Notes under the pieces: model-generated
What the model was told of the DNA's origin: nothing
Databases searched by the model: none
What the model saw: only the letters and a program-made list of their open reading frames with translations
Position numbers and translations under genes: made by a program
Shown: positions 1 to 64,000 of the stretch, piece after piece
How the letters are laid out: each line of letters begins with the position of its first letter
How positions within the stretch are numbered: the stretch's first letter is position 1
Assembly (NCBI GenBank): GCA_031362805.1
Contig: JANLTG010000053.1
Location: 42,207-106,206 of the forward strand
Source: a bacterium
Lineage (GTDB): Bacteria; Verrucomicrobiota; Verrucomicrobiia; Limisphaerales; RI-55
Reading direction: 5' to 3'
Length of the DNA stretch: 64,000 bases

Positions 1-30
1 GATCAGTATTCAGCTTGCGAACGAACCGCG

Positions 31-1467
31 TCAGGTTTTGCCGCTCTCGATGTGAATCGGTTTATAGCCGCCCTTCGCCTTGAAATAGAGCAGGATCAGC
101 AGGTAGAGCACTGCCATCGTTGCCGGAACTGCCGCCGTCACGCGCAAGGCGGTCTTGCCACCATGCAGGTCGGCATCGTGGACAAATTTCTCGTCGGGCG
201 TCCGTTGCTCAGCAGCCTTGCCGCGAACAGCACCCACCTTTGAGCCATCGAGACCCACAATGGGCGGGAAGAACAGGAACTTGTTTTCGTTGGGCGCCTT
301 GTAGGCTTCGTAAACGGCAGGTGCCTTTTCCTTCAGGTCATTGGACGCGAAATAATCCTGCTTGTAGCCGATGCCCGGGCCGCCGAGAAAGCCAGCGCTC
401 AACATGCCGACGCCACCAATCGCACCAATGGTGATCGCGCCGCCCTTCGGGAAGCGATCAGAGACAACTCCCAGCATCGTGGGCCACAGGAACGTCTTGC
501 CCACGGCATAGACTGAGGCGGCGACCACGCACATCATGCCCGTTTCGGCACTCCCCAGCATCGTGAGACCCAAAGCGCCGAAGATGGCACTGACAAACAG
601 CAGCCCCGGCGGCGAAATCCTGTGAACGATCGGGCCGGCCACAAAGCGCAAAAGGAACATGAGCGTCGACGTGTAGACGAACAGCAACAGCCCCTTCTGC
701 GGGCTGGCCATGATGTTGCCGGTGATGTTTGAAATCCACGAGTCAGTGCCCAGCTCAACATAACCGACCAGCGCGTGAACGAAGAGCAACAACAAGAGCA
801 GTGGCGCCGCAAACTCAGCCAGCATGGAACCGTAGCTGACGCCTTTCTCGCTGGCTTCCGATTTCGGGAAATGTTGCCCCAGACAAATCACACCGTACGC
901 CACGACCGGGAGAAGGAACAATGCCCATTGAACTTCCCAGCTTACTTTGCCGACCATGAAAAACGAAGCAAGCCCACCGAGCACCAAGCCAGCCGGCCAG
1001 CCGGCGTGCAGGATGTTCATGTAGTGCGTTCGGTTGTTCGGATACAATGCGGCCACGAGCGGATTGACGACCGCCTCGGCCAGACCGTTACCAACCGAGA
1101 AGAGGATCATGCCCCACTTGAGACAGGTGTACGCCGCTTCCTTGCCACCACTCTTGAAAGCCGCTGTTGCAGCCAAGGTCAGCACGGCCGAGCCAAAGTG
1201 GCAGAGAAAAGCCGCCACCATCAGCTTGCCGTAACCGACGATGTCGGCCAGCAACGCGCCAATGAGGATGATCACGCCGAAGCCAACCAGGCCAAAGCCT
1301 GTGACCTCGCCCAGTTCCGTCTGGGTAAATCCATATTGCGTACCCCAGTCGCCGAGGATGCCGCCGCGTACTCCGAAGCCGACGCCCGCCGCCAGGATGG
1401 CGACGAAGCCGGCCAAGAGCAGCCGTGGGGCGTTTGCAGCCTGGCCGTTTGCTGATGCGTTACTCAT
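31..1467 (-). CDS. MFS-type transporter (sugar/FucP-like)
   Basis: 478-aa ORF dominated by G/A/L/V-rich hydrophobic helices (LLLAGFVAILAAGVGFG, GFGVIILIGALLADIVGYG). Co-directional with the adjacent sugar-type oxidoreductase. The family call rests on topology and composition, not on an alignment. Confidence 0.65.
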   Translation of the reverse strand: MSNASANGQAANAPRLLLAGFVAILAAGVGFGVRGGILGDWGTQYGFTQTELGEVTGFGLVGFGVIILIGALLADIVGYGKLMVAAFLCHFGSAVLTLAATAAFKSGGKEAAYTCLKWGMILFSVGNGLAEAVVNPLVAALYPNNRTHYMNILHAGWPAGLVLGGLASFFMVGKVSWEVQWALFLLPVVAYGVICLGQHFPKSEASEKGVSYGSMLAEFAAPLLLLLLFVHALVGYVELGTDSWISNITGNIMASPQKGLLLFVYTSTLMFLLRFVAGPIVHRISPPGLLFVSAIFGALGLTMLGSAETGMMCVVAASVYAVGKTFLWPTMLGVVSDRFPKGGAITIGAIGGVGMLSAGFLGGPGIGYKQDYFASNDLKEKAPAVYEAYKAPNENKFLFFPPIVGLDGSKVGAVRGKAAEQRTPDEKFVHDADLHGGKTALRVTAAVPATMAVLYLLILLYFKAKGGYKPIHIESGKT

Positions 1468-1514
1468 AAGTGATCAGTTGTCTTAGTTGTTGGTTGGTTG
1501 TTGGAAGGAAAACT

Positions 1515-2636
1515 TCAGAGCGTGAAAGCCGGGAGCTTGACGAGCTTGCCGCCGGCCAGCGCCGACTCATGCGCGCACAGGCCGACGCAGGTCCAGTTGG
1601 CCGACTGCTTCGCGTTCGGAAACGGATCGCGGCCCTCGACCAGCGCCATGGCAAACTCGTTCGCCAGGTGCGGATGGCTGCCGCCGTGTCCACTGCCCTG
1701 CGTGAAGCTCAGGTGTGTCTTCTTGCTCGAATCATAGACGCCCTGGGTCGTGTACTTCGCAATGCTCTTGGGCAGGCGCTTCGCAAAGTCCGGGCACTTC
1801 ACCGGCTTCGGGATCTTCGGCTCGGGCTTCTTCGCCGTGTGAATCACCAACGGCTCGTGCTCGACCAGCGGCCATTCCACCGACTTCTTCGTGCCATACA
1901 CGTCGATGCTCTCGCGATACTGCCGCGCGGTGTCGAACAACGAGCGGATGATGCGCGCACTGACGTCCGTGTTCTGAAACTTGATGTGCGCGGTCTCGAC
2001 GGCGAACGGGCTGCCGTAGCACTTGATCAATTCCGCGCGGATGGTGCCGGAGCCAAAGCAGCTCACATATTCGGCGGACTGGCCGATCAGGCCGGCGACG
2101 GGACCGACGCAATGCGTCGCATACCACATCGGCGGGAGGCCGGGCCAATAGTTCGGCCAGCCGTCCATGTCCTGCTGGTGGCTCGCCTGCACGAACTGCA
2201 ACTTGCCGAGTTCGCCCTTATCCAGAAGCTCCTTCATGAAGAGGTATTCCCGGGCGTAGACCACGGTTTCCATCATCATGTATTTGAGGCCGGTCTTTTG
2301 CGCCAGCTCGACGATCTTCTTGCAGTCGGCGATGTTCGTGGCCATCGGCACGGTGCAGGCCACGTGTTTGCCGGCCTTCAGCGCGGCGATGGACATCCAT
2401 GCATGATCCGGGATCGGCGAGTTGATGTGGACGACGTCCACGGCCGGGTCCTTGAGCAGCGCCTGGAAGTCTTCGTACCGGCGGCTGACCCCGAAGTAAT
2501 CGCCGATGGCGTTGAGCTTCTTCGGGTCGCGCTGGCAGATGGCGTAGCAATCGGTGTGCGGATGTTTCTGCCAGAGGGGGATGAATTCCGCGCCAAATCC
2601 CAAGCCGACGATGGCGACGTTGATCTTCTTGCTCAT
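1515..2636 (-). CDS. Gfo/Idh/MocA family NAD(P)-dependent oxidoreductase
   Basis: N-terminal Rossmann motif INVAIVGLGFGAEF, followed by VVHINSPIPDHAWMSIAALKAGKHVACTVPMA, which is typical of this family. 373 aa. Confidence 0.8.
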   Translation of the reverse strand: MSKKINVAIVGLGFGAEFIPLWQKHPHTDCYAICQRDPKKLNAIGDYFGVSRRYEDFQALLKDPAVDVVHINSPIPDHAWMSIAALKAGKHVACTVPMATNIADCKKIVELAQKTGLKYMMMETVVYAREYLFMKELLDKGELGKLQFVQASHQQDMDGWPNYWPGLPPMWYATHCVGPVAGLIGQSAEYVSCFGSGTIRAELIKCYGSPFAVETAHIKFQNTDVSARIIRSLFDTARQYRESIDVYGTKKSVEWPLVEHEPLVIHTAKKPEPKIPKPVKCPDFAKRLPKSIAKYTTQGVYDSSKKTHLSFTQGSGHGGSHPHLANEFAMALVEGRDPFPNAKQSANWTCVGLCAHESALAGGKLVKLPAFTL

Positions 2637-2905
2637 GACTGGTTGATCGGGCGGCGGCGGTCAGAAAACACAAAGCGTATGCTTGATTGCGACGGCGGCG
2701 ATGGGGCGAATGACATCTTTCGACATACCAACTGTCAAACCCAAAGTTCCCCACCGGCGAACGCCGGTCACCGAATCGGACGCGCCGAATCAGTTGAATT
2801 GCAGAATCGGTTTTCACCGCGCATCACGAACGGCGAGAGAAATTAACAATCTTAGGCTTGAGCGTTTTCATAGCATTAGGTCCACTCGACACTAGCCATC
2901 TCCCT

Positions 2906-5900
2906 ATGAAGACCCGCCTCACTCCGTGGTCAGTCGGTTGTGCAATGACAGCTCTGCTGGCGGCGGCGCTTACGCTGCAACCCGGCGAGGCCGCGACGTT
3001 CACGGTGAGCAACACCAATCAATCCGGCGCCGGGTCGCTGCCCCAAGCGATCCTTGACGCCAACGCCAGCGCCGGCGCGGACTTCATCGCCTTTAACATC
3101 CTGTCCGCCGGGCTGAACATCGCGCCAAATGCCGCCCTGCCGGCCATCACAGAGGCGGTGACCATCGACGGCACCACGCAGCCCAGCTTCGCGGGTTCGC
3201 CGTTGATCGAGATCAGCGGGCAAAGCGCGGGGGCGGGAGTGGACGGCTTCCGGATCTTGTCCGGCGGTTCGGTGATTCGTTCGCTGATTATCAACCGCTT
3301 CCTGGGTGACGGCATTGAACTCACCAACGGAGGCAACAACCTCATCGCCGGGAACTGGATCGGACTGAATAACAACGGCACGTTGGACCAAGGCAACACC
3401 TTCAACGGCATCACGGTCACCAACTCACCCAACAACACCATTGGTGGACTGGCGACCGTCGACCGCAACGTGATCTCCGGCAACAACCAGAACGGGGTGT
3501 TCATCCAAGGCCTCGCGGCGACCGGCAACGCGGTGCTCGGCAATTATATCGGCCTAAACGCGACGGGGGGCGTGGCGGTGGCGAACAGCCTGAGTGGCGT
3601 GCTCATCAATCACGCGCCCGCGAACACCGTTGGCGGCACCGCCGCCGCCGCGCGCAATGTCATCAGCGGCAATTCGCAAAGCGGCGTGCGGATCGAGAAC
3701 ACCAACGCATATGCGAATCTCGTGGCGGGCAATTATCTCGGCACGTCCACCAACGGGATTACGGACCTCGGCAACGGAAACTACGGCGTCCTGCTGTTCA
3801 ATGCGCGGAGCAACACGGTGGGCGGGGTAACCGCCGGTCACCGCAACGTGATCGCTGGAAACAATGTCGCGGGCGTGCGCATCGAAGGGGCCAACGCCAC
3901 CACCAACGCCGTGCGGGGCAACTTTATCGGCACGACGATCACCGGCGCAAGCGCGCTCCCCAACGGCGGCCCCGGCGTCCATGTGCTGACCAGCGCGGCC
4001 GGCAACACGATCGGCGGCGCCGCTGCGGGCGAGGCCAACGTCATCGCCTTCAACAGCGTTGATGGCGTGTGGGTGCAGGCCGGCACGAACAACGCGATCC
4101 GCGCAAATCTCATCCACTCGAACGGCGGCCTCGGCATCGATGTGGACCTCGACGGCGTGCTGGCCAATGACGCGGGCGACACGGACGTCGGCGCCAACCA
4201 GCGGCAGAATCATCCGCTCCTGACTGGCGCGACCAATTCGGCCGGCGGCATCACGATCGCCGGCACGATGAACAGTACGGCAAGCCAGGCGTTCACCGTG
4301 GATTTTTATGCGAGCAGCGTCCCGGACGCCACCGGCAGCGGCGAAGGCGAGTTCTATCTGGGAAACACGGCGGTGAACACGGCCGGGGACGGCAATACGA
4401 CGTTTCAAGTGACGTTGCCCAGCGTGGCGCTCGGGCGCTGGGTCACTGCCACCGCGACGGACGCCAACGGCAACACGTCGGAATTTTCGCCGGCCGTCCG
4501 GGCGGAGAGCACGCTGGTACCCGCGACGTTCACGGTGGTCAACACCAACGACTTTGGAGCGGGTTCGCTGCGCCAGGCGATTATCGACAACAACCTTGCC
4601 GTCAGCAGCGCGAACAACGTGATTCAGTTCGCGATTCCCAATTCAGGGCCGCACGTGATCCGGCCGGCGGCCGCGCTGCCGACGTTCCTTGAAGCTGCGA
4701 CGGTGAATGGCTTCACTCAAAGCGGCGCGGTTTCCAACACGCTGGCCACCGGCAACAGCGCGGTGTGGATGATCCACCTCGACGGCGTCAGTGCGGGCAC
4801 GGGCGCGAACGGCCTGCGCTTCGCCAGCAGCGGCAACGTCGTACGCGGCTTGCAAATCTTCCGCTTTAACTCCGACGGTCTCGAGTTCACGAACAGCCAC
4901 AACAACGTCGTTGTCGGCAACAGCCTCGGCCGATTGGATGAGACGGGCGTCACGTTTGCCAACACCGGGGACGGCGTGCATCTCCTGCAATCCTCGAATA
5001 ACCGCCTGGGCGGCGCGCTGCCGGGTGATCGCAACATCATCGCGGGGAACGGCAGCGACGGCATTGAGATCAACGGCACGAACTCGGTCGCCAATCTGGT
5101 GCTCGGCAATCACATCGGCACGGATGGCGGCGGCACGGTGGATCGCGGCAATCTCCAGAGCGGCATCCTGATCAGCGGCGCGCCGAACAACACGATCGGC
5201 GGCACCGCGGCCGGCGCGGGCAATCTGCTTTCCGGCAACACCCAGGAAGGTCTCGAGATCAACGGGCTGGCGGCCACCAACAACGTCGTGCTCGGCAACC
5301 GGATCGGCACCGAGGTCACCGGGCTGACGGGTCTGGGCAACGCCGGCGCGGGCGTGCTGCTCGCGAACAACTCGCGCTTTAACCTGATCGGCGGGCTCGC
5401 CGCCGGCGCAGGCAACCGCATCGCCTTCAACGGCGGCGACGGCATCAACGTGGCGAACGGCACCAACAACGCCCTCCGCGCGAATCTGATCTGGACGAAC
5501 AGCGCGCTCGGCATCGATCTCGATCCGAACGGGCTCACCGCGAACGACGCAGGCGATATCGACGCGGGCGGCAATCAGTTGCAGAACTTCCCGGTGATCA
5601 CCAACGCCATGCTCAACGCGGGCAGCACCGTGATCCAGGGCACGTTCAACTCGACCGCGAGCACGACCTTCGCCCTCGATTTCTTCCAGAGCGTCTTCCG
5701 CGATGTCGCCACGGTGAACGGCGAGGGCCAGTTCTATCTCGGTTCAGCCAATGTGGTCACTGACGGCAGCGGCAATGCGACCTTCGACGTAAATCTACCG
5801 ACGACGGCGACGGGCGGCCGGTGGATCACGGCGACGGCGACCGATCCGAACGGCAATTCATCCGAGTTCTCGGGGGCGTTCACCGCGACGTCGCTGCTGC

Positions 5901-8900
5901 CGGGGCAGCCGTTTCTGGTGACCAACACCAATGACGCCGGGCCGGGCTCGCTGCGGCAGGCCATCCTCGAAAATAACCTCACTTTCAACGGCGCGCCGAA
6001 CACGCTCAACTTCGCAATCACGAGCGCGGAACCGCATGTGATCACGCCGGCGACCGTGCTGCCGACGATCACGGCGGCGGTGATTGTGAACGGCTACAGC
6101 CAGGCGGGCGCCTCAGCCAACACGCTGGCCACCGGCAACAACGCAGTGCTCAAGATCCGCATTGATGGCAATGCCGCGTTTTTCAACGGCCTGCGCGTCG
6201 CGGCGGCGGGGACGGTGGTGCGCGGCTTGAGCTTCACGCGGTTCAGCAATCCGATGTTGCAACTGGACGCCCCCGGTTTCGCCAGCGTCGAGGGTTGCTT
6301 CTTCGGGCTCGATACCGACGGGGTGACGAGCTTCAGCCCCGCGAGTGAAGGTGTGAACGTGAACAACTCGCCGGGCAACGCGATTGGCGGCAGCGCGCCC
6401 GCCCAACGCAATGTCTTCGGCGGCCTGAGCACCGCGATCGCACTGGCCAGCAACGGCGCGGTGAGCAACACCGTGACCGGAAACTACATCGGCACGGACC
6501 GCCATGGCACCGGCGGCTCCGGCAACCTGCGCGGCATCACGATTAACGGCGGCCGCACGAACAGCATCGGCGGCACGACCGCCGCACTACGCAACGTGAT
6601 TTCGAGCAACCGCTTCTTTGGCCTCCAGATCATCGGCACAGGTTCCGCAGGCAATCGCGTCGTCGGCAATTATCTCGGCTTGAACGCGGCGGGCACCGGG
6701 CCGATGGGCAACGGCACGCACGGCATCGACATCAGTTCCAGCACGGCTTTCGGCAACGTGATCGGCGGGATCGCCGCCGGCGAAGCCAACGTCATCGCCC
6801 ACAGCGGGCAGAACGGCCTGAACGTCAGCAGCGGCACGAACAACACCCTGCGCGGCAACTCGATTTACAACAGTGGTTACCTGGGGATCGACTTGGGCGG
6901 TTTCGGCCTCGTCACCTTTAATGATGCTGGCGATGCCGACACCGGCGCCAACCAGTTGCAGAATTTTCCGGTGGTCACCGGCGGTCAGGGCACGCTCTCA
7001 GGCACCACCATCCAAGGCACGCTCAACAGCAAACCGAGCGAAACCTTCCAGCTCGATTTCTATTCGAACCCCGCGACTGAAGGCGACGGCTACGGCGAAG
7101 GCCGCAAGTATCTCGGCTCGGGCAGCACCACTACCGGCGCAGACAGCAATGCGGTCTTCTCGATCAACGTCGCCGGCGTCATGGACGGCCGGCACGTGAC
7201 CGCGACCGCCACGGATGCGAATGGCAACACGTCGGAGTTCTCGCTGTCGGCCCCGCTGGCGGTGACGTTCGCGCCCACCACGTTCACGGTGGTGAACACG
7301 AACGACGCCGGGCCCGGCTCGCTGCGACAGGCGATCCTCGAAAGCAACTTCAAACCTAGCGGCAGCCGGAACACAATCGCCTTCAACATCACCGGGGCGG
7401 GGCCGCATGTGATCCGGCCGCTCACCCCATTGCCAACCCTGGTCGAGAGCGCGTTGATCGACGGCTACTCGCAGCCGGGCGCGGCGGCGAATACGGCGGC
7501 GATCGGCTTCAATGCGGTGCTGCAAATTGTGCTGGAGCCCGGCACACCGTTCCTTGACGGCTTGACCTTGGATTTCCAGAACAGCGTCCTGCGCGGCCTG
7601 GTGATGACTGAATTCGGCGCTGCCATCACCGTGCGCGGCACAGGTCATGTCATCGAAGGCTGCGTGCTGGGCCTTACTGCCGTGGGCTTGCCCGCACCAA
7701 ACGCCCAAGCGATCAACGGCCTGCCCGGCAGCAGCAACAACGTGATTGGCGGCATCACGCCCGCCGCACGCAACGTCATTGCCGGCCGCAATAGCGCGCA
7801 CGCGATCACCCTGCAAAACACCACCGGCTGGCTGATCCAGGGCAACTTCATCGGCACGGACTTGTCGGGCTTGAATACCGCCGGCAGCCAGGCCGGCGGC
7901 ATCTCCATATCGAGCGGCACGGGCAACGTCGTCGGCGGCACAGCACCCGGTGCCGGCAATGTCATCGGAGGCAACGACAGCGGCGACGGTGTTTCCATTT
8001 ATCTCGGTTTCAGCAACCGGGTGGAAGGCAACTTGATCGGCGTCGGCGCGGACGGTGTCACCATCCTCCGCAATAGTCCCGCCGGCGTGTCGATCGAGAA
8101 CTCCGCCCAGAACGTCGTCGGCGGCAGTTCAGCGGGCGCACGCAACATCATCTCCGGCAATGGCACCGGCGTCTCGTTGGCGTTCTCCGGCACCAGCTCG
8201 AATTATGTCGTCGGCAACTTCATTGGAACCGACCTCACCGGCACGCTGCCCGTCCCGAACTATTACGGCGTGTCGATCAGCGCGGATACCAACTTCATTG
8301 GCGGCGTGCTCGCGGGCGAGGGCAACCGCATCGCTTTTAACCAGGGCGACGGCATCCTGGTCGGTGGGGGCACGGGCAACGCGCTGCGCGGGAACGAAGT
8401 CTTCGCCAACGGAGGAATCGGCATCGGCCTGGGTTTCAGCGTCGTCACTCCGAACGACCCGGGCGATCCGGACGCTGGCGCCAACAACTTGCAGAACTTC
8501 CCGGTGCTCGCGAGCGGCTCCATCAACGTGGCCAGCACCGCGGTCGGCGGCGCGTTGAACAGCACCCCCAGCACCCAATTCACCCTCGATTTCTTTGCGA
8601 ACACCGCGCCCGATCCCGCGGGCAATGGCGAGGGCCAGCAATACCTCGGGGCCACCACCGCCACCACCGACGGCGCGGGCAACGCCGTGTTCAGCGTGAG
8701 CCTGCCCCGGCGCGCGGTCGGACGCTATCTGACCGCGACCGCCACCGATCCCGCGGGCAACACGTCCGAGTTCTCCGCCGCCTTCCGCGCCGCCAGCACG
8801 CAGCCGGGACTTACCTTCACGGTGACCACGGAAGCGGACAGCGGACCGGGCTCCTTACGGCAGGCGATGCTGAATTCTGAAACCAACCACGCGGGCGCCA

Positions 8901-11900
8901 ACAACGTGATCCAGTTCGCGCTCTACGGGCCAGGCCCGCATACGATCGCCCCCACCACTGAACTGCCGCTCCTCCGCGAGGCGGTGACCATCGACGGCTT
9001 CACCCAGTCCGAGGCCAGCGCCAACACGCAGGTCAACACGGACAATGCGGTGCGCAAGATCCGGCTCGACGGCTTCGCCACCGCCGGCGCCTACTTCGAC
9101 GGTTTGAAACTCGCCGCCGGGGGAAGCGTGATTCGCGGGCTGTGGATCAGAAATTATGCCGGCAACGCGATTGAAATCACCAGCTCGGGCAACGTCGTGG
9201 AGGGTTGTTACCTGACCGAGAACAATTCCCCCCTCGTGATCAATTCCGGCGCCGGCAACCGCATCGGCGGCACGACTCCCGCCCAGCGCAACGTGATCGT
9301 GGGCAACGCCACCGTCGGCGTGTACGTCTATTCAACCGCCAGCTCAGGCACGCTGGTGCAGGGCAACTTCATCGGCCTGAATCCCGATGGCATCAGCACG
9401 AGCGCGAATGACATCGGGGTGCAATTCGCCGACTCGCCGCTCAACGTGGTGGGCGGCAGCGAGGCGGCGCGCAATTTCATCGTGGGCAACGCCGCGCAAG
9501 GCGTGCTCATCGACGGCACCGGCTCGGTCAGCAACCGGGTCGAGGGCAACTTCATCGGCGTGCGACCGGACGGCGCGGTGGCGGGCAATGGTGGACCCGG
9601 TATCCTGCTCTCCGGCGGCAGCGACAACGTCATCGGCGCACCGCGGGCGACGCCGCCGGGCCAGCTCTCCCTGCAAGGCATTCCCCCGGCGACCGGCGTG
9701 ATGAATGCCATCGCCGCCAATCTGGGCGCCGGGATCGAGGTCGTCGCGGGCGTGCGGAATTCACTCCGCCGCAATCTGGTGTACAGCAACCGTGATCTCG
9801 CCATCGACCTGGCTGGGGACGGCGTCACCGACAACGACGTGCTCGATGGCGATCCAGGCCCGAACAACTTGCAGAACTTCCCGGTCATCAATTCCGCCAC
9901 CATTGGCGCCGGCAACATCACCCTCATTGGTTCGCTGGCGGCCGCCCCGAACACCAGCTACCAGATCGACATCTACTCGAACGTGAATTGCGATTCGCCG
10001 TCGCTCCACGGCGAAGGGCAATACTGGCGGGGCTCGTTCCACGTGACCACCAGCGGCGCGGGCACGGTGAACTTCAATCAGACCGTGAACCAGCCGGGCA
10101 TTGGTTCATTCATCACCGCGACGGCGACCGATCCGGTGGGCAACACCAGCGAGTTTAGCCGGTGCGTGCTGGGCGACTGCAGTGACAACACGCCCAGGGT
10201 CTTCCTCGTCACGAACACGAATTCCTCCGGACCGGGTTCACTTGCCAACGCCGTCGACCAGGCCAACGCTGGGTGCTCGCCGGCCACCATCAACTTCAAT
10301 ATCGCGGGCGCGGGCGAGAAACGTATCTTCTTGTTCGAACCGCTGATCTTGAGCAGCCGCATCACGATCAACTTCGCGAATCAGGGCGGCGGCGGCGTGA
10401 TAATCGACGGTTCCTCGCTTCCGGCCGGTGATTCAGCGATCAATATCGTCGCAAATTACGTCCTGGTTCAGGGCGCCAATATTCAAAACATTGGCGCTGC
10501 GGTCCAAGTCGGAGCCCCCGCTGCCCCCGTGAGCAATGTTACTTTCACCGGCAACATGGTGAACGTTACGGGACGAGCCGGGATTTTGGCCTACCTCAAC
10601 AGCTCGACGATCACCGCCACCGGCAAAGACATCGCGGGCAACTTCGTGGAACTGGTGAACGGAACTGGAAACACCGTTACCGTCAGCGGGCAGAACGTCG
10701 GTGGCGACCTCTTGAACACCATGGGAAACGGTTCGGTGGCGGTGAACCTCAATGGTAGGTTTTTGATCGAGGGCAGCATAGACAGCCGCGAGGGTGGATC
10801 TCCACCTCTGCCTCCAATCATTTCCAACGCCTCCTGCACGGGGCCCAACACCATTAGTATCACTATGAGTGGCTCCGCCCCGGCCAACTTCCCGGTGACA
10901 CTTACACCTATCTACTTCAACAAGGTCAATCCGAAGTCGGGTATTGCGGGCACCACAGTGGTTGGGAACTCCGACGCTATGGGCGAATATTTATTTAGTT
11001 TGATGGAATCCCCGCCCACCGGGACCGTAGCGGTATCAGGCTTGGTGACGATCGCTGGCAACTCATCCGAAGCCAGCCTCCCCGTCAGTCTGGAAGGGTG
11101 TGCGGTAGATTCGCCTTTCATTGTTCTGCCCTTCGAAAACCATCCCCTCGCCGGCGTGGCCGGCGATCCGATCAGCACGTTTAACGGCGAGCTCTACGAT
11201 ACCCTGCTGCCCGATCTGAACCTCGGCGGGCCGATGCCGCTCCTTTTCCAGCGCTTCTACGGTTCGGCGCTCGGCCGCGCGACGCTCCTCCCGCGCCTCG
11301 GCACGAACTGGACCCACAACTTCGAGGCCACGCTGACCAACAGCGCGACGGCCGTCGGCATCTCGCTGCCGCCGGGCTTGATCCTCGCCTTCACCAACCA
11401 GGCGGGCGTGTTCACGCTGTTGAACCGCGCGGATCTGCCGTTCCAGTTGCGAACCAGCGGCGCCAATTACCTGCTGGCGGACCCGCGCGATCAACGGGTC
11501 TTTACCTTCAACAGCTCCGGCCAGCTCACGCAGATCGCGGACAGCCGCGGCAACGCCCACACGCTGGCCTACGCCGGTGCCCTGCTCTCCTCGGCGACCG
11601 ACGGCCTCGGCCGCACCCTGACGTTCAGCTACTCGGCGGGCGGCTCGCTCACGAACGTCAGTGACGGCACCCGTAACGCCGGCTTTCAACAATCGGGCAA
11701 CCTGCTGGCGGTGTCGCGCACGCCGCTCAACTTGCCAACCACCAACAACTACACGGTGAGCGGTCCCTTCGGTGCGTTGCTGCAATCCAGCCAGCGACCC
11801 GTGGGCAACACGCCGCTCACGCAGTTCTACGCCGGTTCCGCGGTGACGTCACAGGGTGTCGCGAGCAGCCCGCCGTCGACCATTCAATACGTGGGCCCCG

Positions 11901-18462: not shown

Positions 18463-19320
18463 TCACACCTGAATACCAGCGAGGAAAACAGCCAGGCGGC
18501 GATGATGCTCGGTCATGCTGGCATCCATTCCGCACTCAGCAGCCAGTTCGCCAAATGGTTCGCTCCAACTGGACTGAGGCACTGGCATGGACGAGGGCAC
18601 AGAGTGAGTGCCGCGACGACGAAAGGTCGCCGTGATGTTCTCCGCGAGCCGGGTGCGGTCCATCGTTCCTGAATCGAACAGAAGGACCATATCCACCAAA
18701 TCCTTCACGCGCGTATTCGGGCGCCCGGTTCGCGGGAGCGTGTAGGCGTGCAGCTTCTCGGCGAACTGCTCCTCGCGCGATATGGCGGGCAGTTTGGCTC
18801 TTGCGATGCCAGCAAAGCCCAGCCAATCCTGACCTTCAAGAATCTCAAATGGTTCGCGCAGAACATCGCCGGCGCTGACATCGAGGTGAAATCCGGCAAA
18901 TCGCCGGCCCGCCATCTGCGCCTCGACGGGATACCTTGCGCCACCGTAAGGCGCGGCATCCAAATCCATCGTCGGCTCGCCGATGGTGAATTCAAACCCG
19001 TCTTTCAGGTCAACGGCCGCTGCACGTTCGAGCGAGGCACGCACCGCGGCGGCGTTCCACTCCTTGGCGCCATCAGGCAGCTGACGAATGGCCAGGTCAA
19101 CGTCGCGCGTGGTTCGCGCTTTCTGAATGCGAAGCTCCATCGCGTACCCACCCTTGAGCAGCCACGGCGCATCGGGTTCATGGAACAGGCGACACAGCAG
19201 CCGGTCGGATGCCGCCTGACGACGCATCCTTTGGATGTCGCCGCCTTCCCGGCGCACTGCGGCGAGAAGTCGGTCCTCCAAAGCGCGTCGGAGTGCCGAG
19301 GGCGTCTGGTAGCGGCTCAT
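18463..19320 (-). CDS. abiEii: AbiEii/AbiGii-family nucleotidyltransferase toxin (type IV TA / abortive infection)
   Basis: 285 aa. Nucleotidyltransferase motif LKGGYAMELRIQKARTTRDVDL. 4-nt ATGA overlap with the upstream AbiEi-like gene. Confidence 0.8.
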   Translation of the reverse strand: MSRYQTPSALRRALEDRLLAAVRREGGDIQRMRRQAASDRLLCRLFHEPDAPWLLKGGYAMELRIQKARTTRDVDLAIRQLPDGAKEWNAAAVRASLERAAAVDLKDGFEFTIGEPTMDLDAAPYGGARYPVEAQMAGRRFAGFHLDVSAGDVLREPFEILEGQDWLGFAGIARAKLPAISREEQFAEKLHAYTLPRTGRPNTRVKDLVDMVLLFDSGTMDRTRLAENITATFRRRGTHSVPSSMPVPQSSWSEPFGELAAECGMDASMTEHHRRLAVFLAGIQV

Positions 19321-19922
19321 GGGAATAGACTCATGACCAGTTCCCGCCGACCCGCACCTGCCTTGGCCGTCGAAATCTGACTTTCGGTAATCAGCCCGCG
19401 ACGACGAGCTTCTTTGGTGACTTCTCGGAGGTCATTAAGCGCATTGGGGTCGGCTTCCGCCAGATCGCACAGCGCCCGGAGTGGACGACAAACCGAGAGA
19501 CCTCGTAGCTGGGTGACCTCGCCCGGCATTAGCTGCGCGTAGTGCAGTGTCACCGCTTTGGGAAGCCGGCTGTTGCGGCGGAATGTCGGCGGTACGGTCA
19601 GGTGTATCTTTGCCGGGTTGAAATCGCCCAACTCGAACAGACTCAGGGCCGACTGATGCGAAACCGCCGCCGTCGGCTTTTCGCTCCGTCCACGCGACCA
19701 AAGCAGCCACACCATCATCTGCCCATCCTCGGGCGACGGCAGATGCGTCATACGGTAAATGCCGCGCCAGACCCGCGCCCAATTCCCGGCACGCACATGG
19801 TAGGGGTGGGTATTGTCCGCGTAGCCGGCCTCAATGGCCTGCTTCGTGGTGAAATACCCCTGCTGGTCCTGCGCAATGCTCATCAGGGCGGCAAACGGAT
19901 CGTTCTTCTTCGCCATGCACAC
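19317..19922 (-). CDS. abiEi: AbiEi-family antitoxin / transcriptional regulator
   Basis: 201 aa. N-terminal wHTH-like segment QGYFTTKQAIEAGYADNTHPYHVRAGNWARVWRGIYRM, typical of AbiEi. Translationally coupled to the AbiEii gene. Confidence 0.75.
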   Translation of the reverse strand: MCMAKKNDPFAALMSIAQDQQGYFTTKQAIEAGYADNTHPYHVRAGNWARVWRGIYRMTHLPSPEDGQMMVWLLWSRGRSEKPTAAVSHQSALSLFELGDFNPAKIHLTVPPTFRRNSRLPKAVTLHYAQLMPGEVTQLRGLSVCRPLRALCDLAEADPNALNDLREVTKEARRRGLITESQISTAKAGAGRRELVMSLFP

Positions 19923-19926
19923 ATCC

Positions 19927-20307
19927 TCAACTTTTTTGAGGAATTGTGCAAGCCGGCTTTGGCTGAGCGGAATGGCCTTCCAGCGCCTTTGCCTCGGTCA
20001 CGACGATCTCTCGAATGACCGGCTGGTTCTCCGCCAGCGCCGGACCATGCGGATTCGGGATACCCGTAAGCAACGAAAGCTCCATCCGCTGCATCGCCGA
20101 TTCGATGCGTCGCAGCGAGTTTCCATGAAGCGTGACTTCATGCGTGGCGAAAACCATCCGTAGCCGCTGTTCCTTCCCGGCGCTTTTGAGTTCAGCGAAA
20201 ACGAACTGGTCGAACGGCAGCAGCAAGCTTAGTTCAGCCGATACTTCGATTTTGACCGCGCGAACGTTCGGGTCGCTCGCCCAATATTCGGGTGATTTTG
20301 TGCTCAT
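19927..20307 (-). CDS. Hypothetical protein, tightly coupled upstream of abiEi
   Basis: 126-aa ORF that ends 4 nt before the abiEi start. No motif recognised. Its first 74 nt overlap the tail of the relaxase-like remnant, so the start is uncertain. Confidence 0.4.
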   Translation of the reverse strand: MSTKSPEYWASDPNVRAVKIEVSAELSLLLPFDQFVFAELKSAGKEQRLRMVFATHEVTLHGNSLRRIESAMQRMELSLLTGIPNPHGPALAENQPVIREIVVTEAKALEGHSAQPKPACTIPQKS

Positions 20308-21055
20308 GTTTTTGCATTTGTTTCAGGTGAGGACGACGCGCTAGTTTCAGCCGGCAGAACGTGTCGGCGGCGCGTTGGCCAAATCGAAGCATGTAGCCGT
20401 GCAGCCGATCCCAGAGGCGAACGCCACGGCGTAGGACCAGACCGGACGCAAGTTCCATCGCGAGCGGGCGATGACCGGAGCGGGTTACGTTCTCGCGCAA
20501 TTGCTCCTTGTCCGGCGTGTAGATGCGGATGCTACGCCGGCCGCGCGAAATGGTCACATACCATTGCTGCGCGTTCGTCGCCGCCTTGATGGTGGAATCG
20601 GAGAACAGGACGTAATCAACGGTCTTGCCTTGCGAGCCGTAGGACGTGACGGCGTAGCCGGGGAGGAACTCACGGAAGCTCGCATCCAGCACCCGGCAAT
20701 CGGTGAGTTCGACTCCGCCATCCGCACGAACCGACTTCACCGCGACAAGTTCACCATTGGTGACGCGGCCACCAGACTTCAACTTGCGATTGGCTTTGAG
20801 GTGCAAGCGGTCGCCGGAGGCAAACGCAACCTCACGCGCCTGACAGACCGAAATCCGGTGGAGCATCTTGTTCGACACCGTAACGAACCGCCCTCCGACT
20901 TCGACCAACAGCCCCGTCTTGAAAATCCCCGACAGCTTGCCTTTCGCCCCGGCGTCGGCTTCGCGTACTTTTTGGTTGAACACGACGATGGCATCCTGCG
21001 GATAGAATCGCTCGTCTCGCTTTTGCGCGTTGGTGAGGTCCATTCGTTCGAGCAC
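20234..21055 (-). pseudogene. C-terminal remnant of a MobF/TraA-type relaxase-helicase
   Basis: 273-aa ORF containing the helicase C-terminal signature GYAVTSYGSQGKTVDYVLFSDS ... QQWYVTISRGRRSIRIYT. The relaxase and ATPase N-terminal domains are absent from every frame upstream. Confidence 0.55.
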
Positions 21056-21122
21056 CTGAACGGTTGAATCAAGAGCGCCAAGCAGCCCTGGGAAAAGCGG
21101 CGCGGGCTGCCCGGCCGCCGCG

Positions 21123-21215
21123 CACCCCCCTCGGGGGGTGTCCCCTTGTTCAGCTTTGATGGATCTAACGGTTGACTACTCATGTAACACTCCATTCCTT
21201 TCATCGGAGTGTTAC
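21123..21215. promoter_or_regulatory. Two perfect inverted repeats upstream of the relaxase remnant (candidate oriT relic)
   Basis: CACCCCCC-tc-GGGGGGTG at 21123-21140. GTAACACTCC-(12 nt)-GGAGTGTTAC at 21184-21215. Confidence 0.3.
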
Positions 21216-21509
21216 CCCTTTCTCAGGTCATCGGTGTCTCATGATCTGGTCGCTAAGACAAAGAACCAAGCCCCGAGTCAGGTCGAGGCAGCGTCAGTTG
21301 ACGCGCTTGAAGCGAAAAACCATATCTCGAAGACGCAAACAACCGCAGTCCAACCAAAGCGACGAACGACGGTACGCGTATGAACCCGGGAAGCTAAACC
21401 GCCTTTGCTCATGCTTTTGGTTTGAAGCACGAAGCGTCGCACATCCGCACATCAACCTCTCAGCTCTACTATTGAAAGTTCCTGTTGATTCTGCGAGCGT
21501 CTCCCCGGC

Positions 21510-21585
21510 GGGCCTGTAGCTCAATGGTTAGAGCAGAGCACTCATAATGCTTTGGTTCTCGGTTCGAGTCCGGGCAGGCCCACCA
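21510..21585 (+). tRNA. Intact tRNA with CAU anticodon (Met or Ile2/lysidine type), carried by the element
   Basis: GGGCCTG TA GCTC AATGGTTA GAGC A GAGCA CTCATAA TGCTT TGGTT CTCGG TTCGAGT CCGGG CAGGCCC A CCA. This is a 76-nt canonical cloverleaf with an encoded CCA. Confidence 0.9.
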
Positions 21586-21749
21586 TCTAATTCACCGGAT
21601 TCTGGCCTCCCCCTTCGCACTGCGACGAAATCGTCTGCCGTCAGGCAGAAGCTTTCACACGATTGCTTCCATTGCTCCATTTCAAATATGTAGCAGCTAC
21701 ACCAAAGAAGTCGCATAAGTCGCATTCTCGGCTCGTGAAACTTGATTAC

Positions 21750-22004
21750 ATGAGCGCGACAACAATTTCCGAATGTCAGACCCTTGACGTGAAAAGCAGC
21801 GCAACCGAACTCGGCGTTTGCGAAGAAACAGTGCGGCGCCTCGTTCGCCGGAAGGTGCTGCGGAAGCTGCCTGGGCTCCGGCGCATCCTGATTCTCAGGA
21901 CTGAGCTCAAAAGATACTTGGGAGCTGGAGAAGTAGAGTTGGCTACCAAAGCACTCTCAAAAAACGGCCCAGAAACGGCCCAGAAGAAAACAATGTTTGC
22001 GTAA
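21750..22004 (+). CDS. xis: Excisionase-like helix-turn-helix DNA-binding protein
   Basis: ATG at 21750 within track ORF 21663..22004. The segment SSATELGVCEETVRRLVRRKVLRKLPGLRRILILRTELKRYL resembles the excisionase/MerR-type HTH_17 family. It lies at the element end opposite the integrase. Confidence 0.6.
   Translation: MSATTISECQTLDVKSSATELGVCEETVRRLVRRKVLRKLPGLRRILILRTELKRYLGAGEVELATKALSKNGPETAQKKTMFA
21966..21989 (+). repeat. Arm-type repeat doublet CGGCCCAGAAaCGGCCCAGAAGAA (right arm)
   Basis: 23 of 24 nt identical to 16936-16959, in the same orientation, 56 bp inside the attR core. Confidence 0.55.
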
Positions 22005-22044
22005 GCAGCACATCGTTAAAATGTTAAGGTCTTTCAACCACGCC

Positions 22045-22053
22045 AATATGAGT
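22045..22053. repeat. attR core (AATATGAGT)
   Basis: Exact 9-bp copy of 16797-16805. Confidence 0.8.
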
Positions 22054-22083
22054 CGTCTGCTCTAACCGCTGAGCTATGGGCCC
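22045..22083 (-). tRNA. 5' half of the split tRNA(CAU) gene (acceptor to anticodon loop), attR side
   Basis: The minus strand reads GGGCCCA TA GCTC AGCGGTTA GAGC A GACGA CTCATAT T. The downstream sequence (TGGCGTGGTTGAAAGACC) cannot pair with the anticodon stem, and there is no T arm. Confidence 0.85.
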
Positions 22084-22197
22084 ATCCTAAGACACGACCA
22101 ATATGGTAATAGGCGATGAAATGCGGCAAGCCATTTTCACGAAGGCTGCCCCGGCAAACCACGCGGCACATTAGCTTTTGGACACACTTTCGAACGT

Positions 22198-22959
22198 GTG
22201 TCCAGCCACGCCTGGGAAGCGCGGACAACGGCGTTTGACCTTGCCGCGTTCCCGTGGAAATCATTCCGCGTGTCGTCACCTGCCATTCTCGAAGTCCAGC
22301 GGCTTGCTCGCACCTACCAAACCGCTGGCGAGCCGCTGACGGTGCTCCATGAGATCAGCTTTACCCTCGCCGCCGGCGCCGCGTGCGCAATCGTCGGTCC
22401 GAGCGGCAGCGGCAAGACCACGCTGCTTGGTCTTTGCGCCGGGCTCGACACACCCTCCACCGGCACCGTCCGGGTGAGTGGCATTGATCTCGGCCAACTC
22501 GACGAAGACGGCCGCGCCCAAGTTCGCAACGAGCAGGTCGGTTTCGTATTTCAAAACTTTCAGCTGCTGCCCACGCTGACTGCCTTGGAGAATGTCATGG
22601 TGCCGATGGAACTGCGTGGAACCCGCAACGTCGCGCCCGAGGCGAAAGAGCTTTTGAAACTCGTCGGGCTGGGCGAACGACTGCACCATTATCCCGTGCA
22701 GCTCTCGGGGGGCGAACAGCAGCGGGTCGCACTGGCCCGCGCCTTCATCAACCGCCCCAAGCTGCTCTTCGCCGATGAACCCACCGGGAATCTCGACACC
22801 GAGACCGGCCATCAAATCATCGAGGCGCTGTTCCAACTGAATCGCGAACGCGGCACCACGCTCGTGCTCGTGACGCATGACCAGGAGCTCGCGGCCCGCG
22901 CGGGCCGCGTGATCCGGTTGAAGGGTGGCGCCATGATCAGCGATTCCGGCCAGCCATGA
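22198..22959 (+). CDS. ABC transporter ATP-binding protein (LolD/YbbA-like)
   Basis: Walker [12 protein letters not shown], signature [14 protein letters not shown], Walker [13 protein letters not shown]. The start is uncertain: GTG at 22198, or an in-frame GTG at 22270. Confidence 0.85.
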
Positions 22960-25547
22960 TCGCGTTGCCCCGACATCTCTTCGCGCGCTGGACGTGGCTG
23001 ATGGCCTGGCGGGACAGCCGCGCGAGCCGCCGCAAGCTGCTCTTGTTCTCCTCGTCGATCGTGCTCGGAATTGCGGCGCTGGTCGCCATCGGTTCCTTCG
23101 GCACCAGCCTCGAGCAGGCGATCAACGATCAGTCAAAAGCGCTGCTCGGCGCCGATCTCGTGATCGATACACGGGTCAAGCCCGAGGGCGAACGCGCGCA
23201 GTTCCTCAAATCCGTCCCCGGCGAATCGTCGACCGAGATCAACTTCGCCTCGATGATTTACTTCCCGCGCACGGAAGGCACGCGGCTCGTCCAGATTCGC
23301 GCCATCGAAGGCGGCTTCCCATTCTACGGTGAGCTGGAATCCCTTCCCAAGGCGGCCAGTCAGGACTTCAAGCAAGCCGGCGGTGCGTTGGTGGATGAAG
23401 CGTTGTTGCTGCAGTTCGGTGTCGAGGTCGGTGACGACATCCGCATCGGCAAACTCGTGACCAAGGTCGCCGGCAAGCTGCTCAAGGTCCCCGGCGAATC
23501 GATGGCCTTCGCGACGATCGCGCCACGCGTTTACATTCGAGCGAGCGACCTGGCCAACACTGAGTTGATGAAGGATGCCAGCCTGGCGCGTTACCGAACT
23601 TTCTTCCGCCTGCCGGAAAACACCGATGCCGAACTACTCGTGACGGACCTGCGTCCGCAGATCGACAAGTTCCAGTTCGGCGTGGACACCGTCGCCGAGC
23701 GCCAGCGCGATCTCGGCCGCGCCATGGACAACCTCTACAACTTCTTGAACCTCGTCGGCTTCGTGGCCCTCTTGCTCGGCGGTGTCGGCGTGGCGAGTGC
23801 GATCCATGTGCATGTGAAGGGCAAGCTCGCTTCAGTCGCGGTGTTGCGCTGCCTCGGCTGTTCATCGGCTCAGACGTTTGCCATTTACCTGGCGCAAGGC
23901 ATGGCGCTCGGCCTGGTCGGCGCGCTGTTCGGGTCCGCGCTCGGGATCATCGTGCAGTTGATTTTGCCGCACGTCGTCGGTGATTTCATCCCGATCGATG
24001 TCGAGTTTCACCTGGCGTGGCTGTCGATCCTTTCGGCGGCGGGCACCGGCTTCGGCGCGTGCGTGTTGTTCGCGCTGATTCCCCTGCTCGGCGTTCGCCG
24101 CGTGTCGCCGCTGGCGGCGATTCGTTCGTCGTTCGAAAGCAAACGCGGCTTCGATCCCCTGCTCTTGCTTGTCTTCGGCCTGATCGGCGCCTTCATCGTG
24201 GCGTTTGCGCTGGCGCACACCCGCCGCTGGCACGAAGGCATTGGTTTCTCCGTCGGCTGGGCCATGGCGTTTGGCGCGCTGTGGACCGTCGCGCAAACGA
24301 TTTCCTTTCTGGCTCGCCGGCTCACCCCGAGCTGGCTGCCATTCGTGTGGCGCCAGGGACTCTCGAATCTTCACCGGCCGAACAACCGCACCACCTTGCT
24401 CCTGCTCTCGGTGGGCTTGGGCACGTTTCTGATCCTCACCTTGCACCTCGTTCAAAACAGCTTGTTGCAAGGAATCGTCAGCGCGAAGACCGAGGGACAG
24501 GCCAACGCCATCTTGTTCGACATCCAGGCCGATCAGCGCGATGGCGTCGCCGCCGTGCTCAAGGAGCAAGGACTGCCGCTGCTCGACGAGGCGCCGATCG
24601 TCACCATGCGCATCGAGTCGATCAAAGGTAAGTCCGTCGAGGAGCTGGAAACCAACCGCGTTGAGCGCGCGGCACCGGCGCAACCCGGCGGTCCCCGCGA
24701 ACGCCGGGGCGGCCCGCCCCGCTGGGTATTACGCCGGGAGTTCCGAACGACGTTCGGCGACAAGCTCCGCGACTCGGAGAAACTGGTCGCCGGCGAATTG
24801 GTACCCGCCGTGACGCCGGACATGGATGTCATCCCGATCTCAGTCGAGGACGGGCTGGCGAAACAAATGAAGGTCGGCCTCGGCGACGAGATTGTCTGGG
24901 ATGTGCAAGGCGTACCTGTGAAAACCAAAGTCGCCAGCCTCCGCTCGGTAGACTGGCGCCGTGTGCAGCCCAATTTCTTCGTCGTGTTCCCGACCGGCAT
25001 ACTGGAGGAAGCGCCGTCCTTCTACATCATGGTCACGCGCGTGGCCGACGCTGCGCAATCCGCCGCCCTCCAGCGCGAGGTGGTCAAGCAATTCCCCAAC
25101 GTGTCAGCCATCGACCTGACGCTGATCGTCGGCACGCTGGACGCGATCGTCTCGAAGATCGCGTTCGTGGTGCGTTTCATGGCGTTGTTCACCGTGCTTA
25201 CCGGGCTCCTCGTGCTGGCGGGCGCCATTCTGACCGGTCGCTTTCAACGGATGCAGGAAAGCGTGCTGCTGAGAACGCTCGGCGCATCACGTCGGCAGAT
25301 CCAGCAGATCCTGCTGGCTGAGTATCTCGCGCTCGGCGGACTCGCCGCGTTGACGGGGATCGGCCTCTCGGTTGGGGCGACCTGGGCGCTGGCCAAGTTC
25401 ATCTTCAAGACCGACTTCAATCCAGAACCCCTGACGCTGGTCGTCGCTTTCGTGATCGTTTGTCTACTGACGACGATCACTGGGATGCTGGCCTCGCGCG
25501 GTGTCGGCAATCATCCGCCGTTGGAGGTCTTGCGGCGGGAGGTTTGA
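22956..25547 (+). CDS. FtsX/MacB-type ABC transporter permease (YbbP-like, duplicated FtsX domains)
   Basis: 863 aa, with an ATGA overlap onto the ATPase gene. Two blocks of four hydrophobic helices are separated by large soluble domains. Confidence 0.8.
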   Translation: MIALPRHLFARWTWLMAWRDSRASRRKLLLFSSSIVLGIAALVAIGSFGTSLEQAINDQSKALLGADLVIDTRVKPEGERAQFLKSVPGESSTEINFASMIYFPRTEGTRLVQIRAIEGGFPFYGELESLPKAASQDFKQAGGALVDEALLLQFGVEVGDDIRIGKLVTKVAGKLLKVPGESMAFATIAPRVYIRASDLANTELMKDASLARYRTFFRLPENTDAELLVTDLRPQIDKFQFGVDTVAERQRDLGRAMDNLYNFLNLVGFVALLLGGVGVASAIHVHVKGKLASVAVLRCLGCSSAQTFAIYLAQGMALGLVGALFGSALGIIVQLILPHVVGDFIPIDVEFHLAWLSILSAAGTGFGACVLFALIPLLGVRRVSPLAAIRSSFESKRGFDPLLLLVFGLIGAFIVAFALAHTRRWHEGIGFSVGWAMAFGALWTVAQTISFLARRLTPSWLPFVWRQGLSNLHRPNNRTTLLLLSVGLGTFLILTLHLVQNSLLQGIVSAKTEGQANAILFDIQADQRDGVAAVLKEQGLPLLDEAPIVTMRIESIKGKSVEELETNRVERAAPAQPGGPRERRGGPPRWVLRREFRTTFGDKLRDSEKLVAGELVPAVTPDMDVIPISVEDGLAKQMKVGLGDEIVWDVQGVPVKTKVASLRSVDWRRVQPNFFVVFPTGILEEAPSFYIMVTRVADAAQSAALQREVVKQFPNVSAIDLTLIVGTLDAIVSKIAFVVRFMALFTVLTGLLVLAGAILTGRFQRMQESVLLRTLGASRRQIQQILLAEYLALGGLAALTGIGLSVGATWALAKFIFKTDFNPEPLTLVVAFVIVCLLTTITGMLASRGVGNHPPLEVLRREV

Positions 25548-25656
25548 GCTGTTTCAAATCGTCCTCGTACTTGTCCGCGATTCCTCGGTCAGCGAATAAT
25601 TGCTTTCGATTACGAGCCCGAGGACGACGACGACGACGATCAAACGGTACAGAAAA

Positions 25657-25682
25657 CCGGCGGCTGCTTTCGCAACCGCCGG
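25657..25682 (-). terminator. Intrinsic terminator hairpin (minus-strand reading; possibly bidirectional)
   Basis: On the minus strand: CCGGCGG-U-UGC-GAAA-GCA-G-CCGCCGG, followed by UUUUCUGUACCGUUUG. The stem is GC-rich, the loop is a GNRA tetraloop, and a U run follows. Confidence 0.5.
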
Positions 25683-25713
25683 ATACATCTTGATTTGAGC
25701 GGGACGCCCAGTC

Positions 25714-25827
25714 TTACGACCGGGCGCGTTCAGGTAGGATTAAGGTGGGCCTGTTCGTCTCCGCCATGATGGCGGCAACGGCGGGAACTACTTCACTCCA
25801 TTGTTGGAGATCCTGTAGATAAGGCAT
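25714..25827 (-). CDS. Candidate 37-aa small ORF
   Basis: MPYLQDLQQWSEVVPAVAAIMAETNRPTLILPERARS. AGGA lies about 10 nt upstream of the ATG, and the stop is about 30 nt before the hairpin terminator. Too short for the ORF track. No homology evidence. Confidence 0.25.
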   Translation of the reverse strand: MPYLQDLQQWSEVVPAVAAIMAETNRPTLILPERARS

Positions 25828-26099
25828 ACCCACGTCCTAGCAGCGGCAATACCAGCGTCTCGATTCGAGCCAACTCCGTTCAAAATCGGGGAATAACTCC
25901 CAAAACTTGACGATAACGGGGGTGTTGGTGCCTGCGACTCACCAAATGCGTCCCACGAATGATCAAGTATTTACCCGGAAGAGGGAAAGAATGTGCAAGA
26001 TGTGGACAAACCGGCACACCGGTTGGGCGGAAAAGGAAGGAGGCGGAACCGCCGGCCGCACCCGCCGATTCTGGGACCACGACACGCGGTTCCACCCCG

Positions 26100-26690
26100 T
26101 TAAATGGTGAGCTGAAGCAGCCGCTCGCGGAGCTGTTCGAGCCATCGGTTCACATAGCTGTAGTCGCGAAGCAGTTCAGTCAGTTCGCCAGAGGATCGAT
26201 CCCCGGCCAACCAGCGACGCCCGAGTTCCCGGCACCGCTCATCCAAGGCAGACCGGCGTCGATCCAGTTCCGCGATCACGCCGCGCAAGGATTCCATCCG
26301 ACCCATCGCCTGACGCATGACTTGAGCCTGGACCATCGGGGACGTTGCCGCCTGCTTCTGGCGAACCAGTTCGTCCGACAACTTCAAGGCCCTGCCCACT
26401 TCGAAGAACAAATCGCTGACATCGGCCGGGACCGCGCCGACATCGGCCGGTAGCTGACCGGTTTCCAGCTCAAGCAGATGACGCAAACGCTGGCGCGTAT
26501 CAACCAGACACTGCTGGGCGGTGTTCAGTTCGACGTAGCGCTGGGTGGCGGTGTTGCGCGTGGCTTCGTCAGCTTGATGAACACGATCGGGATGAACCGG
26601 ACCGGACAATTGAGCAAACCGTGCCTTCACCTCGGCCACCTCCAGCCAGGGCGAACGCGGTAGATCGAGCAGGGCGAAGTAGTCGATCAT
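26100..26690 (-). CDS. hscB: J-domain co-chaperone, HscB-like
   Basis: N-terminus MIDYFALLDLPRSP...RFAQLSGPVHPDRV carries the HPD motif. It lies downstream of an IscA/ErpA gene. Confidence 0.7.
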   Translation of the reverse strand: MIDYFALLDLPRSPWLEVAEVKARFAQLSGPVHPDRVHQADEATRNTATQRYVELNTAQQCLVDTRQRLRHLLELETGQLPADVGAVPADVSDLFFEVGRALKLSDELVRQKQAATSPMVQAQVMRQAMGRMESLRGVIAELDRRRSALDERCRELGRRWLAGDRSSGELTELLRDYSYVNRWLEQLRERLLQLTI

Positions 26691-26766
26691 GGTTTACGCG
26701 AATCCCACGAATTAGCGCCAATTAGCGAAATTCGCGTAAAGTTCCCGGTTACGAATTCGCGTCCGT

Positions 26767-27171
26767 CTACGCACTAAAGCTCTCGCCGCAGGAGCAACTG
26801 GTTGCGGCGTTTGGGTTGTGGACCTTGAAGCCGCCGTCGGTCAGCGCGTTCACGTAATCCAGCTCGCTGCCGGTCACGTAGAGCGCACTCTTGGGATCGA
26901 CCACGACCTTGACGCCCGCCGACTCGACGAGGATGTCGCGGTTCGCCGGGTTGTCCTGGAGGTCCATCTTGTATTGCAAGCCCGAGCACCCGCCGCCCAC
27001 GACCGCCACGCGCAGCACGCCGGCCGGTCGGCCCTGTTTCTTAAGCAGCCCGCTGACCTTGCGCCCGGCGGCTTCAGTGAGCTTGACCAAACGTTCGTCC
27101 CCCACCCGGAACGCGGGTAAGGCGCTCGGGCTGGTGGCACCGATGGATTTCTTGGCAGCTGCGGCTATCAT
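26767..27171 (-). CDS. erpA: Iron-sulfur cluster insertion/carrier protein (IscA/ErpA, HesB family)
   Basis: LRVAVVGGGCSGLQY and the C-terminal CSCGESF cysteine signature of A-type carriers. Confidence 0.85.
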   Translation of the reverse strand: MIAAAAKKSIGATSPSALPAFRVGDERLVKLTEAAGRKVSGLLKKQGRPAGVLRVAVVGGGCSGLQYKMDLQDNPANRDILVESAGVKVVVDPKSALYVTGSELDYVNALTDGGFKVHNPNAATSCSCGESFSA

Positions 27172-27229
27172 GGCAAGCGGAGGTTAATGCGTCTGACTGA
27201 GTCGTCAACTTATCACCGAATACCGGCAG

Positions 27230-27973
27230 TCAATTCATCTTGAGCGATGATTCGCCTTTACGGTGTTCAGCTGCGAGCCTTTCCCTTCCTTCAGGGGAGT
27301 ACATGGGCAAAAAATTGTCCCCGCCACAATGTAGGCAATACGGATACGCCACGGGACGGATTCGACCGAATAGCCGTGCGATCAAGTCACTCATTGGATT
27401 TTTTGGCCGGTAACCGGGTTCATCAAACTGACCACACTGTCTGCAATATCCCTTCCGCAAGAAATCCCCGGGAAAGGTGATTGCAGACATCGAGCGAAAA
27501 ATGGCGATCTCGCGGCGGACCGCATTATCCAATGTTTCTCGTTTTAGACCAGGATACGCCCAACCGGCTCCGTCTGAACCCAGGACAAGTTGTTCGTCTT
27601 CCAGCCGAATCCAAACGACGTAAAGAGGATCATTACTCTCGATGTAGGAGATTTGAGCCATCTCTTGGATCAAACGCTCTGGACTTAGGCTACCGGACTC
27701 GAAGTCTTCGAAGAGTTCCAAAGCGTAGTCTCGGATCGCCCCACTTGCGCTGGGGAGGCGAACATGGAGTTCCTCAGCCGTCTTTCGAAACAGACGATCG
27801 ACTTCCTCCCGGTCGAAAGGGGGAGTCAGTGAAGCCAGAATCCTTAACGAATAGGAGTCACGACCGTCCACAAGTTGATCGGTAGCCCAGACAGGATAGT
27901 CTTCCAAATGATCGTCGCGCAAAGCGCGCCTTCCGAGAAGTGAACGGGTATTCATCGTTTCGGAGTTTGCCAA
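27230..27973 (-). CDS. Hypothetical protein with C-terminal CxxC...CxxC zinc-ribbon
   Basis: 247 aa. CRQCGQ...(28 aa)...CLHCGG. Noticeably AT-richer than its neighbours (about 47% GC on a spot-counted line). No family recognised. Confidence 0.55.
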   Translation of the reverse strand: MANSETMNTRSLLGRRALRDDHLEDYPVWATDQLVDGRDSYSLRILASLTPPFDREEVDRLFRKTAEELHVRLPSASGAIRDYALELFEDFESGSLSPERLIQEMAQISYIESNDPLYVVWIRLEDEQLVLGSDGAGWAYPGLKRETLDNAVRREIAIFRSMSAITFPGDFLRKGYCRQCGQFDEPGYRPKNPMSDLIARLFGRIRPVAYPYCLHCGGDNFLPMYSPEGRERLAAEHRKGESSLKMN

Positions 27974-28007
27974 ACTTTAAGCAGCTAATGAAGCGCGGCA
28001 GGATGTA

Positions 28008-29057
28008 CTATGTGCCGTTCCTCACCCTCTTAACCCCCGCCACCATGTTGATCAGCTTCTGCTTGGCGGCCCAGCGGGCGGTCTGGCTCAGGCCGCAATC
28101 GGGCGCGAAGGAGAGGCGGTCGGCGGGCGCATACTTGAGGCAGGCTTTCACGCGGTCAGCCACGTCGTCCACGGTCTCAATGTAATAGCTCTTCACGTCG
28201 ATGATGCCGACGGCGACGTCCTTGCGCTTGGCGATCTCGCCGATGATCTCCAGCTCCGCAAACTCGCGGCTCGCCATCTCGACGTGGATTTCGTCCACCT
28301 GCATGTCGAGAAACGCCGGGAACATCGGCGCGTACCGGCGCAGGCCCACAGCGTGGCCCTTGAAATTGCCGAAGCACAGGTGCGTCGAGAGGTGGCACTT
28401 GCCGACGACCGGCTCGACGGTGCGATTGAAGATCTCCACGAACCGCTTCGGATCCTCGCGATGCGCGTAACAGCTCATCGAAGGTTCATCGACAGTGATC
28501 TCGCGGCAGCCGGCCTCGACCAGCGCCTCCAGTTCATCGCGCACGATCGGCAGCAGCGCTTCGGTCAGCGCGTAGCGATCCGGGTAACGCTGACTCGGGA
28601 CCAGCCGACCGCTCAACGTGTAGGGGCCGGGCACACTGGCTTTCAACACCGGCCGCTCGCTCATGCCAGCGAGGTGGGGCGCCGCAAGCCGCTTCAGCCG
28701 CTCGAAGTCATCCACGGTTCCCAGCCCGCGCGGCGCCTTGAGCTCAGCCGTGACCTTGTGCTTGCCACGTTGATCGTGCGCCGGCGGACCGAATCGTCGC
28801 GGCGGCGCGGACTCCAGTTCAATGCCTTCGATGAAACCGTAGAAGCTCAGGTTGAAATTGAGGCGCGTCTGCTCGCCATCCGTAACCACGTCGAGGCCGG
28901 CATTGAGCTGATCGTGCAAGGCCGTGACGACGGCGTCCTCCACCATTTCCTCACGATCCTTTTCGCCGAAGCGATCGAGGTGCTGGCAGGCGAAATCGAG
29001 CCAGGCGGGAAATGGATAACTGCCGATGACGGTTGTGCGAAGCGGTTGATCTTTCAT
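28008..29057 (-). CDS. Cobalamin-independent methionine synthase family protein (MetE C-terminal-domain type)
   Basis: ATG at 29057 gives MKDQPLRTTVIGSYPFPAWL. Family motifs are ITVDEPS and HLCFGNF, plus the C-terminal FAPDCGL. I regard the 55-aa N-terminal extension in the track ORF as spurious. Confidence 0.8.
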   Translation of the reverse strand: MKDQPLRTTVIGSYPFPAWLDFACQHLDRFGEKDREEMVEDAVVTALHDQLNAGLDVVTDGEQTRLNFNLSFYGFIEGIELESAPPRRFGPPAHDQRGKHKVTAELKAPRGLGTVDDFERLKRLAAPHLAGMSERPVLKASVPGPYTLSGRLVPSQRYPDRYALTEALLPIVRDELEALVEAGCREITVDEPSMSCYAHREDPKRFVEIFNRTVEPVVGKCHLSTHLCFGNFKGHAVGLRRYAPMFPAFLDMQVDEIHVEMASREFAELEIIGEIAKRKDVAVGIIDVKSYYIETVDDVADRVKACLKYAPADRLSFAPDCGLSQTARWAAKQKLINMVAGVKRVRNGT

Positions 29058-29293
29058 GCGCGGGCAAAGAATAGACTGTACGTGCGGCGCTTGGAAAGCG
29101 GCTTCGTGGGGCGGCTGCAAGTTACAGAGGTCCTCGCTCTCGTCGTCGTAATCGACCAGGCATGATCGGCATGGAATGATGAAGTGGTTGCACCCCAATA
29201 CTCCATCGCTCCAATACTCCATTGCCCTTTGCCACTGCCGGCTTGTTCCGCCGGACGGCTACTGCCAACCTGCGCCCCGTGCCAACCAAACGT

Positions 29294-29881
29294 GTGCATC
29301 GCGCCCGAAAGAACTCCCTGCTCGTTCCCGTTCGCTGGCGCAGTGAGCTGGCCTCCGTGCTGATCTCACAGGAGCAGCTCGCTGCCCGCATCCACCGTTT
29401 GACGCGCGACATCCAGCGCGATTACGCCGGTCGCGACCTGGTGATCGTCTCGTTGCTGAACGGCACGGTTATCTTCCTCGCCGATCTGATCCGCAACTTG
29501 AGCCTGCCGTTGCGATTGGATTTCATCGGCGTGTCGAGCTACGGCGGCGGCACGGAATCGCGCGAACTGGTTTTTACGAAAGAACTGCGAATCGATGTCC
29601 GCGGCCGCGAGGTGCTGCTGGTCGATGATATTCTCGACACCGGCAAGACGCTGTCGGCGGTGTTAAAGAAGCTTCGCGCCTTGAAACCCCGGCGCATCCG
29701 CACCTGCGTCCTGCTCGACAAGCCCGAGCGCCGCATCGAGAAAGTCCGGGCCGACTACGTGGGCTTCACGATTCCGAACGAGTTCGTGGTCGGCTACGGG
29801 CTGGACTACGCCGAGCGCTATCGCAACCTGCCGTTCATCGGCGTGCTGAAGCCGGAAGTGTATCTGAATCACGGTGGTTGA
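29294..29881 (+). CDS. hpt: Hypoxanthine phosphoribosyltransferase
   Basis: PRPP-binding motif VLLVDDILDTGKTL, plus FVVGYGLDYAERYRNLPFIGVL. The start is uncertain: in-frame GTG at 29294, or the track start at 29222. Confidence 0.85.
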   Translation: MHRARKNSLLVPVRWRSELASVLISQEQLAARIHRLTRDIQRDYAGRDLVIVSLLNGTVIFLADLIRNLSLPLRLDFIGVSSYGGGTESRELVFTKELRIDVRGREVLLVDDILDTGKTLSAVLKKLRALKPRRIRTCVLLDKPERRIEKVRADYVGFTIPNEFVVGYGLDYAERYRNLPFIGVLKPEVYLNHGG

Positions 29882-29912
29882 TTTCCGCCCTGAATCGAGG
29901 CAACTCTAGCGC

Positions 29913-30143
29913 ATGGACTTCGGCAAACACATCACGGTCGATCCTGAAATCTGCCACGGCAAACCGACCGTTCGCGGCTTGCGCTATCCGGTGAGCATGA
30001 TCTTGGAACTGCTGGCAGGCGGTATGACATTCGCCGAAATACTTGCGGACTACCCTGATCTGCAGCTTGACGACCTGAAGGCGTGCCTGGCGTTTGCCGC
30101 GCGACTCTCGGACGTCCAACGCATCGTTCCCCTGGCAGCGTGA
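29913..30143 (+). CDS. DUF433-domain protein (antitoxin-like)
   Basis: ITVDPEICHGKPTVRGLRYPVSMILELLAGGMTFAEILADYPDL is the DUF433 signature. 76 aa. Confidence 0.8.
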   Translation: MDFGKHITVDPEICHGKPTVRGLRYPVSMILELLAGGMTFAEILADYPDLQLDDLKACLAFAARLSDVQRIVPLAA

Positions 30144-30493
30144 AATTCCTGATTGACGCGCAATTGCCATATCGCCTGGCAAGCTGGCTGCGAAGTCGCG
30201 GTCACGATGTCACCCACACAACCGAACTGCCGCGCAGCAATCGCACGCCCGACAAACTCCTGCTGGCAAAGGCGAACGAGGAAATGCGGACAGTGATTAC
30301 GAAGGACGCGGACTTCCTGATCAGCTTCGAACTGGGTCAGGGCCCACCAAAACTTCTGCTTGTGACCACCGGCAATATCCACAACGACGAATTGCTTGAG
30401 CTCTTCGCCAAGCACGAGGGCACGATCAACGATTTGTTGGACCAACATTCGTTCATCGAACTGGGGCGCGCCGAGCTGGTTGTGCATCGGTAA
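30140..30493 (+). CDS. DUF5615 family PIN-like protein (toxin-like partner of DUF433)
   Basis: The GTG at 30140 overlaps the upstream stop (GTGA). VKFLIDAQLPYRLASWLRSRGHDVTH...VITKDADF is typical of the DUF5615/Mut7-C-like fold. Confidence 0.7.
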   Translation: MKFLIDAQLPYRLASWLRSRGHDVTHTTELPRSNRTPDKLLLAKANEEMRTVITKDADFLISFELGQGPPKLLLVTTGNIHNDELLELFAKHEGTINDLLDQHSFIELGRAELVVHR

Positions 30494-30500
30494 TCCAAAA

Positions 30501-30514
30501 AGCACCGCGGTGCT
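30501..30514 (-). terminator. Short palindromic hairpin followed by a T-run (minus strand), downstream of the DUF1080 gene
   Basis: AGCACCGCGGTGCT, followed on the minus strand by TTTTTGG. The stem is only about 5 bp. Confidence 0.3.
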
Positions 30515-30573
30515 CCTGTCAGACAACCGCATCCCGCTGCGGGCTCGGGTTACCTCTCAATCCAAGTAACCTC

Positions 30574-31404
30574 TCAGGGCTTGTCATACTCCCCGATCGA
30601 TCGCAGCCAGACGTTGCGGAAGCGCATCGGGTTGTTGTGATCCTGGAGCTGGATGAACATCTCGGGCGCGTGCGGCTTGTCGTAATTACCGTTCGCCTGG
30701 TGCGGCGTGGTGCCGGCGAATTCACGGCGATGATGCAGCACAACGCCATTATGAATGACCGTCACGGCCGCCTTTTTCAGCAGCTTACCACTCGCGTCCC
30801 AGCGCGGTGACTCGAAGAGGATATCGTAGCTCTGCCATTCGCCCGGCGCTTTCGCGGCGTTCACGAGCGGCGGCGTCTGACCATAGAGGCCGCCCGCCTG
30901 ACCATCGGGATAGGTCGGATTGTTATAGCTGTCGAGCACCTGCACCTCGTAGACGCCATTCAGGAGAATACCGCTGTTGCCGCGGCCCTGGCCGTTGCCA
31001 TCAACTTTGGCGGGCGTCGCGAACTCGATGTGCAACTGGAAATCAGCGAATTTGCCTTTCGTCTGGATGCTGCCGCTCTTGGGCGCGACTTCCATGTAAC
31101 CATTCTCGACTTTCCAAGGGGCCGCGCCGCCGCCGGACTTTTCCCACTGGCTCAAGTCCTTGCCATCGAACAGCACCTTGGCGTCGGACGGTGGTTTGGC
31201 GTTATGACTGAACGATTCGGCCGGCGTGACAACGCGCGGCTGCGGGCGTTCACCATCGGGGACGTGCCACTTGGTGCCGGGAATGATCGGGGTGGTGTCG
31301 TAACCGAGCTTGCCGTCCGCCGCGGAAACGGCGGATGCTGTCAGCGTGATCGCGAGTGAAAGAACAAGTCGCCGTGAGAAATGCTGGGTGGTCATGGGCC
31401 GCAT
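30574..31404 (-). CDS. DUF1080 (3-keto-disaccharide hydrolase-like) secreted protein
   Basis: ATG at 31404 gives MRPMTTQHFSRRLVLSLAITLTASAVSAA, a signal peptide. VLFDGKDLSQWE...WKVENGYM...EFQ/HIEF...GNSGILL...FRNVWL match the DUF1080 pattern. Confidence 0.8.
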   Translation of the reverse strand: MRPMTTQHFSRRLVLSLAITLTASAVSAADGKLGYDTTPIIPGTKWHVPDGERPQPRVVTPAESFSHNAKPPSDAKVLFDGKDLSQWEKSGGGAAPWKVENGYMEVAPKSGSIQTKGKFADFQLHIEFATPAKVDGNGQGRGNSGILLNGVYEVQVLDSYNNPTYPDGQAGGLYGQTPPLVNAAKAPGEWQSYDILFESPRWDASGKLLKKAAVTVIHNGVVLHHRREFAGTTPHQANGNYDKPHAPEMFIQLQDHNNPMRFRNVWLRSIGEYDKP

Positions 31405-31500
31405 GGTGTCGCAGAGTTTTGCGCCAAAGCAAGTCGCTTGTGCGGGGTACAAGAAGTCCGCCCCGCGGCCCTGCGCGCTACCTTCCACTGAACCAATCCT

Positions 31501-32661
31501 TTGTCCCAAGTGATTAGCGCCTTCCTTCACGTGACGGCGCGGAACGTTCCGCAACAGGTCCGCAAATGCCTGCTCGCGGCCGTGGTGCTGATCATCCTGG
31601 CTGCCGGACTTGATCCGAAGGAATACCGTTTCCACAACGAAGTGACGCGGCTGGCGGATCGTCCCGGGTTGCGTTTTGGAAAGTTTGGCCGCGTCCATAC
31701 CGAGCCGTTCATCAGCCCGGAGCGCGCGGCGGCGTTGAACCGCGACGGTTTCACCCTCGAGCTGGCCGTGAGCCTGACGAACAGCGCGTCCGGAGATTTT
31801 CGCATCCTCGCGTCATTTCACGCCGGCGATGATCGATCGCAACTGATCGTCGGTCAGTGGCGGGAACACTTCATCGTGATGAACGGCGACGACTACAACA
31901 ATCGCCGCCGGCTGCCTCGCATCTCCACCGATGCCTCGGCTCATCCCGCAGGACCAATTCACTTGCTCATCACCACCGGCCCCGCCGGCACGCGGCTCTA
32001 CCTGAACGGAAAAGTGGCGAGCGCCAAGACGAACCTGCGCTTGACGCTGCCGGCGGAACCGACGCCGGGCCGCCTCGTGCTCGGCAACTCGGTTCACGCG
32101 AACAATCCCTGGCGCGCGGAGATCCACGGCTTCGCGGCATACGCCGGAACACTTGCCAGCGATCAAGTCGGCGCTCGCTTTGCGCGCTGGCAGCAGGCGG
32201 GCGACTTCTCCTTCGCGCAGACCGACGATCCGCTCCTGCTCTACACCTTCGCGCGCGACGACGGCGCCAAGGTTCTCGATCAGGGCGCGTTGAAGGTGGA
32301 CCTCGAGATTCCAACCCGCCTGGTCGCGCTGGGAACGCGGGTGCTGGCGACGTTACACTTCCGCAAGGGCATCGATCGGTCCCTGGCGTTGGACATGATC
32401 GTGAACTTGATCGGCTTCATCCCCTTCGGGCTGGCGCTCGCATTCGTGGGCAACGAAACAGCGCGCTCGCGTTGGCGAATGCTCCTGCGAATCACCGCCG
32501 CCGGTTTCCTGCTCAGTCTTTTCATCGAAGTCGCGCAGGCGTGGCTACCCTCGCGGGACTCCAGCTTCCTCGACCTGCTCCTGAACACCGCCGGCACTTT
32601 TCTCGGCGCTGGCCTCTGGGCCTTGATGCAGCTTTTCCCAGTTCGGCCACCCCGTCCTTAG
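31501..32661 (+). CDS. LamG/concanavalin-like domain protein with C-terminal VanZ-like membrane domain
   Basis: N-terminal TM segment. Central region GTRLYLNGKVASAKTNLRLTL...LVLGNS is LamG-like. The C-terminus LIGFIPFGLALAF...LFIEVAQAWLPSRDSSFLDLLLNTAGTFLGAGLW is VanZ-like. Confidence 0.6.
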   Translation: MSQVISAFLHVTARNVPQQVRKCLLAAVVLIILAAGLDPKEYRFHNEVTRLADRPGLRFGKFGRVHTEPFISPERAAALNRDGFTLELAVSLTNSASGDFRILASFHAGDDRSQLIVGQWREHFIVMNGDDYNNRRRLPRISTDASAHPAGPIHLLITTGPAGTRLYLNGKVASAKTNLRLTLPAEPTPGRLVLGNSVHANNPWRAEIHGFAAYAGTLASDQVGARFARWQQAGDFSFAQTDDPLLLYTFARDDGAKVLDQGALKVDLEIPTRLVALGTRVLATLHFRKGIDRSLALDMIVNLIGFIPFGLALAFVGNETARSRWRMLLRITAAGFLLSLFIEVAQAWLPSRDSSFLDLLLNTAGTFLGAGLWALMQLFPVRPPRP

Positions 32662-32895
32662 TAGCCAACGATGCAGTTGGATTGGGGAGCGCACGCGTCT
32701 CGCGTGCAGCGGAGCCGTCCCGGCGACGCGCTCAGCCGGTCGCGAATTGGCAAACCAAACGGTGTTGGCAGATGCGGAGTCCAAACCGTGTTCGGCGCGA
32801 CGCCAAACACGGCACGCGAGACGAGCGCGCTCCCCTGAACGGAAGCGTTCCGGCTTAGAGCCAGCAATTGATCATCGCTGGCTACGTTGCCTCGC

Positions 32896-34614
32896 TCATT
32901 CTACTTCCGCGGTGACCACGTCGAGAATGCGCTGCTCGCGCTCCCAAAACAGCCGGCCGAGCGGCTTGAGTGAAACCGCGTAGAGCACCGACACCACTCC
33001 CAGCAATCCGACGGAGCAGGCCACGTTGAGCACCCCACCCCAAGCCGAACCGCTGAGGTTCGCGATCAGACTGAGCGCCGGGCCGACGAGTACAGGCAAC
33101 ATGTAAAACGGCAGCGCCAGGGTCAGCAGCATCATCACGAGCACCGTGGCGACGGGCATCTTCGTGGGCTTGAGCGAACCCACGTTCATCCGCACCGGGA
33201 TCACTATGGAGAGGTAATTGCCCAAGACACACAGCATGATAATGGCGGTCAACACTTGCAGCCAACCGGCGACGTGATCCAACAGCGAGACCCGCATGAG
33301 CAGCGCAACCGCGAAGTAGACGCTGAGGCCCAGTGCCAGCATCACGGTGCCGGTGGCGAGGTTCTTGGCGAGGAGCATCTGAGCACGACCGGTCGGCAGC
33401 AGGACGAGCGCGCGGAAGCCGGTCCGGTCCCAGCCAAACTGGTTGAACGCCACCTGTAGCACACCGACGAAGGAGAACACCGTCATGGCCATCGCCGCCA
33501 GCGGAGCGGCCCGCCGCAAGTGCTCATCCGTATCGTGGCTCCAAAGCACCATGGCCATGATGCCGAGCATCATCACCGGGCTGAGCAAGGCCATCTTCAA
33601 CTCGGGCGCTCGCGTCATCGACCTCAGAAAAGCGAGCGCGGCGGCGGAGACATCATCGGCCGCAAACGGAATTCGTCCTTCGAGCGGACGGACGACTGAA
33701 GCTGCGATAACCGGAGCTGTTCGCGGGGCGTTCTCGAGCTTTGCGGTTCCCTCGCCACGATAGAAGCGAAGCGTCGAGCGATAAGCACGGCCCAGCCCCA
33801 TCGCGCCACCGCCGAGACAGCCGGCGGCAATGCCGAGCGCGGGCCACCAAACACCTTCGGCTGCCTTGCGGGCGCCCCATCCCACCCACAGCGGCGGGAG
33901 GAAATAATGGAGCGGCTCCTTGATCCCCTGCATCTGCGCCAAACGATGCTTCATCGCTTCCTCGTTCCCGGCCGGGCCGCGCGAGGAGCGACGCCCGATC
34001 AGGTTGAAGAACAAATTGGGAAGCTGAGCGGCGAGCACGACCGACATGGTCAGCACGATGATGATGGTCCGGCGGCGGCGCGGGTTGACCATCAACTGCA
34101 CGAGCCAGCCGCGCAGGCAGTACGTCCACGCCGAGACTAGAAAAAGGAAGCTGAGATAAAGCGGCAGCAGAACCAGAAAGCGACCGTCCTTGCCGAGGCT
34201 CAACCCGATTGTCAGGCCGGTAATCAACGGCAGCGCGAGCAGCACGCCGAAAGTCACATGCGACGCAATGAAGTTCACCACGAACACGTCCCGGAGCGTC
34301 ACCGGCAGATGCAGCAGGCGCTGGAGATCGACCGATTCCGAGCGCTGGATCTCGGCGAGAATGCCGATCGCCCAGAAGAACAGGAAGCCCACGACGATGC
34401 CGTCGATCACGTACATCACCACGTCGTCGGAGGCGCGGGCGAGCGGGTAACGACCGGCCAGGAAGCCTCCGATCAACGCGCCGAACACGGCGCAGCCCGC
34501 CAGCGCCGTCAATAGGGTCGTGATAAACATCACGAACCGGCCAGCCTTGCGGATTTGATTACGCGAGAGCTGCCAGCGCAGCCAGAGAATCGTCTTGAGC
34601 AGTGCGAAGCGCAT
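32896..34614 (-). CDS. Multi-pass ABC-2-type permease-like membrane protein
   Basis: 572 aa with more than 10 hydrophobic segments. Starts 1 nt after the stop of the upstream ABC ATPase gene. Confidence 0.6.
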   Translation of the reverse strand: MRFALLKTILWLRWQLSRNQIRKAGRFVMFITTLLTALAGCAVFGALIGGFLAGRYPLARASDDVVMYVIDGIVVGFLFFWAIGILAEIQRSESVDLQRLLHLPVTLRDVFVVNFIASHVTFGVLLALPLITGLTIGLSLGKDGRFLVLLPLYLSFLFLVSAWTYCLRGWLVQLMVNPRRRRTIIIVLTMSVVLAAQLPNLFFNLIGRRSSRGPAGNEEAMKHRLAQMQGIKEPLHYFLPPLWVGWGARKAAEGVWWPALGIAAGCLGGGAMGLGRAYRSTLRFYRGEGTAKLENAPRTAPVIAASVVRPLEGRIPFAADDVSAAALAFLRSMTRAPELKMALLSPVMMLGIMAMVLWSHDTDEHLRRAAPLAAMAMTVFSFVGVLQVAFNQFGWDRTGFRALVLLPTGRAQMLLAKNLATGTVMLALGLSVYFAVALLMRVSLLDHVAGWLQVLTAIIMLCVLGNYLSIVIPVRMNVGSLKPTKMPVATVLVMMLLTLALPFYMLPVLVGPALSLIANLSGSAWGGVLNVACSVGLLGVVSVLYAVSLKPLGRLFWEREQRILDVVTAEVE

Positions 34615-34615
34615 C

Positions 34616-35383
34616 TCAGCCCTCCAGCCAGCTCAGTTTCTGCGTCGCTGATTCGTCCGTGCCGACGACATTGAGGAAACGTTCTTCGAGCGAGCCGGCA
34701 CCGGCGGCGCGAAGTTGTTCCATCGTCTCCTGACAGACCAGTTTGCCTTTCACGATGATGGCGACGTCGGTGCAGAGCCGCTCGACGATCTCCAGCACGT
34801 GCGACGTGAGAAAGACCGTGGCGCCGCGTTCGACACAGCGCTTGAGCAAGTCACGCAACACGCGCGACGCGACGGCGTCCACGCCTTCAAAGGGTTCATC
34901 GAGGAAAAGCAGCTCGGGATCGGGCAACAGCGCGGCGGCGAGCGCGAGCTTCTTCTTCATGCCGTGCGAGAACTCCATCGTGAGCTTCTTTTCCTCGCGA
35001 TCGAGGCTCATGAGGTTGAGCAGTTCGTCGGTGCGCTTCCGCACGGTGTCCCGCGGCAAAGAATACATGCGCCCGATGAACGTGAGATATTCGCGCGCGG
35101 TGAGGTTGTCGAAGAGGCTGAGGTTCTCGGGCACGACGCCGGTGCGGCGTTTCACTTCGAGTGCTTCCTGCTGGTCGGCCAGGTCGCGGCCCAATACGCG
35201 GATCGAGCCGGAAGTCGGCGCGAGCAGGCCGGTGAGCATCTTGATCGTGGTGGATTTGCCGGCGCCGTTGGGACCAAGGAATCCGTAGAAGCAACCGCGC
35301 CTGACCTGGAGATTGAGTTCATCGACCGCCAGGAAGCCGTCGAACCGCCGGCTCAAGCCGTTTGTTTCAATGATCCAGTCCAT
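34616..35383 (-). CDS. ABC transporter ATP-binding protein
   Basis: Walker A GPNGAGKSTT, an ABC-signature-like segment SHGMKKKLALAAAL, and Walker B LLFLDEPFEGVD. Confidence 0.85.
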   Translation of the reverse strand: MDWIIETNGLSRRFDGFLAVDELNLQVRRGCFYGFLGPNGAGKSTTIKMLTGLLAPTSGSIRVLGRDLADQQEALEVKRRTGVVPENLSLFDNLTAREYLTFIGRMYSLPRDTVRKRTDELLNLMSLDREEKKLTMEFSHGMKKKLALAAALLPDPELLFLDEPFEGVDAVASRVLRDLLKRCVERGATVFLTSHVLEIVERLCTDVAIIVKGKLVCQETMEQLRAAGAGSLEERFLNVVGTDESATQKLSWLEG

Positions 35384-35388
35384 GTTAG

Positions 35389-35487
35389 CTAGCGCACAAA
35401 GGTAAACCGCCAGCCAATCTCAGAAAGAATCAACGCCAATAGCACTATTGCGAGCAACAGCTGCCAAAGCTTTACGCGGGTTTTCAT
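35389..35487 (-). CDS. Candidate 32-aa single-TM micro-ORF upstream of the ABC ATPase
   Basis: MKTRVKLWQLLLAIVLLALILSEIGWRFTFVR. It ends 5 nt before the ATPase start. Below the ORF-track length cut-off, with no other support. Confidence 0.2.
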   Translation of the reverse strand: MKTRVKLWQLLLAIVLLALILSEIGWRFTFVR

Positions 35488-35552
35488 AAACCAAGCAATT
35501 CAAGTCCAGCGGCTCATCAATCTTCAGCAGACATATTGTACCGCCCGCCAAC

Positions 35553-36500
35553 CTACAATCCCGACGTGCGGTGCATCTGGGCCATGATGCGATCGTTCAG
35601 ATCCTTCGCGGCGTTGAAGCCGGCGTTCTTGAGCTTCACCTGCAACGCGGCGACTTCGACGAGCCGGGCCAGGTCGCGACCCGGCCGCACCGGGATGACG
35701 ATGTGCGGGATGTCGATGCCGAGGATCTTCACGTATTCCTGTTCCAAGCCGAGCCGGTCTACGTCGGGCACGTGTTCCCACGCCTTGAGCGACACGACGA
35801 GGTCCACCTGCTTCTCGTTGCGGATCGCCTTCACGCCGAACATCTGGGCGACGTTGATGATGCCGATGCCGCGGACCTCCATGTGATTGCGGGTGATCTC
35901 CGAGCAGGTGCCGATCACGTCATGGCCGTCGAGCAGCATCACGCGAGTGATGTCGTCGGCGACGAGGCTGTAGCCGCGCTCGATCAGCGCCAGCACGCAC
36001 TCGCTCTTGCCGATGCCGCTCTCGCCGCGGACGATCACGCCGATGCCGAGGATGTCCACCATGCTGCCCATCTCACTCCCGCGTGGGGCGAACAGGGACT
36101 CGAGCGCAAGCGTCGCGCGATTCACGACCTTCATCGTGATCAGCGGGCAACTGAACACCGGCACGCCCCGGGCCTCGGCCATCTTGAGGAAGCCGCGGTC
36201 GGGGCGCAAATTGCGGGAAAAAATCACGCAGGGAATCTTGAACGCGAACAGGCGCTCGTAGCAGGGCTGGCGCTGCTCAACGCTGAGCGATTTCAAATAG
36301 AATGCCTCGGCGTTGCCGATGACCTGCACCCGTTTGTAGGCGAAGTAACGTTTGAAACCCGCCAGCACGAGCCCCGGCCGGTTCACCGTCGGCTCGCGAA
36401 TGGTCCGCTTGAGGCCGGTCGCACCGGCCGTGAGCCGCAGCTCGAGCTCGCTCGCGTGGCGCGTGTAGAAGTCCTCGACGGTGACAAGGTTCGTCTTCAT
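35553..36500 (-). CDS. hprK: HPr kinase/phosphorylase
   Basis: P-loop GESGIGKSE, LIERGYSLVADD, and EVRGIGIINV. Confidence 0.9.
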   Translation of the reverse strand: MKTNLVTVEDFYTRHASELELRLTAGATGLKRTIREPTVNRPGLVLAGFKRYFAYKRVQVIGNAEAFYLKSLSVEQRQPCYERLFAFKIPCVIFSRNLRPDRGFLKMAEARGVPVFSCPLITMKVVNRATLALESLFAPRGSEMGSMVDILGIGVIVRGESGIGKSECVLALIERGYSLVADDITRVMLLDGHDVIGTCSEITRNHMEVRGIGIINVAQMFGVKAIRNEKQVDLVVSLKAWEHVPDVDRLGLEQEYVKILGIDIPHIVIPVRPGRDLARLVEVAALQVKLKNAGFNAAKDLNDRIMAQMHRTSGL

Positions 36501-36506
36501 GGCGGG

Positions 36507-37259
36507 TCACATGTTGAAATCGGGGCCGAGGTAGATCTCGCGCGCCTGAGCATCGTTGGCGAGGAACTCGGCCGTCCCCTCGCAGATCACTGCGCCGTGG
36601 TGAATCAGGTAACCGCGATCGATCAGCTTCAACAATTCGCGGACGTTGTGGTCGGTGATCAAGATGCCCATGCCGCGGTCGCGCAGGCGGCGGACAATCT
36701 TGCCGACTTCGTGTTGCGCGATCGGGTCGATGCCGGCCAGCGGTTCATCGAGCAGCAGAATTTTTGGGCCCGTGACCAGGGCGCGGGTGATCTCCAGGCG
36801 CCGCTTCTCGCCGCCGCTGAGTTGATAGGCCTTGCTCTTGGCGAGCCGCGCGAGATCGAGCTCGTCGAGGAGATAGCGCAGCCGGATCTTGCGCTCGGCG
36901 GAGCTCAGCTTGCACGTCTCAAGGATGGCCAGGATGTTTTGCTCGACGGTCAGCTTGCGGAAGATCGACGGCTCCTGTGTGAGGTAGCCCATGCCGAGGC
37001 GCGCGCGGCGATGAATCGGCAACGCGGTCACGTCGCGGTCGGCAAACTGCACCACGCCGTCGTCCGGCTTCACGAGGCCGACCACCATGTTGAAGGTCGT
37101 GGTCTTGCCCGCGCCATTGGGGCCCATCAGCCCGACGATCTCGCCGGGCTTCACCTCGATCGAGACGCCGTCAACCACGCGCCGGCCGCGGTAGGACTTG
37201 CGGAGGTCGCGGGTGTGAATCAGCGGAACCGGCTGGCCGTTGGAGGTTTGTTCGCCCAT
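36507..37259 (-). CDS. lptB: LPS export ABC transporter ATP-binding protein
   Basis: GPNGAGKTTTF, YLTQEPSIFRKLTVEQNILAILE, LSGGEKRRLEITRAL. In the synteny position after the Lpt periplasmic gene. Confidence 0.9.
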   Translation of the reverse strand: MGEQTSNGQPVPLIHTRDLRKSYRGRRVVDGVSIEVKPGEIVGLMGPNGAGKTTTFNMVVGLVKPDDGVVQFADRDVTALPIHRRARLGMGYLTQEPSIFRKLTVEQNILAILETCKLSSAERKIRLRYLLDELDLARLAKSKAYQLSGGEKRRLEITRALVTGPKILLLDEPLAGIDPIAQHEVGKIVRRLRDRGMGILITDHNVRELLKLIDRGYLIHHGAVICEGTAEFLANDAQAREIYLGPDFNM

Positions 37260-37268
37260 GAAACAACT

Positions 37269-39212
37269 TCAATCGCAAGCGCGGGGAATCTCCGCGTCGG
37301 CTGCCAGAGTTACTATCGAAAACGGCGAGCTGAGGCGAAAAGATTCGGCGCGCAAGTTCCAACGGATTTGCGCGGCCTTGTTCAGCACGGGCGGCCGGGC
37401 CTTCTTGGGATCATCCACCTCGGCTTGAAACACGACCACCTCCGGCTCGCCATCAAGGATCGCTTCGCCCGATGCCGCGTCGTAACTGAGTCGCGCACCG
37501 AGACCGCGGCCCGCACCCTTTTCCAGCCGACCGCAAACCCGCACATCGCCCGTGGCTTCGACATGCGGAACGTTGCGCTCGACGCCGTCGAAGCGACATG
37601 TCAACTGCCGGGCGGTCAGCACGATGGTGCCCTGCCGAATCTTCACGCCGCCGGCCGCGACCAGATTCGTCAACCGGCGGTCGGGGGTGAACATCAAAGT
37701 CAGTTCGCCCGCGCTCAGATAATTTGTGCCCTGCGCCACCATCACGTTGCCCGTGAACACGGCGGTGCCAGCATGAAAACGAGAGTGCTCGGCAGTGACC
37801 AACACGGGCGCCGCGTTGGTTTGAGCCTCCGTCGGCTTGCCATCTGTCTGGTTGGTCTTGGCACCAAACCAGTCGAAGTCAGCGAACCGCAGGCCCGCGA
37901 GCTGCAGCCGCACGTGACCGTCGCCGGTATAGACCGGATCACCCAGCGGGTCCACGACTTCGATGCGGTCGGCACTCTTTTCAAACTCCGGCGAAACCCA
38001 GCGGGGCGATTCCGTCAGGGTCACGAGCTGCCGGCCCGCCAGCGGATTGTCGACCTGCGCCCGACCGGCAGTCGCCCTGCCCTGCAGCTCGGCCTGATTA
38101 ATCTCGAAGATGAAGTCCCCGATGGCGTCTATGCGCGTCGGGTGGTTGGTCGCATCCAGCGTCACTTCGAACCGGCGGCTGGCGAGGGACCAGTTGGTGT
38201 CCTGGCGCGCGTTCACGTTGCCGTCGAACTCCAGTCTGCCCGGCGCGAAGCGATGGCTGTCCGACACGATGTCGATCCATTGAGCTTGGTTCGTGGCCGA
38301 TGTCTTCGCCAACGCCGATTGATTGGTGCCAAAGGCGGACAACGGAAAGCGGAGCCGAGCGCCGTCTTCACCGTCGAAATCATAGCGGTTTGAAATCATC
38401 TGCCAGCGCAATCGCCCCGCGCCACCCGAGAACTGTTCGCTCTGCCAGGCGGCGTGACCCGTCAACTCCACCTGGGCTTCAACGCCGGGCGGGGTCGAGA
38501 AGACGGCTTCATCGGCAGAGGCCGAACCCGTCCGCCCGGCCTGTTTCAAATGGAGGTTCACATCCTGGCGCGCGATCACTTGCCGCACTTCGTTCGTCAA
38601 CGCCGAGAGATTAAACGACACCTCGCCCGCCGTCATTTCCAGCCCCTCGCCATCCGTGAGTCTCACCGCTTGCTGGTACGTGACATCGCCGGTGGTGCCG
38701 TCGATGCGCAGACTCGTGGAACTGACCGCCAGCGGCGCGTCGTTCGTGGACCGCCCGGCTTTGGTGGCGGTCGCGGCATTGGTCCGGCTAAAAAATTGCC
38801 GGTCGAAGCGGGTGACGACGTTGGAGTGAATGTTCAGCAGATTGGTGCGCAACCGGAAGTCGAAGCCCACGCCGCTCAAGAAGAACCGCTGGTCGAGGCT
38901 GCGGACCACGAGCGCCTCCGAGGACGTGACCAAGTTGCTCTTCTGGTCGAATTCACCGGCGGGGGAACTGACGAGAAAGTTGAGCGCGTTCGAACCCCGG
39001 CGGGTTTCCAGGGTGATTCCTTCGATTCGCACCCGCCCGTTGGCACCGGGCTGCGCGCGGTCGCCCTTCAACAGGAAATCCCGGGCGGGCACGGTGAACC
39101 CCTTGATGGTTCCACCGAGTGTGGGCAGTTTCGACTCTTCCGCGCCGAAGGAGAAGCCGGCCGCGCAGAGCAAAGCGGTCAAGACGCTGAGAAGCTGGCG
39201 CGGCGCATTCAT
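37269..39212 (-). CDS. Large periplasmic OstA/LptA-like (LptC-LptA position) protein
   Basis: 647 aa with a signal peptide MNAPRQLLSVLTALLCAAGFSFGA. It occupies the slot between kdsC and lptB where lptC-lptA normally sit. The sequence is beta-rich and repetitive. The domain call rests on synteny, not on an alignment. Confidence 0.55.
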   Translation of the reverse strand: MNAPRQLLSVLTALLCAAGFSFGAEESKLPTLGGTIKGFTVPARDFLLKGDRAQPGANGRVRIEGITLETRRGSNALNFLVSSPAGEFDQKSNLVTSSEALVVRSLDQRFFLSGVGFDFRLRTNLLNIHSNVVTRFDRQFFSRTNAATATKAGRSTNDAPLAVSSTSLRIDGTTGDVTYQQAVRLTDGEGLEMTAGEVSFNLSALTNEVRQVIARQDVNLHLKQAGRTGSASADEAVFSTPPGVEAQVELTGHAAWQSEQFSGGAGRLRWQMISNRYDFDGEDGARLRFPLSAFGTNQSALAKTSATNQAQWIDIVSDSHRFAPGRLEFDGNVNARQDTNWSLASRRFEVTLDATNHPTRIDAIGDFIFEINQAELQGRATAGRAQVDNPLAGRQLVTLTESPRWVSPEFEKSADRIEVVDPLGDPVYTGDGHVRLQLAGLRFADFDWFGAKTNQTDGKPTEAQTNAAPVLVTAEHSRFHAGTAVFTGNVMVAQGTNYLSAGELTLMFTPDRRLTNLVAAGGVKIRQGTIVLTARQLTCRFDGVERNVPHVEATGDVRVCGRLEKGAGRGLGARLSYDAASGEAILDGEPEVVVFQAEVDDPKKARPPVLNKAAQIRWNLRAESFRLSSPFSIVTLAADAEIPRACD

Positions 39213-39736
39213 TCGTGGTGCTGTGCCACGATGGACGCCCAGCGGCGCTGCGCCTTCAAGATCATTTCGACCACTTCCCGGACGGCACCCTCGCCGCCTG
39301 CTAATTTGGTGACGTAATGAGCAGCTTTCCTGGCCTCGGCGTTGCCGTCGGGAACCGAGACCGCCAGACCGGCGCGCGTCAACATGCCGAGATCCACAAT
39401 GTCATCACCCAGGTAGGCGACCTGCGCCCAGGCCAATCCGGTTTGGCGGAGAATTTCCTCGGCCGCCTCCACTTTACCGCCCTTGGTCTGCACCAGGAAA
39501 TCGATCTTCAGGTCGTCGGCCCGGGCGGTGGTTGCGGTCGAAGGTCGGCGCGAGATCCAGCCCACTTTGATGCCAGCACCCTGCAACAGCCGGAGGCCCA
39601 GGCCATCGCGGATGTTAAAGCGCTTCAGCTCGATGCCCGCGCCCATGAACACCGAGGCGTCGGTGAGGATGCCGTCCACATCGCATAAAAACAGGCGCAC
39701 CCGGCGCAGGCGGGTTGGGAGAGAAAGACTCGCCAT
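39209..39736 (-). CDS. kdsC: 3-deoxy-D-manno-octulosonate 8-phosphate phosphatase (HAD-IIIA)
   Basis: LFLCDVDGILTD (HAD motif I), YLGDDIVDL, and GGEGAVREVVEMIL. Confidence 0.85.
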   Translation of the reverse strand: MASLSLPTRLRRVRLFLCDVDGILTDASVFMGAGIELKRFNIRDGLGLRLLQGAGIKVGWISRRPSTATTARADDLKIDFLVQTKGGKVEAAEEILRQTGLAWAQVAYLGDDIVDLGMLTRAGLAVSVPDGNAEARKAAHYVTKLAGGEGAVREVVEMILKAQRRWASIVAQHHE

Positions 39737-39744
39737 CGGCAGGT

Positions 39745-41088
39745 TTAGTTGAGGACCGTGCCGCGCCGGATGTAAGTGGGCTCGTCGAGATTCTCGCCGT
39801 GATGCAAGGTCGGCTCGCTCTTCTCGAAGCGGCCCTTCGAGACGATCTCGAGCGGCAGGGTTCCCTGCACGACCTTGCGGACCTGACGGCGATCTTTGTA
39901 CCCGCGACGACCACCCGCCGTGAGCATCATGTCCATCGCCTGCTGGTTCGACAGCGCTGGCGGCTGGGCCAAGAAGCGCTGGCGCCCGGGCTCGGTCCGG
40001 TTAGTGTTGGGGAGAAATTCGGTGTCCAGTTCCAGCGCGGGAGCGTCGTCGCGGCGGGCCTTGCGCCGGCCCCGGGCCGGCGACTCCAGCGGCGGCAGCT
40101 CCGGGGTTTCCAGCGGTTCACCATCCAGCCCGACGACCAGCGTCAGCCCGATGCGACCGGCCATTTCCGCATTCACGGCGACGCCGAGATTGATCAAGGC
40201 GGTGGGTGCCTTGGCCTGGAGCGCCGCCATGATCCGGTTAATTTCCTGCATGCTCACCTCGGGACCGCAGTTCAAGCTCACGAGCAACGAGCGGGCGCCG
40301 GTCAGCACCTGGCCTTCGTCGAGCAGCGGATGCTGTTGCAGTTGCTCCATCAAATCGTCGGCCGGCCCGTTCGCCGCGGACTCGAGATGCGCCAGCGCAC
40401 TGGCCCCATTTGAGCCGCGCAACACCGCGCCGAGATCGGAGAAATCCACGTTGATCATGCCCGGCTCGGAAATCAGGCGGACGATGCCGCGCACGCCTTG
40501 ATGCAGATAATCGTGAATCAGCTCGAAGCACTCCGGCAGCGAGGAGTGGTCCGGGACCAGCGCCATGATTTTCTGGTTCGGCACGACGATCACGCCATCT
40601 GATTCGCGGCGCAGCTCATGCAAGCCGTGGGTCGCGAGCTCGCGGCGACGACCGCCTTCGAAGTCAAAGGGCAGCGTCACGACGGCGAGGACCAGCGCAC
40701 CGAGTTCACGGCCAAGGCGCGCGATGACCGGTGCCGCGCCGGTGCCGGTCCCACCGCCCATGCCGGCCACGATATAAATCAAGTCCACGCCCGCGAGCGC
40801 GGCGCGCAGAGCATCGAGGGAATTTTCCGCCGCCAACCGACCCCGCTCGGGATCGCCTCCCGCCCCCATGCCCCGCATCAAAGCATCGCCCAGCAGCACC
40901 CGGTCACAGACGTCAACGGTGGCCAGCGCCTGCGCGTCGGTGTTGGCGGCGATGACCCGCGCTTCGCCCACGCCGGCGCGCTGGAGATAGGCGGCCAGGT
41001 TGCCACCGGCGCCGCCGACGCCGATCACGAGTTGTTTCAACGTCCGGGGAGCCAGGGCTGACAAGCCGGTGAAAGATGAGTCGTTCAT
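39745..41088 (-). CDS. ftsZ: Cell division GTPase FtsZ
   Basis: IGVGGAGGN and the tubulin signature GMGGGTGTGAAPVIA. The track start at 41142 overlaps ftsA by 26 nt, so I prefer the ATG at 41088 (MNDSSF). Confidence 0.9.
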   Translation of the reverse strand: MNDSSFTGLSALAPRTLKQLVIGVGGAGGNLAAYLQRAGVGEARVIAANTDAQALATVDVCDRVLLGDALMRGMGAGGDPERGRLAAENSLDALRAALAGVDLIYIVAGMGGGTGTGAAPVIARLGRELGALVLAVVTLPFDFEGGRRRELATHGLHELRRESDGVIVVPNQKIMALVPDHSSLPECFELIHDYLHQGVRGIVRLISEPGMINVDFSDLGAVLRGSNGASALAHLESAANGPADDLMEQLQQHPLLDEGQVLTGARSLLVSLNCGPEVSMQEINRIMAALQAKAPTALINLGVAVNAEMAGRIGLTLVVGLDGEPLETPELPPLESPARGRRKARRDDAPALELDTEFLPNTNRTEPGRQRFLAQPPALSNQQAMDMMLTAGGRRGYKDRRQVRKVVQGTLPLEIVSKGRFEKSEPTLHHGENLDEPTYIRRGTVLN

Positions 41089-41116
41089 ACGATTGCGTTC
41101 GTGAATAGTTTCAAGC

Positions 41117-42340
41117 TCAGCCACGGGAGAAAATACCGCCAAACGGATTCTTGATCAGCTTGCCGAGCGACCAGCCCGGAGGCCGGACGCGTTGCTGGAG
41201 CGAACCAAATTTCACCAGCCCGATGGCCGTGACGAATTCGGGTTGCTGCAATTGCGACGGCAGCCCCGCCACGGTGCAGGTGCGGCCGATGGTCACCGGC
41301 AGGTGGAAGACGCGCTCACCCAGCTCGCGCAGCCCGCGGATGTTCGAGCCGCCGCCCGCTACAAACACGCCGGCGCGCAGATAATTCAACAAGCCCTTGG
41401 TATCGAGATCCTCCGCGATCAGCTCGAAGATTTCCTCGACCCGCATGGCCATGATGCGCAGGAGATTTGCCCGGCTCACCGTCTTCACGGGCAGACCGTG
41501 ATCGCTGGTGAGCTGAATGGTTTCATCCTCTCGGACGTCGCCCACCACGGCGGCGCCATGTTCCTTCTTCAGCGCTTCAGCGCGGCTTTGGGAAACCTTG
41601 AGCCCATAGGCCAGATCGTTGGTGACGTGATCCCCGCCCACCGCGAGCACGCCCGCGTGCTTGATGACGCCGTCGGTATAGACGGCGTATTCTGTGGTGC
41701 CGGCGCCGATGTCTATGACGAGGGCACCGAGTTCCTTCTGCTCGGTCGTCAGCAGCGAGAGGGCGGAGCCGAGGCCGTTGAAGACGATCGATTCCACCTC
41801 GATCTGCATGCCTTTCACGACCCGGATCGGGTTTTGCAGCCGGTTGAAATTTCCGTGAATCACGTGGAGATCCACCTCCAGCCGCGCGCCCACCATGTGT
41901 ACGGGGTTTTGAATCCCGTCCTGGCCATCGAGGACAAAGTGCTGGCGGATCGAGTGAATGACTGTGTTCTCCGCCGGCAGGTTGATCGCCTTGGCATTCT
42001 TGACGACGCATTCGACATCTTCCGCGTTCACCTCCCGGTCATCCGCCACGACGGGATGAAAGCCGCGGTTCACGAAGCCGCGGATGTGGCTGCCGGTGAC
42101 ACCAAGGTACACGCTGCGAATCTCCACGTCCGCGGTCTGCTCGGCCTCGGCGATGGCGTGCCGGATGTCTTCCTCGACACTTTGCGGATCAGTGATCTCG
42201 CCCTTGCGCACGCCGCGCGAACGGGCCTGGCCGATGCCGATGATGTTCAGGGCGCCCTCGGCGGACATTTCGCCGACGATGGCGCAGATCTTGGAGGTGC
42301 CAATTTCCAGGCCGACAATGGTGTTGGATGAGCGAAACAT
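41117..42340 (-). CDS. ftsA: Cell division protein FtsA
   Basis: Actin-fold motifs GLEIGTSKICAIVGE and VIDIGAGTTEY. Located between ftsQ and ftsZ. Confidence 0.9.
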   Translation of the reverse strand: MFRSSNTIVGLEIGTSKICAIVGEMSAEGALNIIGIGQARSRGVRKGEITDPQSVEEDIRHAIAEAEQTADVEIRSVYLGVTGSHIRGFVNRGFHPVVADDREVNAEDVECVVKNAKAINLPAENTVIHSIRQHFVLDGQDGIQNPVHMVGARLEVDLHVIHGNFNRLQNPIRVVKGMQIEVESIVFNGLGSALSLLTTEQKELGALVIDIGAGTTEYAVYTDGVIKHAGVLAVGGDHVTNDLAYGLKVSQSRAEALKKEHGAAVVGDVREDETIQLTSDHGLPVKTVSRANLLRIMAMRVEEIFELIAEDLDTKGLLNYLRAGVFVAGGGSNIRGLRELGERVFHLPVTIGRTCTVAGLPSQLQQPEFVTAIGLVKFGSLQQRVRPPGWSLGKLIKNPFGGIFSRG

Positions 42341-42350
42341 GGCGATGGGC

Positions 42351-43271
42351 TTAGCGATTGGTCAGGCGGAGGGGCAGTGCGTTGGTGGTCAATTGAACCA
42401 GATGGATGGGCACGTTGTTGCTGGGCGAAAGATCGAGCCAGTCATAGCCGATCCGCTTCGTGGCGCAAGTCTTGTGAAGCATTTCCCAGCGCGCCAACTG
42501 GCGTTCGAACCCGCGGTCGAGCACTTCCACAGCGTGCCCCTGCACCGTCTTCAACTTGAGGAGTTCCGGCTCGGTCAGATCGATGGATTGGATCTGAACC
42601 TCGCGCGCCATCGCGGTCGAATTAAAGGTCTTGAGAAACTGGAGCGCGGCGTGGGCCAGCTGGTTGGTCAGATCATTGCCCGGAAGGATCTCACCCCCGA
42701 CGATGCCCGTCACCTCGGGGAGCTGCCGCCACCCGCTGGCCGTCTCGGCGCGGACAATGGCGCGATCGAGCGGCATCACGCGCCCGGTTTCATCCAGCCC
42801 GAAATCCCGCGTCAGCAAACGGCCATCCGCACCGCTGAAACGCAGCCGCACATGCGCGAGCGGGATCCGCTCGGCCACCTGCAAGCGCAAGGTGCCCGGC
42901 AAGACGCGCTCCAGCGACGCCTGCCGGATCATCCCGTGCATCTCCAGCTCGTGCTTGATGCCGTGGAGATCGATGGCAAAGAGATTGTCGCCCAACTTTA
43001 CACCCGCCCAGCGCCGCAGATGTTCCGGGTTGATGACGCCGTCGGTCCGCACTTGGAAATCCCGGACCTGCAGTTGTTCATTCTGGTAAACGAAGCGTTG
43101 CAAGGCCCACCAACCTCCCCGCCAGAGGCCGTAGACGGTGCAGGTCAGGAAGGTGACGGCAAACAGGGCGGACACCACCAACTGGGTCCGCCGCCGACGG
43201 ACCTGGTTCGACGAAAGCTTCACGTCGAGCACGTGGCGGCGTTCGCGGCGGCGGTTTTTGGTGCGCGACAT
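42351..43271 (-). CDS. ftsQ: Cell division protein FtsQ (POTRA)
   Basis: ATG at 43271 (MSRTKNRRRERR), basic N-terminus, single TM, POTRA-like VRDFQVRTDGVINPEHLRRWAGVKLGDNLFAIDL. Positional call within dcw. Confidence 0.75.
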   Translation of the reverse strand: MSRTKNRRRERRHVLDVKLSSNQVRRRRTQLVVSALFAVTFLTCTVYGLWRGGWWALQRFVYQNEQLQVRDFQVRTDGVINPEHLRRWAGVKLGDNLFAIDLHGIKHELEMHGMIRQASLERVLPGTLRLQVAERIPLAHVRLRFSGADGRLLTRDFGLDETGRVMPLDRAIVRAETASGWRQLPEVTGIVGGEILPGNDLTNQLAHAALQFLKTFNSTAMAREVQIQSIDLTEPELLKLKTVQGHAVEVLDRGFERQLARWEMLHKTCATKRIGYDWLDLSPSNNVPIHLVQLTTNALPLRLTNR

Positions 43272-43279
43272 GGTCGGTG

Positions 43280-44197
43280 CTAAAAGGCCACGGAGGACCG
43301 GCGCTGCAGGGCCAGATCGATCATCCGTTGGCAAAGTTGTTCGTAGCTGATCCCCGCGGCGGCAGCGGCTTTGGGCAACAGGCTGGTCTCCGTCATCCCC
43401 GGCAACGTGTTCACCTCGAGCACCACGGGATCACGTTCATTCGCCACCATCACGTCCACCCGCCCGTAGTCGCGGCCGCCCACGGCGAGAAACGCACCAA
43501 AGCCGGCCTGTTGAATCCGGCGGGTGATCTCGGGACTGAACGGCGCCGGGCACAGATATTCCGTTCGTCCCGGAGTGTACTTGTTCGCGTAATCGTAAAC
43601 CCCCTCGTTGGGGCGCACTTCGACAATCGGCAATGGCTCGCCGCCGAGCACGCCCACGGTGACTTCGCGCCCCACGATCCGTTCCTCGATCAGCAATTCG
43701 TCACCATGGAGAAAGCCCGCGCTCAGCGCGGCGGGCCAGTCGGCCACGGCTTCGACAAACGAGAGGCCAACACTCGATCCCTGCCGAACTGGCTTCACGA
43801 CGACCGGTGGCTTCCAGTCAGCGGGCCAAGGTACGGCCGGGAACTTCACGGTGAAGTAGCGGGCGGTGGGAATGCCGCGCTCCAGGCACCGTTGCTTGGT
43901 CAAAACCTTGTCGAAGGCAACGCGGCTCGCGACGGCATCGCAACCGGTGTAGGGCACCCCGAGCGCATCCAACTCCGCCTGCACCTGCCCGTCTTCGCCG
44001 TAGGTGCCATGCAAGGCGATGAGCACCGCCTCCGTGTCCGGCGGCAATTTGAGCGCACCCGGCACGGGGTCAATGCAGGTGACGCGATGCCCAAGGGATT
44101 CCAAGGCGCCCGCGACCGCCGCGCCGGAGCGCAGCGAGACTTCGCGTTCGGCGGAAGGTCCGCCCAGCAGCACCACCAGTTTCATGCCCTTTGCCAC
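43280..44197 (-). CDS. ddl: D-alanine--D-alanine ligase
   Basis: ALHGTYGEDGQVQAELDALGVPYTG, VVKPVRQGSSVG, and LEVNTLPGMT. Confidence 0.9.
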   Translation of the reverse strand: MAKGMKLVVLLGGPSAEREVSLRSGAAVAGALESLGHRVTCIDPVPGALKLPPDTEAVLIALHGTYGEDGQVQAELDALGVPYTGCDAVASRVAFDKVLTKQRCLERGIPTARYFTVKFPAVPWPADWKPPVVVKPVRQGSSVGLSFVEAVADWPAALSAGFLHGDELLIEERIVGREVTVGVLGGEPLPIVEVRPNEGVYDYANKYTPGRTEYLCPAPFSPEITRRIQQAGFGAFLAVGGRDYGRVDVMVANERDPVVLEVNTLPGMTETSLLPKAAAAAGISYEQLCQRMIDLALQRRSSVAF

Positions 44198-44206
44198 TTC
44201 TTGAAA

Positions 44207-44491
44207 CTATTCTACTTCGGTTTCCACCCGCAGTTCATGCACCCGATCATCGCTCCGGCCACTGCGCACGAGCGCGCCGCCCAGCAACAACAGCGCCGCC
44301 GGCACCACGACGTACTTTACGGTCCAAGACACCCCGTGGCTCACATCCAGCACCGCCTGAGGTTCCGGCAGCGGCGAGCCCGCGTCACCGGCACGCGCGT
44401 TGACGACGGTGGTGGACCCGAAGCGCACCAACATCGAGCCGATCAGCAGCAGGCTGCCCAGCAGCAGCACGATTCCAAGCATTCGCATCAT
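44207..44491 (-). CDS. Small two-TM membrane protein inside the dcw cluster
   Basis: 94 aa: MMRMLGIVLLLGSLLLIGSML...VVVPAALLLLGGALV. It fills the murC::murB-ddl gap, leaving 24-nt and 9-nt spacers. Confidence 0.4.
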   Translation of the reverse strand: MMRMLGIVLLLGSLLLIGSMLVRFGSTTVVNARAGDAGSPLPEPQAVLDVSHGVSWTVKYVVVPAALLLLGGALVRSGRSDDRVHELRVETEVE

Positions 44492-44515
44492 AAGTTTTGG
44501 AGTGACGAAAAGCCG

Positions 44516-46870
44516 TCAGCCGTCACCGAGGATTTCCACTTCCGTTTCCAGTTCAATTCCGCGCGCCGCGCGCACACGCTCGCGGAGCACATCGATCAGC
44601 GTCAACACATCACGGGCCGTGGCATTGCCCTCGTTGACGATGAAATTGCCATGCTCCCGCGACACCACCGCACCGCCGACCCGCGTGCCCTTGAGGCCAA
44701 GTTCATCGATCAGGCGGCCGGCGCCGATCGCTTTCGGGTTTTTGAAGATGCAGCCCGCACTGGGCTGCCGGGGCTGGCTTTCCCACCGTTGGTGGCTGTA
44801 ACCATCCATCCGCGCTCGCACCACCTCGGCGTCGGCCGGTGTGCCGCGCAACACGGCCCCAAGCGCGATGTGATTTCGGAAGAGCGGACAACCGCGATAC
44901 TCGACATGCACCTCGCTGGCGGCCCGCTCGCAGACGTTGCCGTGATAATCCATGAACCGGATGGTCTCGATGGCATCGAACAGCCAGGAGCCCATCGCAC
45001 CCGCATTCATCCGCATGGAGCCACCGAGGCTGCCGGGAATGCCCTCGATGAATTCGAGACCGCCGAGGCCGTGCCGGCGCGCCTCGACGGCGATCGTTTT
45101 CAGACGCACGCCGGCGCCCGCGATCACCCGATCATTCTCAACCTTCCACTGGCTGAAATGCGGATTCGCAAGCGAGATGACGCACCCGCGGATGCCGCCG
45201 TCGCGAATCAGCAGATTGCTGCCGCGACCGAGCAACACGAAGGGAATCTGCCGCTGATTGCAAAAGCGCAGCACCGTGGCGAGATCCTGCTCGGAAGCCG
45301 GTTCGGCAAAGAGATCGGCGCTGCCGCCCACCCGCATCGTGGTCCGTTTCGACAACGACTCGTCTTTCAACAGCAATGAATCGGCGGTGAGCTGGCTGCG
45401 CAATTCCTGGAAATAGCCATCGTTGCGACCGGGAGCTTCTTCCCGCAGTTGCGCCGCGAGCGCGTGAGCCACTTGCGTGATGTCCCCTGCGCCGAGGAAC
45501 AGCACGAGGTCGCCCGGCTGCATCGCCGCCCGCACGAGTCCGCTCAGGTGCAGTAGATTGGGAACCTGCTCTACCTGCTGGCCACGGGCGCGGATTGCGT
45601 CCCCCAGCACATCGCTGGAAATGCCCGGGATGGCGGCTTCGCTGGCCGCATAGATTTCAGCGAGCCAGAGCCGGTCGGCTTCCGCGAAGCACGAGGTGAA
45701 TTCCGGCAGCAAATGTTTGGTCCGCGTGTAGCGGTGCGGTTGAAAAGCCACGAGCAGCCGCGCCGGCCGGAGCTGGCGCAAGGACTCCAGCACGGCGCGA
45801 ATCTCCTGCGGATGATGACCGTAATCATCGAACACGCGGAATCGTGAGTCGCGAAAGAGCTCCTGTTGCCGGCGGGCCGCGCCGCGAAAGCCTTCAATCG
45901 CGCGCGCGATTTCATCCGCCGGCCGGCCCAGACGATGCAGCAACGCAATCACGCCGGTGGCGTTGCTCACATTTTTCTCACCAATGATCCGGACCGCAAA
46001 GCTGCCGAGCTTCGAGCCGGCGTGCCAGACTTCAAATCGCGTGGGCGCGTCCGGCAACGCGGTTTGAATTTCGCAACGGTAGTCCGCCGACAGCGAGAAC
46101 CCATAGCTCGTGGTGCCCGCGCGTCCGGCAAACGATTTGACGAGGTGAACGTCATCGGCACACCACACCAGATCGCCGGTGATCTGGCCGGCGAAGCGGC
46201 GGAAGTCCGTGAGCACCTCTTCGAGTCCGGCGTAGTGATCGAGATGCTCGACATCCACGTTGAGGAGGATCGCATGCCGCGGCCGGAACTCGCAGAGCGT
46301 GCCGTCGCTCTCGTCAGTCTCGAGCACGAAAAGGTTTTCCCGCGAGTTGCCCAACGTCTGGCCGTGGCTCCACGCGGCGTGCGGCTTCACCTGCGGCACG
46401 CTCGCGCCGATCGCGTAGGCCGCCGCCACGCCTAAGTTGCGGAGCGCAAACGCCAGCAACGCCGAGGTGGTGGTCTTGCCGTGCATCCCCGCCACACAAA
46501 CGGGGCTGGCAAAGGTGGTCAAGGCCGCCAGCGTCATGGCCCGGCGAGCCAGCGGCCAGCCATGCCGCACGGCGAACTGCAACTCGGGATTGTCCTGCGC
46601 GACCGCCGGCGTGAAGACCACCAACGCGGGCTTGCGGCCGGCCAGGTTTTCCTCCGCATGGCCGATTTGAATTCCAGCCCCTCGCTGCCGGAGTTCCTGG
46701 ATTTCGGAATTGGCGTGCCGATCCGAACCCGCAACTTGAAAACCGAGGTCAAGAAAGAGATTGGCCAGACCGCTCATGCCGCAGCCGCCAATGCCAACCA
46801 GATAAATCAACTCGCCGGCGGCGAGGCCGGCCAGCAGTTCGCGAACTTGTGAGGTGCCGAGCGGGTTCAT
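44516..46870 (-). CDS. murC/murB: Bifunctional UDP-N-acetylmuramate--L-alanine ligase / UDP-N-acetylenolpyruvoylglucosamine reductase (MurC-MurB fusion)
   Basis: 784 aa. The MurC part is roughly aa 1-476 (GIGGCGMSGLA, GMHGKTTTSA, DDYGHHP). A linker reads REEAPGRNDGY. The MurB part is roughly aa 487-784 (TTMRVGGSADLF, LGRGSNLL, GGLEFIEGIPGSLGG, AGCIFKNP). The junction is near nt 45410-45440. Confidence 0.85.
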   Translation of the reverse strand: MNPLGTSQVRELLAGLAAGELIYLVGIGGCGMSGLANLFLDLGFQVAGSDRHANSEIQELRQRGAGIQIGHAEENLAGRKPALVVFTPAVAQDNPELQFAVRHGWPLARRAMTLAALTTFASPVCVAGMHGKTTTSALLAFALRNLGVAAAYAIGASVPQVKPHAAWSHGQTLGNSRENLFVLETDESDGTLCEFRPRHAILLNVDVEHLDHYAGLEEVLTDFRRFAGQITGDLVWCADDVHLVKSFAGRAGTTSYGFSLSADYRCEIQTALPDAPTRFEVWHAGSKLGSFAVRIIGEKNVSNATGVIALLHRLGRPADEIARAIEGFRGAARRQQELFRDSRFRVFDDYGHHPQEIRAVLESLRQLRPARLLVAFQPHRYTRTKHLLPEFTSCFAEADRLWLAEIYAASEAAIPGISSDVLGDAIRARGQQVEQVPNLLHLSGLVRAAMQPGDLVLFLGAGDITQVAHALAAQLREEAPGRNDGYFQELRSQLTADSLLLKDESLSKRTTMRVGGSADLFAEPASEQDLATVLRFCNQRQIPFVLLGRGSNLLIRDGGIRGCVISLANPHFSQWKVENDRVIAGAGVRLKTIAVEARRHGLGGLEFIEGIPGSLGGSMRMNAGAMGSWLFDAIETIRFMDYHGNVCERAASEVHVEYRGCPLFRNHIALGAVLRGTPADAEVVRARMDGYSHQRWESQPRQPSAGCIFKNPKAIGAGRLIDELGLKGTRVGGAVVSREHGNFIVNEGNATARDVLTLIDVLRERVRAARGIELETEVEILGDG

Positions 46871-48063
46871 GGCGCGAGCGAACTCAAAGAGTTGAAAGGC
46901 GAGGCCGCTGGATTCGTTTCGCGCGGGGTAGGCGAGGTCGGATGAAGCCCGGCCCGTTGTTCGGCCGGGAGTCGCGCAAACATCGCATCCACGATGCGGG
47001 TCGCAGCCGCCGGGGACTGCCAGTTCGAAAGCCGTTCGCGCAACGCGGCCAGTTTGGCGGGGTGACTCAGCAACTCAATCAACATCGAGCCGAACTCAGC
47101 GCCGCTGACGTTGCCCTGGTCGACCGCAATGGCGGCACCGCTCCGGGTCATGGCCGCCGCATTGAATTTCTGGTGTTGATCCACCGCCGCCGGAAACGGA
47201 ACCAGGACGGCCGGCGTCCGCGTTATGGCGATCTCCGCGAGCGATGAACCGCCGGCCCGGCTGATGGCCAGCGTGGCAGCGCCCAAGGCATGATGCATCT
47301 CCGCGCAAAAAACCTGGACTAGGGCTTTTACGCCGAGCTGGTGATAGGTGGACTGCACGGCGTCCAGATCGGTGGCACCGGTCAGGTGAATGAATTGGAG
47401 CAAGGGAAAGCGTTCGACCAGCGCCGGCAACGCTTCGCGAGCGAGCCGGTTGAGTCCCGCCGCACCCTGGCTCCCCCCCATAATGAGCAACACTGGATCA
47501 TTCGGCCGCAGGCCCAACGCTTCCCGCGCAACCAACTGGTTCACCGACTGGAACTCGTGCCGAACCGGCGTGCCCGTCACCTGGCTGGGAATCTTGAAGC
47601 GGGCTTGCGCTTCGGGAAAAGCCACGAACGCTTCATCGGCAAAATGCGCCAGCCAGCGATTCGCCCGGCCGGGAATGGTGTTCGAGTCGTGGAGAAAACA
47701 CGCGGCGCCCACCGCGCCACTGGCCAGCACTGGACCCGCACTGGTGAAGCCACCCATCGCCAGCACCAACTGCGGGGCATCGAGTCGGAAGCGGGCGCGG
47801 GCTTGCGTTCGCGAACGGAGCAGCCCACGGACAAACGCAAAGAGTCCACCCCGGATCAAACCGACCGACGGCAGGGCAACGATCTGCATATCCCGAACCA
47901 ACCGGGCCGCCTGTCGATCCACTTCCTTCTCGGATATGAAAAGGGTCACCCGCCCGCCACGCGCCAGCACTTCGCTACCCACGGCAATGCCCGGAAAGAG
48001 GTGACCGCCGGTGCCACCGCAAGCAATGGCCACGTGAGGATGACATTCGGTCCGACTGGTCAT
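46867..48063 (-). CDS. murG: UDP-N-acetylglucosamine--N-acetylmuramyl-(pentapeptide) pyrophosphoryl-undecaprenol GlcNAc transferase
   Basis: IACGGTGGHLFPGIAV and GGSQGA. Overlaps ftsW by 4 nt. Confidence 0.9.
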   Translation of the reverse strand: MTSRTECHPHVAIACGGTGGHLFPGIAVGSEVLARGGRVTLFISEKEVDRQAARLVRDMQIVALPSVGLIRGGLFAFVRGLLRSRTQARARFRLDAPQLVLAMGGFTSAGPVLASGAVGAACFLHDSNTIPGRANRWLAHFADEAFVAFPEAQARFKIPSQVTGTPVRHEFQSVNQLVAREALGLRPNDPVLLIMGGSQGAAGLNRLAREALPALVERFPLLQFIHLTGATDLDAVQSTYHQLGVKALVQVFCAEMHHALGAATLAISRAGGSSLAEIAITRTPAVLVPFPAAVDQHQKFNAAAMTRSGAAIAVDQGNVSGAEFGSMLIELLSHPAKLAALRERLSNWQSPAAATRIVDAMFARLPAEQRAGLHPTSPTPRETNPAASPFNSLSSLAP

Positions 48064-49256
48064 GCGGCCTCCGCAACCGGCACGTCGATGTGCCGTTCAA
48101 ATGGATTCTTTGACTGGGCGCGCGTGGAACCCCGGCGCGCGATGCTCAACAGCAATCCGACGCCCGCGAGGTTGAACATCAGGTTGGTGCCGCCATGACT
48201 GAAGAAGGGCAGAGGGAATCCTTTGTTCGGGAGGATGCTGGTCACAACACCCATGTGGATGAACGCCTGCAAACAGATGAAGAACGTGATGCCCGTGGCT
48301 ACCAGCAGCCCAAACATATCATTGGCATGCCAGGCGACGTAAACGCCGCACCCCAGAAAGATCGCAAACAGCAGCACGGTCCCCAGCGACGCCACCAAAC
48401 CGCCCTGGGTTCCGACCACTGAAAAAATGAAATCGGAATGCTGCAAGGGCACCCCGCGACGAGACGCCGCGCTGGAAGGGTTGTTGTTGAGACCGCTACC
48501 CGCGAGGCCGCCCACCGACAGGGCCCAGCCGGCATTTACCGCCTGATCGGATTTGCCGCCTTTGTGGAGTTCCGGGTGGAAGAGCGCTTCGATGCGCGCC
48601 ATCCGGTTTTCGTTTGTGACCACGAAGCCGCCGACGCAGAGCACCGCGGCGCAAGCGATGGGCAACGCATGGGCCCAACGCACGCCCGCCACCAGAAGCA
48701 TGACCGCAGCAACCGCCCCCAGCGTCAGGGTGGTGCCCACGTCGATCTCCACGAGGATCAATCCCAGCACCGGAACGATGATCAGACCGCAGTAAAGTAT
48801 CCCGTGCTTGAACGTGCCGATCTTTCGCTGGTGACGGTCGATGAATGCCGCCAACGCAAGTATCAGGGCGAGCTTGGCGATCTCCGACGACTGCAACTGC
48901 AAGCCGCCAAATTGCACCCAGCGATGGGCGCCGTTGCGCTCCACGCCAACGCCGGGCAGAAACACCAGCACCAGCAGGAGCACGGCAACGCCATAGGCCA
49001 CCCACGCCACCCACGCTTTCCAGCGGCGATAATCCACCAGCGCAAGCGTGCCGCAGGCGATCAGTCCCAAGGCCAGATACATCATCTGGGATTGGAACAG
49101 CCGGGGGTTGCCGGGGGTAACGGCGCTGTACAGCGTGACGCTGCCCAACACGAGCAGGGCAGCCACACAGGTGATGAAAATGGTCGTCGCAGTGCGCATG
49201 CTCAATACTCCCCCGGACGCGACCGGCCACGGGCGCGTCCGGGAGTGGTTTCCCAA
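48060..49256 (-). CDS. ftsW: SEDS-family lipid II polymerase/flippase FtsW
   Basis: 10-TM profile, LQSSEIAKLALIL, LPNKGFPLPFFSHGGTNL. In the dcw position. Confidence 0.9.
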   Translation of the reverse strand: MGNHSRTRPWPVASGGVLSMRTATTIFITCVAALLVLGSVTLYSAVTPGNPRLFQSQMMYLALGLIACGTLALVDYRRWKAWVAWVAYGVAVLLLVLVFLPGVGVERNGAHRWVQFGGLQLQSSEIAKLALILALAAFIDRHQRKIGTFKHGILYCGLIIVPVLGLILVEIDVGTTLTLGAVAAVMLLVAGVRWAHALPIACAAVLCVGGFVVTNENRMARIEALFHPELHKGGKSDQAVNAGWALSVGGLAGSGLNNNPSSAASRRGVPLQHSDFIFSVVGTQGGLVASLGTVLLFAIFLGCGVYVAWHANDMFGLLVATGITFFICLQAFIHMGVVTSILPNKGFPLPFFSHGGTNLMFNLAGVGLLLSIARRGSTRAQSKNPFERHIDVPVAEAA

Positions 49257-49261
49257 CCAAC

Positions 49262-50104
49262 CTACTGATTCGAGGCCGAGGCGGCAGGCAGGATCAGCTT
49301 CTGGCCGACCTTGATGTTGCTGCCTTTGATGCCGTTGGCTTGCTGGAGTTGCTTGACCGTGACTTTGTGGTCCCGGGCAATCTTCGTCAGCGTATCGCCG
49401 GACTTGACCGTATAACTGGCTTCGGACTTGGCCGCGCTGGCCGGCCCGCCATCGGGTATCGGTGGGGTTTGCGGCGTCACGTCGGCCGGCAATTCCAATA
49501 CCTGGCCGACCTTGAGTTTCCGGGAATCCACATTCGGATTGGCGGCCGTCAGGGCTTTGAGGGTGACCTTGTGCTTCTTGGCGATTGTCGTGAACGTATC
49601 CTTCGGCACGACCGTATACTTCACGGTTGCGGGTGCCGGTTCGGGCTCTTTAAACATGGTGGTCGGATCGCCGGTGACCGGCGGAAATCCGCCGTTCGAG
49701 GATGTGCCAGGAACAAGCGGGCCACCCGGCTGAGCGCCGAACGGCGAAAGCGCGTTGGTGGGCGCGGTGCCTCCCTGAATGCCGTCGGCCCCGAAGGGAT
49801 TGTGGAAATTGGTATCCACGTTCGGAATCACGATGGCGTTGGTTGGCATGTTGAGATCGCCGAACGGCGCGCTGCTGTCCGGCCCAGGAGCGCCCGGGGT
49901 GGGCGACGACGCCAGCGGATCAATCCCGCTCGTATCGGCAACCTGGGTCGTCGGCTCTGGTTTGCAACCGAGGAACAACAAGCCCCCCAGGACAATGCCG
50001 TGCAGGGCGAGGATGGAGCTGACGACGATTTTCGTGGCGGAGCGCTTCTGGTGTTGCTGGGCCTCCAGGGAGCCCTGGGGAAGGAGTGGGTTGGGTGTGT
50101 TCAT
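49262..50104 (-). CDS. Membrane-anchored protein with two C-terminal LysM domains
   Basis: N-terminal TM segment IVVSSILALHGIVLGGLLFLG, a P/G-rich linker, then YTVVPKDTFTTIAKKHKVTLKALTAANPNV...GQVLELP and YTVKSGDTLTKIARDHKVTVKQLQQANGIKGSNIKVGQKLILP. Confidence 0.75.
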   Translation of the reverse strand: MNTPNPLLPQGSLEAQQHQKRSATKIVVSSILALHGIVLGGLLFLGCKPEPTTQVADTSGIDPLASSPTPGAPGPDSSAPFGDLNMPTNAIVIPNVDTNFHNPFGADGIQGGTAPTNALSPFGAQPGGPLVPGTSSNGGFPPVTGDPTTMFKEPEPAPATVKYTVVPKDTFTTIAKKHKVTLKALTAANPNVDSRKLKVGQVLELPADVTPQTPPIPDGGPASAAKSEASYTVKSGDTLTKIARDHKVTVKQLQQANGIKGSNIKVGQKLILPAASASNQ

Positions 50105-50127
50105 TTGGTTTGGTTGTTCAGTTAAAT

Positions 50128-51552
50128 TTACATTCTATGGCCGGTCTTGGCGCATGGCGCTAACCGGTTTTCATCGGCGGATTCTGCCTGCAACTCCAGC
50201 ACAACCTGTCGAAAAACGTCGCCCCGGTGCTGGTAGTTCCGGAACATGTCAAAGCTGGAACAGGCGGGCGAAAGCAAAACGACGTCACCCGGACGAGCGG
50301 CTTCGGCGGCGCGCCGGACGGCCTCGGCCAGCGAATCCACCAGGTGGCACGGAGTAAACAGACTCCACGCCGCGCGAATCTTCTCACGCGTTTCGCCTAA
50401 AAGAAAAGCACCTTTGACGCGATGTGACAGCAACGGGCCGATGTCGTGGTATTCGAAGCCCTTGTCCTTGCCGCCCGCGATGAGCCAGACGTTGGGCTCG
50501 CCCGCCGGCGCCGGGGCCACGGACTCGATCGCCCGCGCCGTCGCATCGACATTGGTGGCCTTGGAATCGTTGATGTACCGCACCCCACCGAGCTCCGCCA
50601 CCGGCTCGCAGCGGTGCGGTGCCGGTGCATAATTTTTCAGCGCGAGGATCACCGGCTTCAACGGGAGGCGCAGCACGCGGCTGACCGCCAGCGCGGCCAT
50701 CAAGTTCTCGGCATTGTGCGGCCCCGCCACCTTGCACTGCTCCATGCTCAGCAAGGGGCCTGTCCAGTCCGGCAACTGGCTGACAATCAGGCCACGCTCC
50801 AGATAGAGATCCGCCCGGCGATTGTTGGCGCTGTAGGTGATGACCTTGGAGGGAATCTGGATGCCCATCGAGCGCATCTGCGCCAGCGCTTCGCTCTGAA
50901 TGATCGCCCAATCGAAGACTTGTTGATTCAGAAAGATCCGCGCCTTGGCCTGGATATATTCAGCCATCGACGCATAGCGGTCCAGATGGTCCGGCGTCAG
51001 GTTGGTCAGCACGGCGACTGTCGGCCGGAAGTACTGGATGGTTTCAAGCTGGAACGAACTCGCTTCGAGAGTGAGGAAATCCAGGTCGCGAGTCTGATCC
51101 GCCACGTCGCACGCGGCCAGTCCAATGTTCCCCGCAGCCACTGTTTGCCGCCCGCTTTGCGTGAGGATGTTCTCGATCAGCTCGGTCGTGGTGGTCTTGC
51201 CATTGGTACCGGTGATGGCGATGTGAAGACAGACCGACACGCGAAAAGCCAGTTCCAGTTCGCCGATCAAGGGGACTTCCCGCCGCTGCAACTCGGCCAC
51301 CAGCGGGATGCTGGTGGCGATGCCCGGGCTGATCACCGCGAGATCCAGCGGGTGCGCAGGACAAACCATCCGCCCCAACTGTACCCTGGCGCCCTGGGCG
51401 ATGAGCGGCTCGAGCTGCTGCCGCAAGGCTGGATTGTCCGCCGCGTCAACCGCATGGACGGCGGCGCCGCGGCGGAGCAGCAAGGCCGCCGCCGACCGGC
51501 CACTCACGCCGAGGCCGATCACCAACACCTGTTTACCCGTCAAGTCGTACAT
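50128..51552 (-). CDS. murD: UDP-N-acetylmuramoylalanine--D-glutamate ligase
   Basis: VLVIGLGVSGRSAA, ITGTNGKTTTT, and INDSKATN. Confidence 0.9.
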   Translation of the reverse strand: MYDLTGKQVLVIGLGVSGRSAAALLLRRGAAVHAVDAADNPALRQQLEPLIAQGARVQLGRMVCPAHPLDLAVISPGIATSIPLVAELQRREVPLIGELELAFRVSVCLHIAITGTNGKTTTTELIENILTQSGRQTVAAGNIGLAACDVADQTRDLDFLTLEASSFQLETIQYFRPTVAVLTNLTPDHLDRYASMAEYIQAKARIFLNQQVFDWAIIQSEALAQMRSMGIQIPSKVITYSANNRRADLYLERGLIVSQLPDWTGPLLSMEQCKVAGPHNAENLMAALAVSRVLRLPLKPVILALKNYAPAPHRCEPVAELGGVRYINDSKATNVDATARAIESVAPAPAGEPNVWLIAGGKDKGFEYHDIGPLLSHRVKGAFLLGETREKIRAAWSLFTPCHLVDSLAEAVRRAAEAARPGDVVLLSPACSSFDMFRNYQHRGDVFRQVVLELQAESADENRLAPCAKTGHRM

Positions 51553-51564
51553 AGGATATTTTGC

Positions 51565-52719
51565 TTAGCGCGTTTTCAATGTACTCAAGGCCACGAGGCC
51601 GCAGAGAATACCCAAAACATAAAACCGGGTCACTACCTGGGATTCATACCAGCCAAGCTTTTCATAGTGGTGATGCAGGGGCGCCATGAGGAACACCCGG
51701 CGGCCGGTACCAAAGCGCCACCGGGTGTATTTGAAATAGCTGCGCTGGATCAAGACGGACATCGCCTCCAGCACGAACACGCCCCCCGCGATCACCAGCA
51801 CGAGCGGTTGATGGATCAGCACCGCGATGATGCCCAGCGCGCCCCCCAGCGCAAGCGAGCCGGTGTCCCCCATGAACATCTGGGCCGGATGGCAGTTGAA
51901 CCACAGGAATCCAAGCCCGGCACCAAACATGGCCGCGCAAAAGATCGTCAGCTCACTCGCGCCCGGCGCCCACGATATGAAAAGGTAGTCGGCGAACACC
52001 TTGTTGCCGGCGACATAGGTCAGAATCGCAAACACCAGGGCAACGATCACGGTCAATCCGATCGCCAGCCCATCGAGGCCGTCGGTGAGATTCACCGCGT
52101 TCGAGCTGCCGACGATCGCGAACACCGTCAGCGGAATTCCCAGCCACGCGGCCCCGGTCAGGATCGGGTATTTGTAGAAGGGCACCATGATGTCGGTCAC
52201 CAGATGCCGGGTGGCCGGCAATTGCCAGAGATAGACCGCGATGAAGATCGCGAGGCCGAACTGCACCACCAGCTTCACGAATTCGGTGGTGCCGGCGCCG
52301 CTCTGCTTGGTGATCTTGGCGTAGTCGTCGTAAAAGCCGAGGCCGGCAAAGACCAGCACGCTGAGCAGCGTCAACTGCACCAGGGTGTTCCACTGCGCCC
52401 AGAGCAGCGCCGTCAGATCCATGATCAACACGAGCATGATGCCCCCCATCGTCGGCGTGCCTTTCTTGCTCAGCACGCGAGCCTTGAGGTCGCCGCCTTC
52501 TTCCGCTCGATCCGTGTATTCCTGACCAAATTTCAAGCCTTTGAGCCAGCGGATGAACACGGGGCCCCACCAGAGACTGAGCAACAACGCGGTCACCGCC
52601 GCGCCCGCGCCCCGAAACGTCACGTAGCGAAAGACGTTGAAAGCCGCGCCGAAGTGTTCCCACTCCGTGCCCTTCGTCGTCTCCGTGATGTAGATGCTCA
52701 GGTAATAAATCATCGTCAA
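51565..52719 (-). CDS. mraY: Phospho-N-acetylmuramoyl-pentapeptide transferase
   Basis: KKGTPTMGG, NAVNLTDGLDGLA, MGDTGSLALGG, and APLHHHYE. Confidence 0.95.
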   Translation of the reverse strand: MTMIYYLSIYITETTKGTEWEHFGAAFNVFRYVTFRGAGAAVTALLLSLWWGPVFIRWLKGLKFGQEYTDRAEEGGDLKARVLSKKGTPTMGGIMLVLIMDLTALLWAQWNTLVQLTLLSVLVFAGLGFYDDYAKITKQSGAGTTEFVKLVVQFGLAIFIAVYLWQLPATRHLVTDIMVPFYKYPILTGAAWLGIPLTVFAIVGSSNAVNLTDGLDGLAIGLTVIVALVFAILTYVAGNKVFADYLFISWAPGASELTIFCAAMFGAGLGFLWFNCHPAQMFMGDTGSLALGGALGIIAVLIHQPLVLVIAGGVFVLEAMSVLIQRSYFKYTRWRFGTGRRVFLMAPLHHHYEKLGWYESQVVTRFYVLGILCGLVALSTLKTR

Positions 52720-54113
52720 CCGCCGTTCCCGAAGCTGGGGCGCAACATCTCGATCAATCGTTCCAAACGGGCCGTGCGCGAGGCCTTCAAGAGCAACGCG
52801 TCACCGTCCTGCAGAAAATTCCTCAGCACTCCGGCCAGTTCATCAAGACTGGTCACAGCTTCAGTGTCCGTGAGCCCGGCCGAACGGGCGGCTTCCACCG
52901 TGGCCACCGCCTGCTGGCCGATGGCGAACAAGGTGCCGATCTTCAACTGGGCCGCCAGGCGCCCGATCTCTTCATGGCCACCGCGCGCGTGGCGTCCCAA
53001 CTCCGCCATGTCACCCAAGACCGCAATGCGCCGACCCCGCACCGGCAGTTCCGCCAGCGTTTCGAACGCCACCCGGGTGCTGTCCGCGTTGGCATTGTAA
53101 GCATCGTTCAACAACTGCACGCCGCCCAGCCGCGAAAGCTCCATGCGCATCTTGGCTGGCTGACAAGCGCGCAAACCGGCGGCGAGTTGCTCGCGCTCCA
53201 GTCCCAGACTCGCACCGACCGCGAGCGCCAGGAGGGCGTTGGACACCTGGGGCCGGCCGAGCAGATTTAGTTCATATACTCCGGACAACTCCGGCCGCGG
53301 GGCCTCGACCGTGAAGCGATAGCCGCTGCCGTGAAACTGCACGTCGCGCGCCCGCCATTTGTTGGTGGGACCAGTACCAACGCTGATCACCGTCGCCCGG
53401 GTACGAGCGGCAATCTCATCGCCCCCGATGGAATCGCCATTCAGGAACAGGAAACCGGTGGCGGGCAACATTTCGGCGAGCACACCTTCCTCGGCGATAA
53501 CCCCATTCAAGTCCCCAAAATATTCGAGGTGTTCGCGGCCGATACAAGTGATGACGCCCATCTGGGGATCGACCTGACGGATCAACGGTGCCAATTCGCC
53601 AGGATGATTGGTGCCGATCTCGACCACGGCCGCCCGATGGCTCGATGCCAGACGCAAAAGCGTCAGCGGGACGCCGATGTCGTTGTTGAAACTTGCTTCG
53701 CTGGCCAGCACGGGAAACTTCTGACCCAACACCGCCGCCAAAATCTCCTTGGTGCTGGTTTTGCCGTTCGAACCCGCGACCGCGATGATCGGCAGATTGA
53801 AATCCTGGCGGTATTGAGCCGCCAACCGGCCCAGCGCCAGGCGCGGATCGTCCACGCGCACGACGCCCACGGCCGGGTCGATTTCCGCTGTTGGAAAGTC
53901 ACGTCGCACGACCACCCCCGCCACGCTGCGCCGGGCCACTTCCGCCACAAATTCGTGGCCGTCAAACCGATCGCCCCTGACCGCGACAAACAACTCACCG
54001 GGCTGCACTTTGCGGGAGTCCGTGCTCACGCCGCGCACTAAGCCATTGGGCGTGCCGCCGGACAATTCACCGGCGGTGGCCTGAGCGAGATAGTTGAGAG
54101 TGCGAGGTTCCAT
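52716..54113 (-). CDS. murF: UDP-N-acetylmuramoyl-tripeptide--D-alanyl-D-alanine ligase
   Basis: AVAGSNGKTSTKE, LEIGTNHPGE, and NDAYNANADS. Confidence 0.9.
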   Translation of the reverse strand: MEPRTLNYLAQATAGELSGGTPNGLVRGVSTDSRKVQPGELFVAVRGDRFDGHEFVAEVARRSVAGVVVRRDFPTAEIDPAVGVVRVDDPRLALGRLAAQYRQDFNLPIIAVAGSNGKTSTKEILAAVLGQKFPVLASEASFNNDIGVPLTLLRLASSHRAAVVEIGTNHPGELAPLIRQVDPQMGVITCIGREHLEYFGDLNGVIAEEGVLAEMLPATGFLFLNGDSIGGDEIAARTRATVISVGTGPTNKWRARDVQFHGSGYRFTVEAPRPELSGVYELNLLGRPQVSNALLALAVGASLGLEREQLAAGLRACQPAKMRMELSRLGGVQLLNDAYNANADSTRVAFETLAELPVRGRRIAVLGDMAELGRHARGGHEEIGRLAAQLKIGTLFAIGQQAVATVEAARSAGLTDTEAVTSLDELAGVLRNFLQDGDALLLKASRTARLERLIEMLRPSFGNGG

Positions 54114-54115
54114 GT

Positions 54116-54436
54116 TCAGGCCCGGCTGCCGCTAGGGATCGCCATCAAGCTAACAGTCCAATGGCGGGGGATGGTCACCAAACAGGGCAGCGGCTTGCGG
54201 CGGCAGTGGCTTTTGCCCACCAGCGCGGACACCGATGCAGCCGGAAGATTTTTCGTGTCCGGGTGGGGCGCAGCAACAGGCAACAGGTTCAACTGCTTTA
54301 GGAATGCGATGTGCCGAATCAACGCGCGGCTGACGGACTCCAGCCACTGCGCTGCGCCTGGGTCCAGCAAAGAAGGTGCGAACTCGGCGAGAATGCGCGG
54401 GTCGATGCGGCGGTTCATTGTTTTACTATTGTTCAA
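54116..54436 (-). CDS. Hypothetical small protein between murE and murF
   Basis: 106-aa ORF filling the murE-murF gap, with 15-nt and 2-nt spacers. No motif recognised. Coding status is uncertain. Confidence 0.3.
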   Translation of the reverse strand: MNNSKTMNRRIDPRILAEFAPSLLDPGAAQWLESVSRALIRHIAFLKQLNLLPVAAPHPDTKNLPAASVSALVGKSHCRRKPLPCLVTIPRHWTVSLMAIPSGSRA

Positions 54437-54451
54437 GTTTTTGCGCGGTTG

Positions 54452-55972
54452 TCAGACTAGGAGGCAATCAAGCCGGGTCCCACCGCGTTGCTTCTCCCGA
54501 AGTTGCAGGACTTCGAGACATTCCCGCGCAACCAACCGATCGTCGAAGGGCGCGACCGTATCTTCAAATTCCTGGTAAGTTTCATGCCCCTTGCCGGCGA
54601 TCAACACGGTGTCGCCACTGTCCGCGAGATCCATCAACTCCTCAATGGCTCGCCGCCGATCGAGCACCACTTCGCAGCCATCGGATCGCACTTCGCGATA
54701 GCCCGCTTCAATCTGGCGGCAAATCGTCTCCGGAGATTCGCGCCGGGGATTGTCGCTGGTGATCAACGTAAAATCGGCGAGCCGAGCCGCCGCCGCGCCC
54801 ATCTTCGGCCGCTTGCCGGCATCCCGGTTGCCACCACAACCAAACATGACCAGCAGCCGGCCGGTCGTGACCTCGCGCAAAGTCTTGAGCACTTGTTCCA
54901 ACGCGTCGTCGGTATGCGCGTAATCAACAAACACGTTGAAGCTCTCGTCCGTGGTCACGCGCTCCAACCGTCCCGGTACCGCCGGCATGGTTTTCAAAGC
55001 GCGCTTGAGCACCCGCACATCCACATTTAACGAAAGCCCGGCACCGAACGCTGCCAGCGCATTGTAAATGTTGTGGCGCCCGATCAAGGGCATCTCGCAC
55101 GCGACTTTGCGCCCGTCGAACTCCGCCTGAAAGCGGGTCTTGTCTTTCAACAAGGCGATCCCGGTGGCCCGCAAGCTGGCCGCCTCGCCCAGGCCGTACG
55201 TTAGTTTCACGGCCATTTCGAATTCATTTTCCAGACGTTCTCCATACGCATCGTCGATGTTGATGACCGCGGCGCCGCGCTTCACACCGTGCTGCATGGC
55301 GGTAAACAACTTCATCTTCGCTGCAAAATATCCATCCATGGTCCCGTGGTAATCGAGATGGTCTTGCGTGAGGTTCGTGAAGATGGCGACATCAAACTCG
55401 ACGCCGAGCGTGCGTTGCTGATCGAGCGCATGCGAACTGACTTCCATCACGCAAGCCTGACAACCGGCCCGGACCATTTGTGCGAGCATCTGTTGAATCT
55501 CGAGCGCCTCGGGCGTCGTGCGCGCCGCGGGAATCATGCGGTCGCCGATCTCGTAACGAATGGTGCCCAGCAGACCCGTCGGAATTCCGGCCGCCTCCAG
55601 CATCGTCCGGATCATGAACGAGACGGTGGTCTTGCCGTTGGTGCCGGTCACGCCGATCACTTTGAGTGAGGCGCTGGGGTTGCCATGAAAGGCGGTCGCC
55701 GCCCGGGCGAGCGCTTCGCGGGCATCTGGCACCACGATCTTCGTGGCGCGCGCGGGGGAGAATCCGTTGCGTTCGCAAACCACCGCAATGGCCCCCCGAT
55801 CAATCGCGTCGTTGATGAACTGGTGGCCGTCCGTGCGGTGCCCCGGCAAGGCGAAAAAGACCGTCCCCGGATTCACCCGGCGCGAATCGTAGGCGAGGCC
55901 GGCGACTTCGCGCTCCAGCGAACCTTCCACTTCGTTGGTGGCGAGTGATTGAATAAGTTGGCGGAGTTGCAT
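54452..55972 (-). CDS. murE: UDP-N-acetylmuramoyl-L-alanyl-D-glutamate--2,6-diaminopimelate ligase
   Basis: GVTGTNGKTTVS, VDYAHTDDAL, and GCGGNRDAGKRPKMG. Confidence 0.9.
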   Translation of the reverse strand: MQLRQLIQSLATNEVEGSLEREVAGLAYDSRRVNPGTVFFALPGHRTDGHQFINDAIDRGAIAVVCERNGFSPARATKIVVPDAREALARAATAFHGNPSASLKVIGVTGTNGKTTVSFMIRTMLEAAGIPTGLLGTIRYEIGDRMIPAARTTPEALEIQQMLAQMVRAGCQACVMEVSSHALDQQRTLGVEFDVAIFTNLTQDHLDYHGTMDGYFAAKMKLFTAMQHGVKRGAAVINIDDAYGERLENEFEMAVKLTYGLGEAASLRATGIALLKDKTRFQAEFDGRKVACEMPLIGRHNIYNALAAFGAGLSLNVDVRVLKRALKTMPAVPGRLERVTTDESFNVFVDYAHTDDALEQVLKTLREVTTGRLLVMFGCGGNRDAGKRPKMGAAAARLADFTLITSDNPRRESPETICRQIEAGYREVRSDGCEVVLDRRRAIEELMDLADSGDTVLIAGKGHETYQEFEDTVAPFDDRLVARECLEVLQLREKQRGGTRLDCLLV

Positions 55973-55975
55973 GGC

Positions 55976-58054
55976 TCAGCGGGGTGAAGGTTCGACGGTG
56001 GGACTGAGGCGAAAGCCAGTGGGTCGGTCGGGTCGCGACGAGGCCGTATCCGTGGGCGGTTGCAGGAGCAGCGCACCCACGGCTTGTCGGTCAACCGCGG
56101 CTTGATCGTCCGGCCGCGCGCTGCGGTTCGCGGGCGTCGGCTGGCGATCGGGTTTCAAATTGAGAATATGCGCGGCATCTTCCGCGACCTTTCGGAAAAT
56201 TGGGCCGGCCGCCTTGCCGCCGTAATGTCCGTGCCCAGATTTTTTGTCCGGCTCGTCAACGGTGATCGCTATCAACACTCGCGGAGCGCTGGCGGGAAAG
56301 AACCCGACGAATGAAGAGTAGTAATGCTCCGTGTCGTACTTCTTCGTCTCGGTGTTAAACTTGTGCGCGGTGCCCGTCTTCCCGGCGACCGTGTAATGCT
56401 CCAGCGCTGCGTCCGGAGCCGTGCCCCCCGGCTCGGTGACCGTCTGGAGCGCCTCGATCATCTTGCGCGAAGTTTCCGGGGACACGACCTGGCGGACGAC
56501 CGTGGGATCAAACCGCGCCACGATTTCGCCCTGCCGATTGACCAGGCGCGAGACGAGGCGGGGTTGCATCAATTGGCCGCCATTGGCCAGGGCCGCGTAG
56601 GCGCTGGCCAGTTGGAGCTGCGTCACTTTGAGGCCATAACCGATCGGGAGCCGGGTGTACTCGCCGGGATAAATGTCTTTGCGTCCCCGAACTGCGCCGC
56701 TGCCTTCCGCCAGGCCCACGCCCGTGCGCGTTCCAATGCCATAGCGCATCAGCCAATGATAGAAACGATCATGGCCGTGCAGGCGGACGATCTGGGCGGT
56801 GCCGATGTTCGATGATTTGGTGACGACACCCTTGACGGTGAGCACATCATACGGATGAACGTCGGTTAACGAAGCCATGCCCTTCACGCGCATGATTCCA
56901 TTCAGGCAGTCGATCGGCGTCGACAAATCGACGACGCCGTCCTCAAGCGCGCCCGAAATGGCGATCACCTTGAAGATCGAGCCGGGCTCGAACTCATCGA
57001 GGATCGGCCGGAGGCGAACCGCAGCCGGGTCGAATTGATCGCGCTTTCCCGGTTTGAATCCCGGCGCGCTCGACATCGCCAGAATTTCGCCGGTGTTGAC
57101 GTCCATCATCACCCCAAACACGGCCTCGGCTCCCAGCGCCACATGCGCCGAAGCCAGCTCACGATCCAAAACTTCCTGCAAGCGCCGGTCGATGGTCAGC
57201 TGGACGCTGAGGCCGTCGACGGCCGGGAGAAATTGTTCGTCGACATCGGACGAATCAGTTTGCACCACTCGCTTGAACCCTGGCACTCCGGCGAGATTCT
57301 TGTTGAAGGCCCGTTCGATGCCCGCCAGGCCGAACTGCTCGGGAAAGCTCTTCCCGACCGAATACTCGCGATTGGTCTGCCCGACATAGCCGAGAATCTG
57401 TCCCGCCACCGCGTCGTTGGGATATTGGCGCGTCTGCACTTCGGACTCCACTTGAATTCCGAAACGCCGCAGTCCGGTCAGCCGATTCCGTTCCTTCCGC
57501 GTCAGGGCCTTTAGATCCAGTCCGAAATCACTCTTGCTCTTGAGCTCCTTGACGGCACTCCAGTCTTCGAACGAGAGCCCACGTTTCAACATGACGAAAC
57601 GCGGCGTGATTTCGACTTGGCCATCGGCGGTCTGGTTGGTAACCGGCGTCAACAGGGCGGTGAGCTCGCGGACATCCATCTTCAACGGACCCGCCAAGGC
57701 AGCCGCAACTTTCGCCTGGTGCGGGCTGATCAAGGGCGGTTCCGCGCCGATATTATACTGCCGGACCGAGGTGGTAAGGGTCGCCCCGTTGCGATCGAGA
57801 ATGTCGCCGCGCATTGGGGGCACAATCAATTCACGCACCGCTCCCTGCGCATAGGCTTTGCGAACTTCCGTGGCTGACAAAAACTGCATGTCCACCAACC
57901 GCCAGCCAAGACCACAATAGGCCAGCACGACCAGCAGCGAGAGCCAGAGCAGACGGCGATATTGAATTGATTTTAACATTGCCTTGGGGGCTTGCCGCCG
58001 CCCGCGCCCACCGGTTCCTCCCGCGATAGCCAGATCAGGGCGCGAGCGGCGCAC
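55976..58054 (-). CDS. ftsI: Penicillin-binding protein 3-type transpeptidase (FtsI)
   Basis: TM anchor LLWLSLLVVLAYCGL. Transpeptidase motifs are a SxxK-context segment (PGSIFKVI), SSN (KSSNIG) and KTGT (AGKTGTA). The start may be the internal ATG near 57979 (MLKSIQY). Confidence 0.9.
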   Translation of the reverse strand: MRRSRPDLAIAGGTGGRGRRQAPKAMLKSIQYRRLLWLSLLVVLAYCGLGWRLVDMQFLSATEVRKAYAQGAVRELIVPPMRGDILDRNGATLTTSVRQYNIGAEPPLISPHQAKVAAALAGPLKMDVRELTALLTPVTNQTADGQVEITPRFVMLKRGLSFEDWSAVKELKSKSDFGLDLKALTRKERNRLTGLRRFGIQVESEVQTRQYPNDAVAGQILGYVGQTNREYSVGKSFPEQFGLAGIERAFNKNLAGVPGFKRVVQTDSSDVDEQFLPAVDGLSVQLTIDRRLQEVLDRELASAHVALGAEAVFGVMMDVNTGEILAMSSAPGFKPGKRDQFDPAAVRLRPILDEFEPGSIFKVIAISGALEDGVVDLSTPIDCLNGIMRVKGMASLTDVHPYDVLTVKGVVTKSSNIGTAQIVRLHGHDRFYHWLMRYGIGTRTGVGLAEGSGAVRGRKDIYPGEYTRLPIGYGLKVTQLQLASAYAALANGGQLMQPRLVSRLVNRQGEIVARFDPTVVRQVVSPETSRKMIEALQTVTEPGGTAPDAALEHYTVAGKTGTAHKFNTETKKYDTEHYYSSFVGFFPASAPRVLIAITVDEPDKKSGHGHYGGKAAGPIFRKVAEDAAHILNLKPDRQPTPANRSARPDDQAAVDRQAVGALLLQPPTDTASSRPDRPTGFRLSPTVEPSPR

Positions 58055-58088
58055 GGAGGCTTTACAGCGCTGGAGGCAAAGTGAAATT

Positions 58089-58430
58089 TCATGGCCGGTT
58101 CACGAGCTTGATGCCGGTGGCCCGTTCCCTGTCCGGTTCGGGCAGCGTAACTACCTGTCCGGGATCGGGCATGCGGAGATCGAGTTTGTGTAAGCGGGCC
58201 GAAACTTCGAGCTTCTCGCGGGAGGTCGTGGCCGCCAGACGAAACTTCAAGTTCTTCCGCCGTTCCTCGAGCTCGTGAATCCGCTCATCATTGCGTTTGG
58301 CCTGGTCGTCCAACCCGCGGATCTGCCCCTTTTGAAAGACGTAGCCAACGCCAGAGCCGCCCAAAAAAATGCTCAACGCCAGCACCTTGGCGATCGTGCT
58401 GGCCGTGATGGCTGTTCGCTGATTTGTCAT
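58089..58430 (-). CDS. ftsL: FtsL-like cell division protein
   Basis: 113 aa with a single TM (IAKVLALSIFLGGSGVGYVF) and a coiled-coil-like segment (RNDERIHELEERRKNLKFRL). 4-nt overlap with rsmH. Positional call. Confidence 0.6.
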   Translation of the reverse strand: MTNQRTAITASTIAKVLALSIFLGGSGVGYVFQKGQIRGLDDQAKRNDERIHELEERRKNLKFRLAATTSREKLEVSARLHKLDLRMPDPGQVVTLPEPDRERATGIKLVNRP

Positions 58431-59398
58431 GCCTGCGATTCTAACTTCTCGAACACTCGTAATTGGGCACTGCGGCTGCGCGGATTCTCCCGCAGCTCAA
58501 CTTCACCCGGCTTGATCGCCTTCGTGGTGATCACCCGTAATTCGGGATGGCGCGGCTTCGACCAATCGGGTCGCATGGCCCCCGCGTCCCACTCAAACTC
58601 CGCACTGCGTTGGCGGCCCATCTCTTTCACCAGCCGGTCTTCCAGTGAGTGAAACGTAATCACCGCCAGTCGCCCGCCCGGTTTTAGAATAGCCAAGCCT
58701 GCGGCAAGGCCCGCCCGGACCCCGGCCAACTCTTCATTCACGGCCAGACGCAACGCCTGAAACACCTTCGTCGCCGGGTGCGTGCGCCGGCCGCGGCGCG
58801 GCGCGGCATCTTCGATGATCGCCGCCAGCTCGCCGGTAGTACGAATTCGGCGTGCTTCCCGCGTCCGCACGATGCGCACAGCGATCCGCCGCGACTGCCC
58901 TTCGTCACCATATTCCCAAAAAATTCGCGCCAGCTCCACGGCATCAAGCTCGTTAACCAGCGTCTCGGCCGTGAGCGCCTGACGATTATCCATCCGCATA
59001 TCGAGCGGGCCATCGTGACTGAAACTGAACCCACGCTCGGCGGTGTCGAGCTGATGAGAACTCACGCCCAAATCGAGCAACACCGCATCGCAGCCACCCA
59101 CGGGCACCCAGTCCGCCAGTTCCGCATAACAACCCCGACGCACTTCAAACCGGCCCGCGAACTCCGCGAGCTTGCGGGTGGCCGCCTCAAGGGCGGCGCC
59201 ATCGCGATCGCAGCCAAACAGAAATCCATTCGGCGACGTCGCCACCAGCATCGGCACCGCGTGCCCAGCTCCACCCAATGTGCCGTCGGCCACGACTCCG
59301 CCGGGCCGCAACTGGAGCTGTGCGATCACTTCCGCCAACAATACCGGCCGGTGTTCGAAGCAATTCACCGGGCATGAGTTCGGTTGCCATGGTTTCAA
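58427..59398 (-). CDS. rsmH: 16S rRNA (cytosine1402-N4)-methyltransferase
   Basis: HRPVLLAEV, DGTLGGAGH, LLDLGVSSHQLD, and ITFHSLEDR. Confidence 0.9.
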   Translation of the reverse strand: MKPWQPNSCPVNCFEHRPVLLAEVIAQLQLRPGGVVADGTLGGAGHAVPMLVATSPNGFLFGCDRDGAALEAATRKLAEFAGRFEVRRGCYAELADWVPVGGCDAVLLDLGVSSHQLDTAERGFSFSHDGPLDMRMDNRQALTAETLVNELDAVELARIFWEYGDEGQSRRIAVRIVRTREARRIRTTGELAAIIEDAAPRRGRRTHPATKVFQALRLAVNEELAGVRAGLAAGLAILKPGGRLAVITFHSLEDRLVKEMGRQRSAEFEWDAGAMRPDWSKPRHPELRVITTKAIKPGEVELRENPRSRSAQLRVFEKLESQA

Positions 59399-59406
59399 TG
59401 GCTCGC

Positions 59407-59913
59407 TCAGGCTGAAATCAGGGCGCGGGGTTTGGCATCAATACTTACGGCCCTGGCCTGCATAGAGACCGGCACGATTTCAAAATCAGCATCGTGCAGG
59501 TCATTGCACACCACCGACACTCGCTCGAAACGAAACTCCCGTTGTAGGGCACTTGGGATTTGTTTGGCGCCCGCCGCGAAACTTGACGGAAAGGCTTGAG
59601 TTGAGGCCGAACCAATGCGTTGCGGCCGGCTGGCGACTGTCTCGGATTTCGTGATTGGATCCGCGCCAGTCTCCGCCGTCGGCAGGACCGGTTGTGGCAC
59701 GGACTTCTTTGACCATGCGAGTCGGGTCGCGGGCCGAAACAGGTTACAGGCTCGGCGCCACCAAGTATTCAACACGGTTGATGAAAATTCTTCTTCAGTT
59801 GTCTCATCCTCGAATCGCGGAAGAAGGCATTCATGGCGCATCCGAAATCGCCCGACCACATCGCGGCCCGTTGCCAGACTTCTACCAAACGCCAAAAACT
59901 TAAGTGTGTTCAT
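59407..59913 (-). CDS. Hypothetical protein inserted between mraZ and rsmH
   Basis: 168-aa ORF packed with a 2-nt gap after mraZ and an 8-nt gap before rsmH. No recognisable motif or TM segment. Confidence 0.45.
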   Translation of the reverse strand: MNTLKFLAFGRSLATGRDVVGRFRMRHECLLPRFEDETTEEEFSSTVLNTWWRRACNLFRPATRLAWSKKSVPQPVLPTAETGADPITKSETVASRPQRIGSASTQAFPSSFAAGAKQIPSALQREFRFERVSVVCNDLHDADFEIVPVSMQARAVSIDAKPRALISA

Positions 59914-59915
59914 GG

Positions 59916-60380
59916 TTATTTAATGACATTGAAGAACTCACGGCGCGGCGCACCGAAACGTTCGGCATGAATTCCGTATCGATCTGGACTCCAGATTTCG
60001 AACTTGTTGATTAAACCCACGAGCACCGCCTCGCCGTTCAGCCCGGCCTCGACCGCCAACCGCTCAGGCAGGCACACTCGACCGGACTTATCGACCGGAA
60101 GCTTGTCCGAGTTCTTGCCGATGAAATGCAGCAGCTCCTCTTTCGCGGGATCATCACCCGGCATGCTGGTCAGCTTCTCGCGAAGTTCACGCATTTCCTT
60201 GGGGGCGAACACACGCAAACAAGATCCCGCCTCGTGCGCCGTCCAAATCATGACCGTCAGCTCGAAATTCTCACCCGCTGGACGCCAACGCGCAGGGACC
60301 TGCAGCCGGCGCTTGTCGTCAACACCATGACGAAAGAACCCCAGATAGTCCTGATCAAAGTTGGTTGCGGTCTCGGGCAT
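59916..60380 (-). CDS. mraZ: Transcriptional regulator MraZ
   Basis: ATG at 60380. Two SpoVT-AbrB/DxxxR motifs: GVDDKRRLQVP and VDKSGRVCLP. 154 aa. I consider the 119-aa upstream extension in the track spurious. Confidence 0.85.
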   Translation of the reverse strand: MPETATNFDQDYLGFFRHGVDDKRRLQVPARWRPAGENFELTVMIWTAHEAGSCLRVFAPKEMRELREKLTSMPGDDPAKEELLHFIGKNSDKLPVDKSGRVCLPERLAVEAGLNGEAVLVGLINKFEIWSPDRYGIHAERFGAPRREFFNVIK

Positions 60381-60392
60381 CTGTTTTGTCTT

Positions 60393-60450
60393 AACCAGGG
60401 CTTTAACCCATATTGCCCCAATTCGAGGTAAGTTATGGAATAACGCCCCA
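60393..60450 (-). promoter_or_regulatory. TGGGN-type direct repeats upstream of mraZ (candidate MraZ operator)
   Basis: On the minus strand: TGGGGC (60450-60445), TGGGGC (60420-60415), TGGGTT (60410-60405), CTGGTT (60398-60393). Spacings are 30, 10 and 12 nt, lying 13-70 nt upstream of the mraZ ATG. Confidence 0.3.
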
Positions 60451-60597
60451 CAATGAGTCAATTCATTTTTGCCCTGTTTTGCGACTTTCTGATATTCACT
60501 CGGAGTTTCCCGAATGGATCGCAACCCGCAGCATACTGTAACGATATAACTGCGCTCAAATCCACACCAGATTGGCCCAGTCTGCAGCAATTGAGGA

Positions 60598-63006
60598 TTG
60601 GCAAGCGACGACAGAAAGGAGCAACGTGAGGTGGTGAAGAAGGCCTCAAAACAACTCGAATCTGGCCGATCTGGCGCAACCTGCCTTGCTCGATCCTTGT
60701 TCGCCGTCATTGGGGTCGAGCCACGGCTCGAGGCCATTACCGTCTCGGCTAATGATAAGGCGCTTAGTCTTGCGACGATCGGGTCGGGGGCGTCGAACGA
60801 CTTGGAGAAGCAGGTAAATCAGGCCATCCAGGAAGGTTCCAGATCAGGTCGCGCCTTGGGGTGCGGACTGCTTGAAGGCACTAACGATTGCTCTTCGTGC
60901 CCTCACCCTTTGGATATTTCGCTGCGCTCGCACGTCACCATCACCCAGACCAATGACGGCACGACGTTCGCCCGCGTCACCTGCCCGACCGCTCCCAAAT
61001 TCTGGCGGTGGCGCCGGTTGCCACTTCCGAGGTTTGTACAGCGCGAACTTGAAGTGCCGACCGACGACACCCACCTGAACGAATGGAAACTCCAATTGCT
61101 GGCGGCCGCCATTTGCGCCATCGCCGGGCTGGCAGCACACTTTGCAGTGGACGGACCGACCCGCCTCGGACTCTTCATTGCGTCGTATGTCGCTGGTGCG
61201 TGGTTCACCTTCGAGGAGACTTGGGAGCGGCTTAGGAAGGGCGCAGTGGACGTGCATTTCCTCATGCTCGCAGTGGCCGCTGGCAGCGCGTCCATCGGAG
61301 CGTGGAGCGAAGGCGCCATGTTGCTGTTCCTGTTTTCGTTGTCGGGAGCGCTGGAGCACTACGCCCTGGGCCGCACGCAGCGGGAGATCGAGTCACTCTT
61401 CAAGGACGCACCCAAGACGGCCACGGTGATCGACAAGACAGGGCAAGAGGTCGAGAAACCCGTCAATCAGCTAGCAGCGGGAATGATCCTCGCAGTCAAA
61501 CCAGATTCACAGTTCCCGGTCGACGCGGTAATCACGAGAGGCGCCACGGCCGCGGACGAATCAAATCTGTCAGGCGAATCCGCGCCGGTTGACAAGAAGC
61601 AAGGCGATCTCGTTTTGGCCGGCACCTTGAATCTGTGGGGAGCCGTGCGCGTAGTTGTAACGCGCCCGGCGTCGGAAAGTGCCCTGCAAAAGATCATTCA
61701 CTTGATTCGCGAGGCGCAACGCAGCAAAGCGCCCTCGCAACGCTTCACCGATCGCTTCGGCAGCGGTTACACGGTGATCGTGCTCAGCCTGACCGTGGTG
61801 ATGTTCTTCGTATGGTGGCGGGTCTACGGGCTGACCCCGTTTGTCTCCACCTCCGAGTCCGCGAGTGCCTTCTATCGGGCGATGACGCTGCTGGTGGTCG
61901 CCTCGCCCTGCGCCCTCGTGCTTTCCATCCCCTCGGCAATCCTCGCCGCCATCGCGTGGGCGGCCAAGCGTGGGATTCTCTTTCGCGGAGGTGCCGCTGT
62001 CGAAATGCTCGCGGAGATCAATGAGGTGGCGCTCGATAAGACGGGCACCCTTACCACCGGCGAGCTCTCCGTTGAATCGATCTGTTCAAAACCGGCCGGG
62101 CGGGAAGTGGAGGCCGGTGAGATTGCTTATGCTTTAGCTCGTCACTCGACGCACCCGCTCTCGCGGGCGCTCACCGAGCATGGCCGTCGTCTGGGCTGGT
62201 CAAGCCGCGATGCCGATCATCTGGAATCCGTCTCCGGGCAGGGCGTCTCGGGTCGAATCGCCGATCAGCTCTGCCTGCTCGGCCGGCACGAATTCATCGA
62301 ATCGCTGGCCGTTGGACCGGTCCGCGAATTATTGAAGCAGCTGCCGGATGACTGCCCAACGCGGATCGCCCAACCCGAGGTCTGGATCGCCACCGAACAA
62401 CTGGTCGGACGAATTCAGCTCCACGATGAAGTCCGGCCCCAAGCGGCGAATCTGATCAACGCGCTGCGCCAGGCGGGGCTAAAAACCGTTTTGCTGACGG
62501 GTGATCGCCGGGAAAATGCTGAAGCCATTCATCGCGAACTGCCCTTGGACGAAGTGCGCTCCGAGCTGCGGCCCGCCGACAAACTGGAATACATCGTGAA
62601 ACAAAGCGAAGCCGGCCAACGCGTCGCGATGGTCGGCGACGGCGTCAACGACGCCCCCAGCCTCGCCGCAGCGCACGTCGGTGTCGCCATGGGTGCCCGC
62701 GGTTCGGATGCTGCCCTGGAACAAGCGGACGTGGTGCTGATGCGCGACCGGCTTGAAAATTTCCTCGCGGCGTTTCAGCTCAGCCAACGGGCGCGCCGCA
62801 TCATCCAGCAGAATCTATTTATCTCGCTCGGAACGGTCATCGTCTTGGTTGGGTTCGCGCTCGCGGGCCAAATTCCGCTCACGGTTGGCGTGGTGGGTCA
62901 CGAGGGCAGCACGGTCATCGTGGTGATGAACAGTTTGCGCCTGCTCTTCCTGAAATCGTCCACGCCCTCCGACCCAGGCAGCCCTGAGTTGAACCCAAGG
63001 AAATGA
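60598..63006 (+). CDS. Heavy-metal translocating P1B-type ATPase (SPC / HEGST motifs, P1B-4-like)
   Basis: DKTGTLT phosphorylation site, TGD, and GDGVNDAPSL. Transmembrane SPCALVLS replaces the usual CPC, and a late TM carries HEGSTVIVVMNSL. The N-terminal roughly 170 aa carries one CSSC. The start is uncertain. Confidence 0.85.
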   Translation: MASDDRKEQREVVKKASKQLESGRSGATCLARSLFAVIGVEPRLEAITVSANDKALSLATIGSGASNDLEKQVNQAIQEGSRSGRALGCGLLEGTNDCSSCPHPLDISLRSHVTITQTNDGTTFARVTCPTAPKFWRWRRLPLPRFVQRELEVPTDDTHLNEWKLQLLAAAICAIAGLAAHFAVDGPTRLGLFIASYVAGAWFTFEETWERLRKGAVDVHFLMLAVAAGSASIGAWSEGAMLLFLFSLSGALEHYALGRTQREIESLFKDAPKTATVIDKTGQEVEKPVNQLAAGMILAVKPDSQFPVDAVITRGATAADESNLSGESAPVDKKQGDLVLAGTLNLWGAVRVVVTRPASESALQKIIHLIREAQRSKAPSQRFTDRFGSGYTVIVLSLTVVMFFVWWRVYGLTPFVSTSESASAFYRAMTLLVVASPCALVLSIPSAILAAIAWAAKRGILFRGGAAVEMLAEINEVALDKTGTLTTGELSVESICSKPAGREVEAGEIAYALARHSTHPLSRALTEHGRRLGWSSRDADHLESVSGQGVSGRIADQLCLLGRHEFIESLAVGPVRELLKQLPDDCPTRIAQPEVWIATEQLVGRIQLHDEVRPQAANLINALRQAGLKTVLLTGDRRENAEAIHRELPLDEVRSELRPADKLEYIVKQSEAGQRVAMVGDGVNDAPSLAAAHVGVAMGARGSDAALEQADVVLMRDRLENFLAAFQLSQRARRIIQQNLFISLGTVIVLVGFALAGQIPLTVGVVGHEGSTVIVVMNSLRLLFLKSSTPSDPGSPELNPRK

Positions 63007-63031
63007 AAGCGCCGCGAACGGAGCGCCCCAC

Positions 63032-63988
63032 TCACCACGGCAGGTGATCGAGATCAACATTCCCGCCGCTCAAAACAATTCCGACCCGGCTCAACCCCGG
63101 CAGCGCCTTGAATTCATCGCTCAAGACCGCCGCGACCGCCACGGCGGAACTCGGCTCGATCATCAACTTGGCGCGCTCCCACATCAGTCGCATCGTTCGC
63201 GCAATTGCGTCCTCGGCCACGGTGAACACCTGTTCCACTTCGTCGCGGACGAACGGCCACGTGAGGTCGCCCAGACTCGTCCGCAACCCATCGGCCATGG
63301 TTTCGGGCGAGGTCTGCGGCAATAATTTACCCACTTGCTTGGAGCGACTGGCATCATCCGCGCCGGCCGGTTCACCGGCGAAAATACGAATGCCTGGTTT
63401 GATTGCCTTCGCCGCCACACAGATCCCGCTGAGCAATCCACCGCCGCCCACGGGCGCGATGATCGCCTCCAAGGCCGGCACTTGCTCGAGGAATTCGAGC
63501 GCCACGGTCCCCTGCCCCGCGATCACGTCGCGCTGATTGTACGGCGGAATGTAAATGCCTCCGGTCTCTTTCGTGACCTGTTCGACGGTCGCTTCCCGCG
63601 ACTGCAACGTCGGCTCACAGAGGATCACGCGGGCACCATATTCACGAACGGCGTTGATCTTCGCGGCTGACGTATTGGACGGCATGACGATGTGGGCCGG
63701 GATGCCGCGCAACTTCGCCGCCAGCGCCAGCGCCTGTCCGTGATTGCCTGAACTTTGCGTAACAACGCCGCGATTCGCTTCGGCGGCGGACAGCTTCATC
63801 ACCGCGTTGCACGCGCCGCGAAACTTGAAGGCGCCAACTTTTTGAAACAGCTCGCACTTGAAGTACACCTCCCGACCCGCCAACCGCGAGATCGTCGCGC
63901 AGGTCTGGACCGGTGTGCGTTGGGCAAACGGCAGGAGGCGCCCGGCGGCGGCGCGAACCTCGTCGATGGAAATGGCGGACGCGGACAT
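63032..63988 (-). CDS. PLP-dependent serine/threonine dehydratase family enzyme (serine racemase / hydroxyaspartate dehydratase-like)
   Basis: PLP-lysine motif ELFQKVGAFKFRGA, SSGNHGQALALAA, and the glycine loop APVGGGGLLSG. Confidence 0.8.
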   Translation of the reverse strand: MSASAISIDEVRAAAGRLLPFAQRTPVQTCATISRLAGREVYFKCELFQKVGAFKFRGACNAVMKLSAAEANRGVVTQSSGNHGQALALAAKLRGIPAHIVMPSNTSAAKINAVREYGARVILCEPTLQSREATVEQVTKETGGIYIPPYNQRDVIAGQGTVALEFLEQVPALEAIIAPVGGGGLLSGICVAAKAIKPGIRIFAGEPAGADDASRSKQVGKLLPQTSPETMADGLRTSLGDLTWPFVRDEVEQVFTVAEDAIARTMRLMWERAKLMIEPSSAVAVAAVLSDEFKALPGLSRVGIVLSGGNVDLDHLPW

Positions 63989-64000
63989 GGGTGGACCATG

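Follow-up and report, generated by a model that had tools for sequence, protein, structure and literature searches.

A giant RHS protein with a putative signal peptide, a beta-helix module array, a hypervariable C-terminal tail and a conserved downstream partner gene

Anatomy of the giant RHS gene

In the window (the whole stretch of DNA analysed, 64,000 nucleotides), the ORF at 2906-14782 of the forward strand encodes a protein of 3,958 aa and 406 kDa, with its ATG at 2906 and its stop codon at 14780-14782; an in-frame TTG lies 5' of this ATG, at 2858. The order of its parts is confirmed as a putative Sec-type signal peptide, five modules, a truncated sixth module, a DUF6531 plug, a YD-repeat shell, an Rhs-associated core and a C-terminal tail (Table 1). 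A first-pass annotation had already proposed a four-part layout, with a signal peptide and 5.5 beta-helix modules ahead of a complete RHS cage, and Pfam and NCBIfam profiles, a module HMM and an AlphaFold2 model of one module bear out its modules and cage. The signal peptide, which had been described as cleavable-looking, is a by-eye assignment: n, h and c regions can be made out together with an A-x-A-like site, and all eight family members inspected likewise have a signal-like N-terminus that stops directly ahead of the ATFTV cap.

Table 1. Features of the giant RHS gene and its downstream partner
Feature	Position in window	Strand	Basis
Putative signal peptide, Sec-type (SPI-like), aa 1-29	2906..2992	+	By-eye reading of sequence; MKTR..., hydrophobic core, ...PGEA then ATFTV
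Module 1 (M1, long, 510 aa): cap, beta-helix, Ca-loop-like motif, Ig-like domain	2993..4528	+	Beta_helix E 2.5e-08
Module 2 (M2, short, 461 aa)	4529..5911	+	Beta_helix, NosD; AF2 pLDDT 93.4; Foldseek 8wm1_A TM 0.70
Module 3 (M3, short, 457 aa)	5912..7282	+	Module HMM score 526
Module 4 (M4, long, 511 aa)	7283..8815	+	Pairwise BLASTP, profile searches, module HMM
Module 5 (M5, short, 462 aa)	8816..10201	+	Module HMM score 463
Truncated module 6: cap, short beta-helix, Ig-like region ending ...GNSSEAS, into RHS plug	10202..11161	+	Weak module-HMM match
DUF6531 N-terminal plug of RHS cage, aa 2753-2813	11162..11344	+	PF20148 E 1.8e-10
YD-repeat shell	11345..14158	+	RHS_repeat, YD_repeat_2x, TEN_YD-shell; solved Rhs cores E 3e-40 to 1e-28
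Rhs-associated core, aa 3752-3831; motifs RxRWYDP...RDP, P....DPAG	14159..14398	+	TIGR03696, motifs
Polymorphic C-terminal tail, 127 aa, charged, Pro-rich, and stop codon	14399..14782	+	No known family
Conserved partner, 201 aa from ATG 14803; alternative start TTG 14797	14803..15408	+	RHS_repeat, TSP3_bac; 17 loci

The modules start at residues 32, 542, 1003, 1460, 1971 and 2433. Five full modules of 457-511 aa had been described as alternating between long and short; their number, their size range and the motifs that bound them stand (cap F[TL]V..TN..G.GSL.QAI and end TATATD..GN[TS]SEFS in M1-M5), but the order is long-short-short-long-short, with no strict alternation, and M2 is 461 aa long. 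Each long module (M1, M4) contains one additional 63-aa unit, which we read as about three beta-helix rungs. Self-comparison of the repeats by pairwise BLASTP gave 34-47% amino acid identity among M1-M5 (E 1e-60 to 1e-105), a similarity far above chance, and DNA identity was about 65-69%. An orthologue from another sample (P0121, 4,022 aa) is collinear with the giant protein, with 46.8% identity over 3,891 aa, and its modules match position by position. The partial sixth module that had been claimed weakly matches positions 1-203 of the module HMM, and the same element is retained in P0121; it is real but truncated. A word-indexed search with module 6 and the plug as query retrieved no homologue. 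Family members carry from 0 to 5.5 modules ahead of the same RHS subfamily, and this family of signal-peptide RHS proteins is small and probably verrucomicrobial, judging from the labels of the homologues.

The contig is metagenome-assembled and the gene repetitive, and the giant gene might be suspected of being a chimera or the product of repeats that expanded or collapsed during assembly. We consider the chance of such an artefact negligible. With DNA identity as low as that between the modules, the repeats are ancient and too diverged for assembly collapse; module order and length pattern recur in the orthologue, which comes from another sample; modules are fused to the same RHS subfamily in at least eight more proteins; and an independent Logan assembly (L088) is 99.97% identical to window positions 9866-16797. 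The giant gene is real and old.

Profile searches of single modules detected Pfam Beta_helix (PF13229) in M1 and M2 (34.1 and 30.7 bits; gathering threshold 25.9) and NosD (PF05048) in M2 (26.9 bits; cut-off 23.6), with a sub-threshold NosD match in M4, while M3 and M5 had no Pfam beta-helix match and were recognised only through the module HMM. A weak Pfam Big_6 match was found in M2, M3 and M4. The AlphaFold2 model of M2 (pTM 0.93) contains a cap helix, a right-handed beta-helix and an Ig-like sandwich, and the modules are accordingly predicted to be right-handed parallel beta-helices. An Asp/Asn-rich, calcium-loop-like linker (NDxGDxDxGxNxxQNFP) occurs in the modules, whose ends look similar to the Ig repeats of biofilm-associated (Bap) type. 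The cap had been called CSLREA-like: the resemblance in motif stands and the family assignment does not, given that the cap reads GSLRQAI rather than CSLREA and that no CSLREA-type NCBIfam model matches any of the six module caps at E <= 10. Source databases name module homologues "CSLREA domain-containing" or "titin" (CSLREA by JGI or NCBI for some).

The top Foldseek match to M2 is PDB 8wm1 (484 aa). Its similarity (profile E 2.9e-23) spans a whole module, beginning at the signal-proximal cap and reaching the Ig-like end. Its depositors labelled it "DHS dehydratase", the name of an unrelated enzyme, and a literature search found no paper on the structure, so this label carries no weight in our interpretation of the modules. 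Below 8wm1, the matches are tailspike depolymerases, alginate epimerases and polygalacturonases, which, together with the NosD and Beta_helix family matches, would fit an array of tailspike-like enzymes (glycan depolymerases or epimerases) that clears capsule or exopolysaccharide and so brings the RHS capsule to a target surface. We regard enzymatic modules as rather improbable, however: these matches reach TM scores of only 0.2-0.46 at 10-15% identity, the sole close solved homologue is 8wm1, with its unrelated enzyme label, and what the modules conserve is an Asn ladder, glycines and the linker motif, with no obvious acid catalytic pair.

The remainder of the protein is an RHS cage. The plug scores 41.4 bits against DUF6531 (PF20148; cut-off 24.1), the shell matches RHS_repeat (PF05593, E 5.9e-57 and 1.4e-23) and TIGR01643 (E 7e-52), and the core scores 51.7 bits against the Rhs_assc_core model TIGR03696 (cut-off 32.5), with both aspartyl autoprotease motifs intact (RARWYDPKTAAFLTRDP and PLEFADPAG). 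The cage, 1,079 aa in length, is of Rhs-core size, in agreement with the YD shell of about 1,080 aa with canonical RHS core and DPxG site reported previously. With YD shell, motif-bearing core and N-terminal plug all present, the protein is assigned by its sequence features to the RHS/YD-repeat toxin family.

Variable tails and a constant partner

The most informative features of the locus are three that the first-pass annotation had overlooked: a conserved downstream partner gene, tails that are hypervariable, and the lack of any immunity gene. Across 17 loci the tails fall into about 14 unrelated types that diverge straight after the core, and the tail in the window is unrelated to those of the 16 related loci. 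Two of these loci, L086 and L087, share flanks of 88-93% DNA identity, while the 690-745 bp that encode their tails cannot be aligned; the tail alone has been swapped, exactly at the core boundary. Such a swap is a hallmark of polymorphic toxin diversification, and a hypervariable C-terminal domain exchanged by recombination, one criterion for polymorphic toxins, is what these loci present. Two further criteria, a co-varying immunity gene and a known toxin family in the tail, found no counterpart. No cognate immunity gene is linked at any of the 17 loci, which is atypical for antibacterial polymorphic toxins, and no convincing small ORF lies between the RHS gene and the partner in L086 or L087. 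The window tail has no Pfam or NCBIfam match at E <= 1, and none of eight tails searched (that of the window and seven others) matches a Pfam toxin family at E <= 1; one of the eight has a short FG-GAP repeat match only. The window tail is the shortest, at 127 aa, and looks largely disordered and low in complexity.

The partner gene is a previously undescribed, constant companion of the RHS gene, lying immediately 3' of it in all 17 loci. Apart from the partner, no neighbouring gene is conserved across these loci, immunity and secretion genes included. Its product combines a putative signal peptide, two YD hairpins, TSP3 Ca-binding repeats and an FN3-like sandwich, and is 45-57% identical between loci with unrelated tails. 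In its AlphaFold2 model (pLDDT 83), which contains the two YD hairpins and the FN3-like domain, the hairpins superpose on fragments of TcB/TcC (TcdB1-TccC2, YenB/C) and RhsA shells at ~1.2 A over 41 residues. At the sequence level the YD segment shows generic YD similarity to the cage repeats and matches no particular one of them. Residues 80-203, by comparison, match the extreme C-terminus of many large Verrucomicrobiota ORFs; scanned ORFs ending in the TSP3 and FN3-like part include subtilases, a sedolisin, a GH28 enzyme, a GDSL/BACON protein and a BspA-LRR protein. A scan for promoters and terminators around the operon was uninformative. We considered the partner as an immunity protein and rejected this, as its sequence is conserved across loci with differing tails and it carries a putative signal peptide of its own.

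The tails can also be read in a non-toxic sense. The giant protein might be a teneurin-like adhesion or cell-cell recognition protein, its stalk and cage mediating attachment or kin recognition and its variable tail conferring specificity or serving as a ligand; 17 loci without an immunity gene, tails that match no toxin family, a window tail that is short and of low complexity, and the Bap-like Ig repeats at the module ends would all suit such a role, and YD shells have been repurposed for adhesion in metazoan teneurins (PMC13018210). We judge a purely adhesive function unlikely, given that the core retains its autoprotease motifs, that the tail is replaced exactly at the core boundary between near-identical loci, and that a cage enclosing its own C-terminus is ill-suited to ligand display.

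Proposed export route and mechanism

The host context is diderm, as shown by an LptB-like ABC ATPase, an LptA/LptD_N-domain protein and a KdsC-like hydrolase encoded in the window. To our knowledge, protein export in Verrucomicrobiota is little studied, and how diderms display or release RHS capsules independently of T6SS and Tc systems is poorly understood. A Pfam and NCBIfam scan of the giant protein, of the window ORFs above 220 aa and of all but a few of those of 150-220 aa found no PAAR, VgrG, T6SS, LXG/WXG or TcA/TcB element. The absence of these usual delivery tags, pointed out in the first-pass annotation, was thus borne out, but it is not anomalous: proteins with RHS repeats behind a signal peptide are an established Sec/T2SS class among the polymorphic toxins (Zhang et al., 2012; PMC3482391, Table 1), and Sec-signal, adhesin-stalked YD shells are known as bacterial teneurin-like proteins (PMC13018210). 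An effector that depends on a T6SS or Tc system encoded elsewhere in the genome would be compatible with the 64 kb inspected, and the nearest solved Rhs cores are indeed those of T6SS effectors. This we hold to be very improbable, since all family members inspected have a signal-like N-terminus, the protein lacks PAAR, VgrG-binding, TcB beta-propeller and TcA-binding elements, and a 272-kDa N-terminal stalk seems unlikely to permit T6SS spike loading.

In Acinetobacter, a CSLREA protein with a single module is secreted through the T2SS (A. baumannii, PMC9245377), and by analogy the default hypothesis for the giant protein is therefore Sec plus T2SS. No secretion-system gene is conserved near the loci, T2SS-E-type ATPase genes lying near just two of the 17, and an RHS cage, once folded, may not fit through a secretin channel because of its width.

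On balance, and with moderate confidence, we favour reading the locus as a two-gene cassette, consisting of a Sec-exported polymorphic RHS protein and its partner, that presents a caged variable effector on a stalk, and its host probably belongs to the Verrucomicrobiota. After cleavage of the signal peptide, the giant protein would fold outside the cytoplasm into stalk, cage and tail. The idea of a stalk presenting an RHS capsule, put forward in the first-pass annotation, is a reasonable reading of the predicted structure: 5.5 modules of about 272 kDa, each with a capped right-handed beta-helix, a calcium-loop-like linker and a Bap-like Ig domain, would by our estimate reach ~50 nm when fully extended, at ~10 nm for each module. 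The stalk may act as a spacer or adhesin, possibly glycan-binding, that holds the loaded capsule off the cell or targets another cell. Plug, shell and core would form a closed cage of about 117 kDa, in which the aspartyl autoprotease of the core would cut after DPAG and leave the 14.5-kDa variable tail inside, to serve as the effector in a target cell. The partner would be co-transcribed and Sec-exported and would use its two YD hairpins to dock on the cage, much as the YD sheets of TcB and TcC are joined, supplying in trans the TSP3 and FN3-like module that many verrucomicrobial exoproteins bear C-terminally and that the RHS protein could not bear itself because its own C-terminus would be locked in the cage. 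Passage across the outer membrane would most likely be of T2SS type or follow a lineage-specific surface-sorting route that recognises the TSP3 and FN3-like module.

A bolder proposal, which we put forward tentatively and consider doubtful, is that the RHS gene and its partner constitute a delivery system of a new kind, with two components and no need for an immunity gene. The two YD hairpins of the partner would lengthen the sheet of the RHS cage and so attach in trans the TSP3 and FN3-like module, which would be an undescribed C-terminal sorting or anchoring signal of Verrucomicrobiota exoproteins. If true, it would explain how a protein with a capsule-sealed C-terminus is routed to or held at the outer surface of a diderm, and would bring to light a lineage-specific pathway of surface sorting that is new. 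RHS capsules are a widespread means of packaging toxic or bioactive protein cargo, and the family offers a tractable case, with a stalk of 0 to 5.5 modules, immunity-free hypervariable cargo, an invariant partner and, in that partner, a C-terminal module also present in many secreted enzymes of the phylum. Should the partner prove to be an adaptor, it would be a new RHS accessory and would provide a candidate Verrucomicrobiota sorting signal.

Comparison with known systems

The Sec/T2SS RHS toxins, such as WapA of Bacillus subtilis and that of Streptococcus suis, share with the giant protein a signal peptide (putative here), an RHS cage, a DPxG core and a hypervariable tail swapped at the core boundary. 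WapA belongs to monoderm hosts and has cell-wall-binding repeats and a cognate immunity gene (see also PMC12704120). The giant protein, in contrast, has a diderm host, a 272-kDa beta-helix/Ig array, a YD-TSP3-FN3 partner and no linked immunity gene. With bacterial teneurin-like proteins (Raoelijaona et al., 2026; PMC13018210; PDB 9ifo, 9pt5) it has in common a Sec signal (putative here), variable N-terminal adhesion domains by which the protein is presumably displayed, a plugged YD shell, an Rhs core of autoprotease type and a C-terminal domain that is polymorphic and ~15 kDa in size. The teneurin-like superfold is not seen, as neither an NHL beta-propeller nor a TIP domain was detected in the giant protein at E <= 0.01; the cage is 1,079 aa here compared with 2,144-2,237 aa for the teneurin-like PDB chains, and similarity to 9ifo is confined to the core region (E 5e-22). 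Teneurin-like proteins are associated with immunity proteins, and the six phyla listed for them do not include Verrucomicrobiota (PMC13018210).

The best sequence matches to the cage are T6SS Rhs effectors (for example RhsA 7q97, Tse5, Tse15 and Salmonella bongori Rhs; E 3e-40 to 1e-28), which share the DUF6531 plug, YD shell, core layout and a similar cage length. Unlike them, the giant protein has a putative signal peptide and a stalk, without a PAAR/VgrG-interacting N-terminus, an Eag chaperone or T6SS genes in the window. The TcB/TcC cocoon of ABC toxins encloses an autoproteolytically cleaved variable tail in an RHS capsule, and there two polypeptides give YD strands to one sheet, a precedent for the docking proposed for the partner. 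No Pfam or NCBIfam match to the SpvB/TcB N-terminal region or the TcB beta-propeller was found in the protein or the window, which contains no TcA, and the partner adds two YD repeats rather than half a cocoon. CSLREA-type exoproteins (8wm1; the A. baumannii T2SS substrate, PMC9245377) are stand-alone single modules, whereas here 5.5 modules are concatenated and joined to an RHS cage. Signal-peptide RHS toxins and adhesin-stalked YD shells are thus already known, and the combination of a module stalk with a partner is a variant of them.

Architecture of the giant RHS protein

The RHS gene is a single ORF for a 3,958-aa product (406 kDa), as the first-pass annotation had read it. Its N-terminus (MKTRLTPWSVGCAMTALLAAALTLQPGEA, followed by ATFTV) has n, h and c regions as in a Sec signal peptide and is a putative one; in all eight related proteins inspected, a similar leader ends immediately ahead of the same ATFTV cap. 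A module HMM matches five full stalk modules (M1-M5) and a truncated sixth copy; the number of modules and the partial sixth one given earlier thus stand, while strict alternation of length does not, the order being long-short-short-long-short. Long modules differ from short ones by one additional 63-aa unit, read as about three beta-helix rungs. Pairwise protein identity among M1-M5 is 34-47% (E 1e-60 to 1e-105), and because their DNA identity is only about 65-69%, they are old duplications incapable of collapse in assembly.

The beta-helix call is borne out by Pfam Beta_helix (above cut-off in M1 and M2), NosD (above cut-off in M2) and an AlphaFold2 model of M2 built with 25 homologues (pLDDT 93.4, pTM 0.93), in which a cap helix leads into a right-handed beta-helix (about residues 30-330), with a linker and then an Ig-like sandwich after it. 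The linker carries an invariant motif, NDxGDxDxGxNxxQNFP, whose sequence appears calcium-loop-like, and the sandwich terminates in TATATD..GNTSEFS; Bap-type Ig repeats (7dm0) align with this module end. The caps match no NCBIfam model, and their CSLREA-like character noted earlier is a resemblance of motif. Stand-alone or tandem exoproteins with the module are very common (>4,000 matches), under the names 'titin', 'CSLREA domain-containing' or 'parallel beta-helix'. The top structural and profile match (TM 0.70, Foldseek E 1e-18, profile E 2.9e-23) is PDB 8wm1, a single-module protein of 484 aa, aligned from the cap region through the Ig-like end. Its chain 8wm1_A, the only solved whole-module homologue, resembles the modules in its signal-like leader, CSLREA-type cap GSLRWAIEQANANPG, beta-helix and ...TD..G.TSE.S Ig-like end. 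A literature search found no paper describing 8wm1, and the depositors' label, '3-dehydroshikimate dehydratase', may not be the family's function and is not relied on. Remaining Foldseek matches are weak (TM 0.2-0.46; tailspikes, alginate epimerases, polygalacturonases).

The cage is complete, with the canonical core and DPxG site first recognized by eye: the DUF6531 plug, RHS repeats and TIGR03696 core all score well, and at 1,079 aa it is as large as a complete Rhs core. Among solved structures, T6SS Rhs cores match it (E 3e-40 to 1e-28), and teneurin-like proteins match the RHS protein at the core only.

Features of the RHS gene, its partner and related loci (window nucleotides unless a locus or aa is given; aa are of the RHS protein unless stated)
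Feature	Position	Strand	Detail
RHS gene	ATG 2906, stop 14780-14782
Module starts	aa 32, 542, 1003, 1460, 1971, 2433
Module lengths, M1-M5			510/461/457/511/462 aa
DUF6531 plug	aa 2753-2813		E 1.8e-10
RHS/YD repeats, dense	cage shell		E 5.9e-57
TIGR03696 core	aa 3752-3831		51.7 bits (cut-off 32.5)
Core motifs			RARWYDPKTAAFLTRDP and PLEFADPAG, both present
Partner gene	14797/14803-15408	+	begins fourteen bases past RHS stop codon
Partner C-terminal module	about 15040-15408		partner residues 80-203
Membrane protein	15427-16623	-	398 aa
29-nt direct repeats	16931-16959, 21960-21988		93% identical
Elements bracketed by repeats	16880-21585		tRNA-Met at 21510-21585
MurC-MurB ORF	44516-46870	-	784 aa
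Tail-coding segments	L086:1561-2250, L087:8895-9639		690-745 bp
Second modular ORF	L098:15455-20596
Stalkless RHS gene	L085:5453-9973		1,506 aa
MshE/T2SS-E ATPase gene	L085:3422-5191

A conserved family with an adjacent partner

Relatives were sought by exhaustive HMMER search with aa 2433-3632 as the query. P0121 (4,022 aa) is collinear with the RHS protein (46.8% identity across 3,891 aa) and has the same 5.5 modules in the same length pattern; module-by-module scores between the two peak on the diagonal, so the array is older than the split of their lineages. An independent Logan assembly is 99.97% identical to window 9866-16797. Together these dispose of a chimeric or collapsed assembly, and the RHS gene is neither an assembly artefact nor unique. 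In other members of this RHS subfamily the module number is lower: about five (P0139), 4.5 (P0127), five or fewer (L098 and L101, whose N-termini are lost where the contig ends), three (L087), one to two (P0128, P0123, P0158, P0160, P0281, and L096 and L099 with two module-HMM matches each) or none (L085). About 5 kb downstream of its RHS-partner pair, the metagenome locus L098 has another large ORF, which gives five module-HMM matches and shows no RHS part up to the locus end.

The gene right after the RHS gene encodes a partner homologue (45-57% identical) in 16/16 related loci with enough sequence, and in all-against-all clustering of neighbours these two were the only conserved genes. The partner, named 'YD repeat-containing protein' and represented by about 35 clusters in 5.8 billion sequences, comprises a putative signal peptide and one YD repeat pair (RHS_repeat), then TSP3_bac repeats and a sandwich at the C-terminus. 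In its AlphaFold2 model (pLDDT 83), four strands pair into two YD hairpins, followed by TSP3 loops and an FN3-like domain modelled with confidence; the modelled hairpins superpose on shell fragments of TcdB1-TccC2, YenB/C and RhsA (about 1.2 A over 41 residues). The TSP3 and FN3-like C-terminal module has no family model. Many large Verrucomicrobiota ORFs (L004-L081) end in it; among those scanned are S8 subtilases, a sedolisin-like protease, a GH28 enzyme, a GDSL/BACON protein and a BspA-type LRR protein. Such a distribution at exoprotein C-termini is as expected for a sorting or anchoring domain, and the module is a candidate for a lineage-specific one.

Convergent to the partner gene is one for a multi-pass membrane protein of no Pfam family, also found in the Logan assembly and not conserved in other loci.

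Tail replacement without an immunity gene

The last 127 aa of the RHS protein are charged and Pro-rich and match no family. The post-core sequences of the 17 loci (127-275 aa) sort into about 14 types with no relation to one another, and none of the eight tails compared with Pfam matches a toxin family. Through the shell, L086 and L087 share 88-93% DNA identity, which resumes just 3′ of the stop and continues through the partner; the unalignable tail-coding segment is their sole difference, and no ORF, immunity ORF included, travels along. This is a clean case of tail replacement, and the family therefore shows the recombinational tail exchange typical of polymorphic toxins, but without a linked immunity gene. 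Self-protection during synthesis might not need one if the precursor is exported unfolded. That sister cells are left unprotected points to targets that are non-kin or non-bacterial, or to a role other than toxicity.

The 275-aa tail of the stalkless L085 protein weakly matches Secretin (PF00263); its gene immediately follows one for an MshE/T2SS-E ATPase, with a pseudopilin-like (N_methyl) gene 5 kb downstream.

Genomic setting, export and known systems

The window is chromosomal and comes from a diderm, with a dcw cluster (mraZ to ftsZ), an LptB-like ATPase, an LptA/LptD_N-domain protein, a KdsC-like hydrolase and HprK, and homologue labels point to Verrucomicrobiota. Within the dcw cluster, one ORF fuses MurC (Mur ligase domains) to MurB (FAD_binding_4 and MurB_C). 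The region adjoining the RHS cassette resembles a small integrated element (about 5 kb): between the direct repeats lie an integrase-like ORF with a weak Phage_integrase match (E 0.0099), an AbiEii/AbiEi toxin-antitoxin pair, an unknown ORF of 273 aa and a tRNA-Met. L002/L003 (CAYWMD010000007.1) and other TPA MAG records titled 'uncultured Bifidobacteriaceae/Bifidobacterium' hold ExbB/ExbD/TonB, Tol-Pal-like and OmpA-family genes and verrucomicrobial-type proteins; these labels are almost certainly wrong.

We propose that Sec would export the unfolded chain, that the modules would fold outside the cytoplasm into a calcium-stiffened stalk, and that the cage would shut there around the self-cleaved tail. 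The partner could dock by extending the YD sheet, by analogy with TcB and TcC, and supply in trans the exoprotein C-terminal module; the RHS protein, with its own C-terminus enclosed in the cage, would have no way to bear that module in cis. The stalk may be a spacer or targeting device for the capsule. The outer membrane would most probably be crossed by a T2SS-like or lineage-specific route. A CSLREA-domain protein of A. baumannii is a T2SS substrate (PMC9245377). T2SS-E-type ATPase genes lie near 2/17 loci, which is not significant.

Among polymorphic toxins, proteins that join a signal peptide to RHS are already listed as a Sec/T2SS class (PMC3482391). In bacterial teneurin-like proteins, Sec signals and a YD shell occur together with N-terminal adhesion domains that vary and C-terminal domains that are polymorphic (PMC13018210). 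The RHS protein differs from teneurin-like proteins in having neither NHL nor TIP, its cage leaving no space for an NHL propeller; from T6SS Rhs effectors in having no PAAR or VgrG; and from Tc subunits in having no TcB propeller or TcA. In line with the first reading, scanned window ORFs of at least 150 aa include no T6SS, PAAR, VgrG, Tc or T7SS families. What is new is the stalk of tandem beta-helix/Ig modules, a YD-TSP3-FN3 partner that is obligatory, and polymorphic tails with no immunity gene alongside.

Follow-up and report, generated by a model that had tools for sequence, protein, structure and literature searches.

A 5.2-kb island in the genome of a Limisphaerales bacterium (Verrucomicrobiota) splits a host tRNA gene and carries an intact tRNA gene of the same isotype. 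The island lies in a 64-kb stretch of DNA (64,000 nucleotides, hereafter the window), where it interrupts a minus-strand tRNA(CAU) gene within the anticodon loop. Its cargo tRNA-Ile2 probably belongs to an integration module composed of the tRNA, xis, attP and int, and in that position probably supplies AUA decoding after the host gene has been split. Sequence comparison places the island, as a deletion remnant, in a family of verrucomicrobial integrative conjugative or mobilizable elements. What is left in the remnant is int, AbiE, a relaxase stub, the cargo tRNA and xis (Table 1).

Table 1. Features of the island and of the split host tRNA gene, in window coordinates.
Feature	Coordinates	Strand	Basis
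Displaced 3′ half of host tRNA-Ile2(CAU), anticodon loop to CCA, including the attL core	16760..16805	-	Sequence, reconstruction, L098 match
attL copy of the 9-bp common core AATATGAGT (ACTCATATT on the tRNA strand)	16797..16805	.	Two copies in the window
Divergent tyrosine integrase (int), maximal ORF 508 aa (database protein P0001, 501 aa)	16880..18406	+	Pfam, catalytic residues
Putative arm-type integrase-binding repeat (GGCCCAGAA twice), int-side arm	16931..16959	+	29-nt direct repeat; binding inferred
AbiEii toxin (18463..19320) and AbiEi antitoxin (19317..19922), variable element cargo	18463..19922	-	PF08843 at 6.9e-29, PF13338 at 8.2e-08
Conserved small backbone ORF	19927..20382	-	49–57% identical to ORFs adjoining the relaxase gene in L002, L007, L008 and L011
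3′ remnant of TrwC relaxase-helicase gene, residues 711–981 of 981 aa	20234..21088	-	77% identity to L002 14082–17027
Deletion junction	21089..21194	.	tblastn limits of both remnants against full-size relatives L002, L018, L029 and L171
Remnant of the C-terminal end of the large helicase-like gene found ahead of the cargo tRNA in intact relatives	21195..21383	+	Matches L016 1–345 and L018 residues 769–802
Promoter-like element upstream of cargo tRNA: TTGAAA, 17-nt spacer, GAGCGT	21472..21500	+	Alignment with 7 other islands; function inferred
Cargo tRNA-Ile2(CAU), intact, with encoded CCA	21510..21585	+	ARAGORN, Rfam, isotype, family identity
Excisionase-like HTH_17 protein (xis)	21750..22004	+	PF12728 at 4e-07
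Putative arm-type repeat, xis-side arm, overlapping the 3′ end of xis	21960..21988	+	Direct-repeat comparison
Fully decayed remnant of the once-restoring tRNA 3′ half, between the xis stop codon and the core	22005..22044	-	Colinear with the intact half of L171/L172
5′ half of host tRNA-Ile2(CAU), ending in the anticodon loop, including the attR core (22045..22053)	22045..22083	-	Sequence, reconstruction

The earlier note on this DNA had read the island as splitting a host CAU tRNA, and that reading stands: halves of the gene lie at both ends and neither junction rebuilds it. The common core occurs exactly twice in the 64-kb window, once at each att site, against 0.05 copies expected by chance. 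Joined in silico, the host halves give a 76-nt tRNA(CAU) that is identical to an uninterrupted metagenome tRNA (L098) over 73 of 73 aligned positions except position 38. In L002, L007, L008, L009 and L010 a corresponding 3′ half lies directly against int, and L015 and L171 have an identical 5′ half at this same chromosomal site. Recombination by the family's integrase takes place inside the anticodon loop of the tRNA-Ile2 gene in the host. The core shared in the window is only 9 bp long, so a nonfunctional half of the host gene remains at each of attL and attR. In the metagenome scan, L098 is a 1-kb contig with unrelated flanks, not a syntenic empty site; among the matches listed, the scan pattern that returned it also matched many unrelated bacteria.

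Two ways in which the split gene could itself yield a tRNA were considered. Junction hybrids as working tRNAs were rejected for the window: ARAGORN calls no tRNA at its attL and attR junctions, Rfam calls none even at E ≤ 10, and only two of seven acceptor pairs are possible in the hybrid. Junction hybrids in relatives score 25–32 bits with the Rfam tRNA model or are undetectable, compared with 70–74 bits for cargo tRNAs. Inspection by eye led to rejection of a Nanoarchaeum-style split tRNA joined in trans, since there is no complementarity between the sequence that follows the 5′ half (GGCGTGGTTGAAAGACC...) and the one leading up to the 3′ half (...CCCCCGTCTCCGCA). Bacteria are also not known to have the splicing endonuclease.

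The cargo gene is the sole tRNA that ARAGORN finds across the window (anticodon CAT, 76 nt), and it scores 71.2 bits with the Rfam tRNA model (E = 1.4e-13). Both programs thus recover the intact 76-nt, plus-strand CAU tRNA that had been described from the letters alone. Its orientation is opposite to that of the split gene, and its end lies 459 bp from the attR core, where about 460 bp had been given. The shared features listed in the earlier note (a GGGCC acceptor start, a GCTC/GAGC D stem, G27:U43 and a TGGTY variable loop) all hold in both tRNAs, and the likeness noted between the cargo anticodon loop ACTCATAAT and the core ACTCATATT is confirmed at 8 of 9 positions. A canonical cloverleaf with a CAU anticodon is obtained for the cargo tRNA (ARAGORN, Rfam) and for the reconstructed host gene (folding).

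A CAU anticodon is shared by tRNA-Ile2 and tRNA-Met, and published discriminators separate them. Ile2 is distinguished from elongator Met by G3/A3 with C70/T70, and C4:G69 and C5:G68 are E. coli TilS determinants (Silva et al. 2006, PMC1635315); G3:C70, C4:G69 and C5:G68 are all present in both the cargo and the split host tRNA. Initiator tRNAs are marked by C1xA72, A11:U24 and G29-31:C39-41 (PMC1635315). Both tRNAs have G1:C72 and no C1xA72 mismatch, the D stem has C11:G24 and not A11:U24, and the anticodon stems (GAGCA/UGCUU in the cargo, GACGA/UCGUU in the host) are without the three initiator pairs. In 5,426 of 5,426 E. coli genomes the best match of both tRNAs is a gene annotated by PGAP as tRNA-Ile with a CAT anticodon, of the ileX type, at 76–85% identity. 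These discriminators and similarities support assignment of both genes to tRNA-Ile2(CAU) of the lysidine/ileX type, as had been suggested in the earlier note, and on the same two grounds elongator or initiator Met identity was rejected.

A survey of related islands, which the earlier note had proposed, finds that the disrupt-and-replace arrangement is conserved and selected throughout the family and is not an accident of the window island. The cargo tRNA occurs 130–620 bp upstream of xis in all seven sampled lineages that target tRNA-Ile2 (the window, L016/17, L018, L029-34, L035-44, L170 and L171-173), which represent at least six different chromosomal flanks. This count covers xis-side loci that reach far enough upstream; the L015 sequence, from the same site as the window, begins partway through the cargo tRNA. 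Homologous xis/int genes also lie beside intact tRNA-Arg(TCG), tRNA-Arg(ACG) and tRNA-Gln(TTG) genes, and the fetched flanks of these lineages contain a cargo tRNA in 0 of 3 cases. The isotype of the cargo tRNA always equals that of the target. Between islands the cargo tRNA is 96–100% identical (mean 97.8%), compared with 67% for the upstream 150 bp and 56% downstream, and its substitutions are exclusively structure-preserving (a D-loop indel, position 50:64 as U-G, U-A or C-G, and a purine at 57). The window and L016 copies differ only in a U50-G64 wobble, and the tRNA of L015, the closest relative, is identical to the window's from position 7 onward. Judged by this pattern of substitution, the cargo tRNA is under purifying selection.

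It could be argued that the cargo tRNA is a dispensable hitchhiker, such as a captured chromosomal gene or a landing pad for further elements, in a host that reads AUA otherwise or has more tRNA-Ile2 genes, so that the split is costless. In L007 the native chromosomal gene near sulfate-assimilation genes is a cargo-type tRNA-Ile2, and it has served as the insertion site of a family member; the cargo sequence itself is therefore a usable attB. A nested insertion was considered for the cargo-type 3′ half in L007 and rejected, given its chromosomal flank (CysN-like, PAPS reductase and sulfite reductase genes) with no xis. L171 retains its cargo tRNA despite a rebuilt target, and some genomes hold many tRNA-Ile(CAT) genes, for example nine in E. 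coli O157:H7 (Silva et al. 2006, PMC1635315). A costless passenger is nonetheless unlikely in view of the near-identity of a tRNA that changes only in structure-preserving ways between much more variable flanks, its restriction, among the sampled lineages, to Ile2-targeting ones with a constantly matching isotype, and its survival in the window while the element lost most of its genes. Silva et al. profiled 293 tRNA-Ile(CAT) genes from 234 genomes, which makes a single copy per genome the typical case (PMC1635315).

The reading in which the cargo tRNA compensates for the split gene has a history that is preserved in the family. L171 and L172 have a complete restoring 3′ half together with the cargo tRNA. 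Identity over the 37 nt after the loop is 37/37 in L171, then declines through 25, 24, 20, 17 and 15 in other members, and is finally 13/37 in the window. The regenerated junction tRNA of L171 scores 66.2 bits, and this hybrid carries an A28xC42 mismatch; L172 is an attP-form contig whose integrase is 70% identical to that of the window. The joint presence of restoring half and cargo tRNA in L171 indicates that the cargo predates the destruction for which it would now compensate. The coexistence of the cargo tRNA with a rebuilt target in L171 also means that compensation is not its only or original selective value. Comparison of these sequences supports an order of events in which the tRNA would have been acquired first and the restoring core lost afterwards.

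The relatives reveal the kind of element from which the island descends. Their gene content includes a TrwC relaxase (L002 14082-17027 matches PF08751 at 5.7e-82), a TrwB/TraG-type T4 coupling protein, ParA (L002) and large helicase-like genes, and no phage structural genes were seen in their element sequences. In the window, an internal deletion removed the conjugation genes and spared the cargo tRNA and its upstream region. Compared with relatives, the relaxase N-terminus, ParA, the coupling protein and the helicase-like gene except its last ~55 codons were lost at the junction. The deletion took ~710 TrwC codons and the rest of the conjugation region, and stopped ~315 bp upstream of the cargo tRNA. 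The window copy cannot transfer by itself because only the last ~270 aa of TrwC are left and there is no coupling protein. A phage origin was also considered and rejected: the only matches in a scan of viral contigs for the cargo anticodon arm were two ~172-kb phage tRNA arrays that bear no relation to the element.

The recombination apparatus is retained. Integrase, excisionase and att sites are all present, and the attP form is seen in L172. Taken alone, the window integrase matches PF00589 weakly; 18 of 19 family members match, and residues R324/325, K354, H423, R426, H448 and Y458 are invariant across the 19-member family. At least 171 homologues of the integrase were found, mostly in Verrucomicrobiota, and a PDB sequence search gave no match with either the single sequence or the 19-member profile. 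The xis protein has 260 homologues, many of which are called excisionase by their source. The two putative arm repeats are direct, 29 nt long and 93% identical, and equivalent repeats (27–29 bp, 93–100% identity) are kept beside int and beside xis in relatives. The earlier note had named an AbiE module, and Pfam confirms the AbiEi/AbiEii pair; AbiE pairs also occur in L002 and L038.

A mechanism can be proposed from these comparisons. The ancestral state of the family would be a canonical restoring 3′ half together with a cargo tRNA, as in L171/L172. Given the cargo tRNA, the restoring half may have decayed in several lineages, to the point of being essentially gone in the window. The element's complete and independently transcribed tRNA-Ile2 would read AUA after lysidine formation by host TilS, and integrants would remain viable. 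AUA is used five times in the 5,696 codons of the window's host genes, so AUA decoding is needed, and the window remnant would be the carrier of the only intact tRNA-Ile2 at this locus.

The earlier note had gone further and suggested that dependence on the cargo tRNA is a retention mechanism. As stated, this is not supported: precise recombination between the two 9-bp cores would, on excision, put the host gene back together, with U38 in place of A38, and the cargo tRNA would therefore make integration survivable rather than punishing loss. Dependence would be created only with respect to deletions that take out the tRNA but do not excise the element. A broader proposal, held more tentatively and at somewhat less than even chances, is that a whole tRNA-Ile2 serves as a host-independent repair kit, enabling the family to insert into a conserved gene, probably essential and present in one copy, in divergent Verrucomicrobiota, and that when the element degenerates the foreign tRNA becomes the permanent host tRNA-Ile2. 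Because crossover is in the anticodon loop, a restoring half produces chimeric anticodon and acceptor stems, a problem that a complete cargo gene avoids. On this proposal a complete gene would also make either orientation of insertion possible (L011) and leave the restoring half free to decay.

Another possible role for the tRNA is to help mainly the element's own AUA-richer genes, in the manner of the ileZ-type tRNAs of lambdoid phages, with the match to the target being secondary. AUA occurs at 3.4 per 1000 codons in island genes (5/1483) and at 0.88 per 1000 in flanking host genes (Fisher p = 0.011), but the counts are tiny, with five codons on each side. This role is improbable as the main one: the cargo tRNA lies in the integration module, with xis and attP as neighbours, rather than among genes of high expression, relatives at tRNA-Arg and tRNA-Gln have no tRNA at all, and the freedom of the restoring half to decay is left unexplained. 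Compensation for the split target is the preferred role in the family. In seven other islands the aligned upstream region reads TTGAAA-N17-AATCAT or AAGCAT; the window -10, GAGCGT, departs from this consensus at four of its six bases and contains one extra nucleotide, and a consensus promoter scan upstream of the tRNA calls none, under promoter rules that are poorly known for Verrucomicrobiota. That the family mechanism holds while the window gene alone, in a decaying remnant, has fallen silent with AUA decoded from elsewhere is very improbable, since the tRNA itself is perfect, with the high Rfam score and near-identity to the L016 and L015 copies given above, and the -10 hexamer GAGCGT still has its second-position A and sixth-position T.

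The idea of disrupting and replacing a tRNA has an experimentally proven precedent in phages. Tyrosine-integrase phages with tRNA-dependent lysogeny include Fionnbharth, with tRNA-Lys-TTT, and the Gordonia phages OneUp and Mollymur, with tRNA-Ile2-CAT (Guerrero-Bustamante and Hatfull 2024, PMC10865867). The phage tRNA-Ile2-CAT targets have 9–10 bp cores, and the mechanism was proven by experiment (PMC10865867). Like these actinobacteriophages, the verrucomicrobial elements have a tyrosine integrase with arm-type sites (putative here), an attB in a tRNA anticodon loop, a short core (8–17 bp in the phages, 9 bp here) with no tRNA rebuilt at attL or attR, a complete element tRNA of the target isotype, tRNA-Ile2-CAT among the targets, and close relatives that rebuild their target and have no tRNA. 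Unlike them, the carrier is conjugative or mobilizable (TrwC, T4 coupling protein, ParA), has no phage genes and belongs to Verrucomicrobiota instead of Actinobacteria, and its cargo tRNA lies within the integration module, immediately upstream of xis. The L171/L172 intermediate and the graded decay series are likewise distinctive, neither having been reported for those phages. The requirement for the tRNA is experimental in the phages, whereas in the verrucomicrobial family it is suggested by comparison. Because the carrier is not a temperate phage, the window element works like tRNA-dependent lysogeny without being a strict member of that class.

Other known systems share parts of this arrangement. 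E. coli prophage tRNA-Ile(CAU) genes probably supplement rare-codon decoding and are not known to be linked to destruction of host ileX. In the window, by contrast, the cargo isotype is that of the integration target; common to both are mobile-element genes of tRNA-Ile2 type that need host TilS (Silva et al. 2006). As in Islander anticodon-loop islands (PMC4383910), the loop crossover has the symmetric anticodon stem on either side, one end is recognizable by a displaced piece of the tRNA, and the integrase gene adjoins an att site. In canonical Islander islands attP carries the 3′ part of the tRNA and the gene is regenerated, whereas in the window only 13/37 nt after the loop match an intact half and the full-length gene is a separate one in opposite orientation. 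The Lactobacillus johnsonii prophage Lj965, as it is cited in PMC10865867, does not rebuild its target tRNA and encodes a cognate one. In that citation it is a bioinformatic case of a disrupted target with a cognate element tRNA outside Actinobacteria, and it concerns a single prophage in Firmicutes, unlike the surveyed family here.

Destroying a target tRNA while carrying a replacement has so far been shown only in mycobacterial and related phages, and the same arrangement is now seen throughout a family of conjugative elements of a distant, largely uncultured phylum. This suggests a general strategy of integrating elements rather than a phage peculiarity. The family also gives an evolutionary order of events, which phage work could not settle. 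Island finders that need a regenerated tRNA and a displaced fragment will miss or mis-delimit such elements, and CAU tRNAs on islands will be wrongly annotated as tRNA-Met. The sole functional tRNA-Ile2 in genomes like that of the window may be foreign. If this is true, an essential translation component would have undergone horizontal replacement driven by a mobile element.

The 9-mer AATATGAGT occurs exactly twice in the window, at 16797 and 22045, against a chance expectation of 0.05, and each copy lies in one half of a host tRNA gene. Joined, the two halves form a 76-nt cloverleaf tRNA(CAU) that differs from an uninterrupted tRNA on L098, a metagenome contig, only at position 38 among 73 aligned positions. 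The uninterrupted counterpart implies that both halves come from one real gene, into which 5,239 bp have been inserted. No tRNA is detected at either island junction by ARAGORN, or by Rfam even at E<=10. ARAGORN calls a single tRNA in the 64-kb window, the intact cargo copy inside the island (71.2 bits, E=1.4e-13 against the Rfam tRNA model). The sequence details that an earlier note had read from the cargo tRNA and split gene (size, strand, shared stems and loops) are all correct on re-inspection. Position 38 is T in both window core copies (16797-16805 and 22045-22053; ACTCATATT) and A (ACTCATAAT) in L098, in attR of the closest relative (L015) and in every other cargo or host tRNA-Ile2 seen. 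Precise excision would therefore give a rebuilt tRNA with U38, and the shared T suggests that it either entered with the attP overlap or was homogenised through a recombination cycle. Sub-threshold matches to RF04354 (Plastid-ycf2 5'UTR) antisense to 21510-21583 (minus strand), and to every tRNA examined, score 28-46 bits against a gathering score of 65.7 bits; they look like an artefact of a model that resembles antisense tRNA and not a feature of this locus.

Features of the island and its junctions in the window
Feature	Position	Strand	Remark
Host tRNA 3' half with CCA	16760-16805	-	from sequence; matches the 5' half
Insertion splitting host tRNA gene	16806-22044		5,239 bp
Divergent tyrosine integrase gene (int)	16880-18406		weak Pfam match on window copy alone
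29-nt repeat (GGCCCAGAA twice)	16931-16959 and 21960-21988		near both island ends
AbiEii/AbiEi pair	18463-19922		island cargo
Conserved small ORF			in island
ORF covering only TrwC relaxase residues 711-981	20234-21088		from comparison with relatives
Deletion junction	21089-21194		~315 bp upstream of tRNA
Last ~55 codons of large helicase-like gene	21195-21383		in intact relatives this gene precedes the tRNA
Cargo tRNA(CAU)	21510-21585	+	anticodon CAT
HTH_17 excisionase-like gene (xis)	21750-22004		
Host tRNA 5' half, ending in anticodon loop	22045-22083	-	from sequence

Among tRNA genes with a CAT anticodon, G3 or A3 with C70 or T70 rules out tRNA-Met and tRNA-fMet and points to tRNA-Ile(CAT), of which C4:G69 and C5:G68, the E. 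coli TilS determinants, are typical; A11:T24 marks initiators (Silva et al. 2006, PMC1635315). Island tRNA and split gene, identical at 62 of 76 positions, share G1:C72, G3:C70, C4:G69, C5:G68 and a C11:G24 D stem, and both lack GGG/CCC in the anticodon stem. A BLAST search of 5,426 complete E. coli genomes gives, as the top match of each tRNA in every genome, a 76-nt CAT-anticodon gene of ileX type (76-85% identity), annotated by PGAP as tRNA-Ile. By these discriminators and matches both tRNAs are tRNA-Ile2, which the earlier note had judged likelier than Met or fMet, with the lysidine type predicted. The 28-nt anticodon arm of the cargo tRNA also recurs in a tRNA(CAU) within the tRNA arrays of two ~172-kb IMG/VR phage contigs, L168 and L169 (the latter also with tRNA-Ile(UAU)), which are unrelated to the element family.

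With its relaxase and helicase-like genes reduced to their ends, the window island is a deletion remnant. Integrase homologues are numerous, mostly from Verrucomicrobiota metagenome-assembled genomes; of 19 family members, 18 match PF00589, and the catalytic residues R, K, HxxR, H and Y never vary. In related loci L002, L007, L008 and L011, int is followed by a 936-981-aa TrwC relaxase-helicase, and L002 also has ParA and a TrwB/TraG-type coupling protein; relaxase and coupling protein make the family conjugative or mobilizable. AbiEi/AbiEii is recurrent cargo in varied position and orientation (L002 12088-13754, L038 447-2026 and the window). The 29-nt repeat is kept beside int and beside xis in relatives and is probably the arm-type integrase-binding site. 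Its copies lie inside coding sequence, at the xis C-terminus (...GPETAQKK) and in the int N-terminal extension (...GPEPAQKN). The first ~30 xis residues resemble the translated region just upstream of L002 int (10261-10356; 52-66% identity across 29-32 aa), pointing to a duplicated segment on both arms. A conserved 13-bp palindrome (TGTAGCAGCTACA, 21689-21701) ~50 bp upstream of the xis start, seen as GTGTGGCAGGCACAC in other loci and present in L015, L016, L018 and L035, may serve as an operator that regulates xis. Immediately left of the island, a single 3,974-aa ORF (2858-14782, plus strand), rich in repeated segments and with RHS/YD repeats in its C-terminal part, is predicted to encode a giant secreted or toxin-like protein; a small TSP3/RHS-repeat protein follows (14797-15408). 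A sub-threshold Rfam c4-a1b1 match at 25641-25692 (minus strand; 23.4 bits, E=0.13) lies shortly after the stop codon of an ABC permease gene (22956-25547) and is probably due to chance.

On the int side of relatives, the tRNA-Ile2 3' half abuts the integrase gene, and there is no intact tRNA(CAU) within 10 kb (L002, L007-L010). The xis side was surveyed through contexts of xis homologues, in a sample of relatives. There, the survey of related islands proposed in the earlier note found one shared order in every Ile2-targeting locus that extends far enough (window, L016/17, L018, L029-34, L035-44, L170, L171-173): intact plus-strand tRNA(CAU), xis 130-620 bp downstream, arm repeat, core and the minus-strand host tRNA-Ile2 5' half. 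Chromosomal flanks vary by lineage (ABC transporter; response regulator with sigma-70; LacI; cellulase with UvrD; sigma-70 with glycosyltransferase; Band_7), so the hosts are separate lineages. L015 (GCA_031401075.1, JANNRB010000018.1) shares the chromosomal site of the window, and its contig starts only at nucleotide 7 of the cargo tRNA; this assembly break suggests a repeat or strain heterogeneity at the tRNA, such as additional elements or tRNA copies in the population.

Other arrangements occur among relatives. In L007 a family member has displaced a 3' half of cargo type (7870-7915, minus strand), 98% identical to that of the window cargo. Its flank (1-7846) is chromosomal, with CysN-like, PAPS reductase and sulfite reductase genes, which makes a cargo-type tRNA-Ile2 native to some lineage. 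This hints at where the cargo gene may have originated and shows that a cargo-type tRNA-Ile2 can serve as attB. The int-side arm of L011 (9873-10000, compared with L008 9866-10000) is joined to the tRNA 5' half, and the core runs the other way round with respect to that arm (ATTATGAG; TCTCATAAT in L008), so that the element is inserted in reverse with respect to the tRNA. L005 has its int gene flipped against the arm repeats and the 3' half. Directly downstream of its displaced 3' half, L002 has a second tRNA-like piece (9738-9830, minus strand) that consists of GGTTAGAGCA, a 7-bp hairpin ACCCCGAAGGCATTCGGGGT and an intact T arm with GGGCCCACCA; it has a degenerate D arm, a non-canonical anticodon arm and no ARAGORN call, and may be either a scar left by some earlier event or a tRNA-like element.

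One lineage retains an intermediate state. The minus-strand junction tRNA of L171 is intact (66.2 bits versus 73 for the cargo copy at the same locus), and its xis-side arm has a complete 3' half. L172, ordered xis, 3' half, core, arm repeats and an integrase 70% identical to that of the window, is the unintegrated attP configuration of the same element; this contig proves the two ends to be parts of a single element, with tRNA, xis, attP and int as one compact module. Other lineages have, equally far from the xis stop codon, a 37-nt stretch beyond the anticodon loop that is colinear with the intact half of L171 and matches it at 25/37 positions in L016, 24 in L170, 20 in L018 and L029, 17 in L035, 15 in L015 and 13 in the window. 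Possible acceptor-stem pairs fall along this series from 7 to 2, and junction hybrids score down to 25-32 bits in Rfam, or nothing. On the simplest reading, the family started out with both restoring half and cargo tRNA, and the half decayed later under relaxed selection because, as proposed here, the cargo tRNA sufficed. An A28xC42 mismatch in the L171 hybrid illustrates the fragility of chimeric repair at an anticodon-loop crossover when hosts differ.

Cargo tRNAs form a handful of variants, 1-3 positions apart, with all differences structure-preserving (a one-base D-loop indel; U-G, U-A or C-G at 50:64; G or A at 57). Islands share on average 97.8% identity in the tRNA, versus 67% in the 150 bp upstream and 56% in the 150 bp downstream. 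A TTGAAA-N17-AATCAT/AAGCAT motif is conserved just upstream; the window -10 is GAGCGT plus one extra base, and a consensus scan calls no promoter there. Silencing of the window copy is possible given this diverged -10. Cargo tRNA was present in 7/7 Ile2-targeting lineages sampled versus 0/3 others, its isotype always that of the target: none occurs in the examined flanks of xis homologues beside intact tRNA-Arg(TCG) (L022, L024, L026) or tRNA-Arg(ACG) (L174-176), or of an integrase homologue beside intact tRNA-Gln(TTG) (L004). Carriage of the tRNA for the element's AUA codons is weakly favoured by their frequency (3.4 per 1000 codons in island genes versus 0.88 in host genes, p=0.011), but this compares five codons with five, and codon supplementation leaves the tRNA-target link and these controls unexplained. 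A dispensable passenger without compensating role is a less likely alternative that fits poorly with conservation, co-occurrence with the target and retention in a remnant.

Compensation by cargo tRNA has a phage precedent. Some actinobacteriophages integrate into a tRNA gene through an 8-17-bp core, leave the gene unrebuilt and, as shown experimentally, survive only through their own cognate tRNA; Gordonia phages OneUp and Mollymur, with 9-10-bp cores, use tRNA-Ile2-CAT in this way (Guerrero-Bustamante and Hatfull, mBio 2024, PMC10865867). The window island agrees with that system in every sequence-level feature, except that it is no phage; the likeness would extend to function if the host gene is non-redundant and the element's tRNA is required. 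The searchable literature yielded no account of the arrangement for conjugative elements. The earlier suggestion that the tRNA acts as a retention mechanism does not hold for clean loss, which would go unpunished, since excision by site-specific recombination at the common core would restore the host gene. The cargo tRNA would instead make integration survivable, and the host would depend on it only with respect to deletions in which the tRNA is lost by a route other than excision. The state of the window element, which has lost its whole conjugation apparatus and kept a perfect tRNA and upstream region, is consistent with this narrower dependence.
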